From positions 42,470 to 106,469 of the forward strand of contig JBBTED010000027.1 in assembly GCA_038042445.1 (NCBI GenBank): a stretch of DNA of 64,000 nt, in the 5' to 3' direction. Source of the DNA: Candidatus Firestoneibacteriota bacterium. GTDB taxonomy: Bacteria > Oederibacteriota > D2-FULL-39-29 > JBBTED01. How positions within the stretch are numbered: the stretch's first letter is position 1; each line of letters begins with the position of its first letter. Below the pieces are notes generated by a model. It was not told where the DNA came from. It saw only the letters and a list, made by a program, of their open reading frames with translations, and made no database searches. The position numbers were made by a program, and so were the translations under genes. This document shows positions 1 to 64,000 of this stretch, one piece after another.

Positions 1-500
1 ACCAAACCTATTCTGACAACCCCGAGTCTACCTTCAAATACAGAAACCAAAATATCAAGGATTTTTCCTTCTTCTGTATTAAGTATCTCCAGATTATACG
101 GCACAAATTTCTCTTCAAAATTCACCTTCACAAGTTCTTCTGAAACTCTATGTTCAAATGTATGAGCAACTATATGCCCATTTTTATCAAGAACAAGTAT
201 ATATCGTATATCCTTATGGCTCTGGGTTGTTTCTTTTAATAATTCGTATATTCCAAATAAATTCCCAGTTAGAAGAGGTGATGCCAACCTTGATGCCAAA
301 TCTTTAGTTATTGCAATACCTTTTTCTTCAACCTGATTTTTTAAGGATTTATAAAGCAGCACTCTTGTCTCAATTAAAGCCCCTATGCAAAATAACACAA
401 TTAAACCAAATGCTATACCCATTATTTTAAAAAATATAGGTACAGCTAACGCTTTTTCTATAAATTTACTGAAAAATTTTTTTGTTTCCAGAAACTTCAC
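1..500 (-). CDS. Sensor histidine kinase, N-terminal part (runs off the window)
   Basis: Not in the ORF track. GTG at 500 overlaps the upstream TGA (GTGA) and the frame is open to the window edge: MKFLETKK...KIMGIAFGLIVLFCIGALI (TM), then a periplasmic sensor-like region ending GVVRIGL. The kinase core is not visible. Confidence 0.65.
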   Translation of the reverse strand, partial: MKFLETKKFFSKFIEKALAVPIFFKIMGIAFGLIVLFCIGALIETRVLLYKSLKNQVEEKGIAITKDLASRLASPLLTGNLFGIYELLKETTQSHKDIRYILVLDKNGHIVAHTFEHRVSEELVKVNFEEKFVPYNLEILNTEEGKILDILVSVFEGRLGVVRIGL

Positions 501-1429
501 TGAATTGCACCTATTTCTTCTAATATTGTTTTTGCAGAATTATATATTTTACTGTCAGGGATAATAAATTTTTCTACAAAGATTTTATTTAGAATTTTTT
601 TGCCTTCTTCATCCTTGTTCATATTTAAAAATGCATCTTGTAATTTCTTTTTAATCTCATGATTGATTTTGCTTCCTGTTACAACAGGAGGAATTCCAAA
701 AGATGGAGATTTATTAATAATTTTTGTTTTTAATGCACAGATATCTTTTTGCTTTATTAAAATATCGTATACAATACTATCTACACAAGCAGCATCTGTT
801 ATTTTTTCTGCTACTGATTTTATTGAATTATCATGACTACCTGTAAATATAAATTTACTAAAGAAGTTATCTGGTGTCCAGCCTGATTTAAACAGACAAT
901 ATTTAACATAAAAATATCCTGTTAGAGAAAGTGGATCGCAAAAAGCAAAACTTTTGTTTTTCAAATCATTTAAATTTGTTAGTTCACTGTTTTTTTCTAC
1001 TATTATATATGAATAGTAATAAGGTTCTCCTTCAACTACAGGAACAGCTAAAATATCCAATGTAAAATCAACATTTGCCCTAATGTAAGCGCCTGTACAA
1101 ATAAATGCCACATCACATTCAGAATTTCTAAGTAACTCATTAACTTCCCCATAAGTATTCTTCTGCACAAGTTGAATATTTACTTCCATTTTTTTTCTGA
1201 GATATTCTATTAAATCAGCATATAGAATTAATGAAGCTTTTGGAGAAACAACAGAAGCAATAGCAAGTTTAATAGTATTATTTTTATAATCTTTATTTAA
1301 TAAATCGGTAGAGTCTACTGGCTTAAGTCTGACTTTTTTATATTCTGGAGTTTTATCGCATCCTAAAAATAGAAGCAAAAAGCATAAAATCAAAATTTTA
1401 AAATATTCTATTTTTTTGACTATTAGCAT
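497..1429 (-). CDS. PhnD-family (phosphate/phosphonate/oxyanion) substrate-binding lipoprotein
   Basis: Lipobox LFLGC; motifs YYSYIIV, FAFCDPLSLTGY, GSHDNSI, IPPVV. Confidence 0.85.
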   Translation of the reverse strand: MLIVKKIEYFKILILCFLLLFLGCDKTPEYKKVRLKPVDSTDLLNKDYKNNTIKLAIASVVSPKASLILYADLIEYLRKKMEVNIQLVQKNTYGEVNELLRNSECDVAFICTGAYIRANVDFTLDILAVPVVEGEPYYYSYIIVEKNSELTNLNDLKNKSFAFCDPLSLTGYFYVKYCLFKSGWTPDNFFSKFIFTGSHDNSIKSVAEKITDAACVDSIVYDILIKQKDICALKTKIINKSPSFGIPPVVTGSKINHEIKKKLQDAFLNMNKDEEGKKILNKIFVEKFIIPDSKIYNSAKTILEEIGAIQ

Positions 1430-1492
1430 AGCAATGATTTAAAATTCATATACCTTTAAGTAAAGAACCCAGGATTAAAACCAATTTATCCT

Positions 1493-1544
1493 GCAGGACA
1501 AGAATGTCCTGCCTATAGGTTGGGTTTTCTAACCCAACCTATAG
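1493..1544. repeat. REP-like hairpin pair
   Basis: gcaggaca-agaa-tgtcctgc next to ctataggttgggtt-ttct-aacccaacctatag. Confidence 0.7.
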
Positions 1545-1553
1545 GGTTTTTGA

Positions 1554-1748
1554 CTAATTTAGCTTTGCTATATCTTTAATTTTATTTTCCTCTTCCTTTA
1601 CTTCTTTATTAATTTCTTTCATTGAATTTTTAAATTCACCTATACTTTTGCCGATTCCCTTAGCTATTTCAGGTAATTTTTTTGCACCAAAAATCAAAAA
1701 TGCTATTGCTAATATAACTAATAATTCTGGCATTCCTATATTCCCCAT
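1554..1748 (-). CDS. tatA: Twin-arginine translocase TatA/E
   Basis: [34 protein letters not shown] signature; GGAGGTG RBS. Confidence 0.95.
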
Positions 1749-1768
1749 TTAACTCACCTCCATTTCAA

Positions 1769-1858
1769 CTACATAATACTTCCTAACCATAAAATAAAAA
1801 TTATTGCAATTATATGTAAGATCCACCATCCAGGTTTATACATCATAAATCTGTACAT
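1769..1858 (-). CDS. 29-aa single-TM peptide MYRFMMYKPGWWILHIIAIIFILWLGSIM
   Basis: AGGAG RBS upstream of ATG at 1858, TAG at 1769; fills the gap between two operon genes; resembles the last helix of the upstream protein. Confidence 0.7.
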   Translation of the reverse strand: MYRFMMYKPGWWILHIIAIIFILWLGSIM

Positions 1859-1861
1859 ACA

Positions 1862-2362
1862 TTAACTCCTCAAGAATATATTGCCTACTATATAAACAAT
1901 TGAAATGGCAATCAAATGTAGCAACCACCACCCCATATTTGGGTAACGAAAAAATCTGTCTTTGCGCTTCAATTCAGAACTTGTATTCATTATATCCAAT
2001 TCAAAAATAGCTTTTCCAAATGCAAATTTTCCAAATAATAAAATTATATCTGGTAAAGTAGTTTTTAGTATTAAATTTGAAGGTGTTATTACTTCCGGCA
2101 AATTTAAAAGTGAAAAATGTGCCATTGTAATTGTTCCTATAATCACTAACATACCATTTATCACATAAGCATATTGTGTAGTTTTAGTATAAAAAAATAA
2201 TACAGGTATAGCAAGGACACTTATAATACCTGATATAAAAGGTATTAAATGCTGTGATTCTTCAAAAGGTGGATGTATACGCAAATGCAAAAACCATCCT
2301 CCTAAAGAAATAAAAAATAACCCACTTATCAATACTATTCGTACATTTTGCTTTTGCGTCAT
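1862..2362 (-). CDS. Integral membrane protein with His residues in TM helices
   Basis: About 5 hydrophobic segments; WFLHLRIH, TMAHF, WWLLHL. Confidence 0.7.
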   Translation of the reverse strand: MTQKQNVRIVLISGLFFISLGGWFLHLRIHPPFEESQHLIPFISGIISVLAIPVLFFYTKTTQYAYVINGMLVIIGTITMAHFSLLNLPEVITPSNLILKTTLPDIILLFGKFAFGKAIFELDIMNTSSELKRKDRFFRYPNMGWWLLHLIAISIVYIVGNIFLRS

Positions 2363-2389
2363 ATATTCTAAATATTTATTGAATTTAAA

Positions 2390-2445
2390 GGTAGTCGCAG
2401 GCTTTAGCCTGCGGTTCTTTCCGCAAGCTAAAGCTTGCGGCTACC
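2390..2445. repeat. GTAG-type REP doublet
   Basis: ggtagtcgcaggctttagcctgcg ... cgcaagctaaagcttgcggctacc; related copies near 16488 and 29175. Confidence 0.8.
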
Positions 2446-2456
2446 AATTCACCGTC

Positions 2457-3092
2457 CTAAAGTTTACTGTTTTTTAAATATATTTGCTTTGCCTTACTAT
2501 AATTATCAAGTGTGTTTATATTAAAAAATGAAAGTAATTGTGTGTCAAATTGTTTTATTTCTCTTAAAGATATATTTTTTTTAATGATTTTAGCAAAAAA
2601 ATTGGTTATTTTCAAATTAGTTTTCTCTAATTGCTTTTCTATAGGTTTTATGCAATTTTTAGAATAAAATGCAAATAATGGTTCATATCCTTTTTGAAAA
2701 AAAGGAATAATAGCATCATATTTTTTATCTTTTGTAAACTTTTTCATATATTCAAGTAATTGGACATTCAAAAATGGCATATCACAAGCAGTAACAAAAT
2801 TATAAAGTGTCTTTGAATACATTAAACCTGAATAAAGCCCACCAATAGAACCTTTATCTTTGATATAATCACATACAACTTTTAAATGCAAGTCTTTATT
2901 TTTAAAAGAATTAACAATTGGTTCAATTTCTTTTTCGCGCATTTTAGAATTTACAACTACAATAATATTTTTGAAAATTTTTGCTAGTAGATTTATTCTA
3001 CGTTCAAGCATTGTTTTATTTGCAAAAGGAAGGAATATTTTGTTTGTATTGATACGCGTGCTTTTTCCACCAGCAAGAATAATTGCTGTCAT
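2457..3092 (-). CDS. mobA: Molybdenum cofactor guanylyltransferase
   Basis: IILAGGKSTR, GSIGGLYSGL, ACDMPFL, EPLFAFY, FFNINT motifs. Confidence 0.9.
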   Translation of the reverse strand: MTAIILAGGKSTRINTNKIFLPFANKTMLERRINLLAKIFKNIIVVVNSKMREKEIEPIVNSFKNKDLHLKVVCDYIKDKGSIGGLYSGLMYSKTLYNFVTACDMPFLNVQLLEYMKKFTKDKKYDAIIPFFQKGYEPLFAFYSKNCIKPIEKQLEKTNLKITNFFAKIIKKNISLREIKQFDTQLLSFFNINTLDNYSKAKQIYLKNSKL

Positions 3093-3535
3093 AGGACAGA
3101 TATTTTATCTCCAGTTTTTATTTCGCCGCCTTGCAGTACTTTGGCAAATATACCTTCTTTTGGCATCACACAATCACCAACAGCATAATATATAGCGCAG
3201 TGAGAATGACAAACCTTTCCAATTTGTGTAACTTCCAATAGAATATTTTCGCCGATTTGTATTTTGGTTCCAATTAAAAGATCTTTTAAATTTATCCATT
3301 CTGTAGTGATATTTTCTGCAAAATCTCCGGGCTTTACTTGTAAACCCTTCTCAATTATTTTATTTATACTTTCTTGAGCAAGCAAGCTTATTTGCCTATG
3401 CCAATCACCTGAATGTGCATCTCCAACAATTCCAAAGTTTTCTTTAAGACAAGCAAAAGGAATATTTTGTTTTTTTTCGCCTTTATTTTTACTTATAGAT
3501 ATTGCAATTATACTACCTGTTTGTTCACAATTCAT
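3089..3535 (-). CDS. MOSC domain protein
   Basis: GDAHSGDWHRQISLL, PGDFAENITT, QIGKVCH, CVMPKEGIF. Confidence 0.9.
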   Translation of the reverse strand: MNCEQTGSIIAISISKNKGEKKQNIPFACLKENFGIVGDAHSGDWHRQISLLAQESINKIIEKGLQVKPGDFAENITTEWINLKDLLIGTKIQIGENILLEVTQIGKVCHSHCAIYYAVGDCVMPKEGIFAKVLQGGEIKTGDKISVL

Positions 3536-5168
3536 GACATTGCCTACATTCTTTTTTTGACATTTTTAAACGGACATCTTTATGCTGGCCAAATTCATGA
3601 CAACTTATACAATCCAAACCAGCTTCAAGATGTTTTAGATGCGGCATAATTTTATTTCCATATTTTACTGTTTCCGAAGGAATTTTGATATTCAATTTTG
3701 AATGACACATAGTCATACAAAATCTTCCGTTAATCAGTATATTTTCATTCATAGAAGGTAATTCTTTTTTAAGTAAATTACCTATTTTATCCAAAGATTT
3801 ATTTGCTACCTGTAAAATCTGAACAGAATAATAGATATTATGCAAACCACGTTTTTCTGATATAAACTGTATATTGTATCGGACATCTGAAAGCAATGTA
3901 TTAGCATTATTGAAATCCGTTGAATTTTTAGGAATGGATTTAACCAAATCTTCTGCAATTTTTGATTTTGAATTAATTTCATCTAATGCATCATTTAAAA
4001 TCTTTTTCCATTCTAATACCAAACCAGTATATTTTTCACCATGACATTTAACACATGCATCTTCTTTATATTTGTATGTACTTCCATCAAATTTTGTGTT
4101 GCCATGAATTTGTTCTGAAATATGACAACCTACACAATCCACATTTGCAAGATACATAGCACTTGGCATATCTGGAACTCCTTTTGCACCTATACCTTTA
4201 TAAATCTGCTGAACACCTGTATGTTTATCTGTATGACATTTAGCACAATTAAGAGAAGTCATTTCTTTTTTAGATATAGTAGTTATAGAATGCCTCATTT
4301 CCTTATGACAATGAAAACAAGCTACATTCCTTTTTGTGATATGCTGCTCATGAATAAATTTCAAATCATTGTATTTTTGCAGTTTCTCAGGCTGATTATG
4401 ACAGGTGTAACATCTTTCCTGTGGAGCTTCACCATCCCCTTGAATAACATCTAAATGACACTTTTTACAACTCACATCTTTACCTTTTGCTGAAACAAAA
4501 TTTTTGTGATTATAAACTATATTCCCTATTGTAAAATCTGTTTCAGGAACTTTATGGCAAGAAATACATCCACCAATAGGATTAATATCACGTGCCGTTT
4601 TCTTACCCTTAAAATGGCAAAGGTAACAGGTGTCCCATGTTACTTCAACATGTTTACCAACAACCATTTGTGAATGGCAAGAAGTACATCTAAGATGTCT
4701 ACCACGACGTTCTTCAGTTAAATGATGCCTGTGGTTAAACATTATGCCTTTTTTTGTAGTAATTTTTCCTTCTAATAATCTGGTTGAATGACAACCTACC
4801 CTCAAACAAGAAGTATCTTCTATTTCAGCATAAGGTTTAGATGAATATGTCCGTGTGACATATTTGGCAACTTGTGATAAAGCCTGAAATTTTTTCCATA
4901 ATATTGTTTTAGGTTCACCAGGTGGATAGTGACATTCTACACAAGCAACATTATTATGTTTTGAATTTTTCCATGCATCATAATATGGTTTCATTATATG
5001 ACAGGATTTACAAAAAGATGGAGTGGTAGAATATTTTGCCAACCCAAGTAAAATTACAACAAGTAATATTAATAATAAACCTATTAATTTAAAAAATCTT
5101 TTTTTAAAACTAATATACCATTTTTTATCTGGTGAAATTTCTATTCCTAAAAAAGAAAGTAAGTTCAT
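3525..5168 (-). CDS. NapC/NirT-family membrane-anchored multiheme cytochrome c (13 CxxCH plus one CX4CH and one CX3CH)
   Basis: N-terminal TM followed by FCKSCHIM..W..SKH..V.CVECH; heme motifs counted by hand. Confidence 0.9.
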   Translation of the reverse strand: MNLLSFLGIEISPDKKWYISFKKRFFKLIGLLLILLVVILLGLAKYSTTPSFCKSCHIMKPYYDAWKNSKHNNVACVECHYPPGEPKTILWKKFQALSQVAKYVTRTYSSKPYAEIEDTSCLRVGCHSTRLLEGKITTKKGIMFNHRHHLTEERRGRHLRCTSCHSQMVVGKHVEVTWDTCYLCHFKGKKTARDINPIGGCISCHKVPETDFTIGNIVYNHKNFVSAKGKDVSCKKCHLDVIQGDGEAPQERCYTCHNQPEKLQKYNDLKFIHEQHITKRNVACFHCHKEMRHSITTISKKEMTSLNCAKCHTDKHTGVQQIYKGIGAKGVPDMPSAMYLANVDCVGCHISEQIHGNTKFDGSTYKYKEDACVKCHGEKYTGLVLEWKKILNDALDEINSKSKIAEDLVKSIPKNSTDFNNANTLLSDVRYNIQFISEKRGLHNIYYSVQILQVANKSLDKIGNLLKKELPSMNENILINGRFCMTMCHSKLNIKIPSETVKYGNKIMPHLKHLEAGLDCISCHEFGQHKDVRLKMSKKECRQCHEL

Positions 5169-5212
5169 ATTTTAACAGTTTTTAAATTTTTCAGTGGGTG
5201 ATTTCTTTCTAA

Positions 5213-5248
5213 AATCCCCCTTAGTCCCCCTTTTTCAAAGGGGGATTT
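5213..5248. repeat. C-rich/G-rich hairpin repeat (related copies near 23641-23675 and 42072-42108)
   Basis: aatcccccttagtccccctttttcaaagggggattt; supplies the PPLKKGD-stop end of the cytochrome ORF. Confidence 0.6.
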
Positions 5249-7086
5249 ATTATTTTTTCATTATCAATTTTTTTTCCTGTAATCCATTGCCAACTCATTG
5301 GATAGATTTCCGGGTCAAAAATTGTCCAGTAAAAATGCCAGATAATAATTGCAACAGTAGCAAGTATTGCTTCATAAAAATGAATTAGTGTGGCTAAATC
5401 AGTAATCCATAATGGCAGATATTTTAAAGTTATATTTTCAAATAAAAGCAAAATTCCTGTTACTATCATTATAATAGAACCCCATATAAGTGCCCAATAT
5501 TCAAATTTTTCCATATAATTGTACTCACGAAATTGTGGTTTTTCTTTACACAAACCAATATTATATCCAATAAATTTAAATGCATCAGTGATATCTTTGA
5601 ATACAGGAAATAATTGTGTTACTCTCTTTCTGCCTGCTTTTGTAAATACAAGATAAAAAACGTGGAATATTGCAAATAGAATAAATATAAATGCTGTCCA
5701 GTGATGAATTTCACTCCTTATTTGTGAACCTTCCTCTAAAATTCTAAATGGATATGCCCACCAACTTTCAGGATATTTTACTGCAAAACCAGTATAAGCA
5801 AGTACTGAAAAACAAATCAAAAGTCCAAAGTGTTGTATTCTTTCATTAATACTCATTCTTTTATCATTCGCTTCTTTTTTACATTTTTTGTAATGTTCTC
5901 GTAAATTTTTTAAAAAATGAATTGCATTATGAAAAATCATACCACCAATTGTTAAAAGTATTAATGATATATAGAATATTTTAACATAATATATAATTAA
6001 ATTTTTTTCTTTTGAATCTTTAGTATGTATAGAACCTGAAGCAAGCATTGCACCTGCACCAGGATGACATTTTCCACACGTCTTCGGTAGATTTACTTTA
6101 TTTATGGAGGAAAGTTTATTATCTGACATCAAAATATCATGAAATCCATGACAAGAAGCACAATTAGCTACTCTTAAATCACCAGCTTTACCTGATAATC
6201 CATGAAATGAATCTAAATATGTTTGAACTCTATCTGCAGGCAATCCAAATTTCGTAACAATTTTTTCAGAAGCATGACACCCTGAACAGGTTTTGGTTAT
6301 TGCACCAATATATACAGATGATTCTTTGTCTTTAACAGCACGTATTGTATGTTCACCATGACAATCAATACATACTGGTGCTTCTTTAACACCTGCTTTT
6401 GAAACCACACCATGAATACTTCTTTCATATACTTTAAATACATTTTCATGACATTTACTACAAGTAACTGGAATATTCTTATGAAATATTTTTGACATAG
6501 AGTTTGATGAACCATATATGTTGTGAGACCCATGACAATCAGTACATACTGCTGCATTCATTTCTCCATTTTTCAATGCCTGGCCATGAATACTGTTTCT
6601 ATAAGATTTATATGGTTCCTTTTGTGTAAGGTGAAATTTTTCCATTTTGCCTGAATTCCCATGGCAGTGTGTACAAGTATCAGGAATGTTTTTATGATAA
6701 ACCGGAGATTTTGGATTTCTGCTATTCAAAATAGTATGTGTGCTACCATGACAAGCTTTACAAGTAGCTGCTTCATTTATACCTTTAAGCTGTGCTTTTC
6801 CATGATCACTATTTAAATAGATTTCTGATTCTATTCTATGGCAGTCTTTACAAGATACAGGTTTTAATTTTTCATTATGCGGCAATTCCTTAATATCACT
6901 ATGGCAAGAAATACACAGATTATTTCCATGTATGGATTTTCCAAAAGCATTTGAATTAACCAATGGTGCGCCACTTTCTTTATCTTTATGACACACCATA
7001 CATTCTTCATTTTCCTGTGCATATAGCAACGAAGATACAAATATAAAAAAAATAAAAATCTTTGTTTTCACCCGAAAATCTCCCAT
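5221..7086 (-). CDS. Multiheme cytochrome c (11 CxxCH) fused to a C-terminal cytochrome b (FdnI/CbcL-like)
   Basis: Signal peptide after ATG at 7086 (the ORF-track extension crosses a REP); ERIQH, IHH, YMEKFEYWALIWG, IHFYEA..WHFY. Confidence 0.9.
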   Translation of the reverse strand: MGDFRVKTKIFIFFIFVSSLLYAQENEECMVCHKDKESGAPLVNSNAFGKSIHGNNLCISCHSDIKELPHNEKLKPVSCKDCHRIESEIYLNSDHGKAQLKGINEAATCKACHGSTHTILNSRNPKSPVYHKNIPDTCTHCHGNSGKMEKFHLTQKEPYKSYRNSIHGQALKNGEMNAAVCTDCHGSHNIYGSSNSMSKIFHKNIPVTCSKCHENVFKVYERSIHGVVSKAGVKEAPVCIDCHGEHTIRAVKDKESSVYIGAITKTCSGCHASEKIVTKFGLPADRVQTYLDSFHGLSGKAGDLRVANCASCHGFHDILMSDNKLSSINKVNLPKTCGKCHPGAGAMLASGSIHTKDSKEKNLIIYYVKIFYISLILLTIGGMIFHNAIHFLKNLREHYKKCKKEANDKRMSINERIQHFGLLICFSVLAYTGFAVKYPESWWAYPFRILEEGSQIRSEIHHWTAFIFILFAIFHVFYLVFTKAGRKRVTQLFPVFKDITDAFKFIGYNIGLCKEKPQFREYNYMEKFEYWALIWGSIIMIVTGILLLFENITLKYLPLWITDLATLIHFYEAILATVAIIIWHFYWTIFDPEIYPMSWQWITGKKIDNEKIINPPLKKGD

Positions 7087-7098
7087 TTTATTGTTTCT

Positions 7099-7154
7099 GT
7101 AGCTGCAAAGCAATAGCTTTGCTTTTTTTTTGCAGAGCTTCGCTCTGCCGCTAC
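7099..7154. repeat. GTAG-type REP doublet
   Basis: gtagctgcaaagc-aata-gctttgc ... gcagagc-ttc-gctctgccgctac; same family as the MITE cargo. Confidence 0.8.
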
Positions 7155-7195
7155 ACTGCCAACTGACCAAAATTTACAACTATAAATATTCTTAC

Positions 7196-9940
7196 TTATT
7201 TATATGCAAATAGCATAGCATAAATAATCCATATTACCACGCTAAAACCAAGGACTAAAGCAGTCCAACCAAATATACGTATTGCCCTTATAACAATCGG
7301 CTGATATGGTTCTACAAGATATTTTTCAAGTTCTCCACTTGCAACTAATTCTTCATATTCTTCAGGTCTGTCATTTTTTAATTCTTCAACAGAAACACGA
7401 CCTGTAAAAATACTGGTATCCATTGGAAATTTTTCCGGACGCCAGTGTGTATTAAAAAAATGCACTGTAAATATAAACCCTGCGGCAAGTAACGCCTCAT
7501 CACTATGAATAATAGTTGCAACATTTATAAACCAACCTGGCAAAAACTGTGTAAAAAACTCTGAAAACCACAGAAAAACACCTGTAAAACCAATAATAGC
7601 AATTCCCCAGAATACTGCAAAGTAATCAAATTTTTCCCAATATGTCCACCTTCCATATCTTGGCCTTTTTCCCAAACCCAAAAACCACTTTATGGATCCA
7701 ATTAAATCCAGTAAATCTTTTTTTGTAGGAAGCATAGTGTTTGTTCCTGATAACAAATTTTTCCATGTTTTAAATTCTTTACGTTTTTTTTGAAAAATAT
7801 TAAAAAGATGCGTAAAGAAAATAATAAAAAGTAAAATTGCGGCAACACGATGTATATAACCTGCTGTTTCAAAACCACCGAGAAAATGCGATACAATTGA
7901 TGACCATTTTGTATATGAGAATTTTAATGTCATACCTGTAAATGCCAGACTTATAAAACTCACAATCATTGTAATGTGTAAAATTCGTTCTAAACGTGAA
8001 AACCTCACAATCTGTTTTTCTGTTGAATATATATCTGCTTTTGGAAATTCCTTTTTATTTTTCATAGAACGTGAAAACCATAAAAGCGTATGAACACCAC
8101 TAAAAAAGAAAGTGGTGACAAGAAGAGTTGTCATCCCCCAAAAAACCCAGAAAAGATACGGATATTTTTTAGGGTCATGATGTGTTGCATGTGTTAAATA
8201 TCCTGCAAAACGTCTATTTGCACCTGAATGACATTTCTGACAAGTTTGGACAATATTCTTACGGCTTAAGTGCGAGTTTGAATCAACAACAGATAAAATA
8301 TCATGTGCCCCATGACAATCATAACATTTAGCTGTCTTTGTATAACCCAATTTCGAAATCTTGCCATGATATGTATCAAAATATGTTTTGGCAATTTCCT
8401 CATGGCATTTTCCACACACATTCATAATATTAAGCTTAAAACCATCTTCTCCTGCCCGCCTAATAGTATGAGCAGTATGACAATCCTTACACACAGGTAA
8501 TTCCTTGTCTGTTTTATTATGCAATGGGGAATGAACACTCTGGACAAATTGTTCGTAGACACCATAATGACAACGCCCACATGTTTCAGCAACCTTGTCT
8601 TTATGAATACTTGACCCAATATCACTATGTGGAAGTTCATGATGAGCTGTATGGCAATCCGAACAAGTTGCAGTAACAAGCAACCCACTTTTAAGAAGTC
8701 CCTTACCGTGAATACTCTCAGTGTAATTTTCAACAATTCTATGTTCTGTGCCAGTATATCGGATAGCTGATTTTTGTCCTGTTCTATGACACTTACCACA
8801 AAGATTTGGAACATTTAAAGGAAATATAGGTGATTTCGAATTTGTTTTTCCCATGATACCATGCGTTCCATGACATTCTTTGCAATTTGGAACATTTGGA
8901 TCATTTTTAGCAAATAATTTTCCATGGATGCTATCTTTATATTCCTCAACAACTTCAGCATGACAATTTCCACAATCAACTTTTGTTTTTATACTTTCAC
9001 AAGCACGATATTTAGAAGGATTCACATTTGAATGGCATTTACTGCAGGCAATTTTTGTGTGTTTAGAAGAAGTTAATTCCTGATAATTTACATAAAGAGA
9101 ATGTCCATCTCTTGATGCTTTTAAATCCTGTTTTGAGTGACATTTTAGACAATCCTTATCAGCCATTCCCTCTTCATAAAAAACCTTACGCACTTTATGT
9201 GGCTGATGGCAATCTACACAAGCGGGTAAAACAGAATCCTCTTTTTCCCACAACTCACCTTTGATAATTTTTCTGTGTACATCTTCAATTTGCGTATGGC
9301 ATTTATAGCATGTTGAAGCAATATTTTTACGAGATATTGAAGAACGCAAATCAGTGTGAGGTAAAATAAAATGTGATGTATGACACGATGTGCAAGTGGC
9401 AGTAACTGACAAACCCTTTTTTAGCAATCCTTCTCCATGAATACTCTCAGAATAATTCTCAAGAATTTTTGACTGATGAATGTTGCGTTGACTTTGAACA
9501 GGAGCGCCTTCTTGATGACACTTTCCACAAACAAATGGCACTTTAATTGGTGATACTGCTGAGTTTTTATCCTTAACTTTTAATATATCGTGTGTTCCGT
9601 GACAATCTTGACAAAGCGGAGCCAATTTATCGCCTTTGGCAACTGCTTTTCCATGTAAGCTTTCAGAATATAATTTCTGTTGCTCTAAATGACAATTACC
9701 GCAACTAACTTTTAATGGTTTATCATGTGGAAAATCCTTCCCTTTTAGATCACTATGGCAGGAAATACATAGATTATTTTCATGTATAGATTTTTCAAAA
9801 ACATTTGAATTAACTAATGGTGCGCCACTTTCTTTATCTTTATGACACACCATACATTCTTCATTTTCCTGTGCCTGCAAAAACATTGGTACACAGCATA
9901 AAAGGAAAATTATACTTATTTTTTGTATTCGTGAGTTCAT
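7196..9940 (-). CDS. Large multiheme cytochrome c (19 CxxCH) fused to a C-terminal cytochrome b (CbcL-like)
   Basis: Signal peptide; 19 CxxCH counted; RILH, IHR, YWEKFDYFAVFWG, IHSDEA..VHFFNTH. Confidence 0.92.
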   Translation of the reverse strand: MNSRIQKISIIFLLCCVPMFLQAQENEECMVCHKDKESGAPLVNSNVFEKSIHENNLCISCHSDLKGKDFPHDKPLKVSCGNCHLEQQKLYSESLHGKAVAKGDKLAPLCQDCHGTHDILKVKDKNSAVSPIKVPFVCGKCHQEGAPVQSQRNIHQSKILENYSESIHGEGLLKKGLSVTATCTSCHTSHFILPHTDLRSSISRKNIASTCYKCHTQIEDVHRKIIKGELWEKEDSVLPACVDCHQPHKVRKVFYEEGMADKDCLKCHSKQDLKASRDGHSLYVNYQELTSSKHTKIACSKCHSNVNPSKYRACESIKTKVDCGNCHAEVVEEYKDSIHGKLFAKNDPNVPNCKECHGTHGIMGKTNSKSPIFPLNVPNLCGKCHRTGQKSAIRYTGTEHRIVENYTESIHGKGLLKSGLLVTATCSDCHTAHHELPHSDIGSSIHKDKVAETCGRCHYGVYEQFVQSVHSPLHNKTDKELPVCKDCHTAHTIRRAGEDGFKLNIMNVCGKCHEEIAKTYFDTYHGKISKLGYTKTAKCYDCHGAHDILSVVDSNSHLSRKNIVQTCQKCHSGANRRFAGYLTHATHHDPKKYPYLFWVFWGMTTLLVTTFFFSGVHTLLWFSRSMKNKKEFPKADIYSTEKQIVRFSRLERILHITMIVSFISLAFTGMTLKFSYTKWSSIVSHFLGGFETAGYIHRVAAILLFIIFFTHLFNIFQKKRKEFKTWKNLLSGTNTMLPTKKDLLDLIGSIKWFLGLGKRPRYGRWTYWEKFDYFAVFWGIAIIGFTGVFLWFSEFFTQFLPGWFINVATIIHSDEALLAAGFIFTVHFFNTHWRPEKFPMDTSIFTGRVSVEELKNDRPEEYEELVASGELEKYLVEPYQPIVIRAIRIFGWTALVLGFSVVIWIIYAMLFAYK

Positions 9941-9989
9941 TTGATTATATTAACTATATATATCTATCATAACAGATAACAGATTTTAC

Positions 9990-10168
9990 GTAGGGCAAGG
10001 CTTTACCTTGCGAATGGCAAACCTAAAGAGCCTGTGTCAAAACCCTATTTTGTCATCCTGAGGCAGTAGCCGAAGGATCTCATTTTTAAAGGGCTTTAAA
10101 GCGAGATTCTTCGGCTACTGCCTCAGAATGACACCTTTTTTGGTACAAGTTCTAAAGGTTTGCCCTAC
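9990..10168. mobile_element. Three-layer nested repeat: REP doublet > TIR element (10028-10152) > GTCA-type hairpin pair (10052-10132)
   Basis: Hairpin gcaaacc-taaa-ggtttgc is split with TAAA duplicated; imperfect TIRs gagcctgtgtcaaaa / ttttggtacaagttc; inner gtcatcctgaggcagtagccgaaggatct...agattcttcggctactgcctcagaatgac. Confidence 0.75.
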
Positions 10169-10182
10169 AATGACTTTTCCTA

Positions 10183-12327
10183 TTATGTTTTATTTTTAAA
10201 AGCTAAAATATAAACATAAAAAGTTGCGCCCTTTCCTGTTTCAGATTCTACATCTATATGCCCTTCATGCCTTCTTATTATAGAATAAACTGTTGCAAGT
10301 CCTAAACCACTACCTCTTGATTTTGTTGTCCAATAAGGATCAAATATTTTTGTTATATTCTCTTTTGCTATGCCAACTCCCTCATCTTTTATCGCTATTT
10401 TTACATATTCACCATCTTTAATTAATAAATCCCCTTTAATGTCAATATTCTCTGCATTAATCTGCACCACACCGCCTTCAGGCATAGATTCTACTGCATT
10501 TATAATTAAATTATTAATTACCTGAATCATCTGCCCTTCATCAAATTCAACTGACCATAGATTATCAGAAATTATAGTATCAAATTTTACCTTAGAATTT
10601 CTTGTCAAATATTTAACTGTATCATTTAATATTTTTGAAATTGACAAAACTTTTTTTATTGATTCTCCGCCCCTAGCAAAACTTGATAATTGTTTCGTTA
10701 ATTCTTTTGCCTGCAAAGACGCTTTTTCAGCATCAGCCAGTAATTCACCCAATTCCCCAGGATTTTGCAAATGCCTCTTCGCTAAAGAAATATTCCCTAA
10801 AATTGAAGTCAACATATTATTAAAATCATGGGCAATACCACCTGCAAAAACTCCTATTGATTCTACTTTTTGTGACTTTACAAACTCTATTTCTATTTTT
10901 TTCTGCTGTTCTTTTATTAAAAGAACATTTTGAATGTTAGATATCGCCGCTTCAAGTGAATCTTTTAATAAATTTAACCCATTAAGTTCATCTTTATAAA
11001 ACATATCCCCAGAAAATTTATTACCTAATAAAATACAACCTTTTATTCCCCCATTTTTATTTACAGCAATCATTACCGCGTAATCCCCTGCATTCATTCC
11101 ATCAAATATTTTCATTTCTGAGTCAGTAAGCACTCTTCCTATTTCTATTTTTTTCTGAAGTTCATCTCTTATTATTATTTCTTCTTTACCCTCAAAACAA
11201 TTCAAAAATACACTTTGATTGCTTTTTGTCTCCTTCATTGTATAAGATTTTTTATTTGAATCTTTACATTCAAATTCTCCTTCTATTATTGCTCCTGTTT
11301 TTCCAAATATTCTGATTGAACCTTTTTCTACAAGAAAAATCTGAGGTATTTCCTTTAATAAATATTCAACAAGTTGGTTTTCATCTAATATACTTCTAAT
11401 CTTTGATGTAAGCAATTGAATTGATTTAACAAAATCAATATTTTTTGCATAAAACTTTGCATTTATAAATGTACGAATTTTGCCACTAAATACTTTCAGG
11501 AATATAAAAGTAACAAATGTAATACAAGCTAAAGTTGGAAGGAAAAATGTCCTATGAAAATGAGAGGAAGGAAGTAGTATAAATACTATAATTATATTTA
11601 GTATTACCGTAGATGATAATATTGCCAAATATTCCAATATTTTTCGCAATAAATATTGCAGGTTCACCATTTTTATGCGGATAAATGCATAAGCAATAGC
11701 TATAGTGTAAAATAAACTTGTTAAGTTCCCAAATGGATAAAATTCTATACCAAATGTAGGCAAAAAATTTGTTACTCCTCCCAATGCGCCTAAAAATGTT
11801 CCCCAGAAAATATATTTATATTGTTGTCTTTTTTGTCCTGAAGAAATCTTTATTAATTTAAAGATTAAAACTTGTGCATAGGTTATGTAAAAAGAGAAAA
11901 CTACACTATATATCAAATCCCCTATATTTACCAATGGATAATATCCCCAGAAATATTTTTTTAACTCATTACTTAAAATATTGCATTTAAAGTGTAACAA
12001 TAAAAATAAAAAACTAAAAAAATAAGCAAGATAAAGCAAAGTTTTATTTAATTTGGTTTTTATGTTTGCAACATTATAAACAAAATGAAAGGTTGTAGAA
12101 AAAATAAATATTGTTCCTGAAATTAATATATGATTATATTTAACTGCTAACAAATATTCAGAAGTATTATACAACAAAAAGAAACCTAAATTCCATACAG
12201 CCATTGATAAATTCCAGAAAATATAAGCCAGAGTAATATTTTTATTTCTATTATTAATTAATATAAGTAATATTAGAGATATATTAAGAATAAATGCTAC
12301 TAATGGCTGTATTGAATAAATTGTCAT
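10183..12327 (-). CDS. Sensor histidine kinase with N-terminal 7TM-type membrane region
   Basis: Multi-TM N-terminus; H-box GIAHDFNN, N-box QVINNLIINA, DEGVG, IFDPY, GSGLGL; no receiver domain. Confidence 0.9.
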   Translation of the reverse strand: MTIYSIQPLVAFILNISLILLILINNRNKNITLAYIFWNLSMAVWNLGFFLLYNTSEYLLAVKYNHILISGTIFIFSTTFHFVYNVANIKTKLNKTLLYLAYFFSFLFLLLHFKCNILSNELKKYFWGYYPLVNIGDLIYSVVFSFYITYAQVLIFKLIKISSGQKRQQYKYIFWGTFLGALGGVTNFLPTFGIEFYPFGNLTSLFYTIAIAYAFIRIKMVNLQYLLRKILEYLAILSSTVILNIIIVFILLPSSHFHRTFFLPTLACITFVTFIFLKVFSGKIRTFINAKFYAKNIDFVKSIQLLTSKIRSILDENQLVEYLLKEIPQIFLVEKGSIRIFGKTGAIIEGEFECKDSNKKSYTMKETKSNQSVFLNCFEGKEEIIIRDELQKKIEIGRVLTDSEMKIFDGMNAGDYAVMIAVNKNGGIKGCILLGNKFSGDMFYKDELNGLNLLKDSLEAAISNIQNVLLIKEQQKKIEIEFVKSQKVESIGVFAGGIAHDFNNMLTSILGNISLAKRHLQNPGELGELLADAEKASLQAKELTKQLSSFARGGESIKKVLSISKILNDTVKYLTRNSKVKFDTIISDNLWSVEFDEGQMIQVINNLIINAVESMPEGGVVQINAENIDIKGDLLIKDGEYVKIAIKDEGVGIAKENITKIFDPYWTTKSRGSGLGLATVYSIIRRHEGHIDVESETGKGATFYVYILAFKNKT

Positions 12328-13580
12328 AAGTATTTTTTTAATAATAATACTGCATTTACACCTGAAAATCCAGAGGAATTTTGCATTGCAATATTTACTT
12401 CTTTTTTTCTTGCTTTATTTGGCACATAATCCAAATCACATTCTGGGTCAGGATATTCATAATTTATAGTTGGTGGAATAATATTATCTTCTATTATAAG
12501 ACAATTTGTTATAGTCTGAAAAGCGCCTGCTGGTCCTAAAGAATGGCCTATCATTGATTTTAAACCACTTATTGGCACTTTATATGCATATTCTCCAAAT
12601 GCTTTTTTAATAGCAAGTGTTTCTGTTTTTTCATTTAATTGTGTAGAACTTCCATGTGCCTGTATATAATCAACATTTTCAGGTTTAATATTTGCATTTT
12701 TCATTGCTATTTTCATTGCTCTTGCTGATTGCACCCCATCTGGAGCAGGAGCTGTCATATGATACGCATTACAAGTAGTTCCATAACCAATAACTTCAGC
12801 ATATATATGTGCATTTCTTTTTATAGCATGTTCTAATTCTTCCATAATAACTATACCTGAGCCTTCTCCCATAACAAATCCATCTCTTTCTTTATCAAAA
12901 GGTCTTGAAGCTTTTTCCGGCTCATTATTTCTCGTAGACAATGCTTTTATTGCGCAAAATGAATACATTGTTAAAGGAGCAATTGGAGCCTCTGTTCCAC
13001 CTGCAAAAATAATATCTGCAATTCCTTGTTGTATAGATGTATATGCATTACCTATAGCTACTGTTCCTGCTGTGCATCCTGTTGATATTACATTGTTATA
13101 TCCAACTATGCCTAAGTCTATTGAAATCTGGCCAACTGAAGCGCAACAAAATACTGCAATCGTAGTAAAAGTGCTTACTCCTCTTAAACCATTCAATCTA
13201 TAGTTTGTAAATTGTTTCTCTGCAAAATCCATTCCGCTTACTGCAATACCAATAACTAACCCAATTCTTTCAGGATCTTCGTTTTTTATATTTAATTTTG
13301 CATCTATTAAAGCCAATTTAGCAGCACCCATAGCATATTGTGTAGATAAATCAGTTCTTCTAATTTGCTTTGGATCCATATATTTTTTGGGATCAAAATT
13401 ATCTATTTCAGCAGCTATTTGCGAAGGATGTTGGGAAGCATCAAATCTCGTAATTTTGCGTGTCCAAGATTTACCTGCTATTGTATTTTCCCAGAATTCC
13501 TGTTTTCCTATACCACTTGGAGCAACAACTCCAAGCCCTGTTATAACAACTCGTCTTTTATTTTCTTTAGTATCATTCAT
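12324..13580 (-). CDS. Beta-ketoacyl synthase, FabF / type II PKS KS-alpha-like
   Basis: RRVVITGLGVVAP; catalytic STGCTAG, AHGSST and KSMIGHSLG; likely start ATG 13580. Confidence 0.88.
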   Translation of the reverse strand: MNDTKENKRRVVITGLGVVAPSGIGKQEFWENTIAGKSWTRKITRFDASQHPSQIAAEIDNFDPKKYMDPKQIRRTDLSTQYAMGAAKLALIDAKLNIKNEDPERIGLVIGIAVSGMDFAEKQFTNYRLNGLRGVSTFTTIAVFCCASVGQISIDLGIVGYNNVISTGCTAGTVAIGNAYTSIQQGIADIIFAGGTEAPIAPLTMYSFCAIKALSTRNNEPEKASRPFDKERDGFVMGEGSGIVIMEELEHAIKRNAHIYAEVIGYGTTCNAYHMTAPAPDGVQSARAMKIAMKNANIKPENVDYIQAHGSSTQLNEKTETLAIKKAFGEYAYKVPISGLKSMIGHSLGPAGAFQTITNCLIIEDNIIPPTINYEYPDPECDLDYVPNKARKKEVNIAMQNSSGFSGVNAVLLLKKYL

Positions 13581-13652
13581 TTTATAATAAATTAAGTCGT
13601 TCTGATTCGCCTGTAACAAATTAGCCAAAATAAATTTCGCTACGCAATAATT

Positions 13653-13865
13653 GTCATCCTGAGCGTTAGTGAAGGATCTCGTCTTGTAACAGATTAGCCA
13701 TTCTAAAAATACACATTATTATTGTAGCTGCAGAGCAAAGCTCTGCTAAAAAACAGCAAAGCTTTCGCTTTGCGGCTACATAAACCATACAAAATCCATT
13801 AAATCTTAGAATGGCCAACCTATTACCTCGTCTTTATATAGATTCTTTATTTCATTCAGAGTGAC
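13653..13865. repeat. GTCA-type hairpin repeat interrupted by a MITE
   Basis: gtcatcctgagcgttagtgaaggatct ... agattctttatttcattcagagtgac. Confidence 0.7.
13686..13826. mobile_element. MITE copy 1 (141 bp)
   Basis: TIRs gtaacagattagccattctaa / ttagaatggccaacctattac; 8-bp TSD ctcgtctt. Confidence 0.9.
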
Positions 13866-13903
13866 AAAAAAGGTTGTTGAAAAACTTCCACTCCATTTGC
13901 ATC

Positions 13904-14488
13904 TTACACATCTTTAACACCAGTTTTAAATATTGGAATAGGGAAAAATGCCCATACTTCTTTTTTGTATTTTAGATATTCTTCACCAAATTTTTTAATT
14001 AGTGCTTTTTCCTCAAAAATAAATCTTAAAATAATAAGTGGAACAAATGTAATTACAATCAAAAAAAATGAATAATAAGCATTTGCTATTAAAGGTAGAC
14101 CCAAAATTTCACAAAATAAAAACAAATAATGTGGATGCCTCATATATTTATAAGGACCTTTTTTAATTAAAGGATGGACATCTCTTATTTCTATTTCTAC
14201 AGTCCAGTATTTATCTAAAGTCTTTATTGCCCAAATAGAAAGCATCCAACCCAGAATATACAAAACAAAAGCAATACCAGAAATATAATAATTTATATTT
14301 CTTTCAATAATAAAAAATTCTATAGGCGAAACAAAAATTGGTAATATATAAAAAATATATATTGATTTAGTTATCCATTGAAATGAAATTTCCCCTTCTA
14401 TTTTTTTGATTTTATGTATTTTAGAAGTAATAAAGAACTTATTTATAAATACAAGAATTGCGAAAATTAAATAAATATTTTCAAACAT
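13904..14488 (-). CDS. Isoprenylcysteine carboxyl methyltransferase (ICMT/PEMT) family membrane methyltransferase
   Basis: HPLIKKGPYKYMRHPHY, RFIFEEKAL..KFGEEY. Confidence 0.88.
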   Translation of the reverse strand: MFENIYLIFAILVFINKFFITSKIHKIKKIEGEISFQWITKSIYIFYILPIFVSPIEFFIIERNINYYISGIAFVLYILGWMLSIWAIKTLDKYWTVEIEIRDVHPLIKKGPYKYMRHPHYLFLFCEILGLPLIANAYYSFFLIVITFVPLIILRFIFEEKALIKKFGEEYLKYKKEVWAFFPIPIFKTGVKDV

Positions 14489-14497
14489 TTAGTTTAT

Positions 14498-15865
14498 TTA
14501 TTTTGGAGCTTTTGCCTTTGGATAAGAATAAGCTACATAATGCGAAGATAAATTTGCTATTATAGGAAATATTCTCTCATTTAACCTCACATTATTTTCA
14601 TTCCAATTATTATACAATTTCATAAGCCTGTTAAAAACAGTATTTAATTCAAATAGTTCCTGAAAAGCCCAGCAATAACCATTTTCCAAATCCTTTTCAG
14701 ACATATTTTTTGGTTTATAACATACATGACAACAATCAAAATATGCCCAACTTTTATTTAATATTCTTTTTTCTTTTTCAAGTTTAAAAAATAATTGTGT
14801 TCCAGGCAAAGGTGTAAGAATATTTACAAAACAATTGCCAATACCAGAATCTTTTATAAAATTAACTGTTCTTTCAAATACATTTATATCATCATCATCA
14901 AACCCAAATATAAATGAACCAAGAATAATAATACCTTTTGATTGAATTTTTCCTATTGCTTTATAATATAAATCAACTTTGTATTGATTGCCTTTATGAA
15001 CTTCTGCTAAATTTTTTTGGTTAATTGATTCAAACCCTATTAAAATACTTAAACAACCACTTGCTACTAATAAATCAAGCAATTCATCATCTTCATATAT
15101 CTCAATGGTTGCCTGTATTGTATAAGGTGTTTTAAGTGGTATCATTGCTTTTAAAAGTTCTTTTGCTCTTTTTTTATCAACTAAAAAATTATCATCACAA
15201 AAGAAAATCAATTTTTTATCAATTGAATTTACAAATTCTATTTCTTTTATTACTTTTTCAACTGATTTACATCTGTATTTTTTACCAAAATATGTCTGAA
15301 CAGAACAAAATTCGCAATTATAAGGACATCCGCGTGTTGTTTGAAGTATATGAAAATTATATTTTTTATTATTTAATAAATCGTATCTGGGAATAGGAGA
15401 TAAATTTATATCAGGTTTTTCAGGAGATTCGTATATTTTTTTTAGATTATTATTTTTAAAATCTTCTATTACCTGCTTCCATATATTTTCTGCTTCTCCT
15501 TTTACAATAGTATCTGCATGTAAAAGCCCTTCTTCTGGAAGCATAGAAGTATGAATTCCACCAATTACAACTTGGACATTTCTTTTTCTGAATTCATCAG
15601 CAATTTCATAGGCACGAGTAGCCAAAGATGTATTGGCACTTATTCCAACTAAATCAACTTTTTCATCAAAGTTAATATCCTCTATGTTTTCATCTTTGAT
15701 AATTATATTTACATCTTCTGGTGTAAGCGCTGCTATAACAGGTATTGAAGCTATCATAGCACTGTATTTTTTTACTCCAAAAACAATTGATTGAAATTGT
15801 CCTCCCCAGTTTTCTAATTCTGTATCAGCAGTTTTTCGTTTGGGAACAATCAGCTTTAAAATCAC
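14498..15865 (-). CDS. B12-binding radical SAM protein
   Basis: N-terminal B12-binding region (VVIGGIHTS); TTRGCPYNCEFC; LTPLPGT. Confidence 0.9.
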   Translation of the reverse strand: MILKLIVPKRKTADTELENWGGQFQSIVFGVKKYSAMIASIPVIAALTPEDVNIIIKDENIEDINFDEKVDLVGISANTSLATRAYEIADEFRKRNVQVVIGGIHTSMLPEEGLLHADTIVKGEAENIWKQVIEDFKNNNLKKIYESPEKPDINLSPIPRYDLLNNKKYNFHILQTTRGCPYNCEFCSVQTYFGKKYRCKSVEKVIKEIEFVNSIDKKLIFFCDDNFLVDKKRAKELLKAMIPLKTPYTIQATIEIYEDDELLDLLVASGCLSILIGFESINQKNLAEVHKGNQYKVDLYYKAIGKIQSKGIIILGSFIFGFDDDDINVFERTVNFIKDSGIGNCFVNILTPLPGTQLFFKLEKEKRILNKSWAYFDCCHVCYKPKNMSEKDLENGYCWAFQELFELNTVFNRLMKLYNNWNENNVRLNERIFPIIANLSSHYVAYSYPKAKAPK

Positions 15866-16455
15866 TCTACATCCTTTCTTGCTATTGCAATTTTAGGAAA
15901 AAATCTATTCACCTCTTGTTTATAACTTATATATTTTTCTTTTAATGTTTCAAGCATTGCTTTTTCTTCTATGATTGAACGTAAAATAATTATTGGAAAA
16001 TATGTAATTAAAAATATAGTGAGAAAATAATAGGAATTTGGAATCAAAGTAATTCCTAATACTTCAAGTAAGTGAAAAACATTATTTGGGTGTCTCATAT
16101 ATTTATATGGACCATTTTTTATTAACTCGTGATTATCTCGTATTTCAATATCCACACTCCAGTATTTCCCAAGCGAATTAAATGCCCACTGCCTTCCAAA
16201 AAGACCTATAGAATATAGCATAATTCCTGCACAACTTACAAACAAATTCATATTTCTTTTTGCAACAAAATATTCTATAAAACTACCAAAAAGTATAATA
16301 AGGTAGACATAAAATATATATTTGGATGTCCATTTAGCAATAACCTTGCCTTTGAGTTTTTCGGATTTCAAAGTTTTTTTTCTGATTGTGGACCTTATAT
16401 GAAATGTAACTGCAAAAAATATAATATAAAATATTGTGAAATAAATGTTATTCAT
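15862..16455 (-). CDS. ICMT/PEMT family membrane methyltransferase (second copy)
   Basis: HELIKNGPYKYMRHPN, RSIIEEKAM. Confidence 0.88.
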   Translation of the reverse strand: MNNIYFTIFYIIFFAVTFHIRSTIRKKTLKSEKLKGKVIAKWTSKYIFYVYLIILFGSFIEYFVAKRNMNLFVSCAGIMLYSIGLFGRQWAFNSLGKYWSVDIEIRDNHELIKNGPYKYMRHPNNVFHLLEVLGITLIPNSYYFLTIFLITYFPIIILRSIIEEKAMLETLKEKYISYKQEVNRFFPKIAIARKDVE

Positions 16456-16472
16456 TATTTTTAATAGTACTC

Positions 16473-16595
16473 AATCTATGTCATAATGGTAGCCGCAGGC
16501 TTTAGCCTGCGAAAAAATTGTAAAAAATACCGCAAGCTAAAGCTTGCGACTACCACTACAGAGAAAATCGCAAAAAACGAATTATGACACAGTCT
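16473..16595. mobile_element. MITE-like element wrapping a REP doublet
   Basis: Imperfect TIRs aatctatgtcataat / attatgacacagtct around ggtagccgcaggc...gcgactacc; inverted partial copy at 29170-29260. Confidence 0.6.
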
Positions 16596-17031
16596 AAATG
16601 ACTCCTTCCAATTTGTTCTTTAAACCAAGCAAAACATTTCTTGTAAGCTTGTCAATTGCGGGTTTTGCTATGAATTTGGATAAAATCCAGCCTAAAACAG
16701 GTGGATTTAAGCTTAATCTGTGTGTTATTGTTAATTTCGTGCCTTCAGGAACTTCTTCAAATAGCCACTCGATTTTCATTCCTTTTAATCTGCCTTCAAT
16801 TTGTTCAAATTCTATTGTTTTATTGATATTAAATTTTACTTTTGACTTCCACTTCATTATTTTACCTTTTATTTCTGCAACTCTTTCAACAATCATTCCA
16901 CCATCTTCTGTTTTTATAAGCTTTGATGGTTTATACCCCGGTATATAGGTATGAGAGTTTTCAATATCCTGTGCAATTTTATATACTTCAGGTAAATTTC
17001 TTTTTATTATAATTGTATCTTTTGTAATCAT
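16594..17031 (-). CDS. SRPBCC/START polyketide cyclase-aromatase family protein
   Basis: IEFEQIEGRLKGMKIEWLF, GTKLTITH; ATG 17031 overlaps the cyclase TGA. Confidence 0.82.
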   Translation of the reverse strand: MITKDTIIIKRNLPEVYKIAQDIENSHTYIPGYKPSKLIKTEDGGMIVERVAEIKGKIMKWKSKVKFNINKTIEFEQIEGRLKGMKIEWLFEEVPEGTKLTITHRLSLNPPVLGWILSKFIAKPAIDKLTRNVLLGLKNKLEGVI

Positions 17032-17795
17032 ATTATTGCTACCACTCTGCACCAGCCGGCACTTGCTTTTTCAATTTTAACAGGAAAACAAATTATTTTA
17101 AAGCCGAAAGGTTTGGGAATCTTATCCAAATTAGCAAGTTTTTCTATATGACAGTATTCAATTTTTTTCCCAACAAAATGTGCAGGAAATATAAAAGTAT
17201 TATCTTTGGTTTTAAGAAAATCCTGCAACATATTAATTGCAGGTCTGTCAAAACCCCATGCATCTATCCCAAGTATTTTAACACCTTGTTTTAAAATATA
17301 TTCTGTCCCTTCGGCACTCATTCCAGAATGTGCTGAAAAATAATTATCTTTTTCAAAATATTTGTCTGCACCTGTCATTATCAATACAATATCATAGGGC
17401 TTTATTTTATAGTTTATTTTATCTAATGCTTTTTGCACATCTATCTGCAAAATTGCATCACCTTGTTGTTTATGCCTAAAATCAAGAAGGACACCATCAT
17501 TATAACACCATTCTAAAGGAATCTCATCAACTGTTATTGCTTTTTTACCATTAATCTGCGAAGTAAAATGCCAAGGAGCATCAAGATGTGTTCCTGAATG
17601 TGTATCTAATATTATTTCTTCATTTGCAAGACCTCTACCATCAGGAAAATCTTTTTCAGTTATTTGAGTTTTAAAAATATTACTCGCAGCAGCACTAAGA
17701 TTTTTTGCACCCTCTATATGATTAAAATATTTTATTTTGGGTGACTCAGGCTCCGGTGTATTATTTTTAATAGGTAAACTCAAGTCAATAAGCAT
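17028..17795 (-). CDS. Cyclase family protein (kynurenine formamidase fold, DpsY/OxyN-like)
   Basis: LIDLS, HSGTHLDAPWH metal motif, GIDAWGFD, HIEKLANL. Confidence 0.88.
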   Translation of the reverse strand: MLIDLSLPIKNNTPEPESPKIKYFNHIEGAKNLSAAASNIFKTQITEKDFPDGRGLANEEIILDTHSGTHLDAPWHFTSQINGKKAITVDEIPLEWCYNDGVLLDFRHKQQGDAILQIDVQKALDKINYKIKPYDIVLIMTGADKYFEKDNYFSAHSGMSAEGTEYILKQGVKILGIDAWGFDRPAINMLQDFLKTKDNTFIFPAHFVGKKIEYCHIEKLANLDKIPKPFGFKIICFPVKIEKASAGWCRVVAII

Positions 17796-17803
17796 TTTAT
17801 TTT

Positions 17804-18208
17804 TTACAAATCTTTTTTATGAACCATAAATGGTTTTTGACCTACAAACTCACCATTTGCAAATATCCTGAATGCATATTTGCCTGGCTCATTAAAAACT
17901 ATGCCGTGCAAATTAAATACTAATTCATAACTTGCCAGTTTATCAACTACATCAATTTCAGGTATTTCTGTCTTAGCAACAACTATATCTGTATCAAAAT
18001 TAACGAATTCTAAAGCAAATTTATATATTCCCAATGCATCAGTAAATTTTACAAACACACTCAAAGATGGATGTGCGCAGGGAAAAGAAGATGCTGAGAT
18101 ATTTTCAAATAATCCAATTAAACTCTTCTTATTTGTTCCAACTTCAGTAATTACTGTATCGCATATAAGCATTGCATTCAAATGCGGTTTTAGATTTGAA
18201 GTATTCAT
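17804..18208 (-). CDS. Hypothetical beta-sandwich protein (DUF6941-like)
   Basis: LICD..I....KKSLIGLF, F.EPGKY pattern. Confidence 0.6.
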   Translation of the reverse strand: MNTSNLKPHLNAMLICDTVITEVGTNKKSLIGLFENISASSFPCAHPSLSVFVKFTDALGIYKFALEFVNFDTDIVVAKTEIPEIDVVDKLASYELVFNLHGIVFNEPGKYAFRIFANGEFVGQKPFMVHKKDL

Positions 18209-18240
18209 ATTTTTACCTTCTCACTACTGTTACATTTAAA

Positions 18241-18379
18241 GTAACATTAGCCATTCTAAGAATATACATTATTATTGTAGCTGCAGAGCAAAGCTCTGCT
18301 AAAAACCAGCAAAGCTTTCGCTTTGCGGCTACATAAACTATACAAAATCCATTAAATATTAGAATGGCTAACCTATTAC
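18241..18379. mobile_element. MITE copy 2 (139 bp)
   Basis: Same TIRs and REP cargo as copy 1; 8-bp TSD catttaaa. Confidence 0.9.
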
Positions 18380-18426
18380 CATTTAAAAGACTTTGGTTCC
18401 CCGATTACTCGGGAATGACAGAATTT

Positions 18427-19914
18427 TTACTTTACAACTGCTGGAGTTGATTTTTGTATTATCTCTGCACCTTTTAGCACATCTATTGCTCGTAGGACAA
18501 CAGGATCTTCAGACAAAGCAGTAACCTGCGCAGCATCGTCATTTTTCAATAAGCGAACAATTTCCATTTTAATAGAACGACTTATAAAAGATTTACCTTT
18601 TGATGCATCATCATCACTAATAGTATATCCATTTGCCTTTGCAAAACTAATAAAATCCTGAATAATTTTTTCGCTAATTTTAATATCAACAGTAATATCT
18701 TTATGTTCTTCTATATATTTTTTTGCATAATGGATAAAATGTTCATAGTATTGTAATTTCCATACAGATTCCGGTATAAATGGTTCATCTTCTACTAGAA
18801 CATCCGGAGCTATTCCTTTTTCATGAATAAGTCTTCCACTTGGCGTATAATAATATGCAGTTGTAAGTTTTAACCCAGCTCCATTATTCATCGGATATAT
18901 ACTTTGCACAGAACCTTTGCCAAAAGTTTGGCTTCCTATTATTACTCCTCTTCCACTATCTTGTATTACACCTGTTACAATTTCAGAAGCACTTGCACTA
19001 CCTTTATTAACCAATACAACCAATGGCTCAGGATGAGGTGCAGCACCACTATCTGCATAATAATTTCTGTTTTGTTCTTTAATTCTACCTTTTGTATAAA
19101 CTATTAATTTACCATCACCAATAAATTTACAAGAAACATCAACTGCAGAAGAAAGTAATCCACCAGGATTACCACGTAAATCTAAAATTAATGCTTTAAC
19201 TTTTGAAGTTTCTAAATCCTTTAATGCTTTTTCCAAATCTGCACTTGTTTTCTCCATAAAACTTCGGACACGAACATATCCAATATCGCCATTTAAAACA
19301 TAAGACTGAACACTTATCATTTTAATTGTTTCTCTTGTAACTATAATATCAAATGGTTCTTTAACACTTTCACGTAATATTGTTATAGTAACTTGAGTCC
19401 CTCTTGGACCTCTTAATTTTTTTACAGCCTCGTTTATTGTAATATCTTTTGTAGTTTCTCCATTTATTTTTATTATTTTATCTCCTGATTTTACACCTGC
19501 TTTATACGCAGGAGTTCCTTCAATAGGAGATACTACAGTAAGCACATCACTTCGTATTGATATTTCTATTCCAAGTCCTTCAAAAGAACCACCTGTATCT
19601 GTTTGAAGCTCTTTATATTCCTCTGCATCCATAAACTGGCTATGTGGATCAAGTGTAGAAACCATACCCTTAATTGCTCCCTGAATTAATTTTTGCGAAT
19701 CAGCTTTGTCAACATCTACATAAGATTGCTGTATTTGTGAAAGAACATCTACAAACGGAACCATATCCTGATATGTCTTTTCTATAATTTCTCTTGGTTT
19801 ATCCTGACCAATTGCACCAATTGAAAATCCAACCAGAATAGCTAATATCCCTATACCACTCACTTTGTTCGGGTATAGGGCATGCCCTATTACTTTTAAT
19901 ATTCTTTTATACAT
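18427..19914 (-). CDS. ctpA: Carboxyl-terminal processing protease (S41)
   Basis: LDPHS, PDZ GLGI, DLRGNPGG, SASASEI, TFGKGSVQ. Confidence 0.95.
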   Translation of the reverse strand: MYKRILKVIGHALYPNKVSGIGILAILVGFSIGAIGQDKPREIIEKTYQDMVPFVDVLSQIQQSYVDVDKADSQKLIQGAIKGMVSTLDPHSQFMDAEEYKELQTDTGGSFEGLGIEISIRSDVLTVVSPIEGTPAYKAGVKSGDKIIKINGETTKDITINEAVKKLRGPRGTQVTITILRESVKEPFDIIVTRETIKMISVQSYVLNGDIGYVRVRSFMEKTSADLEKALKDLETSKVKALILDLRGNPGGLLSSAVDVSCKFIGDGKLIVYTKGRIKEQNRNYYADSGAAPHPEPLVVLVNKGSASASEIVTGVIQDSGRGVIIGSQTFGKGSVQSIYPMNNGAGLKLTTAYYYTPSGRLIHEKGIAPDVLVEDEPFIPESVWKLQYYEHFIHYAKKYIEEHKDITVDIKISEKIIQDFISFAKANGYTISDDDASKGKSFISRSIKMEIVRLLKNDDAAQVTALSEDPVVLRAIDVLKGAEIIQKSTPAVVK

Positions 19915-19999
19915 AAATTTCCTCCCTAATTAAACCTGTTGCATTTAAAAGACTCTGGATTCCCGATAGAAACATTCGGGAATGACAAAATACTATTTA

Positions 20000-21187
20000 T
20001 TATTTGTTTTTTAACCACTTAAGTGGATCCAATGGAGTTCCTTGTTTTCTTATTTCAAAATATAATGCAGCTCCATATAACGAACTTGTATCACCTACTA
20101 AACCTATGCTTTTTCCAATTTCCACTCTTTCTCCAAGTGACACAGTTATTTCTGAAAGATGCCCGTAAATTGTATAATAATTTGCTCCATGGTCTAAGAT
20201 AATCATTTTCCCATATCCCTTAAACCAATCAGCATATATTACTACACCTGTACTTACTGTATCTACTGATTGACCAATAGAAGACGATATTTCTATACCT
20301 TTATTAAAAACACTTATATTAAATTTTTTATGCTTTTGCGAGCCAAAATTAGAAACAACCTTTCCCTTAACAGGCCACATAAGCTTACCTTTAGATTTTT
20401 CAAATCCGAGCTTAGCAAGGGTTTTTTGTTCTTCATAAGAACCAACTTGTGTTTCTAATTTCTTTACTAATGTTAATAATTCCTTACTTGCTTCCTCCAG
20501 TTCAGCTATTGCCTGCTGATATGCCTGTTTTTCTTTTCTTATTTTAACAAGCAAAACTTCTTTTCGTTTTTTCTCAACAGTTGCTTCGCTTTGCTTCTTT
20601 AAAGTTAATTCTTTAAGTATTTTATAACGTGCTTTTTTATATTCAAGTTCTCGTTTTTTATTCTCAATTTTTATTTTCTGATCTTCAACTTCTTTTTTCA
20701 ACTCAGCAGTATTTTTTAATACATCCTGCATAAACTTGTAACGATTTAAAAACTGACTGATAGTTTGTGAAGTTAAAAGTATTTCCCACCAATAAAGTTT
20801 TCCATGTTTATAAAGAACCCTTAATCTCTGATGTAATTTTTTTCTAATTTTTGAAAGCTTATCATTTGCTTCTTGCAGTTCATTTTCTGTTATTTTTATT
20901 TTTTCTTCTGTTACAGTTAATTCAAGATTATAAGTTGCTATTTGTTTTTCCAGAAAATCTATCTGCTTTTCTACTTTTTCTAATTCACCCAGTATTCCTT
21001 TTTCTTTTATTTCTGCTTGCTGTTTTTTTGTTTCTTCAGCTTCTATTTTTTTTTCAAGCTTATTGAAATTTTCTTTGGTTTTTTCTATTGACCCTTTATA
21101 ATCATCTATTTTTTTATCAAGGTCAACAGCAAATACAAAAGGCACAGAAATAAAAATTGCAATTATTAAAGTTATTACATCCTTCAT
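20000..21187 (-). CDS. envC: Murein hydrolase activator EnvC (coiled coil plus M23-like domain)
   Basis: Long coiled coil, LMWPVKG, GYGKMIILDH, LYFEIR; follows ftsEX; start ATG 21187 overlaps the ftsX stop. Confidence 0.88.
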   Translation of the reverse strand: MKDVITLIIAIFISVPFVFAVDLDKKIDDYKGSIEKTKENFNKLEKKIEAEETKKQQAEIKEKGILGELEKVEKQIDFLEKQIATYNLELTVTEEKIKITENELQEANDKLSKIRKKLHQRLRVLYKHGKLYWWEILLTSQTISQFLNRYKFMQDVLKNTAELKKEVEDQKIKIENKKRELEYKKARYKILKELTLKKQSEATVEKKRKEVLLVKIRKEKQAYQQAIAELEEASKELLTLVKKLETQVGSYEEQKTLAKLGFEKSKGKLMWPVKGKVVSNFGSQKHKKFNISVFNKGIEISSSIGQSVDTVSTGVVIYADWFKGYGKMIILDHGANYYTIYGHLSEITVSLGERVEIGKSIGLVGDTSSLYGAALYFEIRKQGTPLDPLKWLKNK

Positions 21188-22062
21188 GCCTTGAGGAATC
21201 TTCCTATTGCTAATGAACTTCCTAAAATCCCAAGACCTGTTCCAAATCCAAGTATTATCCATACTATGGTTATATTAAAAACAAGTATTTTCATACCCAA
21301 AAAAGAATTGATTTCTTTTAATCCAAGTGAACTTGCAATAAATAAAATTACTATAGCAGCAATACCACCAATTAACCCACTTAACATACCTTCAATAATA
21401 AATGGCAATCTTATAAACCAATTTGTAGCACCTAAAAGCTTCATTGTTTTTATTTCTTCCCTGCGAGCATATAATGCAAGCCTTGTAGTATTTGCTACAA
21501 TAAATACTGCAGATATAAATACCAATGCAGTAAGCACTAAAATTCCTGTTCTTGCTATTTGAGCAATATGTAAAATTTTTTCAACTTCATCTTTTAAATA
21601 TTTAACTTCTTCTATTCCATAAACCTTTGAAAGTTCAGATGCTATTGCAGATAATTTGTTTGAATCACGATATTGAGGTTTTACTTTTAATTTAAAAGAT
21701 GCTGGAAGTGGATTTGATTCTGCTGCATCAAAAAAACTCGCTAAAGCTTTATCTTTTTTAAATTCTTTAAGTGCAGCATCTTTTGACACAAATACATAAG
21801 ACTCTATAGCTTCCATAGTTTTCATTTTGTCAATTATTGAGGTAATATCAATTTCATCTAAATCATCTTTTAAAAATACAACTATTTCAACTTTCGATTC
21901 CAATGCATTCATAGTTTTATTGGCATTGAGGACAACCAACAAAAAAATACCTACTATAAGCAAAGTTATAAAAGCTGAACCAACACTTATAAGCTGTGCT
22001 TCGCTATGGCGTTTAAGATTTAATACTGCCTCATGAAATATGTAGATTAATTTATCAAACAT
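21184..22062 (-). CDS. ftsX: Cell division permease FtsX
   Basis: NPLPAS, NTTRL.LYARREEI..MKLLGAT.WFIR.PF. Confidence 0.93.
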   Translation of the reverse strand: MFDKLIYIFHEAVLNLKRHSEAQLISVGSAFITLLIVGIFLLVVLNANKTMNALESKVEIVVFLKDDLDEIDITSIIDKMKTMEAIESYVFVSKDAALKEFKKDKALASFFDAAESNPLPASFKLKVKPQYRDSNKLSAIASELSKVYGIEEVKYLKDEVEKILHIAQIARTGILVLTALVFISAVFIVANTTRLALYARREEIKTMKLLGATNWFIRLPFIIEGMLSGLIGGIAAIVILFIASSLGLKEINSFLGMKILVFNITIVWIILGFGTGLGILGSSLAIGRFLKA

Positions 22063-22714
22063 TTGTTATTATTTGCCCGGCTTTCAACTCAATAACTCTT
22101 CTTCCTGATTTTCTTGCAATTTCTCTATCCTGTGTAATTACTACAACTGTTCTTTTATGCAAACTGTCGAAGCAAAAAAGTTGTAATAATTCCCATGCTG
22201 AAGCTACTTCTAAATGAGAAAACGGTTCATCAATAAGTAATACTTCTGGCTCTGTACTTAAAGCTCTGGCAAATGCCAGTTTTTGCTTTTCACCTGCTGA
22301 AAGCTCTTTTGGCAAAAGGGAATATTTGTTTTCAAAGCCAAAAAGACTTAAAATCCTTGTAATTTTTTCTTTTCTCTGGGAATATGAAATACCAATAGCA
22401 TGCAATACAAAACTTATGTTATCTTCAACTGTCCTATCAGGTAATAATTTCAAATCCTGAAATACTACTCCAAATTTACGTCGTATATAAGGAATTTCTT
22501 TGTCCGGCAAAGAATTTAAACTTGCACCACCAAACATTATAGTCCCGCCTGTAGGTGATTCGTCTTTAATTAAGAGTTTAAATATTGTAGTTTTTCCTGC
22601 ACCTGCAGGACCTGTAATAAAAACTTCTTCGCCTTGTTTTATTGTAAATGTTAAATCCCTTACTGCCTCTACACCATTTGGATAAACCTTTGAAGTATGC
22701 AAAAATTCAATCAT
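22055..22714 (-). CDS. ftsE: Cell division ATP-binding protein FtsE
   Basis: Walker A GPAGAGKT, GVVFQD.KLL, LLIDEP; upstream of ftsX. Confidence 0.9.
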   Translation of the reverse strand: MIEFLHTSKVYPNGVEAVRDLTFTIKQGEEVFITGPAGAGKTTIFKLLIKDESPTGGTIMFGGASLNSLPDKEIPYIRRKFGVVFQDLKLLPDRTVEDNISFVLHAIGISYSQRKEKITRILSLFGFENKYSLLPKELSAGEKQKLAFARALSTEPEVLLIDEPFSHLEVASAWELLQLFCFDSLHKRTVVVITQDREIARKSGRRVIELKAGQIITNV

Positions 22715-22832
22715 AACTTATTCTATATTACAAATGCGCATTTTGTCAAGTTTACAAAACTTATTTTGTATTGACAAAAACAGGCGATGGGTATTAAATT
22801 GTTTTAAGAAAATAATTAGAAAGGAGATATTT

Positions 22833-23636
22833 ATGTTTCAGCCAAAATTAGGGGTTTCACTTCATACCATTATGCTTCCTCTTGTTCCAGAATCATTGGA
22901 AGAAATCAGTAAATCCAGTATTGCTACATTAGAAATTAGTCCAAAACTTTTTGCGACAAAAGAACAACAACATTTATTAAAACAAATGTTGAGTAAAAAT
23001 AAAATACGCGTAGCATCAATACATACATTGTTTGGAGGAATCTATGATTTTTCAATACTTGATGAAAATATGCATCAAAATGCAATAGCACAATTTGATA
23101 TCTCTCTTAAATTAGCTATTGAATTAAATGCACCACTTATTGTTCTTCACGCAAGCTCAGACACAGTTAAAACTGAAGAACGACAAAACCGTCTAAAACA
23201 AGCAAAAAAAGGGCTAAAAAAAATTGAAGAACAATGTATTAAATTTAATAAGAAAATTGCTGTTGAAGTCCTTCCACGTACTTGTTTAGGGAATACAATA
23301 GAAGAACTATTAAAACTCATAGAAGGTCTTGATGAACAAACCTTTGGTATATGTCTTGATACAAATCATCTGATGAGTGATTACCAAGATTTACCAAATA
23401 AAGTTAGAATGTTAAATAAAAAACTTATGACTTTGCATCTTTCTGATTATGATGGAATTGATGAAAAACACCAAATTCCAGGCACAGGAGTTATCAACTG
23501 GAAATCATTTATGACTGCACTAAATAACATTGATTATAAAGGTCCATTTAATTATGAGTGTAAAATAGAAGGAGAAACAATAAGCAGCAAAATAAAATCT
23601 TTAGAAACAAATTTTAACTGGATATGCAATCTTTAA
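22833..23636 (+). CDS. Sugar phosphate isomerase/epimerase (xylose isomerase-like TIM barrel)
   Basis: AAGGAG RBS before ATG 22833; CLDTNH, LHLSD, H..PG.G.I.W. Confidence 0.85.
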   Translation: MFQPKLGVSLHTIMLPLVPESLEEISKSSIATLEISPKLFATKEQQHLLKQMLSKNKIRVASIHTLFGGIYDFSILDENMHQNAIAQFDISLKLAIELNAPLIVLHASSDTVKTEERQNRLKQAKKGLKKIEEQCIKFNKKIAVEVLPRTCLGNTIEELLKLIEGLDEQTFGICLDTNHLMSDYQDLPNKVRMLNKKLMTLHLSDYDGIDEKHQIPGTGVINWKSFMTALNNIDYKGPFNYECKIEGETISSKIKSLETNFNWICNL

Positions 23637-23700
23637 AAATCTCCCCTATCCCCTCTTTTACAAAGAGGGGGAAATCATTAAAATTCCCGAAGAATCAAAT

Positions 23701-24282
23701 CTACTTCCTACCATAAATTTTTGCTTCAGTTATTATTTTTGTTACAGGTTCATCGAAAGGGAATACTGGTATTGAAGGTAAAATCTGGCAATCATAAGCA
23801 ATAGCAATTTTTGGAATATGTTTTGAGGTTTTCTTAAAAAGATTGTCATAATATCCACCGCCATATCCTAATCTATTGCATTGCGAATCAAAAGCAACAC
23901 CTGGACTTACAACAAAATCTATTTCATTAGGTTTAACAATATGCAAATTTTCATCTTTTGGTTCCATTATTCCATAAGTACCTTTAACAAGGTCAGTATC
24001 AACATTTTTAATTTCTGCTAATATTAATTCTTTTTTGTTTTTATCCACTTTTGGCAAAATAATTTTTTTTCCTGATTTTAAGGCACCTCTTATCATTTGT
24101 TCAGTCATAACTTCACTGCCATAAGTATAGAAAAACATAATTGTTTTCGCATTAACAAATTCAGGCAGAGCAAAAAGTTTGTTTTGAATTTCTGCACTTT
24201 TTGCAATGCGTTCTTTTTCAGATAAAGAATCGCGAAGTTTAATTATTTTTTTTCTAATTTCCTTTTTCAAATTCTGATTCAT
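23701..24282 (-). CDS. ygfA: 5-formyltetrahydrofolate cyclo-ligase
   Basis: GIMEP, PGVAFD..CNRLGYGGGYYD. Confidence 0.95.
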   Translation of the reverse strand: MNQNLKKEIRKKIIKLRDSLSEKERIAKSAEIQNKLFALPEFVNAKTIMFFYTYGSEVMTEQMIRGALKSGKKIILPKVDKNKKELILAEIKNVDTDLVKGTYGIMEPKDENLHIVKPNEIDFVVSPGVAFDSQCNRLGYGGGYYDNLFKKTSKHIPKIAIAYDCQILPSIPVFPFDEPVTKIITEAKIYGRK

Positions 24283-25552
24283 GTTTTTTAAGTTTCTCCA
24301 AATATTCTTTCATTTTTGACTCATATCCTCTATTTTGAGGTTCATAATATTTTCTTTTTTCCGGAATATATTGCTGTTTTATATAACCTTCTTTATATGA
24401 ATGTGGATATTTATATTCAATGCCATGCCCGAAATTTTTCGCACCTGAATAATTTGCATCTTTAAGATGTTTTGGAACTTGAAGTATCGGTTTTTTCTCT
24501 ATATCATCTAATGCCTTATCTATTGCCACATATGCAGAATTGCTTTTTGGAGCACAGGCAATATAAATTGTTGCCTGTGCAAGTGGAATTCTTGCCTCAG
24601 GCATACCTATAACCTCAGAAACCTGTAAAGCAGCATTTGCAAGCATTAATGCTTGTGGGTCTGCCAAACCTACATCTTCCGCAGCGCATATTACAATTCT
24701 TCTTGCAACAAAACGTGGGTCTTCGCCACTATGCAACATTTTTGCAAGCCAGTAAATTGCTGCATCTGGATCTGAACCTCTCATACTCTTGATAAATGCC
24801 GAAATTGTATCATAATGCGAATCCTCTGAACTATCATAAATTATTGCTTTCTTTTGTATTGACTCTTCAGCAACTGCGAGTGTAAAATTTATTATTCCAT
24901 TAGCATCTGGTAAAGTTGTTAGCACACCTATTTCCAAACCATTTAATGATTTTCTTGCATCTCCATTTGAAGAATTTATCAAAAACTCAAGTGCTTTATC
25001 TTCAATTTTAACTTTATAGTTACCCAACCCACGTTCTTTATCATCAAGAGCACGTATTAAAATAGTTTTTATATTCTCTGGTTTTAACGATTCAAACTGG
25101 AATATTTGAGAACGTGACAAAAGAGCAGAATTTATTGAAAAATATGGATTCTGTGTAGTTGCACCTATTAGAATAATTATACCATTTTCAACATCAGGAA
25201 GAAGCGCATCCTGCTGAAGTTTGTTAAACCTATGTATCTCGTCAATAAATAAAATTGTACGTTGTTTTAGAAGATTTATCTGATTTTTTGCAGCATCTAC
25301 AACTTTTCTTATATCAGAAACCCCAGCAGTAACTGCATTTAATTCTATAAAATGTGCAGATGTTTTATTTGCAATTACTCGTGCTAAAGCATTTTTCCCA
25401 GTTCCAGGGGGACCATATAATATAATAGAAGATAATCTATCTGATTCTATTGCCCTTCTAAAAAGTTTACCGGAACCAAGTATATGTTCCTGTCCAACAA
25501 ATTCAGAGATATCACGTGGACACAATCTTTTAGCAAGAGGTGTATTAACCAT
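24254..25552 (-). CDS. rarA: Replication-associated recombination protein A
   Basis: GPPGTGK, FIDEIHRFNK.QQDALLP, HYDTISAFIKSMRGSDPDAA. Confidence 0.95.
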   Translation of the reverse strand: MVNTPLAKRLCPRDISEFVGQEHILGSGKLFRRAIESDRLSSIILYGPPGTGKNALARVIANKTSAHFIELNAVTAGVSDIRKVVDAAKNQINLLKQRTILFIDEIHRFNKLQQDALLPDVENGIIILIGATTQNPYFSINSALLSRSQIFQFESLKPENIKTILIRALDDKERGLGNYKVKIEDKALEFLINSSNGDARKSLNGLEIGVLTTLPDANGIINFTLAVAEESIQKKAIIYDSSEDSHYDTISAFIKSMRGSDPDAAIYWLAKMLHSGEDPRFVARRIVICAAEDVGLADPQALMLANAALQVSEVIGMPEARIPLAQATIYIACAPKSNSAYVAIDKALDDIEKKPILQVPKHLKDANYSGAKNFGHGIEYKYPHSYKEGYIKQQYIPEKRKYYEPQNRGYESKMKEYLEKLKKHESEFEKGN

Positions 25553-25603
25553 ATTTCATTAATTAACATATATTAAAAAACCCAAAATGTAAAATGAAAA
25601 ATA

Positions 25604-25744
25604 ATAATAGGTTAGCCATTCTAAGATTTAATGGATTTTGTATGATTTATGTAGCCGCAAAGCGAAAGCTTTGCTGTTTTTTAGCAGAGCTTTGCTCTGC
25701 AGCTACAATAATAACGTCTATTTTTAGAATGGCTAATCTGTTAC
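25604..25744. mobile_element. MITE copy 3 (141 bp, inverted)
   Basis: Reverse complement of copy 1; 8-bp TSD gaaaaata. Confidence 0.9.
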
Positions 25745-25772
25745 GAAAAATATGGATAAATTTTATGCCAAT

Positions 25773-27107
25773 CTAATCTATTTTAAAAGATTTAAACTGT
25801 GGTAGATAATTTTTGTTTTTCTGTAGCATTTCACTTACCATTTTCTTAATCTCTCTTAATGACAAAACAGAAGCAGTAAGTGGATCATACATTACTGATT
25901 GAAATAGTAATCTCGCATCTCCTGTTAGTGCAGCTTCAACTGCCATTTCTTCAACTGCTACACTTATGTTATTGAGTGCAGCACATTGTGGAGGAATTGC
26001 ACCTACATGAATAGCATTAAACCCACGTTTATTTGCTACAACAGGAACTTCTACACATACATCATCAGGCAAATTTGTAATAATACCTGTATTTGGAACA
26101 TTTCCGTTAAATTCAAATGCTTCACCACCCATTACAGCATTAATAATAAATGCTGCATATTCATGTCCCCTTTCTAATTCCATTGGTGCGCCTTTTTCAA
26201 ACCAATCCTTTATTTCTTTTTTCCAATGTTTTTCTCGTCCCAAATATTCTTTTAAAATATACGCGTATTCTCCTGGATTCCAGCCTGTACCGTGAATACA
26301 ATACTTTTTTATAAGATCAGGACGTTTGCGAAACCACCAGTTGTATTCAGAATTATGTCCACTTGATTCAGTTACATAATAATCCATATGCAAAAACATT
26401 TCATTTCGGACAAGTTCCTCCTGATATATTTTTTTATCTGTTGTTATGGCTTTGCGAATTAAAGGATAAACATCTTTTCCATTTCTTTTGAATTCAATAT
26501 ACCAAGATTGATGATTTATTCCAGCACATACATACGTAATTTCTTCCATAGGAGCGTTAATCCATTTTGCCAACATTTTTGCAGTTCCCTGAACACTATG
26601 GCAAAGACCTGTTAATTTAAGAAATGATTTTTTCTGCATTGCTCTGCATAACATTGCCATAGGATTTGTATAATTTAACAAAATTGCATTTGGAGCATAT
26701 TTCTCTATATCTTTGCATATATCAAGCATTACAGGTATAGTGCGAAGTGCTCTAAAAATACCTGCAACACCTCTTGTATCTCCAATATTAAAATCTACAC
26801 CATATTTCTTGGGAATTTCAATATCATATTTCCAAACCTGCACACCTCCAGCTAAAATAGTAACTATTACAGCATCTGCTCCTTTTTTTAATGCTTCTTT
26901 TCTATCCAAAGTAGCTTCAATTTTAGCTGGATACTTTCCTCTATCAATAATGCTTTGAACAGATTTTCTTGAAAATTCAAGTCTGTCTTTATCTATATCC
27001 ATAAGAACTAATGTTGAATTTTTAAGTAGTGGGAATGTCAATATATCCCTAATTAAATTACGTGTAAAACCCAGACTTCCTGCACCAATAAACACAATTC
27101 TTGCCAT
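25773..27107 (-). CDS. melA: GH4 alpha-galactosidase
   Basis: [35 protein letters not shown]. Confidence 0.88.
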
Positions 27108-27224
27108 AATTTACTACCCCCTTTGTGTTAATAATTACCTACTCATTATTGGGCGAGTAAACTCGCCCCTACACAACAGAATTATACCATATTTGAAAAG
27201 TTTGGCTTCTGATATATTGCGATT

Positions 27225-28127
27225 TTATTTAGAAATTTTGCGATACTTAAAAGGTGAAACACCTACCAATTTCTTGAATATAAAATTAAAGTATGAAAGA
27301 TTTTCATATCCTACTTCATAGCATACATCTATTATTCTTATACTTTCTTTTTGTAAAAGTTCTTTTGCGAGTATAATTCTTTTATGGTTAATATATTCCC
27401 TTATACTAAATCCTGTTACATCTTTAAAAATGCGGCTAAAATAATAAGGGCTGAATATTGCCTGTTTTGCCAGATAATTCAAGGTTAATTTTTTTGTTAT
27501 ATTATTATTTATATATTCCACTATTTCTTTTACAACTCTTTCTGCTTCAGAACTAACATACTCTTCTTTTTTATCAGAACTTTTATTTGTTTGAAGATGG
27601 AAGGATTTTTTTATAATATTTAATAGTTCTAATAAATGTAATTTTATTGAAATTTGTGAACTTTCTTTTATAGATGTAATCGTATAATGACAATTTTCCG
27701 GATTTACCTCTGCCGGAACATTGTATTCAGTCAACATTTTTTTTAGCAGTAATTCAGCATCTATCCTGGAATTATCTGTTAATTTTATCTTATGATTAAA
27801 ATTTTTATATCTTTTAAAGAATAAACCTACTGGATCAAATTTTTTATCAATATTTACATTTTCTATAAGTTCTTTATTAAAGTGTAAATTTATTATAGCA
27901 AAAGGAAGTTTTTTAGTTATTCTTGACCTATGTATTTCCTTATTATTTATTACAAGAATATCGCCTTTCTCTAAATTTACAACTCTATCAACTACAAAAT
28001 ATGAACCTTTGCCTTCAAGAACATAAACTATTTCCAACAAATCATGTATATGTGATGGCATTTTGTAATCTGGAGAGAATTTTATGATTCTAACTTTAAA
28101 CTTAAAATCTTTAAGTTTATCGTTCAT
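27225..28127 (-). CDS. AraC family regulator (cupin plus HTH)
   Basis: HIHD..EI.YV; C-terminal VGYENLSYF...FKK..G.SP. Confidence 0.92.
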   Translation of the reverse strand: MNDKLKDFKFKVRIIKFSPDYKMPSHIHDLLEIVYVLEGKGSYFVVDRVVNLEKGDILVINNKEIHRSRITKKLPFAIINLHFNKELIENVNIDKKFDPVGLFFKRYKNFNHKIKLTDNSRIDAELLLKKMLTEYNVPAEVNPENCHYTITSIKESSQISIKLHLLELLNIIKKSFHLQTNKSSDKKEEYVSSEAERVVKEIVEYINNNITKKLTLNYLAKQAIFSPYYFSRIFKDVTGFSIREYINHKRIILAKELLQKESIRIIDVCYEVGYENLSYFNFIFKKLVGVSPFKYRKISK

Positions 28128-28131
28128 GGTT

Positions 28132-29124
28132 TTAAATATATAATCCGTTTACAGGAATAAATCTCTTTAAATATAAACTTGTTTTTTTTAGTTCTTCCAA
28201 AAGAATTTTTTCAGTTTTGGTAGAACCGGGTATAATTTCAGCAATAAGAAAATGTTTTTTTACAGGCGGCAAATGTTTAGCCAAAATTGATTTATGATAA
28301 TTTTTATGTGAATATTCAATTGCAGATAATATTTTATCTATTTTAATGTGACCTTTTTTATTGTATTTTTCAATAAAAGGCCAGTGGTGACTCGCATCAG
28401 CAGTTGTCTGTTGTAAATGAATTATTTCTGACACTGCAGCAAATTCTTTTAGCCATTCAATATAAGAAATATTTCTTCCTTTTAGTCCATAGTGTTGACC
28501 AGCCTGATGCCCTACATCTACAGTTAAATATACCGGCACACCATTATTATTTCTATTAACTTCAAAAAGAAATTCGCAAGCTTCATCTATTGTCCATGGT
28601 ATTTCACTTGGAATATACATTTGCTCATTGTAAATCGCAGACATACCTTTATTTTTAGCAAGGATAGCTAATTGCTTAAATTGCGTATAAATATTTTTAA
28701 ATGCTTTTCTTTTATGCTTTTGGCTATGCAAAATTTCTACAGAAAAAGCATCCCAGTGACCTCCTATAGCAGTTGTTCCCAATGCTAATGCAATATCCAT
28801 TGCTTCAACAATCCACTGCATCATTTGTTTTTGTACTACAGGATTGCTATGTGATAATCCATGAAACCTGTGAGTAGCAACACCTGTATAATAATCTGTT
28901 ATTGCAACACCATATTTTTTTGCAAAACAACCGATTTGTTTTGCTGTTTCTAACTGGTATTTTTTGTCTCCACTGAAGAATGGATCTAATGCATCTGAAC
29001 AGAACTCATGGTATTTATAACCACATTCTGCTGTTAGTTTCATAAAATTCTCAGGATTTTCCCAACGTCTTGTAAGAAAAGCCCCATTTATTCCAAAATT
29101 TACTGTAATTTTATTTTTAGTCAT
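28132..29124 (-). CDS. TIM-barrel sugar-phosphate epimerase/isomerase (EryC-like)
   Basis: DVGH, IHLQQT, HWPF motifs. Confidence 0.65.
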   Translation of the reverse strand: MTKNKITVNFGINGAFLTRRWENPENFMKLTAECGYKYHEFCSDALDPFFSGDKKYQLETAKQIGCFAKKYGVAITDYYTGVATHRFHGLSHSNPVVQKQMMQWIVEAMDIALALGTTAIGGHWDAFSVEILHSQKHKRKAFKNIYTQFKQLAILAKNKGMSAIYNEQMYIPSEIPWTIDEACEFLFEVNRNNNGVPVYLTVDVGHQAGQHYGLKGRNISYIEWLKEFAAVSEIIHLQQTTADASHHWPFIEKYNKKGHIKIDKILSAIEYSHKNYHKSILAKHLPPVKKHFLIAEIIPGSTKTEKILLEELKKTSLYLKRFIPVNGLYI

Positions 29125-29169
29125 ATAATCCTTGTAAATACTCAGTGAACCCCGTTGGTGAATATTTTA

Positions 29170-29260
29170 GTAGTGGTAGTCGCAAGCTTTAGCTTGCGGT
29201 ATTGTCTTTCACCATATTTTCCGCAGGCTAAAGCCTGCGGCTACCATTATAACACAGTCT
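29170..29260. repeat. REP doublet with one TIR-like end
   Basis: gtagtggtagtcgcaagc...gcctgcggctaccattataacacagtct. Confidence 0.7.
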
Positions 29261-29307
29261 GAATAACGCAGTTCAGTGAATTTTTACGACTCCTTTAGTT
29301 TAAAAAA

Positions 29308-29481
29308 AACCCCGCATTGTGCCGTGTGAAATAACAATTTGAACCTTTTGTATAAGTGGGTGCTCTCTTAGATGTTTCAGGCTTTCCCTTTCGGGACATG
29401 CACACCACATCTAAAGCTCAAGCCCCTTACAAAAAGGTGTTGGCTCAAAATTTGTCAATCCATCACAAACACAGCAGGGTC
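29308..29481 (-). ncRNA. ssrS: 6S RNA
   Basis: About 175-nt rod: ccctg/gcgggg closing ends, tttgagcc..ccttttt-gtaag pairing with cttatacaaaaggttcaaa, 6S-typical ggtgtgcatgtcc and gagcacccac; own promoter and a following U-run. Confidence 0.85.
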
Positions 29482-29487
29482 ATTTAA

Positions 29488-29515
29488 ATTGTATCAGATT
29501 TTTTAAAAATTACAA
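29488..29515 (-). promoter_or_regulatory. Sigma70 promoter of the 6S RNA
   Basis: TTGTAA-N16-TACAAT with extended -10 TG, about 7 nt upstream of the RNA 5' end. Confidence 0.6.
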
Positions 29516-29530
29516 TCCCTAAAATTATTT

Positions 29531-30725
29531 TTATGCTACACTAAATTTTCTGTTTATGATAACACCTTGCTTTTTTAATTGATTTTGCAGTTTTTCTACA
29601 TTTATATCTGAAAAATTTTCGTTATTAGAAGATAATATTGCTGCTGCTGTACCTGCTGCCTCACCTGTTACTGCACAAGTTGGAATCGCTCTTGTAATAT
29701 CCCATGCTGTCGTCGTAACTGAAATACATCTTCCTGCAGTTATTAAATTATCTATTTTGGCTCCTATAAGACATCTATACGGAATATAAAATATAGGACC
29801 TTCTTTTCGCCAATCTCCTGTCATTCCAATTGAATCATAAAAGAATTTTTTATTGTCTTTTTCATCAAGTTCAAAAACTCCTTGTAACCTTCGTGTCATC
29901 CTGAATTGAGGAATAGAAGGAATAAGAATAGGATAGATGTTTTTATTATTCTTTTTCAATTCCAGAATTTCTTTAAGAATTAATTTTCTGCCAGCAATAT
30001 TCATTTCTGTAACATCTTCATAATTATCACCTGAAAATGTTTTCGTTGTTGCAGGAAGTTTTGTATGTATAAAGTGGATCACCAACTACACGTAATTCAA
30101 TTTTCCCATTATTATATAAAAAAAACCATCCACTTTTCCTATTAGTATTAAGTGAAACTGTTTTTTCACCTGCTTTATAACAAACATCTGCATCACCCGA
30201 AGTATCAATAACTGTTTTACATAATACTGCATTTCTTCCACTTTTGTTTTCAACAATAAGCGCTTTTATTTTAGTGTTTTTAATTACCACATCACAAAAT
30301 CGTGTATCATATAGTATTTTGATTTTGTTTTTCAAAATTTGTTCTTCCATTGTAAGTATAAAAGAAGCAGGGTTGAATTTAACCTCATATCTGTGTTTTT
30401 TTATTCTCTTTTTATTCCCATTTTTCTGCCAGCAATCTGGAATTTTGTCATATCCATCTTTAACTGACAATTTCAATAATTCCTCACCTATTCCTGATAT
30501 AACCTGATTTCCCATACCATCGCACAAAGGCAGGTAAAAAACTACAAGACCAAGTGTTGCAAGCCCACCTAATGCATTTTCTTTTTCTATTACACAAACT
30601 TTTGCATTATTTCTACTGGCTGCAAGTGCTGCTGATACACCAGCAATGCCACCGCCTACAACAACAACATCATATTCACCTATAATATTTATTTTTTTTG
30701 ATACCTCAATTAAAGTTTTTTGCAT
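29531..30725 (-). pseudogene. FAD-dependent oxidoreductase, frameshifted near 30065
   Basis: N-half (DVVVVGGGIAG, IDTSGDAD) and C-half (IPYRCL, NLITAGRCIS) are in different frames, with a TACA-TACA duplication at the junction. Confidence 0.75.
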
Positions 30726-30726
30726 T

Positions 30727-31389
30727 TTAATTACCTCTTAATAGTTTCTTTCTGTATTTTTCAAATTCAAAATCAGCGATTTCTTCAACTTCCTTTTGTG
30801 TAAGAAATCTTGGCTTGCCTATTAAACTTGCAAAAATTTGGGTCTTTGCAGCTTCTTCTATAATTAATGTCTTATAATATGCTTCTCTAAGAGTTTTTCC
30901 TGCGCATATACAACCATGGTTAGCCAATAAAATATTTTCACAATTAGGGATAACTTTTTCAACAATAGCTATTAGCTTTTTACCGCCAGGAGCAATATAT
31001 TTTAATGTGCAAACATTTTTTACATACGCCACAAAATCAGGCCACATTGGTTTTAATTTCACACCTGCTGTAATTAAAGAAGTAACATAAGGTGGATGAG
31101 TATGAACAACAGTATTTATGTCAGTATTTTTTCTATAACAAGCAAGATGTATATTTATTTCTGAAGATGGTCTGGAATCTCCTTCTATAACTTTTCCGTC
31201 TCTTATCCTGACTCCTATATAATCATCAGGTTCAAGCTCATCAAATGAAAAACCACTTGACTTGATATAAATTATATCATTACATTTAGCGCTTATGTTC
31301 CCGCCAGGGCCAATAACCAATCCTTTTTCCTGAATTAAATTACCATATTTCACAAGTTCTTTTTTTATTTTTTTAGATATAATATTCAT
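30727..31389 (-). CDS. Class II aldolase/adducin family (fuculose-phosphate aldolase-like)
   Basis: GGNIS, PSSE..IH, VVHTHP, LLANHG. Confidence 0.9.
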   Translation of the reverse strand: MNIISKKIKKELVKYGNLIQEKGLVIGPGGNISAKCNDIIYIKSSGFSFDELEPDDYIGVRIRDGKVIEGDSRPSSEINIHLACYRKNTDINTVVHTHPPYVTSLITAGVKLKPMWPDFVAYVKNVCTLKYIAPGGKKLIAIVEKVIPNCENILLANHGCICAGKTLREAYYKTLIIEEAAKTQIFASLIGKPRFLTQKEVEEIADFEFEKYRKKLLRGN

Positions 31390-32165
31390 CTCATCTCCTG
31401 ACCACCTGTAACATTTATTGCCTGTCCACTCATATAATTAGATTCATCAGAAGCTAAAAACACTAAAAGGTTAGCAACATCATCTACTGTGCATTCCCTT
31501 TGCAAAGGAACTTTTTCTATATATTTTTTACGAACTTCTGCAGGTGGAATGTTTAGTTTTTTTGAATACTCTTTGTCTAACTGATCCCACAATGGAGTTG
31601 AAAATACATTTCCCGGGCAAATTGCATTTACATTTATTCCATACGGTGCTAAATCAAGTGCAACACTTTGAGTTAAACCTATTACTCCAAATTTTGCAGA
31701 ACAATATGCAGAAAGCCAAAGCCCTCCTTTTTTACCTGATTTAGAACTTATGTTTATTATTTTTCCATATTTTTGCTCTACCATTACCTTAGCAACTGCT
31801 TTTGTGCATAAAAAAGTTCCCTTTAAATCCACATTTATTATGGCATCCCATACTTCTTCAGGCATATCAGTAATTGCAAATGCTTTTATTATTCCTGCGT
31901 TATTCACAAGAATATCTATACGTTTGAATTTATCTACAGCTTTTTTAACCATTTCATCTACATCTTTAGAATTAGTTACATCAATTTTTACAGGAATACT
32001 TTTTCTGCCGGTATTTATAATTTCTTCAGACACAGATTTTGCATTATCAAAATTTATATCTGCAACTACAACATTACAACCTTCTTTTGCCAATCTTATT
32101 GCTAATCCTTTTCCTATTCCCTGACCAGCACCTGTAATTATAACTACTTTATCTTTCAATCTCAT
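31386..32165 (-). CDS. srlD: SDR, sorbitol-6-phosphate 2-dehydrogenase-like
   Basis: TGAGQGIG, SSKSGKKG, YCSAKFG, SVALDLA, GQAINVTGGQ. Confidence 0.75.
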   Translation of the reverse strand: MRLKDKVVIITGAGQGIGKGLAIRLAKEGCNVVVADINFDNAKSVSEEIINTGRKSIPVKIDVTNSKDVDEMVKKAVDKFKRIDILVNNAGIIKAFAITDMPEEVWDAIINVDLKGTFLCTKAVAKVMVEQKYGKIINISSKSGKKGGLWLSAYCSAKFGVIGLTQSVALDLAPYGINVNAICPGNVFSTPLWDQLDKEYSKKLNIPPAEVRKKYIEKVPLQRECTVDDVANLLVFLASDESNYMSGQAINVTGGQEMR

Positions 32166-32296
32166 TTCACACCTCATCATTTTATACTTTGTAATATCTT
32201 CATCATTAAGTATAAATGTTTTTTACACTTTTGCAAGAAAATTTTTAATTTATTAGTAATGGGGTCAGTCTTTGGTTTTTTTTTCGTTATATCGCG

Positions 32297-32348
32297 TAGG
32301 GGCGGATTTATCCGCCCAATAATTAAGGGCTGGCAAGCCAGCCCCTAC
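32297..32348. repeat. GTAGGGGC REP doublet
   Basis: gtaggggcggatttatccgccc ... gggctggcaagccagcccctac. Confidence 0.8.
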
Positions 32349-32444
32349 AAAGATAAAAGATTATTCCGTATTTCACTAACCCATTACATAAACATATAAA
32401 ATAGTCTTGGCAAATTTATATAGCTATGTAATAATGTCAGAGTT

Positions 32445-33167
32445 ATGTTAAATAATATAAATACCTTTATTCAAAAAATTAGAGCTGAACTTAAAATCAA
32501 TGCTGATGAAAAAACTAAACAAAGTTTTCAGCGTTTTTTTAAAGAACAAATTAAGTGTTATGGCGTAAAAACCGAAATAGTACGCAAAATCGCTAAAAAA
32601 TACTGGCAAGAAGTTAAGAAATTGAACAAAAAAGAGGTTTTCTCCTTTTGTGAAAAACTTTATGCTTCAGATTATTGCGAAGAAGCTTTTATTGTTTCTT
32701 ATTGGATTCCAAATTTGACCAGTCAATTTGAACCAAAAGATGTAATGATATTTGAGAGGTGGATTAAAAAATATATCAATAATTGGGCAAAATGTGATAG
32801 TTTTTGCAACCATTCTGTCGGAAATTTTATTGAAAAATATCCACAATACATCAAAGAATTAAAAAACTGGAGTAAATCAGATAATATCTGGTTGAAAAGA
32901 GCATCTGCTGTATCTCTTATTATTCCAGCTAAAAAAGGTAAATTCCTGTCGGATATTTTAGAAATAACCAATCAGTTATTATTGGACAAAGATGATATGG
33001 TTCAAAAAGGATATGGATGGTTATTGAAAGAAGCAAGCAGACATCATCAACAAGAGATATTTAAGTATGTTGTAAAAAACAAAAAGAAAATGCCACGCAC
33101 CTCTTTAAGATATGCTATTGAGCTAATGCCAAAAACACTTAAATCCAAAGCGATGAAACATGATTAA
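32445..33167 (+). CDS. DNA alkylation repair protein (AlkD-like)
   Basis: NNWAKCD, W.KRAS, DMVQKGYGWLLKE, RTSLRYAIE. Confidence 0.88.
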   Translation: MLNNINTFIQKIRAELKINADEKTKQSFQRFFKEQIKCYGVKTEIVRKIAKKYWQEVKKLNKKEVFSFCEKLYASDYCEEAFIVSYWIPNLTSQFEPKDVMIFERWIKKYINNWAKCDSFCNHSVGNFIEKYPQYIKELKNWSKSDNIWLKRASAVSLIIPAKKGKFLSDILEITNQLLLDKDDMVQKGYGWLLKEASRHHQQEIFKYVVKNKKKMPRTSLRYAIELMPKTLKSKAMKHD

Positions 33168-33179
33168 AAAGATTTTTAT

Positions 33180-33431
33180 TTAATTACATCCACAGCCTTT
33201 TTCTGCATCATCATTAAATGCTTCAACACTTTTAATTACTGTTGAAATAACCTTGTCCATTTTACCCATTGCACCTTTTCTTACCATCTTTCCTACTTCT
33301 ATTGCTTCCTCAATTTCCTGTTCATTAGCTCCATTTTCTTTTGCCTTACTGACATGATAGTTTAAACAAGGCTGACAATTTGCAGTAACCGATGCACCAA
33401 TTGCTATCAATTCTTTAGCTTTATCGTCCAT
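33180..33431 (-). CDS. Carboxymuconolactone decarboxylase/AhpD-like protein
   Basis: KELIAIGASVTANCQPCLNYH; C-terminal GCGC. Confidence 0.88.
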   Translation of the reverse strand: MDDKAKELIAIGASVTANCQPCLNYHVSKAKENGANEQEIEEAIEVGKMVRKGAMGKMDKVISTVIKSVEAFNDDAEKGCGCN

Positions 33432-33451
33432 AACACCTCTCCTTTTAATTT

Positions 33452-34150
33452 TTACGATCTTGAGAATTCTGCTTTAGAAAATATATGAATATTGGAATTA
33501 GCCAACAAATTCGTAGTTGTAATTATTGCTGCTATAATATATTTTTTTACAGCTAATTCCTCTTCTTTAACACCAAAACCAGGCATTGATGGTCCGCATA
33601 TATAAAAATTTGCACCTAAATCTTCCAGAATTGCTATAGTCTCTTCAGGGACAGGCCATCCTATTTGATTTTTCAGTATTTTTTTTACGAGTCCAGTAAA
33701 AAGAATACCACTAAATCCTGAAAGTTTTGAGTGATAATCTTTTTTTAACAGCCGCACACCTGCTCCTTCAAATACAATATTTACTTCCATTCCCAATACA
33801 GCTGCAGCTAATGCCTTACAAAAAGGTAAAAGCACTTGTTCTAACCGAGCTGTAGAAATAATAACTGTCATTTTGTTATTGTTTTTCTTTTGTTCACCCT
33901 TCTTAATAAACAAACTTTGTTTGTTTTCTTCCTTTTTTTCTGAACCAAGGAAAATATGGCCTGTTAAATCACAAAATGTTTTAATGTCTGCAAGAATTCC
34001 TTTGTTATCTTTAATAATCACCTCTAAAGTCTCCCCTATTTTAAGATAATCCATTTCTTTAACAATTCTATATGCAACCATATCTGGCTTTAATGTTTTA
34101 GAGGTATCAATAATAGTTTTCTTTATTTTATCTTCAGCCATTATACTCAC
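33452..34150 (-). CDS. TusA-like plus DsrE-like fusion protein
   Basis: N-terminal GETLEV...DIKTFC..TGH (TusA fold without CPxP); C-terminal V.IVFEGAGV, YICGPSM. Confidence 0.7.
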   Translation of the reverse strand: MSIMAEDKIKKTIIDTSKTLKPDMVAYRIVKEMDYLKIGETLEVIIKDNKGILADIKTFCDLTGHIFLGSEKKEENKQSLFIKKGEQKKNNNKMTVIISTARLEQVLLPFCKALAAAVLGMEVNIVFEGAGVRLLKKDYHSKLSGFSGILFTGLVKKILKNQIGWPVPEETIAILEDLGANFYICGPSMPGFGVKEEELAVKKYIIAAIITTTNLLANSNIHIFSKAEFSRS

Positions 34151-34179
34151 CTCCTTATTTAATTCTTGAAGTTAAATTT

Positions 34180-34482
34180 TTATCCGCAACAACTAGTATT
34201 TTGTAAAGTTTTAGTTTTATCTGAACCACAACCGCAAGCTGCTTCTTGTCCTGTTAGTGCTGATATCATCATAGCAGCAGCACATCCTACACCTACTTCT
34301 ACAGATATAGCTTGTGCCTGACAATTTTTCTGACAGGCTCCACATTCCATACAATCTAAAAGATGAATAATCTCAGCTTTTTTATTTCTGATTTGAAAAA
34401 CATTGTGCGGACAAACTTCTATGCATCTGCCACAACCTGTGCATTTGCTTTGTTCAAGTTCTAAAGTAGTTATAGTTTTCAT
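34180..34482 (-). CDS. hgcB: Mercury methylation ferredoxin HgcB
   Basis: CTGCGRCIEVCP and CMECGACQKNC, GVGCAAA, Cys-rich tail CGC..CCG; directly follows hgcA. Confidence 0.95.
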   Translation of the reverse strand: MKTITTLELEQSKCTGCGRCIEVCPHNVFQIRNKKAEIIHLLDCMECGACQKNCQAQAISVEVGVGCAAAMMISALTGQEAACGCGSDKTKTLQNTSCCG

Positions 34483-34495
34483 ATTATCACCCCTT

Positions 34496-35554
34496 TTATA
34501 TAAACTTCCAAACAAATTGGATTATCCAAATACTCAGTGCTGTAACTATTCCAACTGCTATCCAGGGAATTACTGTTTTGATTTCCTGACGCACACCATT
34601 AACAGAAGTATAAGTAGTGGCACCTGTAAAATTAAGTGCAATAAACGCTGAAGCTGAAACATTAGCAGCTAAAAAAGGTATGAACTGCCAGATGGACATA
34701 GGCAAAATTAAACTAATTACTAATGCTTGCAAAAATCCCCAAAAGGCACCTTTTGTAGTCAACCATTTCCCAGGCAAAATATTATGCAAAACTGGAATTG
34801 CAATACCTGTAATCATAATACCAGCTATACTTAAAGCTATAGTAGGGCCAGTAACAAACCATAATATAATAGTAGCCAGTAAAACAGGTAGAAAAACAAA
34901 TCGTAATTCCATAGGAATCAAAATAACTCTCTCTGCTAAATTAAATGTAACCAAACGCATAGATGAAGTAACCCTGCCAGTATCCAAAAAAGCAGGCAAA
35001 TCTTTGGCACGTACTGGTCCATAAACTACACGGAATCCTGTTTGTTTTTCAACTTCATGCGATGCAACTCCAGGTGCACCTAATTGTTGAACAATTAACC
35101 TGTGATGCTTGACTTTTTTTTCTAATTCTGATGTTTGAACACGTCTTACGATTTCTTCAGTTCCAAAAGTACCCTTACCAGCCGCACACCAGACATTAAT
35201 GCCTTTAGTATCCAGAACTAAAATCCATGCATTGTCCCCTTCTAAATTTTTTCTTAAAACATCAAAACTCATACGATAATTAGCAGATACTAATACAGGT
35301 GAATTTTCATCTGGAGTACCCAATGCCCAAAGTCCAGGTGTAACAATAGCATTCATACGCCCTATTCCCCATCTGTATTTCCATTGATTCAAAGTATCAT
35401 AAAAATCAAAATGACTATCTGTTTTGTATATTCTTGTCTGTGACCAAATCTTTGTCTTTTCAGACTGATCTGTACTATCCGGATATTCAATACCATTTAT
35501 ATCTATCCCAGTTACATTACTTAATATATTAGTTACAGCAGTTTTTCTATTCAT
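34496..35554 (-). CDS. hgcA: Mercury methylation corrinoid protein HgcA
   Basis: Cap helix GINVWCAAGKGTFG, LGAPGV, YGPVRA, C-terminal TMs with NFTGATTYTS..GV..E; AAGGTG RBS before ATG 35554. Confidence 0.97.
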   Translation of the reverse strand: MNRKTAVTNILSNVTGIDINGIEYPDSTDQSEKTKIWSQTRIYKTDSHFDFYDTLNQWKYRWGIGRMNAIVTPGLWALGTPDENSPVLVSANYRMSFDVLRKNLEGDNAWILVLDTKGINVWCAAGKGTFGTEEIVRRVQTSELEKKVKHHRLIVQQLGAPGVASHEVEKQTGFRVVYGPVRAKDLPAFLDTGRVTSSMRLVTFNLAERVILIPMELRFVFLPVLLATIILWFVTGPTIALSIAGIMITGIAIPVLHNILPGKWLTTKGAFWGFLQALVISLILPMSIWQFIPFLAANVSASAFIALNFTGATTYTSVNGVRQEIKTVIPWIAVGIVTALSIWIIQFVWKFI

Positions 35555-35583
35555 TTTTAGATCACCTTCTTTATTTATTGTTA

Positions 35584-35883
35584 TTACTGTTTTTTTGTTT
35601 CCTCGGATCCAGAACATTGACAACCACTTAATTTTTTTCGCGCCATTTGCCGAAATATTAAAAACAACCCTAAAAAAAACCATAGTATTCCAACTGCTAC
35701 AAAAATTTTGCTATGTTTGTGCAAAAACGCTACTGTCCCTGCTCCTAACAAAAATGCAAATGGGCCTGCAAGTATTGCACCACCGCAAACAGGAGCACAA
35801 ACAACACAAGTAGCTCCTAACAACCCTGCTACAGATGAAATTGCTCCACCTACCATATTAACTATACCCGCTTTTTTACTCAT
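35584..35883 (-). CDS. Small Cys-rich membrane protein, MerT/MerC/MerF-like
   Basis: About 3 hydrophobic segments; CVVCAPVC after the first, GCQC in the tail. Confidence 0.6.
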   Translation of the reverse strand: MSKKAGIVNMVGGAISSVAGLLGATCVVCAPVCGGAILAGPFAFLLGAGTVAFLHKHSKIFVAVGILWFFLGLFLIFRQMARKKLSGCQCSGSEETKKQ

Positions 35884-36185
35884 TTTTCTTTACCTCCTTT
35901 ATTTATTTCTTCCATCACAGGTCCAAGTATGTTTTTTACCATACCTGCAAGTTCTTCAACTTTTATCAAACAAATACAACACGTTTTTTTATTATCCCCC
36001 ATGCTTGCCACTGCTAATTTATCACCAGATTTGATATTCGCTTTGTCTCTAACTTCTTTTGGCAACACCATTTGCCCACGTTCATCCACACTCACCAATG
36101 CCTCAACTTTGCAACAACTCATATTGTTTATACCGTTTGCATCACAACATGTTTCTTTTTTATTTCTTTTAGCCATTTTACTCAC
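35880..36185 (-). CDS. hgcC: AbrB/MazE-fold regulator, HgcAB-associated (HgcC-like)
   Basis: VDERGQMVLPKEVR..ANI..GDKL AbrB signature with three CC pairs; first gene of the hgc operon. Confidence 0.7.
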   Translation of the reverse strand: MSKMAKRNKKETCCDANGINNMSCCKVEALVSVDERGQMVLPKEVRDKANIKSGDKLAVASMGDNKKTCCICLIKVEELAGMVKNILGPVMEEINKGGKEK

Positions 36186-36199
36186 CCCCTTTTTAGATT

Positions 36200-36261
36200 A
36201 TTCAGTCAATTCTTAAAAATCAGTATATGCTGATTTTACTAAATTTCTGAATTTATGTCAA
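36200..36261 (-). promoter_or_regulatory. hgc operon promoter with palindromic operator
   Basis: TTGACA (36261-36256)-N17-TAAAAT (36238-36233); palindrome aaaatcagtatatgctgatttt at 36216-36237. Confidence 0.65.
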
Positions 36262-36366
36262 TAATAATTTGCAGAGAAGTTTTCCCATTTTTATAAAAAT
36301 AGTACAAACATTTGCAAACAATTCAATGCACCTAAGATGTCATTTTCACAAAACAATAATAATAAT

Positions 36367-36427
36367 GTAGAAGGGGCTTTAGCCCCGGTATTTTCTTCTT
36401 TATACGTTCGCCTAGGCGAACTTCTAC
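36367..36427. repeat. GTAG-type REP doublet
   Basis: gtagaaggggctttagcccc ... gttcgcctaggcgaacttctac. Confidence 0.65.
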
Positions 36428-36566
36428 ATAAAAATTTCATTTCCACTTTCTAATTTTATAAAATCCTTTATTCATCTGTGATTTCCTCAATTTATAACAA
36501 AATTTTGGGGAAATGCCTCTAATTTGCATTGATTTTTTGGATTTTATAATTTATAATCTTGGCTAT

Positions 36567-37793
36567 ATGAAACAAGTATATTTAGACAATCATTCTAATA
36601 CACCAATTGATGAGCGCGTATATAATGAAATGCTGCCGTATTTTTTAGAATTTTATGGTAATGCTCAAAGCATGCATTCTATTGGCGCAAAATCTAAAGA
36701 TGCTATAGAAAATGCACGAACACAAGTTGCAAATCTCATTGGAGCAAAAGCAGATGAGATTTATTTTACATCATGTGCTTCTGAATCTAATAATCTTGCT
36801 ATTAAAGGTATTGCCCAAAGCTATAATCAAAAAGGAAAACATATAATTGTCTCAAGTGTAGAACATTTTTCTGTTCTTTATTCTGCAAAACGTTTAAGTC
36901 AAAATGGATTTGAAGTCACTTATCTTCCTGTTGACAAATATGGGTTAGTTTCACCAGACGATATCCAAAATGCTATAAGAAATGATACTATACTTGTTTC
37001 TATTCAGCATGCAAATCCAGAAATTGGAACAATACAACCTATATCTGAAATATCAAAGATTGTTCATAAAAAAGGTGTTTTATTTCATACAGATGCAGTA
37101 TGCACAACAGGACATATTCCTGTTAATGTAAATGATTTAGGAGTTGATATGTTGACTATATCTTCTTCTTTGATGTACGGACCAAAAGGCACTGCAGCAC
37201 TTTACATAAAAAAAGGTGTGAAAATAATACCGCAAATTGATGGCGGTATTCAGGAAAACGGTAGACGCGCTGGCACAGAAAATGTGCCCTGTATAGTTGG
37301 CTTTGGCAAAGCTTGTGAAATTGCGAAAATTGAAATGAGCGAAAATTACAAAAAATTGCTTAATTTACGCAATCGTTTAATTGCTGAATTGCCTAAAAAA
37401 ATAGAGCATTTATATTTGAATGGCCATCCTGAATTAAGACTTCCAAATAATGTAAACTTCTCAGTTGAATTTATTGAAGGCGAAGGAATGCTTTTGTTTT
37501 TAGACCAAAAAAACATTTCCGTTACAAGTGGATCTGCCTGCACTTCAAAATCGCTAAAAATGTCTCATATTTTATCTGCTATAAAAACAGATACTGCTAT
37601 AGCTCAAGGTTCAGTTCTAATGACTCTTTCAAAATATAATGATGATAACGATATAGACTATGTTTTAGCAGAATTTCCGCCAATTGTCCAAAGACTGCGG
37701 GAGTTATCGCCGTTGTATTCTTATTTTATTAAAACAGGCAAACGTCAGATTGCAGGTCCGGGCACTGATTACGAACATACATATGAACATTAG
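36567..37793 (+). CDS. iscS: Cysteine desulfurase homolog (IscS/NifS) lacking the PLP-binding Lys
   Basis: YLDN, RAGTENV, SGSACTS present; SxHK replaced by SSSL before MYGPKG. Confidence 0.85.
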   Translation: MKQVYLDNHSNTPIDERVYNEMLPYFLEFYGNAQSMHSIGAKSKDAIENARTQVANLIGAKADEIYFTSCASESNNLAIKGIAQSYNQKGKHIIVSSVEHFSVLYSAKRLSQNGFEVTYLPVDKYGLVSPDDIQNAIRNDTILVSIQHANPEIGTIQPISEISKIVHKKGVLFHTDAVCTTGHIPVNVNDLGVDMLTISSSLMYGPKGTAALYIKKGVKIIPQIDGGIQENGRRAGTENVPCIVGFGKACEIAKIEMSENYKKLLNLRNRLIAELPKKIEHLYLNGHPELRLPNNVNFSVEFIEGEGMLLFLDQKNISVTSGSACTSKSLKMSHILSAIKTDTAIAQGSVLMTLSKYNDDNDIDYVLAEFPPIVQRLRELSPLYSYFIKTGKRQIAGPGTDYEHTYEH

Positions 37794-37843
37794 TAGGGGC
37801 GAGTTTACTCGCCCAATAAACGGGCAGGTAAACCTGCCCCTAC
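37793..37843. repeat. GTAGGGGC REP doublet (half copy at 27151-27172)
   Basis: gtaggggcgagtttactcgccc ... gggcaggtaaacctgcccctac. Confidence 0.8.
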
Positions 37844-37882
37844 AATTATCAGTAAATTTTTACACTATTTAAGGAGGAAATT

Positions 37883-38266
37883 ATGCCGTTTTATTCAGAA
37901 AAAGTAATGGAACATTTTCAGAATCCACGAAATGTAGGAGAAATAAAAGACGCTGATGGTATTGGAGAAATTGGAAATCCTGTTTGCGGGGATATGATGA
38001 CTTTTTATATAAAAGTTAAGGATAATATTTTGGAAGATGTAAAGTTTAAGACATTTGGATGTGGAGCAGCTATTGCTGTTTCGTCAATGGTAAGTGAAAT
38101 GGGAAAAGGAAAAACATTAGATGAAGCATTAAAAATAACAAATGCATCAGTTGCTCAGGAACTCGGCGGACTTCCACCGAATAAAATGCATTGCTCAAAT
38201 CTTGGTGCAGATGCATTACACAAAGCAATAGAAAATTATAAGAAAAAACAAGGAGGCACGAAATGA
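37883..38266 (+). CDS. iscU: Fe-S scaffold IscU/NifU-N
   Basis: GNPVCGD, FGCGAAIA, LPPNKMHCS. Confidence 0.95.
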   Translation: MPFYSEKVMEHFQNPRNVGEIKDADGIGEIGNPVCGDMMTFYIKVKDNILEDVKFKTFGCGAAIAVSSMVSEMGKGKTLDEALKITNASVAQELGGLPPNKMHCSNLGADALHKAIENYKKKQGGTK

Positions 38267-38436
38267 AAGAGAAAAAATGCAAATGCCCTTTTTGTGAAGG
38301 TGAATTATTATTTAAATGTGTTGCTCCTGTTTTTTGCGAAAATTGTGCGATAACACTTCTAAAATGCAAAAAATGCGATAATTTATTCAATGAGAAATTA
38401 AAAATTTGCCCAAAATGTGGAGAGAAAAATGACTGA
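38263..38436 (+). CDS. 57-aa double zinc-ribbon protein
   Basis: Not in the ORF track. AGGAGG RBS, ATGA overlap with iscU; MKEKKCKCPFCEGELLFKCVAPVFCENCAITLLKCKKCDNLFNEKLKICPKCGEKND has four CxxC. Confidence 0.8.
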   Translation: MKEKKCKCPFCEGELLFKCVAPVFCENCAITLLKCKKCDNLFNEKLKICPKCGEKND

Positions 38437-38923
38437 AGAAAATTCACCTGTACAAATGAAAGATAAAATGACAATAATTTTATTTTCAGGAGAATTAGAT
38501 AAAGCAATTGCAGCATTCACACTTGCTACAACTGCTGCAGCCAGTAATATGGAAGTAAGCATATTTTTTACATTTTGGGGATTAAATACTTTAAAGAAAA
38601 CAACCTTTGTACCTGCAAAACCACAAATGATAATGCAAAAAATGCTGAATTTTATGAACCGGGGTTTACCACTTTCACGCCTTAATATGTTTGGCTTAGG
38701 ACCATGGATGATGAAGAAACTTATGAAAAAAACCAAAATGGCATCTTTAGAAGATTTAATGAAACTTGCAAAACAATTGAATGTAAAATATATTGCTTGT
38801 ACAACAAGCTGCTCAGTAATGGGACTATCCAAGGAGAGTTTAATTAGTGACGTTAATGAATTTGCAGGTGCATCAACTTATCTTGCAGAGGCTAAAGATG
38901 CAAAAGTAAATTTATTTATATGA
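38429..38923 (+). CDS. DsrE2-family sulfur transferase
   Basis: FSGELDKA, FFTFWGL, IACTTS. Confidence 0.88.
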   Translation: MTEENSPVQMKDKMTIILFSGELDKAIAAFTLATTAAASNMEVSIFFTFWGLNTLKKTTFVPAKPQMIMQKMLNFMNRGLPLSRLNMFGLGPWMMKKLMKKTKMASLEDLMKLAKQLNVKYIACTTSCSVMGLSKESLISDVNEFAGASTYLAEAKDAKVNLFI

Positions 38924-38972
38924 TTTATTTAGCAAAGCTTATGCTTTGCATCTACAAAAAATAATAAATATT

Positions 38973-39200
38973 ATGAACATTACAAAATCACTGGATTGTA
39001 TTGGCCTTTTTTGCCCTATGCCTGTGGTTAAAACTCAGCTTGAACTTGAAAAGATGCAATCAGGTGAAATTCTTGAAATCACAGCAGATGACCCAGGCTT
39101 TGAAAAAGATTTACCTGCATGGTGCAATATGACCGGAAATAAATTCCTTGAAATAAAAAAAGAAGGCAACATCTTAAAAGGCTACGTAATAAAATTGTAG
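38973..39200 (+). CDS. tusA: Sulfur carrier TusA
   Basis: LDCIGLFCPMP, ADDPG..KDLPAWC. Confidence 0.92.
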   Translation: MNITKSLDCIGLFCPMPVVKTQLELEKMQSGEILEITADDPGFEKDLPAWCNMTGNKFLEIKKEGNILKGYVIKL

Positions 39201-40760
39201 TTATTTATTATTATAAGTTATACCTTCCCAATCATCAGTTCTAAATGGAGAAGCAGGCAATTTCTCTTTATTATATAGATTACAATCTGGATTATCTGCC
39301 CATGCATATCTAACTGCAACTGGCTTTGCCACATTTTCATTTGATACAACAATAGTATTACCATCAATTACTGCTTTAGCCCACAAGAATTTTTTATCTT
39401 CTCCAGCTATAGCAAATCCAACTAACTCTGCAGAATTTTGTACTCCCAAACCACTACCTATGTGGTCAAAATAAAGACGTATTTTATTTTCTTCAATTTT
39501 CATAGATTTGTAAATAGGACCTGAATAAACTATATCTTTTTTACCATATACTTTTGCCAAAGCAGGCAAAGCAAGTCGCATACCAACATCCTGTTTATTC
39601 TTTGGATGTATATCTGTTGTATCTCCAATATCAATTATTACAGCCATTGCTGTATTTGGAATAGACAATGTCATCAATTGAGCTTCACGCAATTCTGCCC
39701 ATGCACTTTGAGCAGGTTCTGTTTTTTTGGGCATAAAATTTGCAAGCTGAACAAATAAAAATGGGAAATCATCATCCCATGCTTTTCGCCAACCTTCTAT
39801 CATTGCTGGAAATAATTTTCTGTATTGATAAGCACGATTAGCATTTGATTCGCCCTGATACCATATCACTCCTTTTATTGCAAAAGAAGTGATTGGCGAA
39901 ATCATAGCATTATATAATATTGTTGGAGCAGAAGGAAACCTAAATGGATTAACAGGCTTAGGTGGAATAATTTTGCCTGTATTTTCTGGTTCTTTTATTT
40001 TGCTTAATTCTTCCCATTCTTTCAATTTTCTCTCATACTCATCTATTTTCTTTTTATTTTCCCCATTATTTTCCTGAATAATAAATTGCTCTAATTTATC
40101 AAAGATAGGTTTTAAATCTGTATTATTTTCAAAAGTTTCATTGCTTGTCCACGGATCAGCAGGAGTCCCTGGCCAGGCACTAGCAATCAAACCTACAGGC
40201 GTATTTAATTTTGTATGAAGATACCTACCAAAAAAATATGAAACAGCAGAAAACCACTTAACAGTTTGTGGAGAACATTCAACCCAACTGCCTTCAACAT
40301 TATCTAAAGGTTTAAGTGAAGAATTATTTTTAACACCAAATAATCTAATCATAGGATAATTAGCATTACTGATTTCCTCACTTGCATTCATTACATTTCC
40401 AACTGCTATCGACATATTAGATTGTCCTGAACCAAGCCATACTTCACCTATAAGAATATTTTTAATAGTAATTGTATCTTTCTCTCCTTCAACATTCATT
40501 TGATATGGGCCACCTGCTTTAACTGGAGCAAGTTTCACCATCCATTTACCATTTTCATCTGCAGTTTCACTAACTTTCTGATTTTCAATAATTATAGTAA
40601 TTTTTTCCTTTGAGTCAGCAGTCCCCCAAATTTTTATTGTTTTGTCAGCCTGCAAAACCATATTATCGCTTAATATTGCAGGAAGTTTTACTTTGGCATT
40701 TAAAAACGGAATATTTAAAATCAATACTAAAAATACAAAAAATACAGTCGTCATACACAC
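39201..40760 (-). CDS. Sialate O-acetylesterase family (SGNH), secreted
   Basis: GEVWLGSGQSNM, WYQGESN, DIHP, VRYAW, PASPFRTD. Confidence 0.92.
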   Translation of the reverse strand: MCMTTVFFVFLVLILNIPFLNAKVKLPAILSDNMVLQADKTIKIWGTADSKEKITIIIENQKVSETADENGKWMVKLAPVKAGGPYQMNVEGEKDTITIKNILIGEVWLGSGQSNMSIAVGNVMNASEEISNANYPMIRLFGVKNNSSLKPLDNVEGSWVECSPQTVKWFSAVSYFFGRYLHTKLNTPVGLIASAWPGTPADPWTSNETFENNTDLKPIFDKLEQFIIQENNGENKKKIDEYERKLKEWEELSKIKEPENTGKIIPPKPVNPFRFPSAPTILYNAMISPITSFAIKGVIWYQGESNANRAYQYRKLFPAMIEGWRKAWDDDFPFLFVQLANFMPKKTEPAQSAWAELREAQLMTLSIPNTAMAVIIDIGDTTDIHPKNKQDVGMRLALPALAKVYGKKDIVYSGPIYKSMKIEENKIRLYFDHIGSGLGVQNSAELVGFAIAGEDKKFLWAKAVIDGNTIVVSNENVAKPVAVRYAWADNPDCNLYNKEKLPASPFRTDDWEGITYNNK

Positions 40761-40766
40761 CTCCTA

Positions 40767-42071
40767 TTACTGATTGAAATAAAATGCATATAGATACAAA
40801 GAAACTACAGTGAATAAATAATTAGTTTCACCGCCATAAGTTTTTTTTAAGTCTACAATATTTATCATATCCCATACATAAGGAACATATTTTTTAATCA
40901 TTTCCTTATGTTCACTTAACATTACCATATGAAAACCACCTAACGGAAATCTGATATGTGATAAACTTGCTGCTGATGCAATTTTCCAATCAGCCATATC
41001 TAAAAATGAAGGCTGAAATTTCTTCCATGCGATTTCACAACCTTGTAGTGAAGTCCCTTCCCAATTGCACGCTTGAGCAACTTTCTCTGTAGGGAATTTT
41101 ATCAAATCTTCAAACCACTTTCCCGGAAACTCCCTTTCTAATTGTAGATCTGTGGACTTCTCAAGAAGGTCATAAATAATTTTCTTTCTTTCAGGATTAT
41201 TCTCAAATTGATAAAAAGCATTTAACCGGAAACAATTCTGATTTGCATATATAGGATGGACATTTATTTGGATATGTGGGCCTGGCTCTAAAAGTTTCCA
41301 ACGACGAGAATCTTCTTCTGTGCCATATTTCTCATATAATTCAAGCCAATGATTATTTCCTGTTCCTTTATAAAGTGCCAATAGAATTGGTAGTAAAATA
41401 GAAGCATGTTCTGGCACAAAACCTGTCCATGCAAAACCAACATGTGATTGCGTTTTGCCATCTGCCTGCTTTATTGACCACCCATACTTTTCAAGTCTTT
41501 CTCCCACTTCCTGTAAAGATTTCTTTATGAACTCTTTTTCTTCCTTATCTGCTATAGAAGAATTAGCATAAAGTGCAAGACTTATTATATACGTAGTATG
41601 CTGATCCATAGAAGAATCATCATAACAAGCAGTTTTATCATTAGGATGTGGACCACGTGGAACAAGACCTGGAACTGGTGACACTGAATAAATAAACTTT
41701 AATGCTTTAAACAATTTTTTACAATTTTCATACAAAAAAGGATCCTGTCTGACATTATATGCATTTATCAAAGCTCCTAATAAATGTCCACAATGCAAAG
41801 CAGTATCTTCAATATGAGAGCCATAACCCCAGGGAGCAGGTTTTTTAGCTTTCACATCTTCCGGAGATGTCCAACTATCTTTCTCTTTTAAACGTGCACC
41901 GTAGCATACATAAGTTTCAGGATCTTGATAATCATTAAAATAAGTTTTAGCTATAGAAAAACTTTTAGTAATTACATCTTCTTTTGTAAGTGCAGAAAAT
42001 TTCTTGTAATTCTCTTCTGCTTTCACACTACAACAAATTAGCAATATACTGATAAATATTATTCCTCTCAT
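40767..42071 (-). CDS. Secreted hypothetical protein (possible alpha/alpha-barrel carbohydrate enzyme)
   Basis: Signal peptide; GYGSHIED, PGLVPRG, SSMDQH; no confident family. Confidence 0.5.
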   Translation of the reverse strand: MRGIIFISILLICCSVKAEENYKKFSALTKEDVITKSFSIAKTYFNDYQDPETYVCYGARLKEKDSWTSPEDVKAKKPAPWGYGSHIEDTALHCGHLLGALINAYNVRQDPFLYENCKKLFKALKFIYSVSPVPGLVPRGPHPNDKTACYDDSSMDQHTTYIISLALYANSSIADKEEKEFIKKSLQEVGERLEKYGWSIKQADGKTQSHVGFAWTGFVPEHASILLPILLALYKGTGNNHWLELYEKYGTEEDSRRWKLLEPGPHIQINVHPIYANQNCFRLNAFYQFENNPERKKIIYDLLEKSTDLQLEREFPGKWFEDLIKFPTEKVAQACNWEGTSLQGCEIAWKKFQPSFLDMADWKIASAASLSHIRFPLGGFHMVMLSEHKEMIKKYVPYVWDMINIVDLKKTYGGETNYLFTVVSLYLYAFYFNQ

Positions 42072-42113
42072 CCTAACCCCCTCTATCTCCCCCTTATCAG
42101 GGAGAGAAAAGAT

Positions 42114-42662
42114 TTAGTCAATTTGCATAAATACAATATTGTCAATCCATATTGTTTTTCCCGACATATTTTCGCCACCTGCTAAAAGAATTACCCTGCA
42201 TCCTTCAGATGGAGCATCATCTGTTGCAACAAACTCTTTTTCAAACTTTTGCCATTTCGTAGTAACAGATATCTTCGTCTCACCATATTTACCACCATCT
42301 ATTCTTTTCCAAGGTAAAACTGCTTGAAGTGTAATTTGCTGCACCTCTAAATCGTCAGAACCACGTAACCACATTTGAAGTTTGTATTTTTTGTCTTTTT
42401 TTATATCATTCACTATCACATATACTTGACGACCATCAGATCTTAAACTAACAGAAATAATATCTACTTTTATACAACCCCCATTGTCTTCAGCACCACC
42501 TGTTGCCTGAAAATTAGATTCTATGTTCATTTCTATTGGCTTATTGTCTGAGTAACAAATAAGTGATTTTTTATCTTTTTCCTCATTAAATAACCATTCT
42601 TCTGCCCCTGCAATACCACGCGAAAAACAAAAAACTAATAACAAAATTAATATTTTTATCAT
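42114..42662 (-). CDS. Secreted carbohydrate-binding-module-like protein
   Basis: Signal peptide after AGGAGG RBS; Y.L..W.RG, T.KWQKF..EF, IWIDNI jelly-roll pattern. Confidence 0.65.
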   Translation of the reverse strand: MIKILILLLVFCFSRGIAGAEEWLFNEEKDKKSLICYSDNKPIEMNIESNFQATGGAEDNGGCIKVDIISVSLRSDGRQVYVIVNDIKKDKKYKLQMWLRGSDDLEVQQITLQAVLPWKRIDGGKYGETKISVTTKWQKFEKEFVATDDAPSEGCRVILLAGGENMSGKTIWIDNIVFMQID

Positions 42663-42673
42663 ACCCCCTCCTT

Positions 42674-44614
42674 TTATTTGTTTTTTTGGTATATCCATAA
42701 CCCTGAATAGCCAGTACATATATAGAAATAATTATTCTTATATATCACTTTTTTATAAATATTAATATCTTTTATTCCGGGAATTTCAACTTCTTCAAGA
42801 AATTCCGGAGTTGAAGGATTTTCTAAATTTATAACAATAACAGAATCATCAGTAGTGATATATCCTTTTGAACCATCAATGAAAATTTTATATAGTTTCT
42901 TGCCTAATGGTGGCTTTAATTCAGACACTTTTTGCAAAGATAAAGGATTTTCAAAATTATATGTAATTATTTGCCCAAGCCAACCTGTTGTTGCATATAA
43001 ATATTTATCTTTAAAAGCTGCTCCTTCATAAACAGATGAAGAATTCTTTTCAGTTTTATAAATTACATCCATTTTATGTCCCCTCTCATTTTTCTCTAAT
43101 TTTAAAATATTTATAGCCCAACTATTTACAGCAACTGCATAAGTATCATCATATATAGTATCAGCAACTTGATGTAAAAAATGTTCCAATTTTGTATCAC
43201 TACCTGCAAGTTTGGGATTTTTTAAATCAGTTATATCAATATAATTTGCATCTCCCCAACCACTTGTCCTTGCTATAAGTTTATCCTTTGCCACCAAATA
43301 TAAATCTGTTATGAGCTTATCTATACCTACATTTCCAATTACTTTTGGATTTTCCTTGTTTTCAATATCAACAACCTTTAGTCCTTTGGAACCACACGAA
43401 ACATAAGCAACATTATCTTGCACTACTACATCATATACCACTCCTATATCTTTTATTTTCCCAATACATTCTCCAGGATTTTTAATTGACAAAATTTCCA
43501 ATCCTTCTGTTCCAACAGCCACATAAATATAATTCTCATCAAGAAAACAAGACCTTATCTGACCTTTTGAAACATATTTAATTATGTTTTCAGATTTGAT
43601 AACACCTATTTCTCTTTTATTAGTAATTCTTGGCTGAACACCTGCTTCTACATATTGTTCACCTGCTAACTGCTCTGCTAAAATTAATTGCACACCTTTG
43701 TCATAATCTGCAACTAATACAATATCTTTTTTTATTGCAAGATTATGCGCATATCCTGGTGTATCAATTGAAGTTATTAATTTTAGTTTGTCTGGTTGTG
43801 TAATATCAAAAATAAATAATCCATTATCTCCATCAACTAAAAATAAATTATTTCCACTTATTCCTACTTCCCAACAATCAGGACCTACCCTGTAATATTC
43901 TGGCGTTTTATATGAATCAACTACTTTAGCATTTTGAGGATCCGAAATATCCACTACACAAACTCCATGTCCTTTATGCCCTGTTGCTACATACGCATAA
44001 TTATCTTTTATAACAACTCCCCAAGCATTTCCCTGAACTCCTACAGATTTATTTTTTTTTGGGTTTGCAGGATTAGAAATATCAATTATTGTTAATGCTT
44101 TCAAATAATGTTCTCCAACATAAGCATAATTATCTTTTGATGCTACTCCTTGTGCTTCTGCTGTTTTTATTTTGCTAATATATTCTGGTTTTTCTGGATT
44201 GGAAATATCAATTAGTTCAAGACCAAACATTCTGTTACAGCAAAGAAGAATATTCCCATTTATTCCAAGTCCTGTAGCTTGTTCAATAGTATCATAAGTG
44301 GTTATGTATTGGGGTTTTGAAGGTTCATTTATTTTGTAAACGTGAATACCACCTAATCTTGCAGCAATAAATGCATAATCACCTTTTAATTCAATATCAT
44401 ATCCTACACCATCGATCTTTGCCCTACCTAAAATTTTTGGGTTTTTAGCATCTGTAATATCAGCAGTAACAAATTCACTTTGCCCTACTATATAGGCAAT
44501 ATTTTCTTTAACTGCTACAGAACGAGCAGATGGAACTGGTATATTGGACAAAATTGAAACCTGTTCTCCACTACCATTCACAGCAAATAAAAGCATAAAC
44601 ATAAAATCAATCAA
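42674..44614 (-). CDS. LVIVD-repeat beta-propeller protein
   Basis: Repeated YAYV....GL.IIDISNP..P units. Confidence 0.88.
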   Translation of the reverse strand: MIDFMFMLLFAVNGSGEQVSILSNIPVPSARSVAVKENIAYIVGQSEFVTADITDAKNPKILGRAKIDGVGYDIELKGDYAFIAARLGGIHVYKINEPSKPQYITTYDTIEQATGLGINGNILLCCNRMFGLELIDISNPEKPEYISKIKTAEAQGVASKDNYAYVGEHYLKALTIIDISNPANPKKNKSVGVQGNAWGVVIKDNYAYVATGHKGHGVCVVDISDPQNAKVVDSYKTPEYYRVGPDCWEVGISGNNLFLVDGDNGLFIFDITQPDKLKLITSIDTPGYAHNLAIKKDIVLVADYDKGVQLILAEQLAGEQYVEAGVQPRITNKREIGVIKSENIIKYVSKGQIRSCFLDENYIYVAVGTEGLEILSIKNPGECIGKIKDIGVVYDVVVQDNVAYVSCGSKGLKVVDIENKENPKVIGNVGIDKLITDLYLVAKDKLIARTSGWGDANYIDITDLKNPKLAGSDTKLEHFLHQVADTIYDDTYAVAVNSWAINILKLEKNERGHKMDVIYKTEKNSSSVYEGAAFKDKYLYATTGWLGQIITYNFENPLSLQKVSELKPPLGKKLYKIFIDGSKGYITTDDSVIVINLENPSTPEFLEEVEIPGIKDINIYKKVIYKNNYFYICTGYSGLWIYQKNK

Positions 44615-44697
44615 GTTTGATCTCCTACCGATTTTTTAGACACATAATTAGTTTATCATTCTAGTTCCCAAAACTCCACAAGAGAATTTATAGAATT

Positions 44698-47600
44698 TTA
44701 TAATTTTTCTCCAGTAATTGCCAATATTATCGGAACAAGTTGGGTATTGAATGATATAATATCTATTGTTTCTACTATTTTTTCAGGATTTGGATTTCTC
44801 CATTCATAAATATATAATCCTCTGTCTTTACTGTTTTTCCATCCTACACGAACTTTATCATTTAAATCTTTTGGATTCCACCAATCTGCTATTTGTGCAT
44901 TTTCTGGATTCATACTATCTGAATAAATATCCTGTTCTATCTTTGTTTTATCAGAATAATGGATTATATATTTGTGCGAACTTTCTCTTTGCCCTCCTGT
45001 CCATGCACTTACATGAAGAAAAAATAATCTCTTTGCCTGTTTGTTTACTGATATACCCTCAACCTTCTCTATGCCACCTTTCATTGATTTTGAACTCATC
45101 ACTATGCAAGATGTATCTCTATTGAAATCAGGTCTAATTATATCATAAGGCACATTTAATAACGTTTGTATTCCATAGTCCATTTCTTCTAAACTATTTT
45201 GTCTGCCCTGATCCGTCCAACCGCCTTCTCCATCTCCTTCAACCCTATCCACAAAATCTCTGTTCGTCCATTTCCGTATATCCACTGTCCAACAATTATT
45301 AGGATTAACTTCAAAGTTTCGTTTCTTTTCTCCCTCTGTCTCATCTTTTTTTTGTTTTTCCTCTTTGTTCCTTTCCACTATTGCTATTTTTTCATACTCT
45401 TTCGGTATCAAATTTTGCATAACTTCATTAAGTTTTGTTTTATTCCATGGGTTTTTGGAAAATACTATTAATACTCTATTTTGCGGCTGGAGTATTGTCC
45501 ATATACCTTCTTGTAACTCTTTACTACTCCATTGCTTTTTACCACTTGGACTTATGTCCAATTTGCCTTCTAATGGTTCATACACATAGACACTATCTTT
45601 AATGAAATCACTTGGAATTATTACTTTGCCTAACTTTGTATACAAATCCCAATTCCATAGAAATACTGCTTTTGTATCTCCCCTATCTATTAATACCATT
45701 TCTACATTTGGCACTAACTTACTTTCTTTATCTACCACCTGAACTGGTATATTGATTTTTTCTTTTTCTAATATACTTACAATTATTGACATTAAATGAT
45801 AGTCTCTAAATAATCCTCCTATATAATAAATTTTGCCTTTGCCATATTCCTTCATCGTAATAACTGGTTTGTCTTCTACACTACCTATTATTTCTGCTGT
45901 TTGAACTTCTACATCTCTGTTTAATAATCCACGTATTTTCCCTTTGAGTAAATTCGTCTGCGGGAAATGTAATGTTATTTCTCCTATTTTGGATTGTTTG
46001 CTTATAGCACTTTCCACTCCTGCCCAATTCTTATTCTCTAATTTATTCCCGTATTCATCGTATGCTATTGTATCCAACCCTAATATCAAAATTCCGCCGT
46101 CTTGAACAAACTTATCAAGATTTTCTTTCACTTTCGGCTCTACATAATTTATACCACCTGCAACTATTACTTTGTATTTCTTTTGTGCATTCTCATCTCG
46201 TATCTGCTCTTCAAGTATTGTATCAAAAGGATAATGACTATATTCTAATGCAGCATAATAATTCATCATTTCTTCAGACATTGTTGGCTCTTTTGAAATA
46301 TACGCAAATCTACGAGATGAGTACGAATGCAAATATGCTATTTCAGATTTTATTCCTTTGGGTCTTGGCACTACTATATCATCTACTAATAACATTTCCT
46401 TTTTGAAATCTAAAATTCCAGGTAATGATGAAGTAGGATATCCATAAGGATTTAATATTAAATATGGAAAACGTTTAGCAAGTGCTATTCCACCTTCTTG
46501 TGTATTTGGTTTCCAATCCCAAGCTCTTCTTGTCCACACAAAAAGATAACCTGCATTTTCTCCGCGCATCATAACATTCCAAAATGCATTCTTCATTCCT
46601 TCTCGTGTTGGTTGTGGATATGCCATCTCCCCATCTACTATTGGTTTATCTGGAGCAATACTTCGCAATATACTCATTGTTATGCTGCTTTTTACTGCTT
46701 CTAAATTTTGAATAGATGTATCAATAAGTTCTTTTGTTGGTTTTTTTGAACCTATTCCATAACCCTTTCCTCCTGCAGATGTAGGAGCTTGTATTGTATT
46801 GAAAATTTTATTTAGCTTGTAATAATTATATGATGACGTATGTGGATCTGCTGCTACATTACCCATTGGCTGACAAGTAATTTGCACATTTTTTCGTGTA
46901 TCAATTGCTTTTATTGTTTCTATTCCTTCTTTGTTTATTTGGACAAATCTATCCTCTAAAAATTTTGCGTAATCTACATATAAACCTATATTTCCAATTT
47001 TACTTTTAAATTGAGCAACTTCTTCATAAGATGAATATTTTGTATTCCATATTTTATTTAATTCTTCTATATTTTTATATTTCGTTTCCAACCAGACTGC
47101 AAAATTCTTACGATTCTCATCACATTCACAAAAATATGATGGCTCATTAAATAATTCGTAAAAAAGTGGATTTCCATCGTTTTCTACAACTTTTTTTGTC
47201 CCGTATGCCCAATAAGTTTTATATAGTTTCATTCCATCTTCATTATCTGGATCAAATAGCAACCAATGTTGTTTTAAATTTGGGTCTGATTTGGCTTTTT
47301 CAGGTATTAATTTAGTATTTGCTAATTGTCCACCTGCCCAGGGAAACATTGTAAAATCTACATAAATAGGTAATTTTATCTCTTTTATAAATCTATCATG
47401 TCGGGATTCATTGCTTTTATCATCTAATGTCCTTATATTAGAACTATATTTTTCTTGAACCCATCCATTTGAAGAGAAAAAACCTAATGTGTCAAATCCT
47501 AATTTTTGTGCTTCTTCATATCCCATAATTTTTTCATATATCCATTTGTATTTTTGGGCATATCCAGGTGTAGTTATTTTCTCTGATGTCGCTGTATTAA

Positions 47601-48441
47601 AATCTCCTTCTGCTAATTCTGTCCCTATAAGAAATCTTGGTTTGCCTGAAACAATATAATTAGGTCCTTCTATTTTTATTTCTTCAGGCATAAGAATACT
47701 TTTATCCAAATCATTAAATTCAGAAAAATACACATCTTCTTCTACTTTATCTTGTATATTTTTCACCTCTTGCTTGGCAGGAGAAATTTTTACATCAGTA
47801 ATATAAAAACCAGATTGTGGAGTAGAACTGCCGTAAAATTGGAAAGATATACTTATAATACCTATAATTTCATCAATATTAACTTTGTCTAAATATAGCT
47901 TTATAGGAATGTTTACTTCCTGCCATGTATCAGAATCATTATCTATAGTTTTCCCATCTAAATATTCTTTTATTAGTATATATCTGGACACTTCTCCTGC
48001 TTTTGGTATCCATTTAGTATTATCACGTTTTAAAAATCCCAAAAGAACTTGTATATCTTGGCTTCCCTGAAAACGTCCTAATATATCTTTACCACCATTT
48101 ATATAAAAACTCAAAATCCCATCTTCTAAATAAGATTTTTTAATCATTATCGCATTTGAAAACTCTTTAGTATCTTTATCAGAAAAAGTTGCACCGCTCC
48201 ATGGTTTACCAGTATTAGGATCTATATCTATCTGTATAGACAAAGCTTTCCCTTCTTTTACTATTTCCATGTTTTCAGTTACAATAGTTCCCCACCATTT
48301 TGAAACTGAAATTTCCCAACCAGAAGCAAGCCCTGTTTTCCCAGAAATAATATCTATTTGTTCCTGAGCTGAGATATTCCCCACTATAAATAAAACAAAA
48401 ATAACCAGCATTTTCACTGCTACTTTTATTTTTTTAATCAT
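44698..48441 (-). CDS. Large secreted GH42-like beta-galactosidase with trimerisation domain
   Basis: Signal peptide; LFNEP acid/base, KY.NIEELN..WNT.Y, KPIVDGE, FVQDGG.L. Confidence 0.75.
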   Translation of the reverse strand: MIKKIKVAVKMLVIFVLFIVGNISAQEQIDIISGKTGLASGWEISVSKWWGTIVTENMEIVKEGKALSIQIDIDPNTGKPWSGATFSDKDTKEFSNAIMIKKSYLEDGILSFYINGGKDILGRFQGSQDIQVLLGFLKRDNTKWIPKAGEVSRYILIKEYLDGKTIDNDSDTWQEVNIPIKLYLDKVNIDEIIGIISISFQFYGSSTPQSGFYITDVKISPAKQEVKNIQDKVEEDVYFSEFNDLDKSILMPEEIKIEGPNYIVSGKPRFLIGTELAEGDFNTATSEKITTPGYAQKYKWIYEKIMGYEEAQKLGFDTLGFFSSNGWVQEKYSSNIRTLDDKSNESRHDRFIKEIKLPIYVDFTMFPWAGGQLANTKLIPEKAKSDPNLKQHWLLFDPDNEDGMKLYKTYWAYGTKKVVENDGNPLFYELFNEPSYFCECDENRKNFAVWLETKYKNIEELNKIWNTKYSSYEEVAQFKSKIGNIGLYVDYAKFLEDRFVQINKEGIETIKAIDTRKNVQITCQPMGNVAADPHTSSYNYYKLNKIFNTIQAPTSAGGKGYGIGSKKPTKELIDTSIQNLEAVKSSITMSILRSIAPDKPIVDGEMAYPQPTREGMKNAFWNVMMRGENAGYLFVWTRRAWDWKPNTQEGGIALAKRFPYLILNPYGYPTSSLPGILDFKKEMLLVDDIVVPRPKGIKSEIAYLHSYSSRRFAYISKEPTMSEEMMNYYAALEYSHYPFDTILEEQIRDENAQKKYKVIVAGGINYVEPKVKENLDKFVQDGGILILGLDTIAYDEYGNKLENKNWAGVESAISKQSKIGEITLHFPQTNLLKGKIRGLLNRDVEVQTAEIIGSVEDKPVITMKEYGKGKIYYIGGLFRDYHLMSIIVSILEKEKINIPVQVVDKESKLVPNVEMVLIDRGDTKAVFLWNWDLYTKLGKVIIPSDFIKDSVYVYEPLEGKLDISPSGKKQWSSKELQEGIWTILQPQNRVLIVFSKNPWNKTKLNEVMQNLIPKEYEKIAIVERNKEEKQKKDETEGEKKRNFEVNPNNCWTVDIRKWTNRDFVDRVEGDGEGGWTDQGRQNSLEEMDYGIQTLLNVPYDIIRPDFNRDTSCIVMSSKSMKGGIEKVEGISVNKQAKRLFFLHVSAWTGGQRESSHKYIIHYSDKTKIEQDIYSDSMNPENAQIADWWNPKDLNDKVRVGWKNSKDRGLYIYEWRNPNPEKIVETIDIISFNTQLVPIILAITGEKL

Positions 48442-48547
48442 ATAGCTCCCTAATTATTAACAATGGTAATAATTTTCTGTTTATTATTTGTATTGTAATA
48501 GATTAGCTATTTAAAGTAAATTCTTAATTACCTACAGCGCACAATTC

Positions 48548-48602
48548 AGACAGTAGACTACAGACTAAAATCTATTAGTCTAATGTCTATCGTCTTAAGT
48601 CT
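48548..48602. repeat. 7-bp-period inverted repeat (AGACnnn x3 / GTCTnnn x4)
   Basis: agac at 48548, 48555, 48562; gtct at 48578, 48585, 48592, 48599. Confidence 0.55.
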
Positions 48603-48664
48603 ATTTTTACTTTATCACTGATATTTTGCCTAATATAAGTATGCTATATTTATGGAAATTAGCA

Positions 48665-48742
48665 AGGCAATGAACTTGCTATTTAGGGGTGTATTTTGCT
48701 AATAAGTGGACTATTTTGCTATACAGGTGGACAATCTTGCTA
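48665..48742 (-). promoter_or_regulatory. Four tandem TAGCAA direct repeats, putative AraC-type binding sites
   Basis: ttgcta at 48676, 48696, 48716, 48737 (period 20, 20, 21); minus strand reads TAGCAAgattGTCCAC, TAGCAAaataGTCCAC, etc. Confidence 0.65.
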
Positions 48743-48828
48743 TTTAGTTTGATGAAAACTATTTAAAATAGTTTAGCCGTTGTAAAAACCGTTAAAAAAG
48801 ATAATCAAAATAGCTATATAATGTTTAT

Positions 48829-48878
48829 GTAGTTGCCGATTCATCGGCAAAAAATCAGCTGATAAATCAGCAACTACA
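48829..48878. repeat. GTAG-type REP doublet
   Basis: gtagttgccgattcatcggcaa ... gctgataaatcagcaactac. Confidence 0.75.
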
Positions 48879-48914
48879 AATTAAAATATATTTAAAATAC
48901 AAATACTTAAAAAT

Positions 48915-50498
48915 TTAACTTATAACGGCTAAGCTATTACAACTATTTTTATAGTGCTCCGGAGTAGTTCCTGTTAAACGTTTGAATATTCTGGCAAAAT
49001 ATTTAGGATCAGTAATACCACTTTCATAAGCGACTTTTTTTACACTCACATTTGGATATTGTTTTAATAATCTAATAGCATTTTTAAGCCTAATATCCTG
49101 CAAATACTTTATCGCACTTTGTCCTGTTTCTTTTTTGAAGATATGCGCAAAATGTGTATGACTTAATCCTACATATTCTGAAATTTGAGACAGAGAAATA
49201 CTCTTTTCAAAATTATTTTTCATAAACTCTGTGCCCTTTTTAATAACATTAGAATATTTCCTTTCATTAATAATACTTTCTATTTCATTTTCCATATTTT
49301 TTAGTGCATCTTTAATTTTTATTTCACCACTCAAACATAAAGATACATTTTTATTGATTGCAGGATATATTTTATAATAAAAAGGAATACTTGAGAAAAA
49401 TCTACCATTAGAAAGCAATTTACTCGCACAAGCAGGATTGAATTTTATATAATATGGTTGAGACTGCAATGGTTCATCAAATACATATTGAAACCTTGAA
49501 AATGGCCAATTCCATTTCTTATCTAAATTTTTGCACATTTTAGGGTTTGAGAAAAAACAAAATAATTTTTTTGCTATTTCAATATATTTAGTATTCTTTG
49601 GGACTACATAACTTCCACCTCCAGCAAGTGAAAAATGGTTTTTGCCAGAAGGTCCAATAGGAGTAAGCATATATCCAAATTTATTTTTTATTTTTGATTT
49701 TTTACATTTAACAAAATTTAATATTGCATCTGTCCAATGATGAAGGAATATACCTTTGCCATACATAAAGTCATCTACAAATTTATAATTATCACGAGTT
49801 AAATAATCTTTTGGAAAAAATTTATATTTGTGAATGAGTTTATGGAAAAAATCTAAAGTTTCAGCGGATTCTTTGCTATTTATAATTAAATTTTTCTCTG
49901 TGTCAAAAATATCCCCGCCATTTGACCATAAATATTCAATGAAATTTTCTCCTATTCTTTTCCCACCACGAAACATATAACCCCACAAGTCATTTTTTCC
50001 ATTCTTTAACATTTCACTACATTGAAATATTAATTCTTCCCATGTTTTTGGACCCCCCAAAAAACCATATTTGTCCAATATATCCTTTCTGTAAAATAAT
50101 GTTCCAAATGCTATATTTTTAGGTATACCATAAATATGTCCATTAAATATATTGTCTGACACTTGAACTAAATTTTCATTAATTTTTTCGGCTATGGTTT
50201 GTCTTTTTTCACCAAACCATATTTTTTTAGGTAATAATTCATCAAGAGGCATAAGAAACCCTTTTTCTGCTAATTCTTGTATACAAAAATGCATATGCGC
50301 AAGTGATATAAAACAAATATTTGTTGATGGCTTTTTAAATTCATTTACAAGTTCGTTGCCAAAAACTTCTGTTGGAGGTGTAATATAAGCAATTTTACAT
50401 TTAGGAAAGAATTTTTTAACTTCTATATTTAATTCAATTGGATATTTGCTTGTCCCATAAGGAAATCCATAATCTGCTACAATAGGTTTATCTTTCAT
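48915..50498 (-). CDS. Sugar-binding (SBP) domain fused to a C-terminal AraC HTH
   Basis: LFYRKDIL.K.G...PKTWEEL; HF..IFKKETG, VAYESG..D..YF.R.FK..TG.TP; no signal peptide or TM. Confidence 0.85.
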   Translation of the reverse strand: MKDKPIVADYGFPYGTSKYPIELNIEVKKFFPKCKIAYITPPTEVFGNELVNEFKKPSTNICFISLAHMHFCIQELAEKGFLMPLDELLPKKIWFGEKRQTIAEKINENLVQVSDNIFNGHIYGIPKNIAFGTLFYRKDILDKYGFLGGPKTWEELIFQCSEMLKNGKNDLWGYMFRGGKRIGENFIEYLWSNGGDIFDTEKNLIINSKESAETLDFFHKLIHKYKFFPKDYLTRDNYKFVDDFMYGKGIFLHHWTDAILNFVKCKKSKIKNKFGYMLTPIGPSGKNHFSLAGGGSYVVPKNTKYIEIAKKLFCFFSNPKMCKNLDKKWNWPFSRFQYVFDEPLQSQPYYIKFNPACASKLLSNGRFFSSIPFYYKIYPAINKNVSLCLSGEIKIKDALKNMENEIESIINERKYSNVIKKGTEFMKNNFEKSISLSQISEYVGLSHTHFAHIFKKETGQSAIKYLQDIRLKNAIRLLKQYPNVSVKKVAYESGITDPKYFARIFKRLTGTTPEHYKNSCNSLAVIS

Positions 50499-50504
50499 TG
50501 TTGT

Positions 50505-51110
50505 TTAAACTAAATGGCGGCCTTCAAGTGCGCGAACAAGTGTAACAGAATCTGCATATTCTATATCTGCACCTGCTGGCAAACCTGAAGCAATTCTGCT
50601 GGTTTTTATGTTTAGTGGTTTGATTAATTTAGATAAATATAGTGCAGTTGCTTCACCTTCTACACCTGCATTTGTTGCCAAAATTACTTCTTTGACATTA
50701 TTAGATTTCAGACGAGAAATTAAATTGGTTATTTTTAACTCATCAGGACCTATGCCGTCTAATGGAGAAAGCGCACCCATTAAAACATAATAGACTCCAT
50801 TGTAACTGTAAGTTTTTTCAATAGCAATCACATCAATTGGATTATGCACAACGCATATAACAGAACTATCTCTTTTTAAATCAGAACAAACTCCACACAA
50901 TTCCTGTTCTGCAAAATTATTGCAAGACTTACAATAGCCGATTTTAGCTTTTGCCTCAGTGATTGCTGTGGTCAAATTTTTCGCTTCTTCTGAATTTGAT
51001 TTTAAAATATAAAATGCCAATCTCTGCGCGGTTTTAGGACCAACACCAGGCAATTTCTCTAATTCTTGAATTAATTTTTCTAAAGATTCAGCGAACAATC
51101 CTACCCCCAA
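50505..51110 (-). CDS. recR: Recombination protein RecR
   Basis: LPGVGPKTAQRLA, C4 zinc finger, EVILAT..VEGEATA. Confidence 0.96.
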   Translation of the reverse strand: MGVGLFAESLEKLIQELEKLPGVGPKTAQRLAFYILKSNSEEAKNLTTAITEAKAKIGYCKSCNNFAEQELCGVCSDLKRDSSVICVVHNPIDVIAIEKTYSYNGVYYVLMGALSPLDGIGPDELKITNLISRLKSNNVKEVILATNAGVEGEATALYLSKLIKPLNIKTSRIASGLPAGADIEYADSVTLVRALEGRHLV

Positions 51111-52944
51111 AAATATTTTTTGCAGATTTTAATATTTGTGGATTATCAGTAGCTATTTTTGATTCACCTGATTTAACTGTATTAGTAGAAACACCATTTT
51201 CTTCAGTCATGGTTTCCTCCACAACTGGACTTACGCTTTCGGTCATTCGCTCAGGAGAACTCCTTTCAGTCGAACCTATATCATTCCCTTCGGTCTCACT
51301 TCCAGTATTCCTTTCAGTCTCAGAAATATGTGTTTTTTTAACAACAAATTTTAATCTTACTTTAGTATGCATTTCATTTTCAAACACTACTTCAACTATT
51401 TTTTTATTTTCTGGTCTTTCCAAACTTCCTTTATTAAAATCATTTACAACCTCAATCATTATTGTATCATTTTCATATTTAGCAGGTTGGGCATTTATAA
51501 GAAGTGAATGTATCCGTTTATTTTCCTGCCCTATTTTTTCCAGAACAAACTGCCACATTTTTTTTATTTTTTGAATATCCAATTTGGTGTCTTTTGAATT
51601 TGGGACCTCTTCAATTTCATTTACACTTAATATTTTTTCAGCGTTATCCTGAGTATTCACTTCCAGTATTCCTTTCAGTCTCACCTGCACGTTTTTGGTT
51701 ACACCATTCCCTTTGGTCTCAGAAACTTCAACAGGAACTTTTTTCTCTGATGTTTTATTTGTACTTCCAGTATTCCTTTCAGTCATGGTTCCACCATTCT
51801 CTTTGGTTGCCGAGCCAATATACTTATCTTCACTATACCGCTCGCTTTGCTCGGGTATAGGGCTTGCCGTTTTTATAAGTCTTATAACAGCAATTTCCAC
51901 TAATAACCTCTGTTGATCTGAACGTTTTAATTTTCCATCAAGATCTGACAAAATGCTTATTTTCTCCATTATATCTTGTATTGAAAACTTATCTGCATGC
52001 TGTTTGATTGTAGGTAAAAGTGATGTTTCAATATCTACTATTTCTTCCATTTTTATTTTGCACATTAATAAATCTCGTGCATATTGAAGCCAATCTTTTA
52101 CAAATCTTGGTATATTGCAACCTTTTTTAACAAGTTCATCTACTAATTTCAAACCAGCTCTTGTATCCTGATTATACATTGCTGTATCAAATTTTATAAA
52201 CTCTTCTATATCAACTATTCCTAAAGCAGATGTTACATCTTTATATTTGATTTCATTCTCTGTAAAACTTATGAGCTGGTCAAAAATACTCTGAGCATCT
52301 CTTAGTGAACCATCAACTGCTCTTGCAATATATGCCAAAGCTTCTTTTTCCACTTTGATATTCTCGCCTTTTGCAATTTGATTTAAATTATCAATTATCT
52401 CCTGAACAGTCATTCGCTTAAAATAAAATTTTTGGCATCGCGACTGAATTGTAAGTGGAATTTTATTTGCTTCTGTTGTAGCCAGTATAAAAATAACATG
52501 AGCAGGCGGCTCTTCTAAAGTTTTAAGCAAAGCATTAAATGCCGGCTCTGTCAACATATGCACTTCATCTATTATGTATACCTTATAAGAACATCTGGTA
52601 GGTGTAAACCGCACATTTTCCCGTAATTCTCTTATTTCATCTATTCCACGGTTAGATGCTGCATCCATTTCTATGATATCAAGTGATGCTCCTGAAGAAA
52701 TTTCTTTGCATATTGAACATTCATTGCAAGGTTCAGCATTAGCACCTTTTTCACAATTAATTGCTTTTGCTAAAATTCTGGCAGTAGTAGTTTTTCCAAC
52801 TCCACGTGGTCCGGCAAATAAATAGGCATGAGCTATTCTTTTGGAAATAACTGCATTTTTTAGAGTTGTAGTTATATGTTCCTGACCAACTATATCACTA
52901 AAAGATTTAGGTCTATATTTTCTGGCAAAAACTATATAGGACAT
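51088..52944 (-). CDS. dnaX: DNA polymerase III subunit gamma/tau
   Basis: ARKYRP, GPRGVGKTT, DAASN, IIDEVHML, NALLKTLEEPP, SRC. Confidence 0.96.
   Translation of the reverse strand: MSYIVFARKYRPKSFSDIVGQEHITTTLKNAVISKRIAHAYLFAGPRGVGKTTTARILAKAINCEKGANAEPCNECSICKEISSGASLDIIEMDAASNRGIDEIRELRENVRFTPTRCSYKVYIIDEVHMLTEPAFNALLKTLEEPPAHVIFILATTEANKIPLTIQSRCQKFYFKRMTVQEIIDNLNQIAKGENIKVEKEALAYIARAVDGSLRDAQSIFDQLISFTENEIKYKDVTSALGIVDIEEFIKFDTAMYNQDTRAGLKLVDELVKKGCNIPRFVKDWLQYARDLLMCKIKMEEIVDIETSLLPTIKQHADKFSIQDIMEKISILSDLDGKLKRSDQQRLLVEIAVIRLIKTASPIPEQSERYSEDKYIGSATKENGGTMTERNTGSTNKTSEKKVPVEVSETKGNGVTKNVQVRLKGILEVNTQDNAEKILSVNEIEEVPNSKDTKLDIQKIKKMWQFVLEKIGQENKRIHSLLINAQPAKYENDTIMIEVVNDFNKGSLERPENKKIVEVVFENEMHTKVRLKFVVKKTHISETERNTGSETEGNDIGSTERSSPERMTESVSPVVEETMTEENGVSTNTVKSGESKIATDNPQILKSAKNIFGGRIVR
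51297..51784. repeat. Dispersed 22-26 bp repeats inside the dnaX 3' half
   Basis: cacttccagtattcctttcagtctca at 51297-51322 and 51658-51683; 22-bp core at 51763-51784. Confidence 0.85.
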
Positions 52945-53489
52945 TAGACGAACCCAATTTTTTCTTGGTCTTTCAGATATTTTTTCCTGTTCTGGTTAAA
53001 TATAAATCTATTGAGTTTTATCTGGTCATTTCCAAGATTCATAAAAGTCACACCAAAACAATAATATCTGTCAGATAATTTTTCTGCTCGGACTATACTT
53101 CCCTGGATATTTTCAAATTTTTCCTCGCCTTGAATTTGAAAATCCAAAAATACCTGAGTTTTAATATCCAATTCTTTATCTACAACTACTGCAGCACCCA
53201 TAGAACTTATATTAATAAGAACACCATTAAAAACAACCTCTTCTGAATTTCGTGTATTGATATCAACACCTGCAAGAACATTAATCCTCTGATAAATTCT
53301 TTTTTCAGGGCTGTATTCATAAACTTTCTGCAGTAGAGCTGCTATACCTTTTTCTATTAATTCCTCTGCGCAATCTTCACAATAATCCATTTTTAAAATT
53401 TTGATATGGCATGCGGTACAAATTGGATTATTGCAAATAGTACATTCTGCAATAGCTTCTTTATCTATATGTCTAAAACAATTTGTCAT
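52944..53489 (-). CDS. B-box zinc finger plus PilZ domain protein
   Basis: C..H......C..C...IC..C.......C..C; EKR..QR and NIS..G PilZ motifs; start ATG 53489 (the ORF-track start lies in the tRNA). Confidence 0.8.
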   Translation of the reverse strand: MTNCFRHIDKEAIAECTICNNPICTACHIKILKMDYCEDCAEELIEKGIAALLQKVYEYSPEKRIYQRINVLAGVDINTRNSEEVVFNGVLINISSMGAAVVVDKELDIKTQVFLDFQIQGEEKFENIQGSIVRAEKLSDRYYCFGVTFMNLGNDQIKLNRFIFNQNRKKYLKDQEKIGFV

Positions 53490-53503
53490 AAATATTATTG
53501 CTT

Positions 53504-53579
53504 TGGTGGAGATGAGCGGAATCGAACCGCCGACCTTCCCGTTGCGAACGGGACGCTCTCCCAACTGAGCTACATCCCC
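53504..53579 (-). tRNA. tRNA-Ala (CGC)
   Basis: GGGGATG acceptor with G3:U70, TCCCG-TT-CGC-AA-CGGGA anticodon arm, TTCGA T-loop, encoded CCA; 76 nt. Confidence 0.97.
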
Positions 53580-53676
53580 TAATAATTTTTATATTATAAC
53601 AATTCAATCCATACTGTCAATATAGAATTATACCATCAAACCAAAACAGAAATATCCTCTTTTTCTTTAAAAGTTG

Positions 53677-54065
53677 TCAAAATTTTTCTATTTTGTCCAA
53701 AACAAATTCTTTAATTTTTAAGGCAGAGTTATAGGCTTTTTTGGCATCATCCCAGGAAAATTTAGGCCAGTCTCCAGGATATCGGCTTTCAATATAAAAT
53801 TCAGAAAGGAGTACCGCTTCTTCATTTAATTCTTTAAAAGAAAAACTTATCTCTTTACATAATTGCAATAATTTCTCTAATTGATGAATTTTGGGAATTC
53901 TTTTTTATGAAAAACTAAAAACCCCTTGATATATTTTTCTGCCATCTGCTGAGCAAGAAAACAGGCTGTAGATGGAGCTCCCTTTTCTGTAAGTATAGCA
54001 TTAATTGAAAGTTCATCTTCTTCCGCTTTAACAAACCACTCTTGATAGAGATTATTTTGACTCAT
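53677..54065 (-). pseudogene. HEPN domain protein split by a -1 frameshift
   Basis: CFLAQQMAEKYIKG in one frame; IHQLEKLLQLC...ESRYP in the -1 frame; junction at CCCAAAA (53889-53895). Confidence 0.75.
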
Positions 54066-54381
54066 AAAGTAATTTACCCTTGTGTATAATGTTTCTAATA
54101 AAAAAATCTCCCATTTTTATTCTTTCTTCTACTTCACTAGGAGTAAATACTAATCCATCTGCCGCTATGTCAAAGTCTAAAAACAGATATCTCAATTTCA
54201 GCTGACGTTCTCTTTTTAATTCACTTGTTTGTTTAACTACAAACAAATCCACATCGCTATTTTCAGTCGGCTCTCCCCACGCATACGAACCAAATAAAAT
54301 AATTTTTTCTGGCTGGAAGGTTTGAACAACTTTATTGACTATTTCTTTCAATTTTTCATCAATATTATTTTTTGAATTCAC
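54052..54381 (-). CDS. Minimal nucleotidyltransferase (MNT) of an MNT-HEPN pair
   Basis: IILFGSYAWG....SDVDL; start codon uncertain (GTG 54381). Confidence 0.88.
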   Translation of the reverse strand: MNSKNNIDEKLKEIVNKVVQTFQPEKIILFGSYAWGEPTENSDVDLFVVKQTSELKRERQLKLRYLFLDFDIAADGLVFTPSEVEERIKMGDFFIRNIIHKGKLLYESK

Positions 54382-54506
54382 AACATGAATTATACACAAA
54401 ATAATAATGCGATGCAATAAAAATGGAAAATACGATACCCATCACAAATGACAAAATATGGTAACCCTGTGGCAAGTCACAGGAAATTATCAAATTCAAA
54501 CACAAC

Positions 54507-55097
54507 TCATCTTTCTTCCAATACAATATCATCAATAAATATGTTGCTTGAATCTACGGAAGTAGCATCACGCCAATCTACCTTTACCACTATAGTAGCA
54601 AATAATGCATCCGCTGGTGGCAAAACTTCAGCTTTAAATGTAAATTTTGTGTATTCACTTATTTCCTTTCCAGAATAAAGATATGCTATCGTACTCTCAT
54701 CCCCTATAATCACCTTCTTTTCATTTTCCCACCTTACAGCAATTATAAGTCTACCTACCTTTTCTTTTTTAATCCAACATTCTGCATAATATTTTTTATC
54801 CGGTGAAATTTTTATACCTGCCTGAGCATATATAAATAGAACTTCTCTCAATGGATTCATTGTTATTTTAATAGCATTCTTGCCTGTATGCGCATCTCCA
54901 GTAACAGTATAATCTGCACAAAGTTTATCTTTATTTTGCTTTGAGGAAAAAGATAAATCCCAATCAGTAAATTTATTACCATCATAATCCTCAAAACCAG
55001 AATTTTTTACAAGATTTTCTGCTGCCATTACTCCAGTACATATAAATGGCATAAAGAAAACCCACATTATAATTATTACAAGTTTACCATTTTTCAT
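54507..55097 (-). CDS. Secreted CBM-like protein
   Basis: Signal peptide, NLVKNSGFE, AHTGKNA, FIDDI. Confidence 0.7.
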   Translation of the reverse strand: MKNGKLVIIIMWVFFMPFICTGVMAAENLVKNSGFEDYDGNKFTDWDLSFSSKQNKDKLCADYTVTGDAHTGKNAIKITMNPLREVLFIYAQAGIKISPDKKYYAECWIKKEKVGRLIIAVRWENEKKVIIGDESTIAYLYSGKEISEYTKFTFKAEVLPPADALFATIVVKVDWRDATSVDSSNIFIDDIVLEER

Positions 55098-55255
55098 TTA
55101 ATCCACCTCCGTATCGTAAAGAGGGTATAAAAAAACAAACCCTCAATGTTTACCCTATACCACTTTAGTATAGGGTTACCTACATTTTTTAAGGTCATCA
55201 CCTCCAAAATTTTATTTACTTAAATTCTTTTTTTTCTTCTATATTATATAATATT

Positions 55256-57040
55256 TTATTTCACTGCTTGCACGCAACGAAATCCTACAAGAACATCACA
55301 GCTATTAGGTGAATAGTAACTACGTTCTGCAGACCGACAGCCTATGGCAATGTTATTCCATGAGCCACCACGAATAACTTTAGAACTACCAACACTTATA
55401 TATAATCCATTTTTACCACCTACATATATTGTATTTGTTTTAACTGGATGCACTATAACTTTAGCTAACACACCAGCTTCTTTTAGTTTTGGAGTTAAAT
55501 CCACCCAATTGTTTCCTTCATCATTAGAAAAATATAATCCTTTTTCCCAACACGCATATATCTGTTTGGAATTAATCGGATTAAAAACAATAGCGCTAGC
55601 ACCACTCCCAGTTGTATCAACATTCAGTGCCTGTTTCCATGTTTCCCCACCATCTATACTTTTAACCACTCCACCTTTCTTTGTATGTGGGTCCTGATTC
55701 AAAGCATAAACTATATTATTATCAACTGGATTAATAATTATATCATTTACCCATCCACCATTCGGCATTTTTTTATTACCTGTAACAGGATCCCATGTAA
55801 CATTATACCAACTCTTACCTCCATCTATTGATTTCACTGCTCCATGGTCACTATTTCCAATAAATAGTATATCCGAGTTTTTAGGGTCAACACCTACACA
55901 TCGTGTATGACCATATATACATATCCCTGTATGCGTCCATTTACCAGGACTTACCTCTTTTGATACAACACCTCTCCAGCTTTTTCCTGAATCTATTGTT
56001 TTTAATATAGCACGTGAGGCAGCAAGATATACTACATCATCATTATCAGGATCAATAACTATATCATTAGGCCCACCAGGAATCTCAAGCCATGTATTTG
56101 GAGCTCCATTCTCATTTAGAACCATATTCCAGTTATTACCACCATCTATGGTTTTCCATACTCCCTTTCCACCACCACCAAAACTTTGATTACATAAATA
56201 TATAATATCAGGATTCTTTTTACTTATACACATAGTGTTATAGTTAGAATTTTCACCTACAATCAAACCCTTGTTAATCGGATTCCATGTTTCTCCTCTA
56301 TCTTCACTTCTATATACACCTTTTGACACTACACTAACATAAATTATATTTGACTTCTCCGGATTAATTGCAATAGCTTTTGTAGAAATATCTAAAATTT
56401 TATTCCACGTTTTACCTGCATCTTTACTAATAAATAACCCCTTAGGCGTTGCTATATATATTCGTGCTGAATCTGTCAAATCAAATTGAATGTCCTGAAT
56501 ATGTACATCTGTTGCACCTATACCTAAATTTGAAATGATTTTCCATGTTTCTCCCTCATCTTTTGATTCATATATATCGCCCTTAAAACTTCCATATCTT
56601 GGATTATCATCACGCTTTCCCTGTCCCATTAATAAATGTTTTGAATCTTTAGGATCCACTGCTAATCCTCCAACATTCAATGAAACAGTAGAAGGTTGTG
56701 GACTACCTATACCATTCCATTTTGCTACCCAATTATTTCCTCTATCAGTTGATTTATAAAGTCCTCCTCTACCTCCAACCAAAAATGTATCCCCAGATGT
56801 ATGAATAACTCTTGTTTTGATATTATAAGCATTAAATCCTTTATTTATTGCCTGCCAACTTTCTCCTTTATCTATACTCTTATATATCCCACCTATATCA
56901 ATTCCAGCATAAATAATGTTATCTATAATATTTATATTTACAACCTGGTCCCCATGACCTGAACCTATTTGTTTCCATTGTATCTCTTCACCAAAAACAC
57001 TACTGCTAATACACATACATAAAATCAATATTTTATACAT
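55256..57040 (-). CDS. Secreted BNR/Asp-box (VPS10-like) beta-propeller with a C-terminal FGE/CLec-type tail
   Basis: Many S.D.G..W boxes; ends VIRGGSW...CRSA.R....P......GFRC; start ATG 57040 after GGAGGAG. Confidence 0.85.
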   Translation of the reverse strand: MYKILILCMCISSSVFGEEIQWKQIGSGHGDQVVNINIIDNIIYAGIDIGGIYKSIDKGESWQAINKGFNAYNIKTRVIHTSGDTFLVGGRGGLYKSTDRGNNWVAKWNGIGSPQPSTVSLNVGGLAVDPKDSKHLLMGQGKRDDNPRYGSFKGDIYESKDEGETWKIISNLGIGATDVHIQDIQFDLTDSARIYIATPKGLFISKDAGKTWNKILDISTKAIAINPEKSNIIYVSVVSKGVYRSEDRGETWNPINKGLIVGENSNYNTMCISKKNPDIIYLCNQSFGGGGKGVWKTIDGGNNWNMVLNENGAPNTWLEIPGGPNDIVIDPDNDDVVYLAASRAILKTIDSGKSWRGVVSKEVSPGKWTHTGICIYGHTRCVGVDPKNSDILFIGNSDHGAVKSIDGGKSWYNVTWDPVTGNKKMPNGGWVNDIIINPVDNNIVYALNQDPHTKKGGVVKSIDGGETWKQALNVDTTGSGASAIVFNPINSKQIYACWEKGLYFSNDEGNNWVDLTPKLKEAGVLAKVIVHPVKTNTIYVGGKNGLYISVGSSKVIRGGSWNNIAIGCRSAERSYYSPNSCDVLVGFRCVQAVK

Positions 57041-57124
57041 ATTTCTCCTCCCCTTATTATTTGATAACATAAGGTCTTTAAACCATTCACTACCTTTCAT
57101 TTTCTTTCATAATTCTTTAACTTA

Positions 57125-58669
57125 TTATTTAATTATTTCTATTGTTCCAACTTTATAACGTTTTTGGTTATCTTTGCCAGCAATAGCTAATTCTATTCCA
57201 ATATTCGGATTTTCCATATCTTTCATACCTATATATAAATCATAGGTGCCTTTTTTTATTTCTGTAGGTATTGTCCAGGATAATACATCTTCAACTATAC
57301 ACTTAGCATCCCACAGTAACGATGATGTATTTATTCCCGGCAATTGCACCTCTTCGTAAACTGTGCTACCATCTGCATCTACCAATGCAAGAAGTATACC
57401 GTAATTTTCATAGCAAGGTGCAGAGCCTTTGTTCTCCCATTTGTATTTGATTGTGAATTTCTCTTCTGCATTAATTCTCTGCGGATATTTAATTTCCTTT
57501 AAAACAAATCTATATCCTGCATATCGTGCCATATATCGCCATAGATTTTTTTCATCTTCAATTGTCATTGAAGAAACCTCTGGAGAATCATTCCAAGGGG
57601 TAAACTCTATACACTCATTCCAAGAAGAAAACCTTTTTTTAATTTCTTTTGTACCTACTGTCATTTCTACTAATCCTTCAAATTCCATACCTCTATTCCA
57701 GTAGCTAATATGACATTTCAAAGCTGATTTTAATGCTTTAATAGGAACAAGATTTTCCATCATAACTTTAACTTTTGGATAATACATATCAAAATATTCT
57801 ATTACCCAATTGTCTATATATGGATCTTTCGTTCCTTCAAAAGATTTGCCTAATCCATTATATTTAAGACATATTTTTTTTGACACTAAATATTGCATTA
57901 TTTCTTCTACATCGCGAATATGGATAAAATTAGTAGATGTTGACATCTCGCCTTTATACGAATTATATGAAGGACTCCCTAATTCCTGAACAATAGGAGT
58001 ATCTGGAAAAGCATCTACATACATATCAATAATTTTCTTGTGTGCTTTTATATATGTAGGAATATTTAAACCTGCATCAAGCCATGGTTCTACTGAAGTA
58101 TGTTCTGATATATGCATTTCTCCCCACCTACCCATAAAACCTATTATTACAAATTCTATATTAGGATTGCCATTATATCTTTTTCCTAAAGCATTAATAA
58201 AATTATTTGCTTTTTCCAAATATATAGGGTCCCAGTATACAGGAAACCTTATAGGTCTTTCATCTATAGACCATCTACCACCCAAATTATGGTATTTAAT
58301 AGGTTCATCAATATACTTTGCCCCTGCATCAAATACCCATTGTGGAACTCCATCATTGTAAAGTGTTCCCAAAGTTGACATTCCTCTTACTTGAATTCCA
58401 ACTTTGTAACCATTTTCTATCCACGAGTTAAAACACCCCTCCCACTCAGGATGCTCCCAGTGAAATACTCCTTCTTGCGGTTCTAATAGTGACCATGGTA
58501 TATCCATAGTAACTTTATTTGTTAGTTTTTCTTTGAGAAACCATGCATCTTTTGGCACCTGATCATACCTTATTTTATTGTTACCACGTTGAATATATAA
58601 TATCCCCATTCCGGGATTATGCAGATAATCATCTGTTTCTTTTGGTAAACCAATTATTTCTTTTTCCAC
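57125..58669 (-). CDS. GH-A-like glycoside hydrolase with DUF4832-like C-terminus
   Basis: NPGMG, W..LEP..G.F.W, G.WGEMH, GYRFVL, WENKGSAP.Y. Confidence 0.7.
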   Translation of the reverse strand: MEKEIIGLPKETDDYLHNPGMGILYIQRGNNKIRYDQVPKDAWFLKEKLTNKVTMDIPWSLLEPQEGVFHWEHPEWEGCFNSWIENGYKVGIQVRGMSTLGTLYNDGVPQWVFDAGAKYIDEPIKYHNLGGRWSIDERPIRFPVYWDPIYLEKANNFINALGKRYNGNPNIEFVIIGFMGRWGEMHISEHTSVEPWLDAGLNIPTYIKAHKKIIDMYVDAFPDTPIVQELGSPSYNSYKGEMSTSTNFIHIRDVEEIMQYLVSKKICLKYNGLGKSFEGTKDPYIDNWVIEYFDMYYPKVKVMMENLVPIKALKSALKCHISYWNRGMEFEGLVEMTVGTKEIKKRFSSWNECIEFTPWNDSPEVSSMTIEDEKNLWRYMARYAGYRFVLKEIKYPQRINAEEKFTIKYKWENKGSAPCYENYGILLALVDADGSTVYEEVQLPGINTSSLLWDAKCIVEDVLSWTIPTEIKKGTYDLYIGMKDMENPNIGIELAIAGKDNQKRYKVGTIEIIK

Positions 58670-58689
58670 AAGAATCCTCCTAAAAATTT

Positions 58690-59667
58690 TTATCCGTTAT
58701 ATTTAACCGCATTTCTTTTTTTTACCTTTCTAAACTCAATTGCACTATCAACTATTTTAAAAATATCATACTGAGGTTTATAACCCAAACCAGATTTTGC
58801 TTTTGTAATATCTATTGTAAAATCATAGAAATTGTCAGAGGTAAATTCCACAACTGGCAAATCCAATTTTTTAGAAATATATTTTGATAAAATATCATAA
58901 GAAAACGCTGAAGGTGCCGCTATATTAAATGTCTGATTTATTGCAACTTTGTTGCCTAATGCAAGCATAAATGATTGAATAACATCTAATATTCCGACTA
59001 TATGTCTTATAAATGGCTTTTTGTCTGGATGTAAAAGACAACCTACTCCATTTTTTTTCTTTTTAAAAAATTCTTTTTGTATTTTTGTTTTTGCCAAACC
59101 TTCCCAAGCAGGCCCACCAAAATCAGGTGGCATTAGAGTCATATATGCCAAAATATCATCTTCATCATGAATCCATGAAAATCTAAGTATAGTCACAGGC
59201 AATCCATATTGAATTTGATATTGCTGACACATTGTTTCTTCCATAACTTTTGAAAAAGCATAATAACCGGGATATGCAGCCAAAGGTGCATTTTCATCCA
59301 AAGAATAGCGATGGGGATAATAAAAAATTCCAAGTGATGCATCTCCACCTGCTAAAATAAATTGCTTCACTTTTTGCCTTCTACATTCCTCAAGCAAATT
59401 AAATGTTCCTTTTATACTTGTATCTATGAAATGTTCTCTGTCTTCTTTACAAGTAGCCAGATGACATACTGCATCTATATCATTAAATACTTTACCAACA
59501 AATTTTTCATCACTAACAGAACCTTGGACAACTTCAACTTTTTCAAATTTAACTGGAGTTTTAAATTGAATTGCTCTCACATTATATCCTGCTTTAACTA
59601 AAACAGGTATCAAACTCCTTCCAATTTTCCCGCTCGCCCCTGTTACAAGTACATTTTTTATTTTCAT
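58690..59667 (-). CDS. NAD-dependent epimerase/dehydratase
   Basis: VLVTGASGKIG, YAFSK. Confidence 0.88.
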   Translation of the reverse strand: MKIKNVLVTGASGKIGRSLIPVLVKAGYNVRAIQFKTPVKFEKVEVVQGSVSDEKFVGKVFNDIDAVCHLATCKEDREHFIDTSIKGTFNLLEECRRQKVKQFILAGGDASLGIFYYPHRYSLDENAPLAAYPGYYAFSKVMEETMCQQYQIQYGLPVTILRFSWIHDEDDILAYMTLMPPDFGGPAWEGLAKTKIQKEFFKKKKNGVGCLLHPDKKPFIRHIVGILDVIQSFMLALGNKVAINQTFNIAAPSAFSYDILSKYISKKLDLPVVEFTSDNFYDFTIDITKAKSGLGYKPQYDIFKIVDSAIEFRKVKKRNAVKYNG

Positions 59668-59674
59668 AGTATTT

Positions 59675-60610
59675 TCACCATTCTAACAAAATTTTTATTG
59701 CTTCTTTTTTGTAGATTTTTTCTACTGCTTTTTCATATTCAGTAAATTTCATAATCCCTGAAATATATTCTTTTGTAGAAATTTTTCTATTTTCCAAAAG
59801 TGATACTACAGCTTTTAAATCATCAATTGTCTGAACCTTTGAATTTCTGATTACCATTTCCTTGTGGAACCATTTACTCTGGTCAACTTCAAATTTTTCG
59901 TTTGTAAACCCAAAAATCATAACTTCTTTTCTTGTTATTTCAAATGAATTTAAAATAGATGCAGGAACTCCTGTGCAATCAATCACAGTATCAACTCCTG
60001 TTTTTATCAATTCTTGCAAACTTTTAGAATCAGAAGGATCAAAAATTTCATTGACTCCCAACTTTTTTGCAGATTCTGCTCTTTTTTGTGAAATTTCTAC
60101 ACCTATTATTTTTTTAGGATTTTTTAATTTCAGAATTTGCAAAATTGCAAGCCCTGCAGGTCCCAAACCAACAATTGCAATTTCTTTTTTATCTATGTTA
60201 TCAAGAAAACAAATACAATGATGTGCACATCCAAAAAGTTCTAAAATTGCCGCTTCTTGAGAAGATATATCTTTTTTAATTTTTACAACAGAATTTGCCT
60301 TCCTTAAAACATATTCGCTATAAAGCATAGGACCACCTTTTGTCATCATAATTACACGGTCATCTATTTTTAAATCTTTTACATCTTTACCTATTTCAAC
60401 TACAATTCCAACACCTTCATGGCCAAAAGCCCCGGGCTCCATAGGATATTTTATTAAATCCCCATATAACCCATATAAAATTTTGTAGTCATTCTGATTA
60501 CATATTGCAGCATATTCAAGTCTCACCACAATTTCATCTTCTTTTGGATGAGGATATTCAATATCAACAATTCTAACACTACGTGGAGCCAAAATCTGCA
60601 AAGCTTTCAT
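59675..60610 (-). CDS. Zinc-binding (MDR) dehydrogenase
   Basis: AIC..D, GHEGVG, GLGPAG. Confidence 0.88.
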   Translation of the reverse strand: MKALQILAPRSVRIVDIEYPHPKEDEIVVRLEYAAICNQNDYKILYGLYGDLIKYPMEPGAFGHEGVGIVVEIGKDVKDLKIDDRVIMMTKGGPMLYSEYVLRKANSVVKIKKDISSQEAAILELFGCAHHCICFLDNIDKKEIAIVGLGPAGLAILQILKLKNPKKIIGVEISQKRAESAKKLGVNEIFDPSDSKSLQELIKTGVDTVIDCTGVPASILNSFEITRKEVMIFGFTNEKFEVDQSKWFHKEMVIRNSKVQTIDDLKAVVSLLENRKISTKEYISGIMKFTEYEKAVEKIYKKEAIKILLEW

Positions 60611-60625
60611 ACTTCCTCCTAACGA

Positions 60626-61669
60626 CTAAAGTACAAAACTATTATTTTCTCCCATTATTACTTCAGCCAACAATTTTGTATGAATAGTTTCTTTATTTTT
60701 ACCACTTAGTTGTTCTAATATATATGTAGCTGCAGTATCTGCAATTTTTTTAATTGGTTGTTTGATTACTGGAAAAGGCTTTGTTATTTTTTTTAATACC
60801 TTAAAATCCTGTGCAGTAACTAAATTAGGATTGAACACGTCAAAACCAATAATTTGAATGTCATCAGGTATAGAAAAATTAAATTGATATGCCGCATCTA
60901 ATAAACCCATAACTATACGATTACTTTCAAGAAAAATTAAGCTGTTAGAAATTCCCCTCTTAAATATTGTCAAACAAGTATTGTAAATATTTTCTCTGCC
61001 AAAATCTGTAAAATAAATATTTTCATTGCCAAGCTGAAAACCATTTTCTTTTGCTTCATCTTTCAAACCATTTATTCTTTCATCTAAAACATACGTCCTG
61101 TTTTTTCCACCCACATAAAAAATATTTGCAATTTTTCCATTTAATATTTTTGAAACTCCATTTCTAACTGATAAATAATTATCTGTAACTACATAACTTG
61201 GTAAATCCTGACCAAAATATCTATCAACAAATACAATGGGGATATGTTTAGAACAAATAGATTTGAACACCTCATAATTTTTATTTGTTTTTTCTGGTAT
61301 AACAATCAAAGCATCAACCTGCCTTGCCAATAAATTTTCTATATGTTTCTTTTCATAATTTGCATTATCCTCAGAACTACATATAATAGTTTGATAGCCA
61401 TTCTTAGCCAATTGTATTTCAATGTAATAGCTAATTTCCGGATAAAACAGTGTATTAATTTCAGGCAGTATTATTCCCACAGATTTTGTTGCCTTGCTAA
61501 AAAGCCCAAGTGCAATAATATTTGGTGTATAACCTAATTCTTTAGCCGATTTTTCAATTTCATCTCTTTTGTTTTTGCCTATTCTGATATATCTATTATT
61601 TAAAACTTTACTTACTGCAGTAACAGATACACCTGTTTTTTTTGCAATGTCCTTTAAAGTTATTTGCAT
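60626..61669 (-). CDS. LacI family regulator
   Basis: TLKDIAKKTGVSVTAVSKVLN, LGYTPN..A. Confidence 0.93.
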   Translation of the reverse strand: MQITLKDIAKKTGVSVTAVSKVLNNRYIRIGKNKRDEIEKSAKELGYTPNIIALGLFSKATKSVGIILPEINTLFYPEISYYIEIQLAKNGYQTIICSSEDNANYEKKHIENLLARQVDALIVIPEKTNKNYEVFKSICSKHIPIVFVDRYFGQDLPSYVVTDNYLSVRNGVSKILNGKIANIFYVGGKNRTYVLDERINGLKDEAKENGFQLGNENIYFTDFGRENIYNTCLTIFKRGISNSLIFLESNRIVMGLLDAAYQFNFSIPDDIQIIGFDVFNPNLVTAQDFKVLKKITKPFPVIKQPIKKIADTAATYILEQLSGKNKETIHTKLLAEVIMGENNSFVL

Positions 61670-61690
61670 AATATAGTAGTTTCTCCTGCA

Positions 61691-61745
61691 AGACTTCTGC
61701 CAATCTTACTGTTTGTTCCTGTAACTAAAATTTTTTGTTATCAAC
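61691..61745 (-). pseudogene. Relic 5' end of an NAD-dependent epimerase gene
   Basis: Translates KILVTGTNSKIGRSL, versus NVLVTGASGKIGRSL in the gene at 58690-59667. Confidence 0.55.
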
Positions 61746-61755
61746 TTTTTCCTAT

Positions 61756-63306
61756 TTACAATCCCATAAGTTCATAAGAAGAATCTGCAAAAGGATTTTT
61801 ACTGTTTTTCATTTCCTGATAAAGCTGTAATTTTAATTCTTTTAAAATTTCTATGTATTCCGGATTATCTATTAAATTATTTAACTCATACGGGTCATTT
61901 TTTAGGTCGTATAATTCGTCTATATCAGATGGGGTAAAAATATATTTGCAGTTTTCAAATCTTATCATATTTTGAAAATGCATACCGCGTCTGTCAAATC
62001 CATAAAATTGACTTGTAACATTTTTTCTGACTTTTTCCTGTTTGCCTTCAATTATTGGAAGCAAACTATAAGAATCAATATCCTGTGGTTGTGAAACTCC
62101 ACAAATATCTAATATTGTAGAAAATATATCCATATTACTTGCAAAAGCTGAACATCTATTTTTGACAATATTTTCTCCGGAACGAACTATCAATGGCACT
62201 TTATATGTTTCTTCATACATATAAGGTCCCTTATCCCACAAACCTCCATGACATCCAAGTGTATCCCCATGGTCAGATGTGAAAATTACTACTGTATTTT
62301 TATCAAGTCCAAGGTTTTTTAATTCATTTAGTATTTTTCCTATTTGAAAATCTATCATAGACATAGAATCAAAATGTGCTGCAATTATTTTCTGCCATAA
62401 TTTCCATCCTCCAGCAGATAATCTTTTATGCAAATATTTTATATATTTTTTTTGTATCCGTGGCTTATTAGAAAGATCATCATAAAAGTTTTTCCATTCC
62501 TGTATATTTTCAGGATTGTGTTTACCTGCAAATTCCGGTGAAGATAACGCAGGATGATGTGGACCCCAAAATGCTGCTGTTATAAAAAATGGTTTGTCTT
62601 TGTATTTCTTGAGCAATTCTATAGTTCTATTAGCAACAAAACCAGATTCTGTAAGGTTTGTTGGCAAATCTATTATACCTGCATATAAATTTCCACCGGA
62701 TAGTAGTCTTTTTGTTGTTTCAGAAATTAGCAAAGATGATTGTTCAGAAAAATTTTCTTCGCCTATTAAATTTCTGGCTTTTATTGCATTTAATCCTGAA
62801 TGCCCCTGCTCTTTTAAAAATTCATCGTAATCTTCAACAAAATCAGGCCATCCATAACCAGCACATTTTGTCCCTTCAAAACCATATTCACGAGGCCCTT
62901 TATTTACTCCTATATGCCATTTACCTATATATCCACATTTATAACCTGCATTCAAAAGATAATGTGTTATAACATTTTTCTCATCATCTATTTCACTCTT
63001 ACCATACGGCTGTGTTGTAGTATTATATAAAATACCATGCCTATGTGGAAGTTTGCCTGTAAAAATAGACGCTCTTGCAGGAGAACAAATAGATAACGGA
63101 GTATACGCATTGTCAAAAGTTACTCCTTCTTTGGATAAATTATCTATATTAGGTGTCTGACAAATTCCACCATAAGAACCAAGAATATTTGCTATTACCT
63201 GATCCACCATTATGAACAAAACATTTTTTTTTGCATGGTTCATTTGGGTCGTGATATTTTTCTTTGCCTCCTGTAATTCTGCTACACTTTCTAATTTGTC
63301 AGACAT
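61756..63306 (-). CDS. Sulfatase (Cys-type)
   Basis: NVLFIMVDQ, CSPARASIFTG, GKWH, FTSDHG, ELYDL..DP.E..N. Confidence 0.93.
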   Translation of the reverse strand: MSDKLESVAELQEAKKNITTQMNHAKKNVLFIMVDQVIANILGSYGGICQTPNIDNLSKEGVTFDNAYTPLSICSPARASIFTGKLPHRHGILYNTTTQPYGKSEIDDEKNVITHYLLNAGYKCGYIGKWHIGVNKGPREYGFEGTKCAGYGWPDFVEDYDEFLKEQGHSGLNAIKARNLIGEENFSEQSSLLISETTKRLLSGGNLYAGIIDLPTNLTESGFVANRTIELLKKYKDKPFFITAAFWGPHHPALSSPEFAGKHNPENIQEWKNFYDDLSNKPRIQKKYIKYLHKRLSAGGWKLWQKIIAAHFDSMSMIDFQIGKILNELKNLGLDKNTVVIFTSDHGDTLGCHGGLWDKGPYMYEETYKVPLIVRSGENIVKNRCSAFASNMDIFSTILDICGVSQPQDIDSYSLLPIIEGKQEKVRKNVTSQFYGFDRRGMHFQNMIRFENCKYIFTPSDIDELYDLKNDPYELNNLIDNPEYIEILKELKLQLYQEMKNSKNPFADSSYELMGL

Positions 63307-63320
63307 AATTTCCTCCCCTT

Positions 63321-64000
63321 TTATTCTTTAATCTGCAAAACAGAAATACCCCATGGTTGTAATTTCGTTTTGTATTGTTTTCCATTTAATTGCAAACACG
63401 CATTCGCTGGTTGACCGTGAGTTTCATAAATTACTACTTCTCTTTGCCCCTGAAGAACTCTAAAACCAGCTATATCTACTGAACGAGGTTCTATTTTTAA
63501 TAAACTATCTATAGCACGACGAGAGTTAGAGTTTTTAATAGACAAATTAACTTCTTTAATAATCGGGGGCTCTTGCAATTGTCTACCTCTTTCAGAAAGA
63601 TTAGCATCTCTCCAATCCCCTTCATAAAGGTGAATAGCAAAATTATGCTGATAATGGCCACTAAATAGTGCCCCAGTACTATGCCTATTATACTCAGTGT
63701 CTAAAGTTCCGTCTTTATTAATTCTGCCTGGTTTTGCATCTAATTCACCTTCTGCACTTGCACCTAAACGTAATCCTAATTTTCCTTCAGATGGTATAGC
63801 ACGTATCCCCTGCACTCCGCTACATGGTAAAAAAGCCATCCCCCCTTTATTTGTCTGTAGCGCAGCAAAACGATGCATAGCTACATAACTTAAATCTTTA
63901 TTGGTATGTTGTATCACACCAAAAGGAATTGAATACCACAATTCACCATTTTTATCTGGTGATTCAAGTTCAACACGTAAACCATCCGGATTCCATCCAC
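63321..64000 (-). CDS. C-terminal part of a probable glycoside hydrolase (GH38 C-terminus-like); 5' end outside the window
   Basis: Frame open to the window edge; YSIPFG, G.Y.H.FA...Y.GDW, YETHG, L.PW.I. Confidence 0.5.
   Translation of the reverse strand, partial: GWNPDGLRVELESPDKNGELWYSIPFGVIQHTNKDLSYVAMHRFAALQTNKGGMAFLPCSGVQGIRAIPSEGKLGLRLGASAEGELDAKPGRINKDGTLDTEYNRHSTGALFSGHYQHNFAIHLYEGDWRDANLSERGRQLQEPPIIKEVNLSIKNSNSRRAIDSLLKIEPRSVDIAGFRVLQGQREVVIYETHGQPANACLQLNGKQYKTKLQPWGISVLQIKE

Follow-up and report, generated by a model that had tools for sequence, protein, structure and literature searches.

The window, the 64,000-nucleotide stretch of DNA analysed here, carries a row of seven minus-strand genes whose coordinates are those given in the initial annotation (Table 1). 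Pfam searches confirmed the annotated set of a PF04199 "cyclase", an SRPBCC protein, an ICMT-type methyltransferase, a B12 radical SAM enzyme (rSAM), a second ICMT-type methyltransferase, a ketosynthase (KS) and a multi-TM histidine kinase, and reading the sequence bore out the three overlaps reported between them. The KS and kinase genes share ATGA (12324-12327), the ICMT1 and rSAM genes share GTGA (15862-15865), and the cyclase and SRPBCC genes share ATGA if the ATG at 17031 is the start codon of the latter; the mechanically assigned GTG start at 17052 gives a 25-nt overlap. For the KS, the ATG listed in Table 1 is a more likely start than the TTG at 13628. The row may begin with a gene for a DUF6941 protein, located 8 nt upstream of the cyclase gene; we did not find the term DUF6941 in the literature, and the single-sequence AF2 model of the protein, with beta strands, is poor (pLDDT 58.5).

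Table 1. Genes, repeats and hairpins of the row, in the direction of transcription
Feature	Position in the window	Strand	Basis
Second MITE-like repeat copy, in the 219-nt gap upstream of the DUF6941 gene	18246-18384		Repeat search
DUF6941 protein, 134 aa (candidate first gene)	17804-18208	-	PF22091, 76.2 bits
PF04199 "cyclase" family protein, 255 aa	17028-17795	-	PF04199, 120.9 bits
SRPBCC/START-fold protein	16594-17031 (17052 with the mechanical GTG start)	-	PF03364, 51.7 bits
Terminator-like hairpin and T-run, SRPBCC/ICMT1 gap	16529-16550	-	Hairpin scan
ICMT/PEMT-family membrane methyltransferase 1 (ICMT1), 197 aa	15862-16455	-	PF04140, 56.1 bits
Cobalamin-type (class B) rSAM, 455 aa	14498-15865	-	PF04055, 64.8 bits; PF02310, 37.5 bits; DUF4070, 25.2 bits
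ICMT/PEMT-family membrane methyltransferase 2 (ICMT2), 194 aa	13904-14488	-	PF04140, 66.1 bits
MITE-like repeat, 140 nt, ICMT2/KS gap	13686-13827		Repeat search
FabF-type KS paralog, 418 aa (ATG start at 13580)	12324-13580	-	TIGR03150, 523.5 bits
Multi-TM (HisKA_7TM-like) sensor histidine kinase, 714 aa	10183-12327	-	Pfam
Palindromic repeat with 39-nt arms, just 3' of the kinase stop	10051-10133		Repeat search; sequence read

The row is interrupted twice, by a gap of 139 nt between the SRPBCC and ICMT1 genes and by one of 323 nt between the ICMT2 and KS genes. In the first gap, the terminator-like hairpin is followed by a second GC-rich palindrome, and the second gap holds a MITE-like repeat with a hairpin and T-run of its own (13773-13756). 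Because these hairpins split the row, its three blocks may be transcribed separately; the number of terminator-like sites in the region (4 found, 3.2 expected) is not above chance. Further copies of the repeat are the one upstream of the DUF6941 gene (96% identical) and an inverted one at 25599-25744. Contig depth in other runs peaks at the repeat within the row. In the metagenome locus L038, the ICMT2/KS junction measures 12 nt, compared with the repeat-bearing junction in the window.

A FabF-type ketosynthase among lipid-type enzymes

The KS exceeds the cut-off of the FabF equivalog model TIGR03150 (493.75 bits) and remains far below that of the polyketide KS model NF005490 (243.7 bits; cut-off 445). 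Solved FabFs match it best (4ls5, 445.9 bits), with the actinorhodin KS-alpha (1tqy, 342.9 bits) at rank 19 among the solved chains, so that the likeness to KS-alpha proposed earlier did not hold up, although the alignment did recover the Cys-His-His triad and STGCTAG motif on which it had been based; the Lys is retained as well. Compared with the housekeeping copies, the loops GSGIGG and NSFGFGGHN are altered, and the active-site Cys lies in ISTGC rather than TAC, a motif that we take to resemble that of KS-alpha. In the phylogenetic tree, the KS is not a housekeeping FabF either: it forms a separate clade with the L038 KS (66% identical; support 100/100), outside the 12-row clade of housekeeping FabFs of the class (support 98/97), and is 51-59% identical to the acpP-linked FabF of its own genome. 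These features mark it as a dedicated FabF-type paralog distinct from the housekeeping enzyme. The housekeeping operon fabD-fabG-acpP-fabF(-rnc) lies on contigs C19 and C29, not on the window's contig (C27). The initial annotation was right that the window holds neither a chain-length factor (CLF) nor a cluster ACP; we found no second KS or PP-binding gene on the same contig. Across the assembly, KS matches are confined to C27, to C19 plus C29 and to one 22.9-bit match on C122, with no second KS of any kind beyond the housekeeping FabF and that match, and ACPs were found on C19 and C160.

The PF04199 protein retains an intact HSGTHLDAPWH motif. Isatin hydrolases are its nearest solved relatives (best 4j0n, E 1.1e-6), its score against the arylformamidase model TIGR03035 is 30.4 bits (cut-off 223), and a 51% identical homolog lies within a def-fmt-rsmB-rpe housekeeping row. 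It belongs to a large subfamily, with 4769 proteins at E <= 1e-10, that occurs in housekeeping contexts too. The protein is probably a metal-dependent hydrolase or cyclase. The SRPBCC protein, best matched among solved structures by TTHA0849 (E 7e-7) and barely by TcmN (E 0.1-0.19), is probably a carrier for a hydrophobic ligand.

We therefore rejected the type II PKS cluster that had been proposed for this locus, in which a KS-alpha-like KS, an aromatase/cyclase, a cyclase and O-methyltransferases would yield a methylated aromatic or phenolic lipid. The set does share a Cys-His-His KS and SRPBCC and PF04199 proteins with KS-alpha/CLF/ACP systems bearing TcmN-type ARO/CYC, the Pfam names of the latter two (PF03364 is "Polyketide_cyc") and the ISTGC motif point the same way, and an ICMT fused to a small-molecule O-methyltransferase is known elsewhere (P0350). 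Against this stand the FabF affiliation of the KS by model score and solved relatives, the missing CLF and ACP, the marginal match to TcmN, the isatin hydrolase-like cyclase with its housekeeping homolog, and a parallel cassette in relatives of the class (see below) that has neither cyclase nor SRPBCC gene. The polyketide reading is already largely refuted, and we regard it as very improbable.

The rSAM carries the CxxxCxxC motif at residue 180 (CPYNCEFC) and falls below the cut-off of every NCBIfam equivalog (best HpnJ, 113.9 bits versus 577.6), so that methylation is put forward as the commonest activity of its class; identity of at least 60% was seen in only 4 of the best 120 relatives listed. 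A FabF-like KS adjoining cobalamin rSAM genes in anaerobes is also a feature of "ladderane-type" FAS-like lipid clusters with a TIGR04072 B12 rSAM, and the rSAM query matched three loci with a KS pair and two rSAMs (L010, L047 and L048) at 41%. However, the window's rSAM reaches 86.9 bits against the TIGR04072 cut-off of 360, and the window has no dead-KS partner, ACP or FabZ but does have ICMTs and a kinase. ICMT1, whose solved relative is Ma-ICMT (4a2n, E 1.5e-14), has RHP and EE motifs that are invariant in alignment A1, and is 53% identical to P0320, the contig of which is as long as that of the cyclase P0004. ICMT2 is 44% identical to ICMT1.

The sensor kinase and its linkage in other genomes

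The kinase has TM-like segments within residues 1-284 by hydropathy, followed by a GAF-like middle region, HisKA and HATPase domains in Pfam. It scores 19.2 bits against HisKA_7TM, below the Pfam cut-off of 28.6, which its ortholog P0246 passes (29.6 bits), and shares 23% identity along its entire length with the L143 kinase, which carries HisKA_7TM and GAF domains. The search found full-length orthologs in only two cases, P0246 (49%) and P0247 (44%), and the TM core (residues 1-230) is the region best conserved between them and the window kinase (61% and 50%). Both orthologs end in a C-terminal REC domain; no REC remnant was found downstream of the window kinase, and the window offers it no receiver domain, adjacent regulator or sigma54 promoter.

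In L038, the rSAM (66%), ICMT2 (56%) and KS (66%) genes are tightly packed in this order. One Elusimicrobiota MAG has a cyclase (MFH1369042.1) and an rSAM (MFH1369045.1, 69%) on a 198,820-bp contig, and another has a cyclase (MFW6134215.1, 66%) and a full-length kinase ortholog (MFW6134209.1, 44%) on a 23,582-bp contig. Judged from accession numbers alone, as is gene order in all these MAGs, the spacings of 3 and 6, respectively, equal those in the window; in two Desantisbacteria MAGs, ICMT and cyclase are 3 accession numbers apart. The Elusimicrobiota cyclase orthologs are 58-66% identical to that of the window. No kinase ortholog on the contig of the first MAG was present among 66 proteins with E <= 1e-40, and the best 120 relatives of the rSAM include none from a contig of 23,582 bp. 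In the remaining 98 genomes of the phylum, the window-type cassette was absent (no rSAM at >=50% identity, no cyclase at E <= 1e-20).

A parallel cassette is present in 3 of 12 other genomes of the class (three of the four within genus g2), in the order sigma54-type response regulator (RR), KS, one or two rSAMs, ICMT and HisKA_7TM-GAF kinase. Its KS, 47-48% identical to that of the window, is likewise above the FabF cut-off, and its ICMT is 37-41% identical; overall, the two cassettes share only 23-48% identity and differ in gene order. Sigma54 promoters of the form TGGCAC-N5-TTGCT, with 10 and 11 of 12 positions matched, precede the KS genes of the relatives, and their B12-rSAM comes closest to the lipid C-methylase HpnR (243-247 bits, below the 650 cut-off). 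The linkage to a kinase predicted earlier thus recurs, both in this cassette and by accession spacing in the second Elusimicrobiota MAG, and the set of KS, B12-rSAM, ICMT and 7TM kinase is recurrent. The cassette appears to be rare and spread over several uncultivated groundwater phyla; we found no description of it in print.

Within genus g2, the tailoring enzymes and the kinase sensor domain diverge together, as measured in the sigma54-type cassette of these relatives and not in the window version. Between G001 and G007, the housekeeping proteins of which are ~82-98% identical, the RR (89%) and KS (91.5%) contrast with the B12-rSAM (62.5%) and ICMT (45.8%), and kinase residues 1-180 (32-58%) with residues 200-480 (70-98%); part of the catalytic region (residues 520-620) has also diverged (48-65%), and G001 has one rSAM more than G007. 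Compared with both, G011 retains an RR at 88-90% and a KS at 84-92%, with an rSAM N-terminus at 56-61%.

A possible lipid-tailoring cassette with its own sensor

Our tentative reading, somewhat short of an even chance, is that the row is a lipid-tailoring cassette with its own membrane sensor, not a polyketide synthase. The co-divergence fits a lipid product recognised by the kinase, and thereby favours one half of the signal-synthase/receptor idea of the initial annotation, product sensing by the kinase; the other half, an aromatic polyketide product, is lost. The main competitor, possible but clearly less likely, is a DesK/Des-type operon for membrane homeostasis that performs bulk lipid tailoring, such as oxygen-free methyl branching of acyl chains or head-group or carboxyl methylation, and is tuned by a kinase sensing a property of the bilayer instead of a specific molecule. 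A FabF paralog, a B12-rSAM nearest HpnR in the relatives, integral-membrane ICMT/PEMT-type enzymes, a mostly membrane-embedded kinase and an operon behind a sigma54 promoter with an adjoining regulator would all suit such a function. However, bulk sensing leaves unexplained why TM helices 1-5, like the ICMT and rSAM, diverge between congeners by 3-5 times more than the genome baseline while RR and KS remain at it, and the patchy distribution (the window version is in 0 of the 12 other class genomes) would be unusual for a core membrane function. In addition, the search of G000 gave no squalene-hopene cyclase, and hopanoids are therefore not the substrate.

Rather improbable, in our view, is a variable lipid of the envelope or surface, diversifying under phage or competitor pressure, with a kinase membrane domain that co-varies only through being embedded in this lipid or gated by it, and no intercellular signalling. 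The hypervariable central block with its differing rSAM content between conserved flanks, the patchiness, and the repeat elements at both ends of and within the window's row are compatible with this, but the row includes no transporter, flippase or glycosyltransferase, the kinase is the last gene in both cassette types, and the TM core is the best-conserved part among window-type kinase orthologs. Less probable still is a chance juxtaposition of three units, DUF6941-cyclase-SRPBCC, ICMT-rSAM-ICMT and KS-kinase, in a repeat-rich variable region, as the two gaps with their hairpins and MITE, the occurrence of the cyclase subfamily elsewhere, and the preservation of ftsX-envC-ctpA in class relatives that differ in the genes thereafter could indicate; the short L038 junction, the accession spacing that, in other phyla, ties both rSAM and kinase to the cyclase, and the joint recurrence of KS, rSAM, ICMT and kinase in relatives argue against it.

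Known circuits offer analogies for the tailoring cassette. Phc quorum sensing in Ralstonia involves the methyltransferase gene phcB, the sensor kinase PhcS and methyl 3-hydroxymyristate or -palmitate as the signal (PMC8578825, PMC11960443, PMC10576176). The proposed cassette would resemble it in that a methyltransferase makes an O-methylated lipid derived from a fatty acid and a membrane histidine kinase perceives it; the Phc system is not known to include a ketosynthase or radical SAM enzyme. In the phcBSRQ locus, the methyltransferase gene lies next to that of the kinase, and among strains PhcB and PhcS vary in step with the type of signal. Unlike the membrane-bound ICMT-type enzymes, PhcB is a class I methyltransferase and soluble, and PhcS is, to our knowledge, not a HisKA_7TM kinase. 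In the "pherotype" loci agr of Staphylococcus and comQXPA of Bacillus, a hypervariable block with conserved flanks comprises the genes making or modifying the signal together with the receptor kinase's sensor part, an arrangement that the variable rSAM, ICMT and kinase residues 1-180 of the relatives, next to the conserved RR and KS, may parallel; the signals there are peptides, whereas the cassette has lipid-type enzymes and no precursor peptide gene. The Bacillus subtilis membrane-fluidity circuit DesK-DesR/des, in which a multi-TM kinase controls a lipid-modifying enzyme, may be similar in pairing such a kinase with lipid modification. Unlike the cassette kinase, DesK, with 5 TM helices, lacks a GAF domain and controls one desaturase gene, and we know of no sensor-enzyme co-divergence in that system.

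For the tailoring cassette, we infer the substrate, the chemistry of each step (from family membership), the binding of the product by the kinase and any release of the product from the cell. The dedicated FabF-type KS, with its catalytic residues kept and its substrate-gating loops altered, would most likely draw acyl-ACP and malonyl-ACP from the fatty-acid synthase of the cell, since the cluster has no ACP, and yield a particular acyl or beta-ketoacyl chain. The cobalamin rSAM would then modify an unactivated carbon of the chain, most likely by C-methylation, and the two ICMT-type enzymes would O-methylate it at a carboxyl, hydroxyl or enol group; in the window version, the PF04199 metal hydrolase/cyclase and the SRPBCC lipid-binding protein would process or carry the product. 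The seven-helix kinase probably detects the lipid made by the co-encoded enzymes, which its membrane domain would recognise and report by phosphotransfer. In the relatives of the class, where the same core lies under a sigma54 promoter with an adjacent NtrC-type regulator, this arrangement would form a self-controlled loop.

Gene row and type of ketosynthase

The seven genes that the initial annotation had described as a row resembling a type II polyketide synthase (PKS) with a sensor kinase were all located on the minus strand, at the coordinates that it gave, and are listed below together with a DUF6941 gene. The three overlaps that it had reported were read in the sequence as ATGA between the ketosynthase (KS) and kinase genes (12324-12327), GTGA between the genes for the first methyltransferase (ICMT1) and the radical SAM enzyme, and ATGA between the cyclase and SRPBCC genes, the last provided that the SRPBCC gene starts at its alternative ATG.

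Genes of the cassette, with positions in the window
Gene	Position	Strand	Remark
DUF6941 gene	17804-18208	-	8 nt upstream of the cyclase gene
PF04199 cyclase	17028-17795	-
SRPBCC protein	16594-17052	-	alternative start, ATG at 17031
ICMT1	15862-16455	-
B12-binding radical SAM	14498-15865	-
ICMT2	13904-14488	-
Ketosynthase	12324-13628	-	ATG at 13580, probable start
Kinase	10183-12327	-

The window is chromosomal, with ftsEX, an M23 peptidase gene, ctpA, dnaX, recR, multiheme cytochromes, sugar-use genes and a G+C content of ~30%. The regions downstream of ctpA in four class relatives had nothing in common, and an Rfam search of 9900-18500 yielded no match. Directly downstream of the kinase, two very large proteins are encoded (5221-7170 and 7196-9940), in which multiheme cytochrome c is joined to a cytochrome b561/Ni_hydr_CYTB membrane domain. 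Elsewhere in the window, the overlapping ORFs 29531-30085 and 30027-30725 correspond to the C-terminal and N-terminal halves, respectively, of one FAD_oxidored (PF12831) protein, which may reflect a frameshift or an assembly error.

Within the row, the 139-nt gap 5' of ICMT1 contains a terminator-like hairpin, and the 323-nt gap 5' of the KS gene contains a 140-nt MITE-like repeat. Three copies of this repeat, one of them inverted, are present in the window (13686-13827, 18246-18384 and 25599-25744; 94-97% identity). In each copy, a GCAAAGC-GAAA-GCTTTGC hairpin precedes a T-run, and two copies lie at the edge of the cassette or within it. Because ICMT2 and KS are separated by 12 nt in L038, a metagenome contig carrying radical SAM, ICMT and KS genes, the wider gap in the window can be attributed to a later MITE insertion. 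Contig depth in other sequencing runs was highest at the repeat sites. Three other studies contributed four DNA runs, the contigs of which cover the stretch piecemeal. None of these contigs spans the MITE or shows its absence; one reported joint was disregarded, one of its sides being 21 letters long. RNA runs were looked for as well, and none was listed with this stretch.

The initial annotation had likened the KS to KS-alpha, but both model scores and solved relatives favor FabF. The protein passes the FabF equivalog TIGR03150 (523.5 bits, cut-off 493.75) and falls below the polyketide KS model NF005490 (243.7 bits, cut-off 445). Ranks 1-18 among the solved structures are FabFs, headed by Bacillus subtilis FabF (4ls5, 445.9 bits), with actinorhodin KS-alpha (1tqy, 342.9 bits) at rank 19. 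The window contains a single KS and, as first noted, no chain-length factor (CLF); nor was a CLF found in the whole assembly (181 contigs, 90% complete), where the KS matches were the window protein, a FabF split over contigs C19 and C29, and a match of 22.9 bits on contig C122. A search of the whole assembly for a cluster-dedicated acyl carrier protein (ACP; PF00550) was likewise negative, the two ACPs being acpP in the fab operon on C19 and one adjoining acetate kinase on C160. Judged by its sequence, the row is not a type II PKS, and the Pfam names "Polyketide_cyc" and "Cyclase" beside a KS are insufficient for that assignment, which corrects the misannotation.

By the same sequence criteria, the window KS is of the FabF type, yet it is not the housekeeping copy. 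The housekeeping fabD-fabG-acpP-fabF(-rnc) operon is split over C19 and C29, apart from the window contig, and the window KS shares 51-59% identity with its acpP-linked FabF and 66% with the KS of L038. In a phylogenetic tree of 22 rows, built without KS-alpha references and without the C29 fragment, the window and L038 KSs form a clade (100/100) apart from the 12-row housekeeping FabF clade of the class (98/97), and the KSs of a second, sigma54-type cassette (see below) form a separate clade (100/100). The grouping with housekeeping FabF that the initial annotation had named as counterevidence was thus not observed. Alignment bore out the intact Cys-His-His triad that it had described and showed that the active-site Lys is also retained (ISTGC, AHGSS, KSMIGHS). 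The cassette KSs have ISTGC around the active-site Cys, where the housekeeping copies have TAC, and their GSGIGG and NSFGFGGHN loops also differ from those of housekeeping FabF. The STGC motif may resemble that of KS-alpha.

Accessory enzymes of the cassette

The window radical SAM protein contains the motif CPYNCEFC (CxxxCxxC type) at residue 180 and matches PF02310 (37.5 bits, cut-off 32.1) and PF04055 (64.8 bits); by this motif and its N-terminal B12-binding domain, it is assigned to the cobalamin-dependent (class B) type. It scored below the equivalog cut-offs of HpnJ (113.9 vs 577.6 bits), BchE (109.9 vs 481), PhpK (103.3 vs 600), the TIGR04072 "ladder" lipid radical SAM family (86.9 vs 360) and HpnR (65.5 vs 650). 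In a search of 5.8 billion proteins, 4 of the best 120 relatives listed had at least 60% identity. We inspected the neighborhoods of relatives (30-48% identity) at 31 genome and 54 metagenome loci and ran Pfam on 43 neighbor proteins from 8 loci, picked out of 10 with ORFs listed. The contexts were mixed, including mraZ/mraW, LpxC, MurJ and tandem radical SAM arrays, and L038 alone among all these loci shared the cassette.

The tandem arrays consist of three to four copies of relatives with 35-42% identity (L017, L020, L059 and L014, in KSB1, Thermoplasmatales and other MAGs), and one of them adjoins a GH3-family gene. Across the whole assembly of the window's own genome (2.8 Mb), the window protein as query gave 27 radical SAM matches, several of them on contigs C2 and C18. 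At three further loci, one in a Proteobacteria MAG and two on metagenome contigs (L010, L047 and L048), a KS pair is flanked by two B12-dependent radical SAM genes; the paired KSs have 41% and 32% identity to the window KS, the second lacking the active-site Cys motif in the alignment, and these loci resemble "ladderane-type" lipid clusters.

Both methyltransferases match PF04140 (66.1 and 56.1 bits, cut-off 24), contain transmembrane (TM)-like segments and have invariant R121, H122, P123, E163 and E164 in our alignment A1. Against the protein-S-isoprenylcysteine O-methyltransferase equivalog NF040696, they score 66.7 and 81.6 bits, below the cut-off of 160. As ICMT enzymes reside in the membrane and use lipophilic substrates, we dropped a BioC/BioH-like route, with carboxyl methylation, elongation and ester hydrolysis. 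A search of the assembly for squalene-hopene cyclase was negative. Some ICMT2 relatives are fusion proteins; the partner of the ICMT domain is a class I O-methyltransferase bearing a dimerization domain of the plant type in P0350 and a PilZ c-di-GMP-binding domain in P0438 and P0440.

The cyclase has an intact HxGTHxDxPxH motif, and its closest solved relatives are isatin hydrolases. A priA-def-fmt-rsmB-rpe row in another genome (G103, contig C43, locus L107) has a homolog with 51% identity after rpe (9247-10020), pointing to a housekeeping role for some members of this subfamily. The SRPBCC protein matches PF03364 (51.7 bits); its top solved chain is TTHA0849, and TcmN chains match weakly (E 0.1-0.19). 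For DUF6941, our literature search found no mention, and a single-sequence AF2 model was poor (pLDDT 58.5).

Recurrence of the cassette and its sensor kinase

Searches of the 98 other genomes of the phylum did not detect the window-type cassette (no radical SAM with at least 50% identity and no cyclase with E ≤ 1e-20), nor did a search, at a threshold of at least 50%, of a species-representative genome collection. In L038, the radical SAM, ICMT2 and KS have 66%, 56% and 66% identity, respectively, to those of the window. Two Elusimicrobiota MAGs and two Desantisbacteria MAGs contain parts of the row, in a gene order that we infer from accession numbers. MAG 1 encodes, on one 198,820-bp contig, a radical SAM protein (MFH1369045.1, 69%, the best among the relatives listed) and a cyclase (MFH1369042.1, 58%) with an accession spacing of 3, as in the window; no kinase ortholog from this contig was present among 66 proteins with E ≤ 1e-40. 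MAG 2 encodes, on one 23,582-bp contig, orthologs of the kinase (MFW6134209.1) and the cyclase (MFW6134215.1, 66%) with a spacing of 6, again as in the window, and no close radical SAM from this contig was among the best 120 relatives listed. In the Desantisbacteria MAGs, with contigs that hold MFH1096853-856 and MFH1897861-864, ICMT and cyclase are separated by three accession numbers.

One genus of the same class has the sigma54-type cassette in three of its four genomes (G001, G007 and G011). The row begins with a sigma54 response regulator of the NtrC type and continues with a KS, a single radical SAM gene or two of them, an ICMT and a HisKA_7TM-GAF kinase. Its KS has 47-48% identity to the window KS and also exceeds the FabF cut-off, its ICMT has 37-41% identity, and its B12-dependent radical SAM has HpnR as best match, at 243-247 bits vs the cut-off of 650. 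In both complete loci, the space separating the regulator and KS genes contains a sigma54 promoter close to consensus, TGGCAC-N5-TTGCT (at L143:7150-7292 and L144:10173-10300). In the G011 locus (L140, contig C111, 1134-2370), the KS was matched as two overlapping pieces in different frames, which may reflect a frameshift or a sequencing error. The set of KS, B12-dependent radical SAM, ICMT and 7TM kinase occurs in two versions with different gene orders and is therefore hard to explain by chance; no description of it was found in our literature search. The kinase linkage pointed out in the initial annotation recurs as well: synthesis genes lie beside a receptor kinase in the window, in the sigma54-type cassette of the class relatives and, by accession spacing, in MAG 2.

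Between G001 and G007, in which housekeeping proteins are about 82-98% identical, the response regulator (89%) and KS (91.5%) are conserved to a similar degree as the background, and the radical SAM (62.5%) and ICMT (45.8%) are much more divergent; G001 has an extra radical SAM gene. In the kinase, residues 1-180 have 32-58% identity vs 70-98% for residues 200-480, and residues 520-620, which belong to the catalytic region, have diverged too (48-65%). Within contig limits, G011 follows the same pattern (response regulator 88-90%, KS 84-92%, radical SAM N-terminus 56-61%). Such joint divergence of synthesis genes and sensor domain, compared with their flanks, was observed in the sigma54-type cassette of these three genomes.

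Against HisKA_7TM (PF16927), the score of the window kinase is 19.2 bits, below the cut-off of 28.6, and that of its ortholog P0246 is 29.6 bits; the kinases of the class relatives reach 34-41 bits and have 23% identity to the window kinase along its entire length. Only two full-length orthologs were found (49% and 44%), both with an extra receiver domain, and in comparison with them conservation is highest in the TM core (residues 1-230; 61% and 50%). The window kinase has no receiver domain, no remnant of one downstream, no adjoining regulator gene and no sigma54 promoter, and a scan of the three gaps of the window gave only weak matches to such promoters, all within the MITE. We know of no ligand for HisKA_7TM, a widespread sensor domain, which in the literature excerpts consulted is merely listed, in census or review papers.

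A putative lipid product and its proposed recognition

Most likely, the cassette enzymes tailor a fatty-acyl-derived lipid, and the membrane domain of the kinase recognizes that lipid. In the proposed pathway, the chemical steps of which are assigned from family membership alone, the KS would supply a chain made from fatty acid synthesis (FAS) intermediates, the radical SAM enzyme would, most likely, C-methylate the chain, and the ICMTs would O-methylate it; in the window version, the hydrolase/cyclase and SRPBCC protein would process or carry the product. This product could be a diffusible signal akin to the methyl 3-hydroxymyristate of Ralstonia or else a membrane-resident lipid. According to three reports (PMC8578825, PMC11960443, PMC10576176), PhcB synthesizes the Ralstonia signal and PhcS is its sensor.

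More tentatively, and with low confidence, we raise the possibility of a new class of lipid-based cell-cell signaling among uncultivated, anaerobic phyla from groundwater (Firestonebacteria-like, Elusimicrobiota and Desantisbacteria), with a FabF scaffold, strain-specific methyl decorations and HisKA_7TM readout. In such a system, a spare FabF would build the acyl scaffold, cobalamin-dependent radical SAM and ICMT-type methyltransferases would add strain-specific methyl groups, and the HisKA_7TM kinase, the first helices of which co-vary with the enzymes, would detect the signal. The outcome would resemble the "pherotypes" of the agr and com systems, but with a lipid as the signal.

If true, this possibility would provide a first, and testable, ligand class for HisKA_7TM and would imply that anaerobes can decorate fatty-acid-derived lipids via cobalamin radical chemistry and ICMT-type methyltransferases, controlled by a sensor matched to the decoration. 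It would further point to lipid communication or self-recognition in candidate phyla of almost unknown biology.

Follow-up and report, generated by a model that had tools for sequence, protein, structure and literature searches.

What does a small, cysteine-rich protein, predicted to lie in the membrane, do among the genes for mercury methylation? In the stretch of 64,000 nucleotides that we have analysed (hereafter the window), which comes from the genome of a Candidatus Firestoneibacteriota bacterium, an open reading frame here called X lies directly upstream of hgcA. A preliminary description of this DNA presented its product as a MerT-like protein and a candidate for the delivery of Hg(II) to the methylating system. 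The entry of Hg(II) into methylating cells is described as disputed in passages of PMC7591507, and the native function of HgcAB itself is called unknown in part of the text of 10.1101/2022.10.17.512643. We have considered in turn the operon in which X lies, the family to which it belongs, its relationship with Mer transporters and the genomic contexts of its relatives.

Organization of the hgcAB unit

The genes of interest lie on the minus strand of the window in the order hgcC-X-hgcA-hgcB, followed by those for a TusA-DsrE fusion and a CMD/AhpD protein. The features of this region are listed below, in the direction of transcription.

36233..36261, minus strand: sigma-70-like promoter, TTGACA-17-TAAAAT, with 11 of 12 consensus matches; top site within 33000-36600
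36216..36237, no strand assigned: inverted repeat with 8-bp arms and 6-nt spacer lying over the -10 box, a candidate HgcC operator
35880..36176, minus strand: hgcC, for a cysteine-rich putative regulator of AbrB fold (NF040962, 'HgcAB-associated protein HgcC', 110.3 bits, cut-off 70)
35584..35883, minus strand: X, for a predicted Mer-superfamily-like membrane protein of 99 aa, with Cys26/29/33 in its core and Cys88/90 in its tail
34496..35554, minus strand: hgcA, for the corrinoid protein of mercury methylation (NF040863, 370 bits, cut-off 275; cap motif NVWCAAGK)
34180..34482, minus strand: hgcB, for a ferredoxin with a Cys-Cys-Gly end (NF040864, 110.2 bits, cut-off 99)
33452..34141, minus strand: TusA-DsrE fusion (PF01206 and PF02635 above cut-off), at short spacing
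33180..33431, minus strand: small CMD/AhpD-family protein (PF02627, 49.9 bits; TIGR00778), after a 20-nt gap

The reading frame of X, with its CxxCxxxC and CxC motifs, is confirmed on the minus strand; it is equipped with a Shine-Dalgarno sequence, AAGGAGGT, and the plus-strand frame over the same interval is full of stops. Its coupling to the preceding gene by an ATGA overlap also stands, and this AbrB-like, cysteine-rich neighbour turns out to be the catalogued HgcC, the position of which upstream of hgcA has already been described (PMC10349881). X does adjoin hgcA, with a gap of 29 nt to its ATG rather than the 30 nt given earlier, and a further 13 nt separate hgcA from hgcB. A longer in-frame start of hgcA at 35683 would overlap X and was discarded; we assign the start to the ATG at 35554, which has a Shine-Dalgarno sequence of its own. 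One contig from a separate study spans the hgcC-X junction without differences; no reads bridging the X-hgcA junction were found in the three sequencing runs examined.

The TTGACA-17-TAAAAT site likely drives the hgcC-X-hgcAB operon, even if promoter-like sites over the region as a whole are not enriched (9, vs. 16.4 in shuffled sequences). Short repeats related to the inverted repeat at 36216-36237 are present upstream of 14 other hgcC-like genes, in metagenome loci spanning L067-L138, and their spacing is often 9 bp. In the 15 loci, 51 operator-like repeats were observed and 6.2 expected, the motif having been picked after the repeats had been seen. We regard the repeats upstream of hgcC as a candidate HgcC operator.

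Because of its short spacing, the TusA-DsrE fusion gene is probably co-transcribed with the hgcAB unit, of which the CMD/AhpD gene is probably the last. Among 103 other hgcA loci, relatives of the DsrE fusion occur in none and CMD relatives in three (the pair here occupying 33180-34141, minus strand), and the portion of 10.1101/2020.02.03.933291 at hand contains one mention of a DsrE-like gene 3' of hgcB. On the opposite strand, a divergent sulfur-handling unit (36513-39200, plus strand) encodes a NifS/IscS-type desulfurase, NifU, DsrE2-like and TusA-like proteins, together with a 57-aa protein resembling a double zinc ribbon; this unit could supply Fe-S clusters for HgcB.

The protein and its family

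X alone has no match in Pfam at E<=10 and hits a single, irrelevant family in NCBIfam (E 0.027). A phmmer search of 1.84 billion representative sequences returned 25 matches at E<=0.001; after dropping two long repetitive ones (P0010 and P0027), 23 homologues of full-length type remained. The phmmer set and further searches provided an alignment of 28 rows, the alignments A1 and A2 being built without P0010 and P0027, the frameshifted P0003, the partial P0025 and the fusion proteins P0016 and P0034. X thus belongs, as judged from these comparisons, to an unnamed family of which about 30 proteins have been found. Given the 23 full-length-type homologues and the retention of Cys33 in all 28 rows, its reading frame is more than a product of chance. 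P0003 is a near-identical copy of X in another public assembly, frameshifted and reduced to 60 aa.

The invariant positions of the family are Gly20, Gly23, Cys33 and Gly47. Of the other core cysteines, Cys26 is present in 23 of the 28 rows, Cys29 in 18, and a fourth cysteine at position 37, which X does not have, in 19; every row has at least two core cysteines and 25 of 28 have at least three. The tail is more variable: among 27 complete rows a pair is found in 16, one cysteine in 8 and none in 3. In X the pair Cys88/Cys90 follows a basic stretch and the protein ends nine residues past Cys90. The charges of the basic N-terminus and of the tail suggest that both termini face the cytoplasm. The AlphaFold model (pLDDT 70, pTM 0.37) has helices at 4-29, 35-54 and 58-85 and no helix after residue 85; a complex prediction for X with the membrane domain of HgcA scored 0.00 and gave no verdict.

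Kinship with Mer transporters

Single members of the family say little about their relatives. When 22 of them were compared with Pfam, PF02411 was matched by 2 and PF05052 by 1, and a generic helix-plus-basic-tail family (LPXTG) by 8; with NCBIfam, NF033560 was matched by 4, MerTP by 2 and MerC by 2, all weakly. The top scores were E 0.024 for PF02411 and E 0.0015 for NF033560, the latter with 18.9 bits vs. a cut-off of 130. MerF (PF11431/NF033565) was absent among the best 25 of the 54 and the best 25 of the 50 families matched by the 22 members.

Profiles are more informative. The family profile, searched in genomes, hit 14 non-member places at E<=1e-4 per genome: 8 are MerT/MerTP-like, 3 belong to another membrane family with Cys-Cys and 3 contain internal stops. 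Of the 8, 4 are above the Pfam cut-off (one of them adjoining a merR gene), 2 match MerTP of NCBIfam below its cut-off and 2 were judged by eye. A first hhalign comparison with MerT (96.7%) was discounted for circularity, since the family profile itself had supplied 4 of the 7 rows. We then assembled an independent set of 19 MerT sequences, comprising 16 of the 20 loci returned by PF02411 and 3 annotated plasmid MerT proteins. Against this set the X family aligns at 95.4% (E 1.7e-8) over 34 columns; the reversed alignment reached 1.2% and 20 local shuffles at most 82%. The 34-column core covers the loop and the last helix and leaves the cysteine cluster outside. Run on the host genome, the independent MerT profile places X at the top of 9,540 frames, though at an E of 0.3, and all 28 family members score higher with it in forward than in reversed orientation (means of 13.1 and -1.4 bits). 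Hence the family is homologous, on profile evidence, to the first half of MerT, namely its first two helices and the loop that follows.

The likeness to MerT/MerTP (PF02411; NF010314, NF033560) extends over the second half of helix 2, an aromatic loop motif, helix 3 and a basic, Cys-bearing loop, and includes a Gly/Ala-rich first segment with cysteines at its end. In contrast to MerT, X has CxxCxxxC (or CxxCxxxCxxxC in the family) instead of a vicinal Cys-Cys in the first transmembrane segment and stops after the tail cysteines, without the third helix of MerT. It also scores far under the family cut-off, and no mer genes, be it merR, merP or merA, adjoin X in G000 (the host genome) or its relatives in the two other genomes with a member, G399 and G679. 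Lacking the vicinal pair, the third helix and a mer operon, X appears as a distant relative of MerT, not as a member. The MerT-like label of the preliminary description was therefore right about superfamily kinship, on the strength of the profile results, and wrong if taken to mean MerT by cut-off or architecture.

Comparison with the rest of the superfamily (MerT/C/E/F) gives a patchier picture. Like X, all of them have cysteines at or within their first membrane segment, and a motif F-L-x-x-Y/H, predicted to lie on the periplasmic side, is common to X, MerT, MerC and MerE. X resembles MerF (PF11431) in size and in its ending of last helix, basic stretch and Cys pair; with MerC (PF03203) it shares a CxxC and the G-FL-x-x-Y motif, whereas MerC has four helices, of which X spans only the first half. 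A cytoplasmic cysteine pair is present in MerT, MerF and MerC and absent from MerE (PF05052). The hhalign probabilities with MerF (13%), MerC (31%) and MerE (2%), each computed with one or two sequences, are no better than the 23% of an unrelated LiaI-like control, and BLASTP of X against MerC gave E 76. The nearest named ESM Atlas clusters to X are those of MerF (score 0.77-0.80), which is a lead only. Structural searches have no bearing either way: Foldseek against the PDB returned one match with the X model, at E 9, and a wide VIA fold search gave generic helices (best Z 5.9), with no Mer entry among the best 50. A sequence search of the PDB with the family profile found nothing under E 0.5. 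Another unnamed membrane family, characterized by the motif A-C-C-x-H-H (L035 1438-1980, L040 1366-1920 and L173), is matched by the X profile; its scanned members have no Pfam or NCBIfam match, and it is possibly another Mer-like branch.

Genomic contexts and rarity

Four independent contexts of the X family can be placed. Each lies next to genes for a metal(loid) methyltransferase, which are hgcAB in two cases and of ArsM type in the other two. The first is that of the window, with X between hgcC and hgcA. The second comes from a different phylum: in the genome G399, X follows hgcB 43 nt downstream (HgcA 432 bits, HgcB 126 bits; no HgcC above cut-off), and the HgcA of G399 is 42% identical to the one here. 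The third, G679, carries the source label Omnitrophota and contains an ArsR-led unit with an SO_0444-type permease (419 bits) and then an ArsM-like methyltransferase (212 bits, under the cut-off of 263), 3 nt downstream of which X is fused to a small cysteine domain (P0016); hgcA was not found in this 93% complete genome. In the fourth, P0034, X is fused in frame to ArsM (NF008823, 334 bits, cut-off 263), and P0002 is a truncated form of the same type of fusion. The domain fused to X in G679 (L175 10437-10934; P0016 residues 85-165) has two cysteine clusters and a weak match to the N-terminus of NF002128 (MtrA-like, E 0.003).

Other metal-related genes of these genomes lie elsewhere. The host genome, 90% complete, has no MerT match, no MerB, and neither MerA nor ArsM above cut-off; for these reasons HgcAB is the only evident sink in it, as far as its gene content tells. 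Among the three genomes, MerA exceeds the cut-off only in G399, on a contig other than that of X, and the ArsM-like gene of G399 is likewise on another contig. G399 also has a merB adjoining a merA broken by an in-frame stop (contig C34; L203 2232-4393) and, on a further contig (L064), a MerT-HMA pair behind a CsoR-type repressor. The N-terminal CC/CU extension that most HgcA proteins are reported to have is absent from the HgcA of both X-linked loci (35450-35554 here; start of L063 in G399). The idea that X substitutes for this extension was dropped; several HgcAs without X also do not have it.

Acr3 and the DUF318/SO_0444-type partners of ArsM are large efflux permeases. X shares with them a predicted place in the membrane and the coupling to a metalloid methylase; it differs in being a Mer-type protein of 90-100 aa, at times fused to ArsM.

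Against known hgcC-hgcA-hgcB operons (NF040962, NF040863, NF040864), the one in the window is distinguished by the insertion of X between hgcC and hgcA. None of the 103 other hgcA loci has X (23 loci from genomes and 80 from metagenomes, 69 of them with at least 400 nt upstream and at least 700 nt downstream), and none has a MerT-like gene; 14 of them have an hgcC-like gene and 6 an arsM-like gene. Searched with the family profile, 98 other genomes of the same phylum yielded no member; hgcA is above cut-off in 23 of 61 relatives, the host genome included. All profile searches combined, which covered at least 1,000 distinct genomes (own included) in overlapping samples, found a member in 2 of at least 999 other genomes, G399 and G679; sets of 79 and 3 genomes within these searches were without one. 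Scans of metagenomes, viruses and plasmids with the family pattern gave none, and those of genome contigs gave two weak Bradyrhizobium stretches, not counted as members.

The absence of X from the other 103 loci implies that HgcAB works without it. X is, on this survey, an optional accessory and not the way by which methylators in general take up mercury; its rarity limits its reach, in that it cannot explain uptake in most of them. The role of a dedicated Hg(II) uptake component for hgcAB in general is not supported, in view of these figures and of the ArsM-type half of the placeable contexts. The expected co-occurrence with hgcA elsewhere is borne out by the second genome, from another phylum, against the 0 of 103 loci.

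Possible function of X

The reading that we favour, tentatively and at somewhat less than an even chance, is that X is a Mer-type carrier working by cysteine relay, which supplies the neighbouring methylase with a soft metal(loid) ion. It sets out from observed features, namely the gene order, the homology to the first two helices and loop of MerT, the conservation of cysteines and the linkage to methyltransferases. According to passages of PMC5715351, MerT moves Hg(II) from Cys24/25 of its first helix to the cytoplasmic Cys76/82, and then on to MerA. By analogy, X would be an inner-membrane relay in which Cys26/29/33 bind the soft ion at or in the membrane, before it goes to the tail pair Cys88/90 and from there, for instance, to the terminal Cys-Cys of HgcB; this is present in the HgcB of the window and near-universal according to part of 10.1101/2022.07.06.499078. 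The methylase would then stand in for MerA, the reductase of mer operons. Here the ion would most likely be Hg(II), handed to HgcAB, and in other genomes the relatives of X may deliver As(III), or an ion like it, to ArsM. Several points speak against such a relay. For single members, generic helix-plus-basic-tail matches outnumber those to Mer families; the core aligned with MerT, of only 34 columns, leaves out the cysteine cluster, and the putative exit pair appears in only 16 of 27 tails. The independent contexts are only four, and 103 other hgcA loci are without X. Excerpts of PMC7438021 and 10.1101/2022.10.17.512643 report that hgcAB is often found among ars genes, so that a shared neighbourhood need not mean a shared function. 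Mercury specificity is not a claim that the contexts would carry, half of them being of ArsM type.

The same cysteines could serve a protein that moves nothing across the membrane. As a partner anchored in the membrane, X may bind the metal(loid) or act in thiol redox, and so buffer the ion or present it to the methylase; the three to four core cysteines (26, 29, 33, 37) would sit on a hairpin turn, more than the pair of Mer transporters, all cysteines would be on one side if helix 1 lies on the cytoplasmic surface, and the fusion with ArsM fits a tether as well as a carrier. We nevertheless consider this unlikely, since X is homologous to a family whose tested members all transport and keeps the F-L-x-x-Y/H motif of MerT, MerC and MerE. 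An improbable origin for X, to a similar degree, would be an arsenic-methylation module made of an HgcC-type regulator, X and ArsM, which came to lie beside hgcAB only through shared metalloid-resistance islands and is functionally unconnected with HgcAB. A site of three thiolates suits As(III), two of the four independent contexts are of ArsM type, one of them in the 93% complete genome where hgcA was not found, and arsM-like genes occur in 6 of the 103 other hgcA loci. Yet X is tightly coupled to hgcAB in both hgcAB contexts, on different sides and with no arsM adjoining; the host genome has no ArsM above cut-off and the ArsM-like gene of G399 is on another contig. Moreover, 19 of 28 rows have the fourth core cysteine and neither of the hgcAB-linked members does, a comparison of two cases only; these members are also split from the ArsM-linked rows, by a weak branch (81/84). 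With only 4 well-supported branches out of 27, the family tree is compatible both with a single clade of the hgcAB-linked pair (p-AU 0.43) and with its absence. As possible marks of hgcAB- vs. ArsM-linked members, the fourth cysteine and the weak branch are a lead only. The second hgcAB-linked member, that of G399, has one tail cysteine.

Least probable of all is that X exports the methylated product, methylmercury here and methylarsenite with ArsM, instead of importing the substrate. The excerpts of PMC5715351 attribute to MerE the carriage of both Hg(II) and CH3Hg, with first-helix cysteines needed for both and a periplasmic His51 for CH3Hg, and methylmercury is said in part of PMC7591507 to leave cells by a route still unidentified. 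His57 of X stands at the position aligned to His51 of MerE, at an alignment probability of only 2%, but this position is Tyr in 23 of 28 family rows, including the other hgcAB-linked member. Mer transporters, moreover, act in uptake (passages of PMC5715351), and the G679 unit already has an efflux permease of SO_0444 type.

The cysteine-relay carrier also has a bolder version, which seems to us doubtful: the genes would form an 'anaerobic mer operon' with X as its dedicated importer of Hg(II), in which HgcC senses the metal, X relays it to HgcAB, and methylation and export replace reduction by MerA as the sink, while the members with a fourth cysteine serve ArsM.

Implications

HgcC, hgcA and hgcB were already catalogued; what appears to be new is an unnamed Mer-related family, rare and tied to metal(loid) methylases. 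Within the titles, abstract openings and passages covered, the literature gave no description of a Mer-type gene beside hgcAB. Present in two hgcAB units and fused to ArsM elsewhere, X is a candidate that is small, simple to express and rich in obvious targets for cysteine mutagenesis; it offers a direct way to ask whether such operons serve mercury, arsenic or both. Should X be a dedicated Hg(II) importer, hgcAB would for the first time have a transporter linked to it genetically, and mercury methylation would be, in some lineages, a selected, purpose-built pathway.
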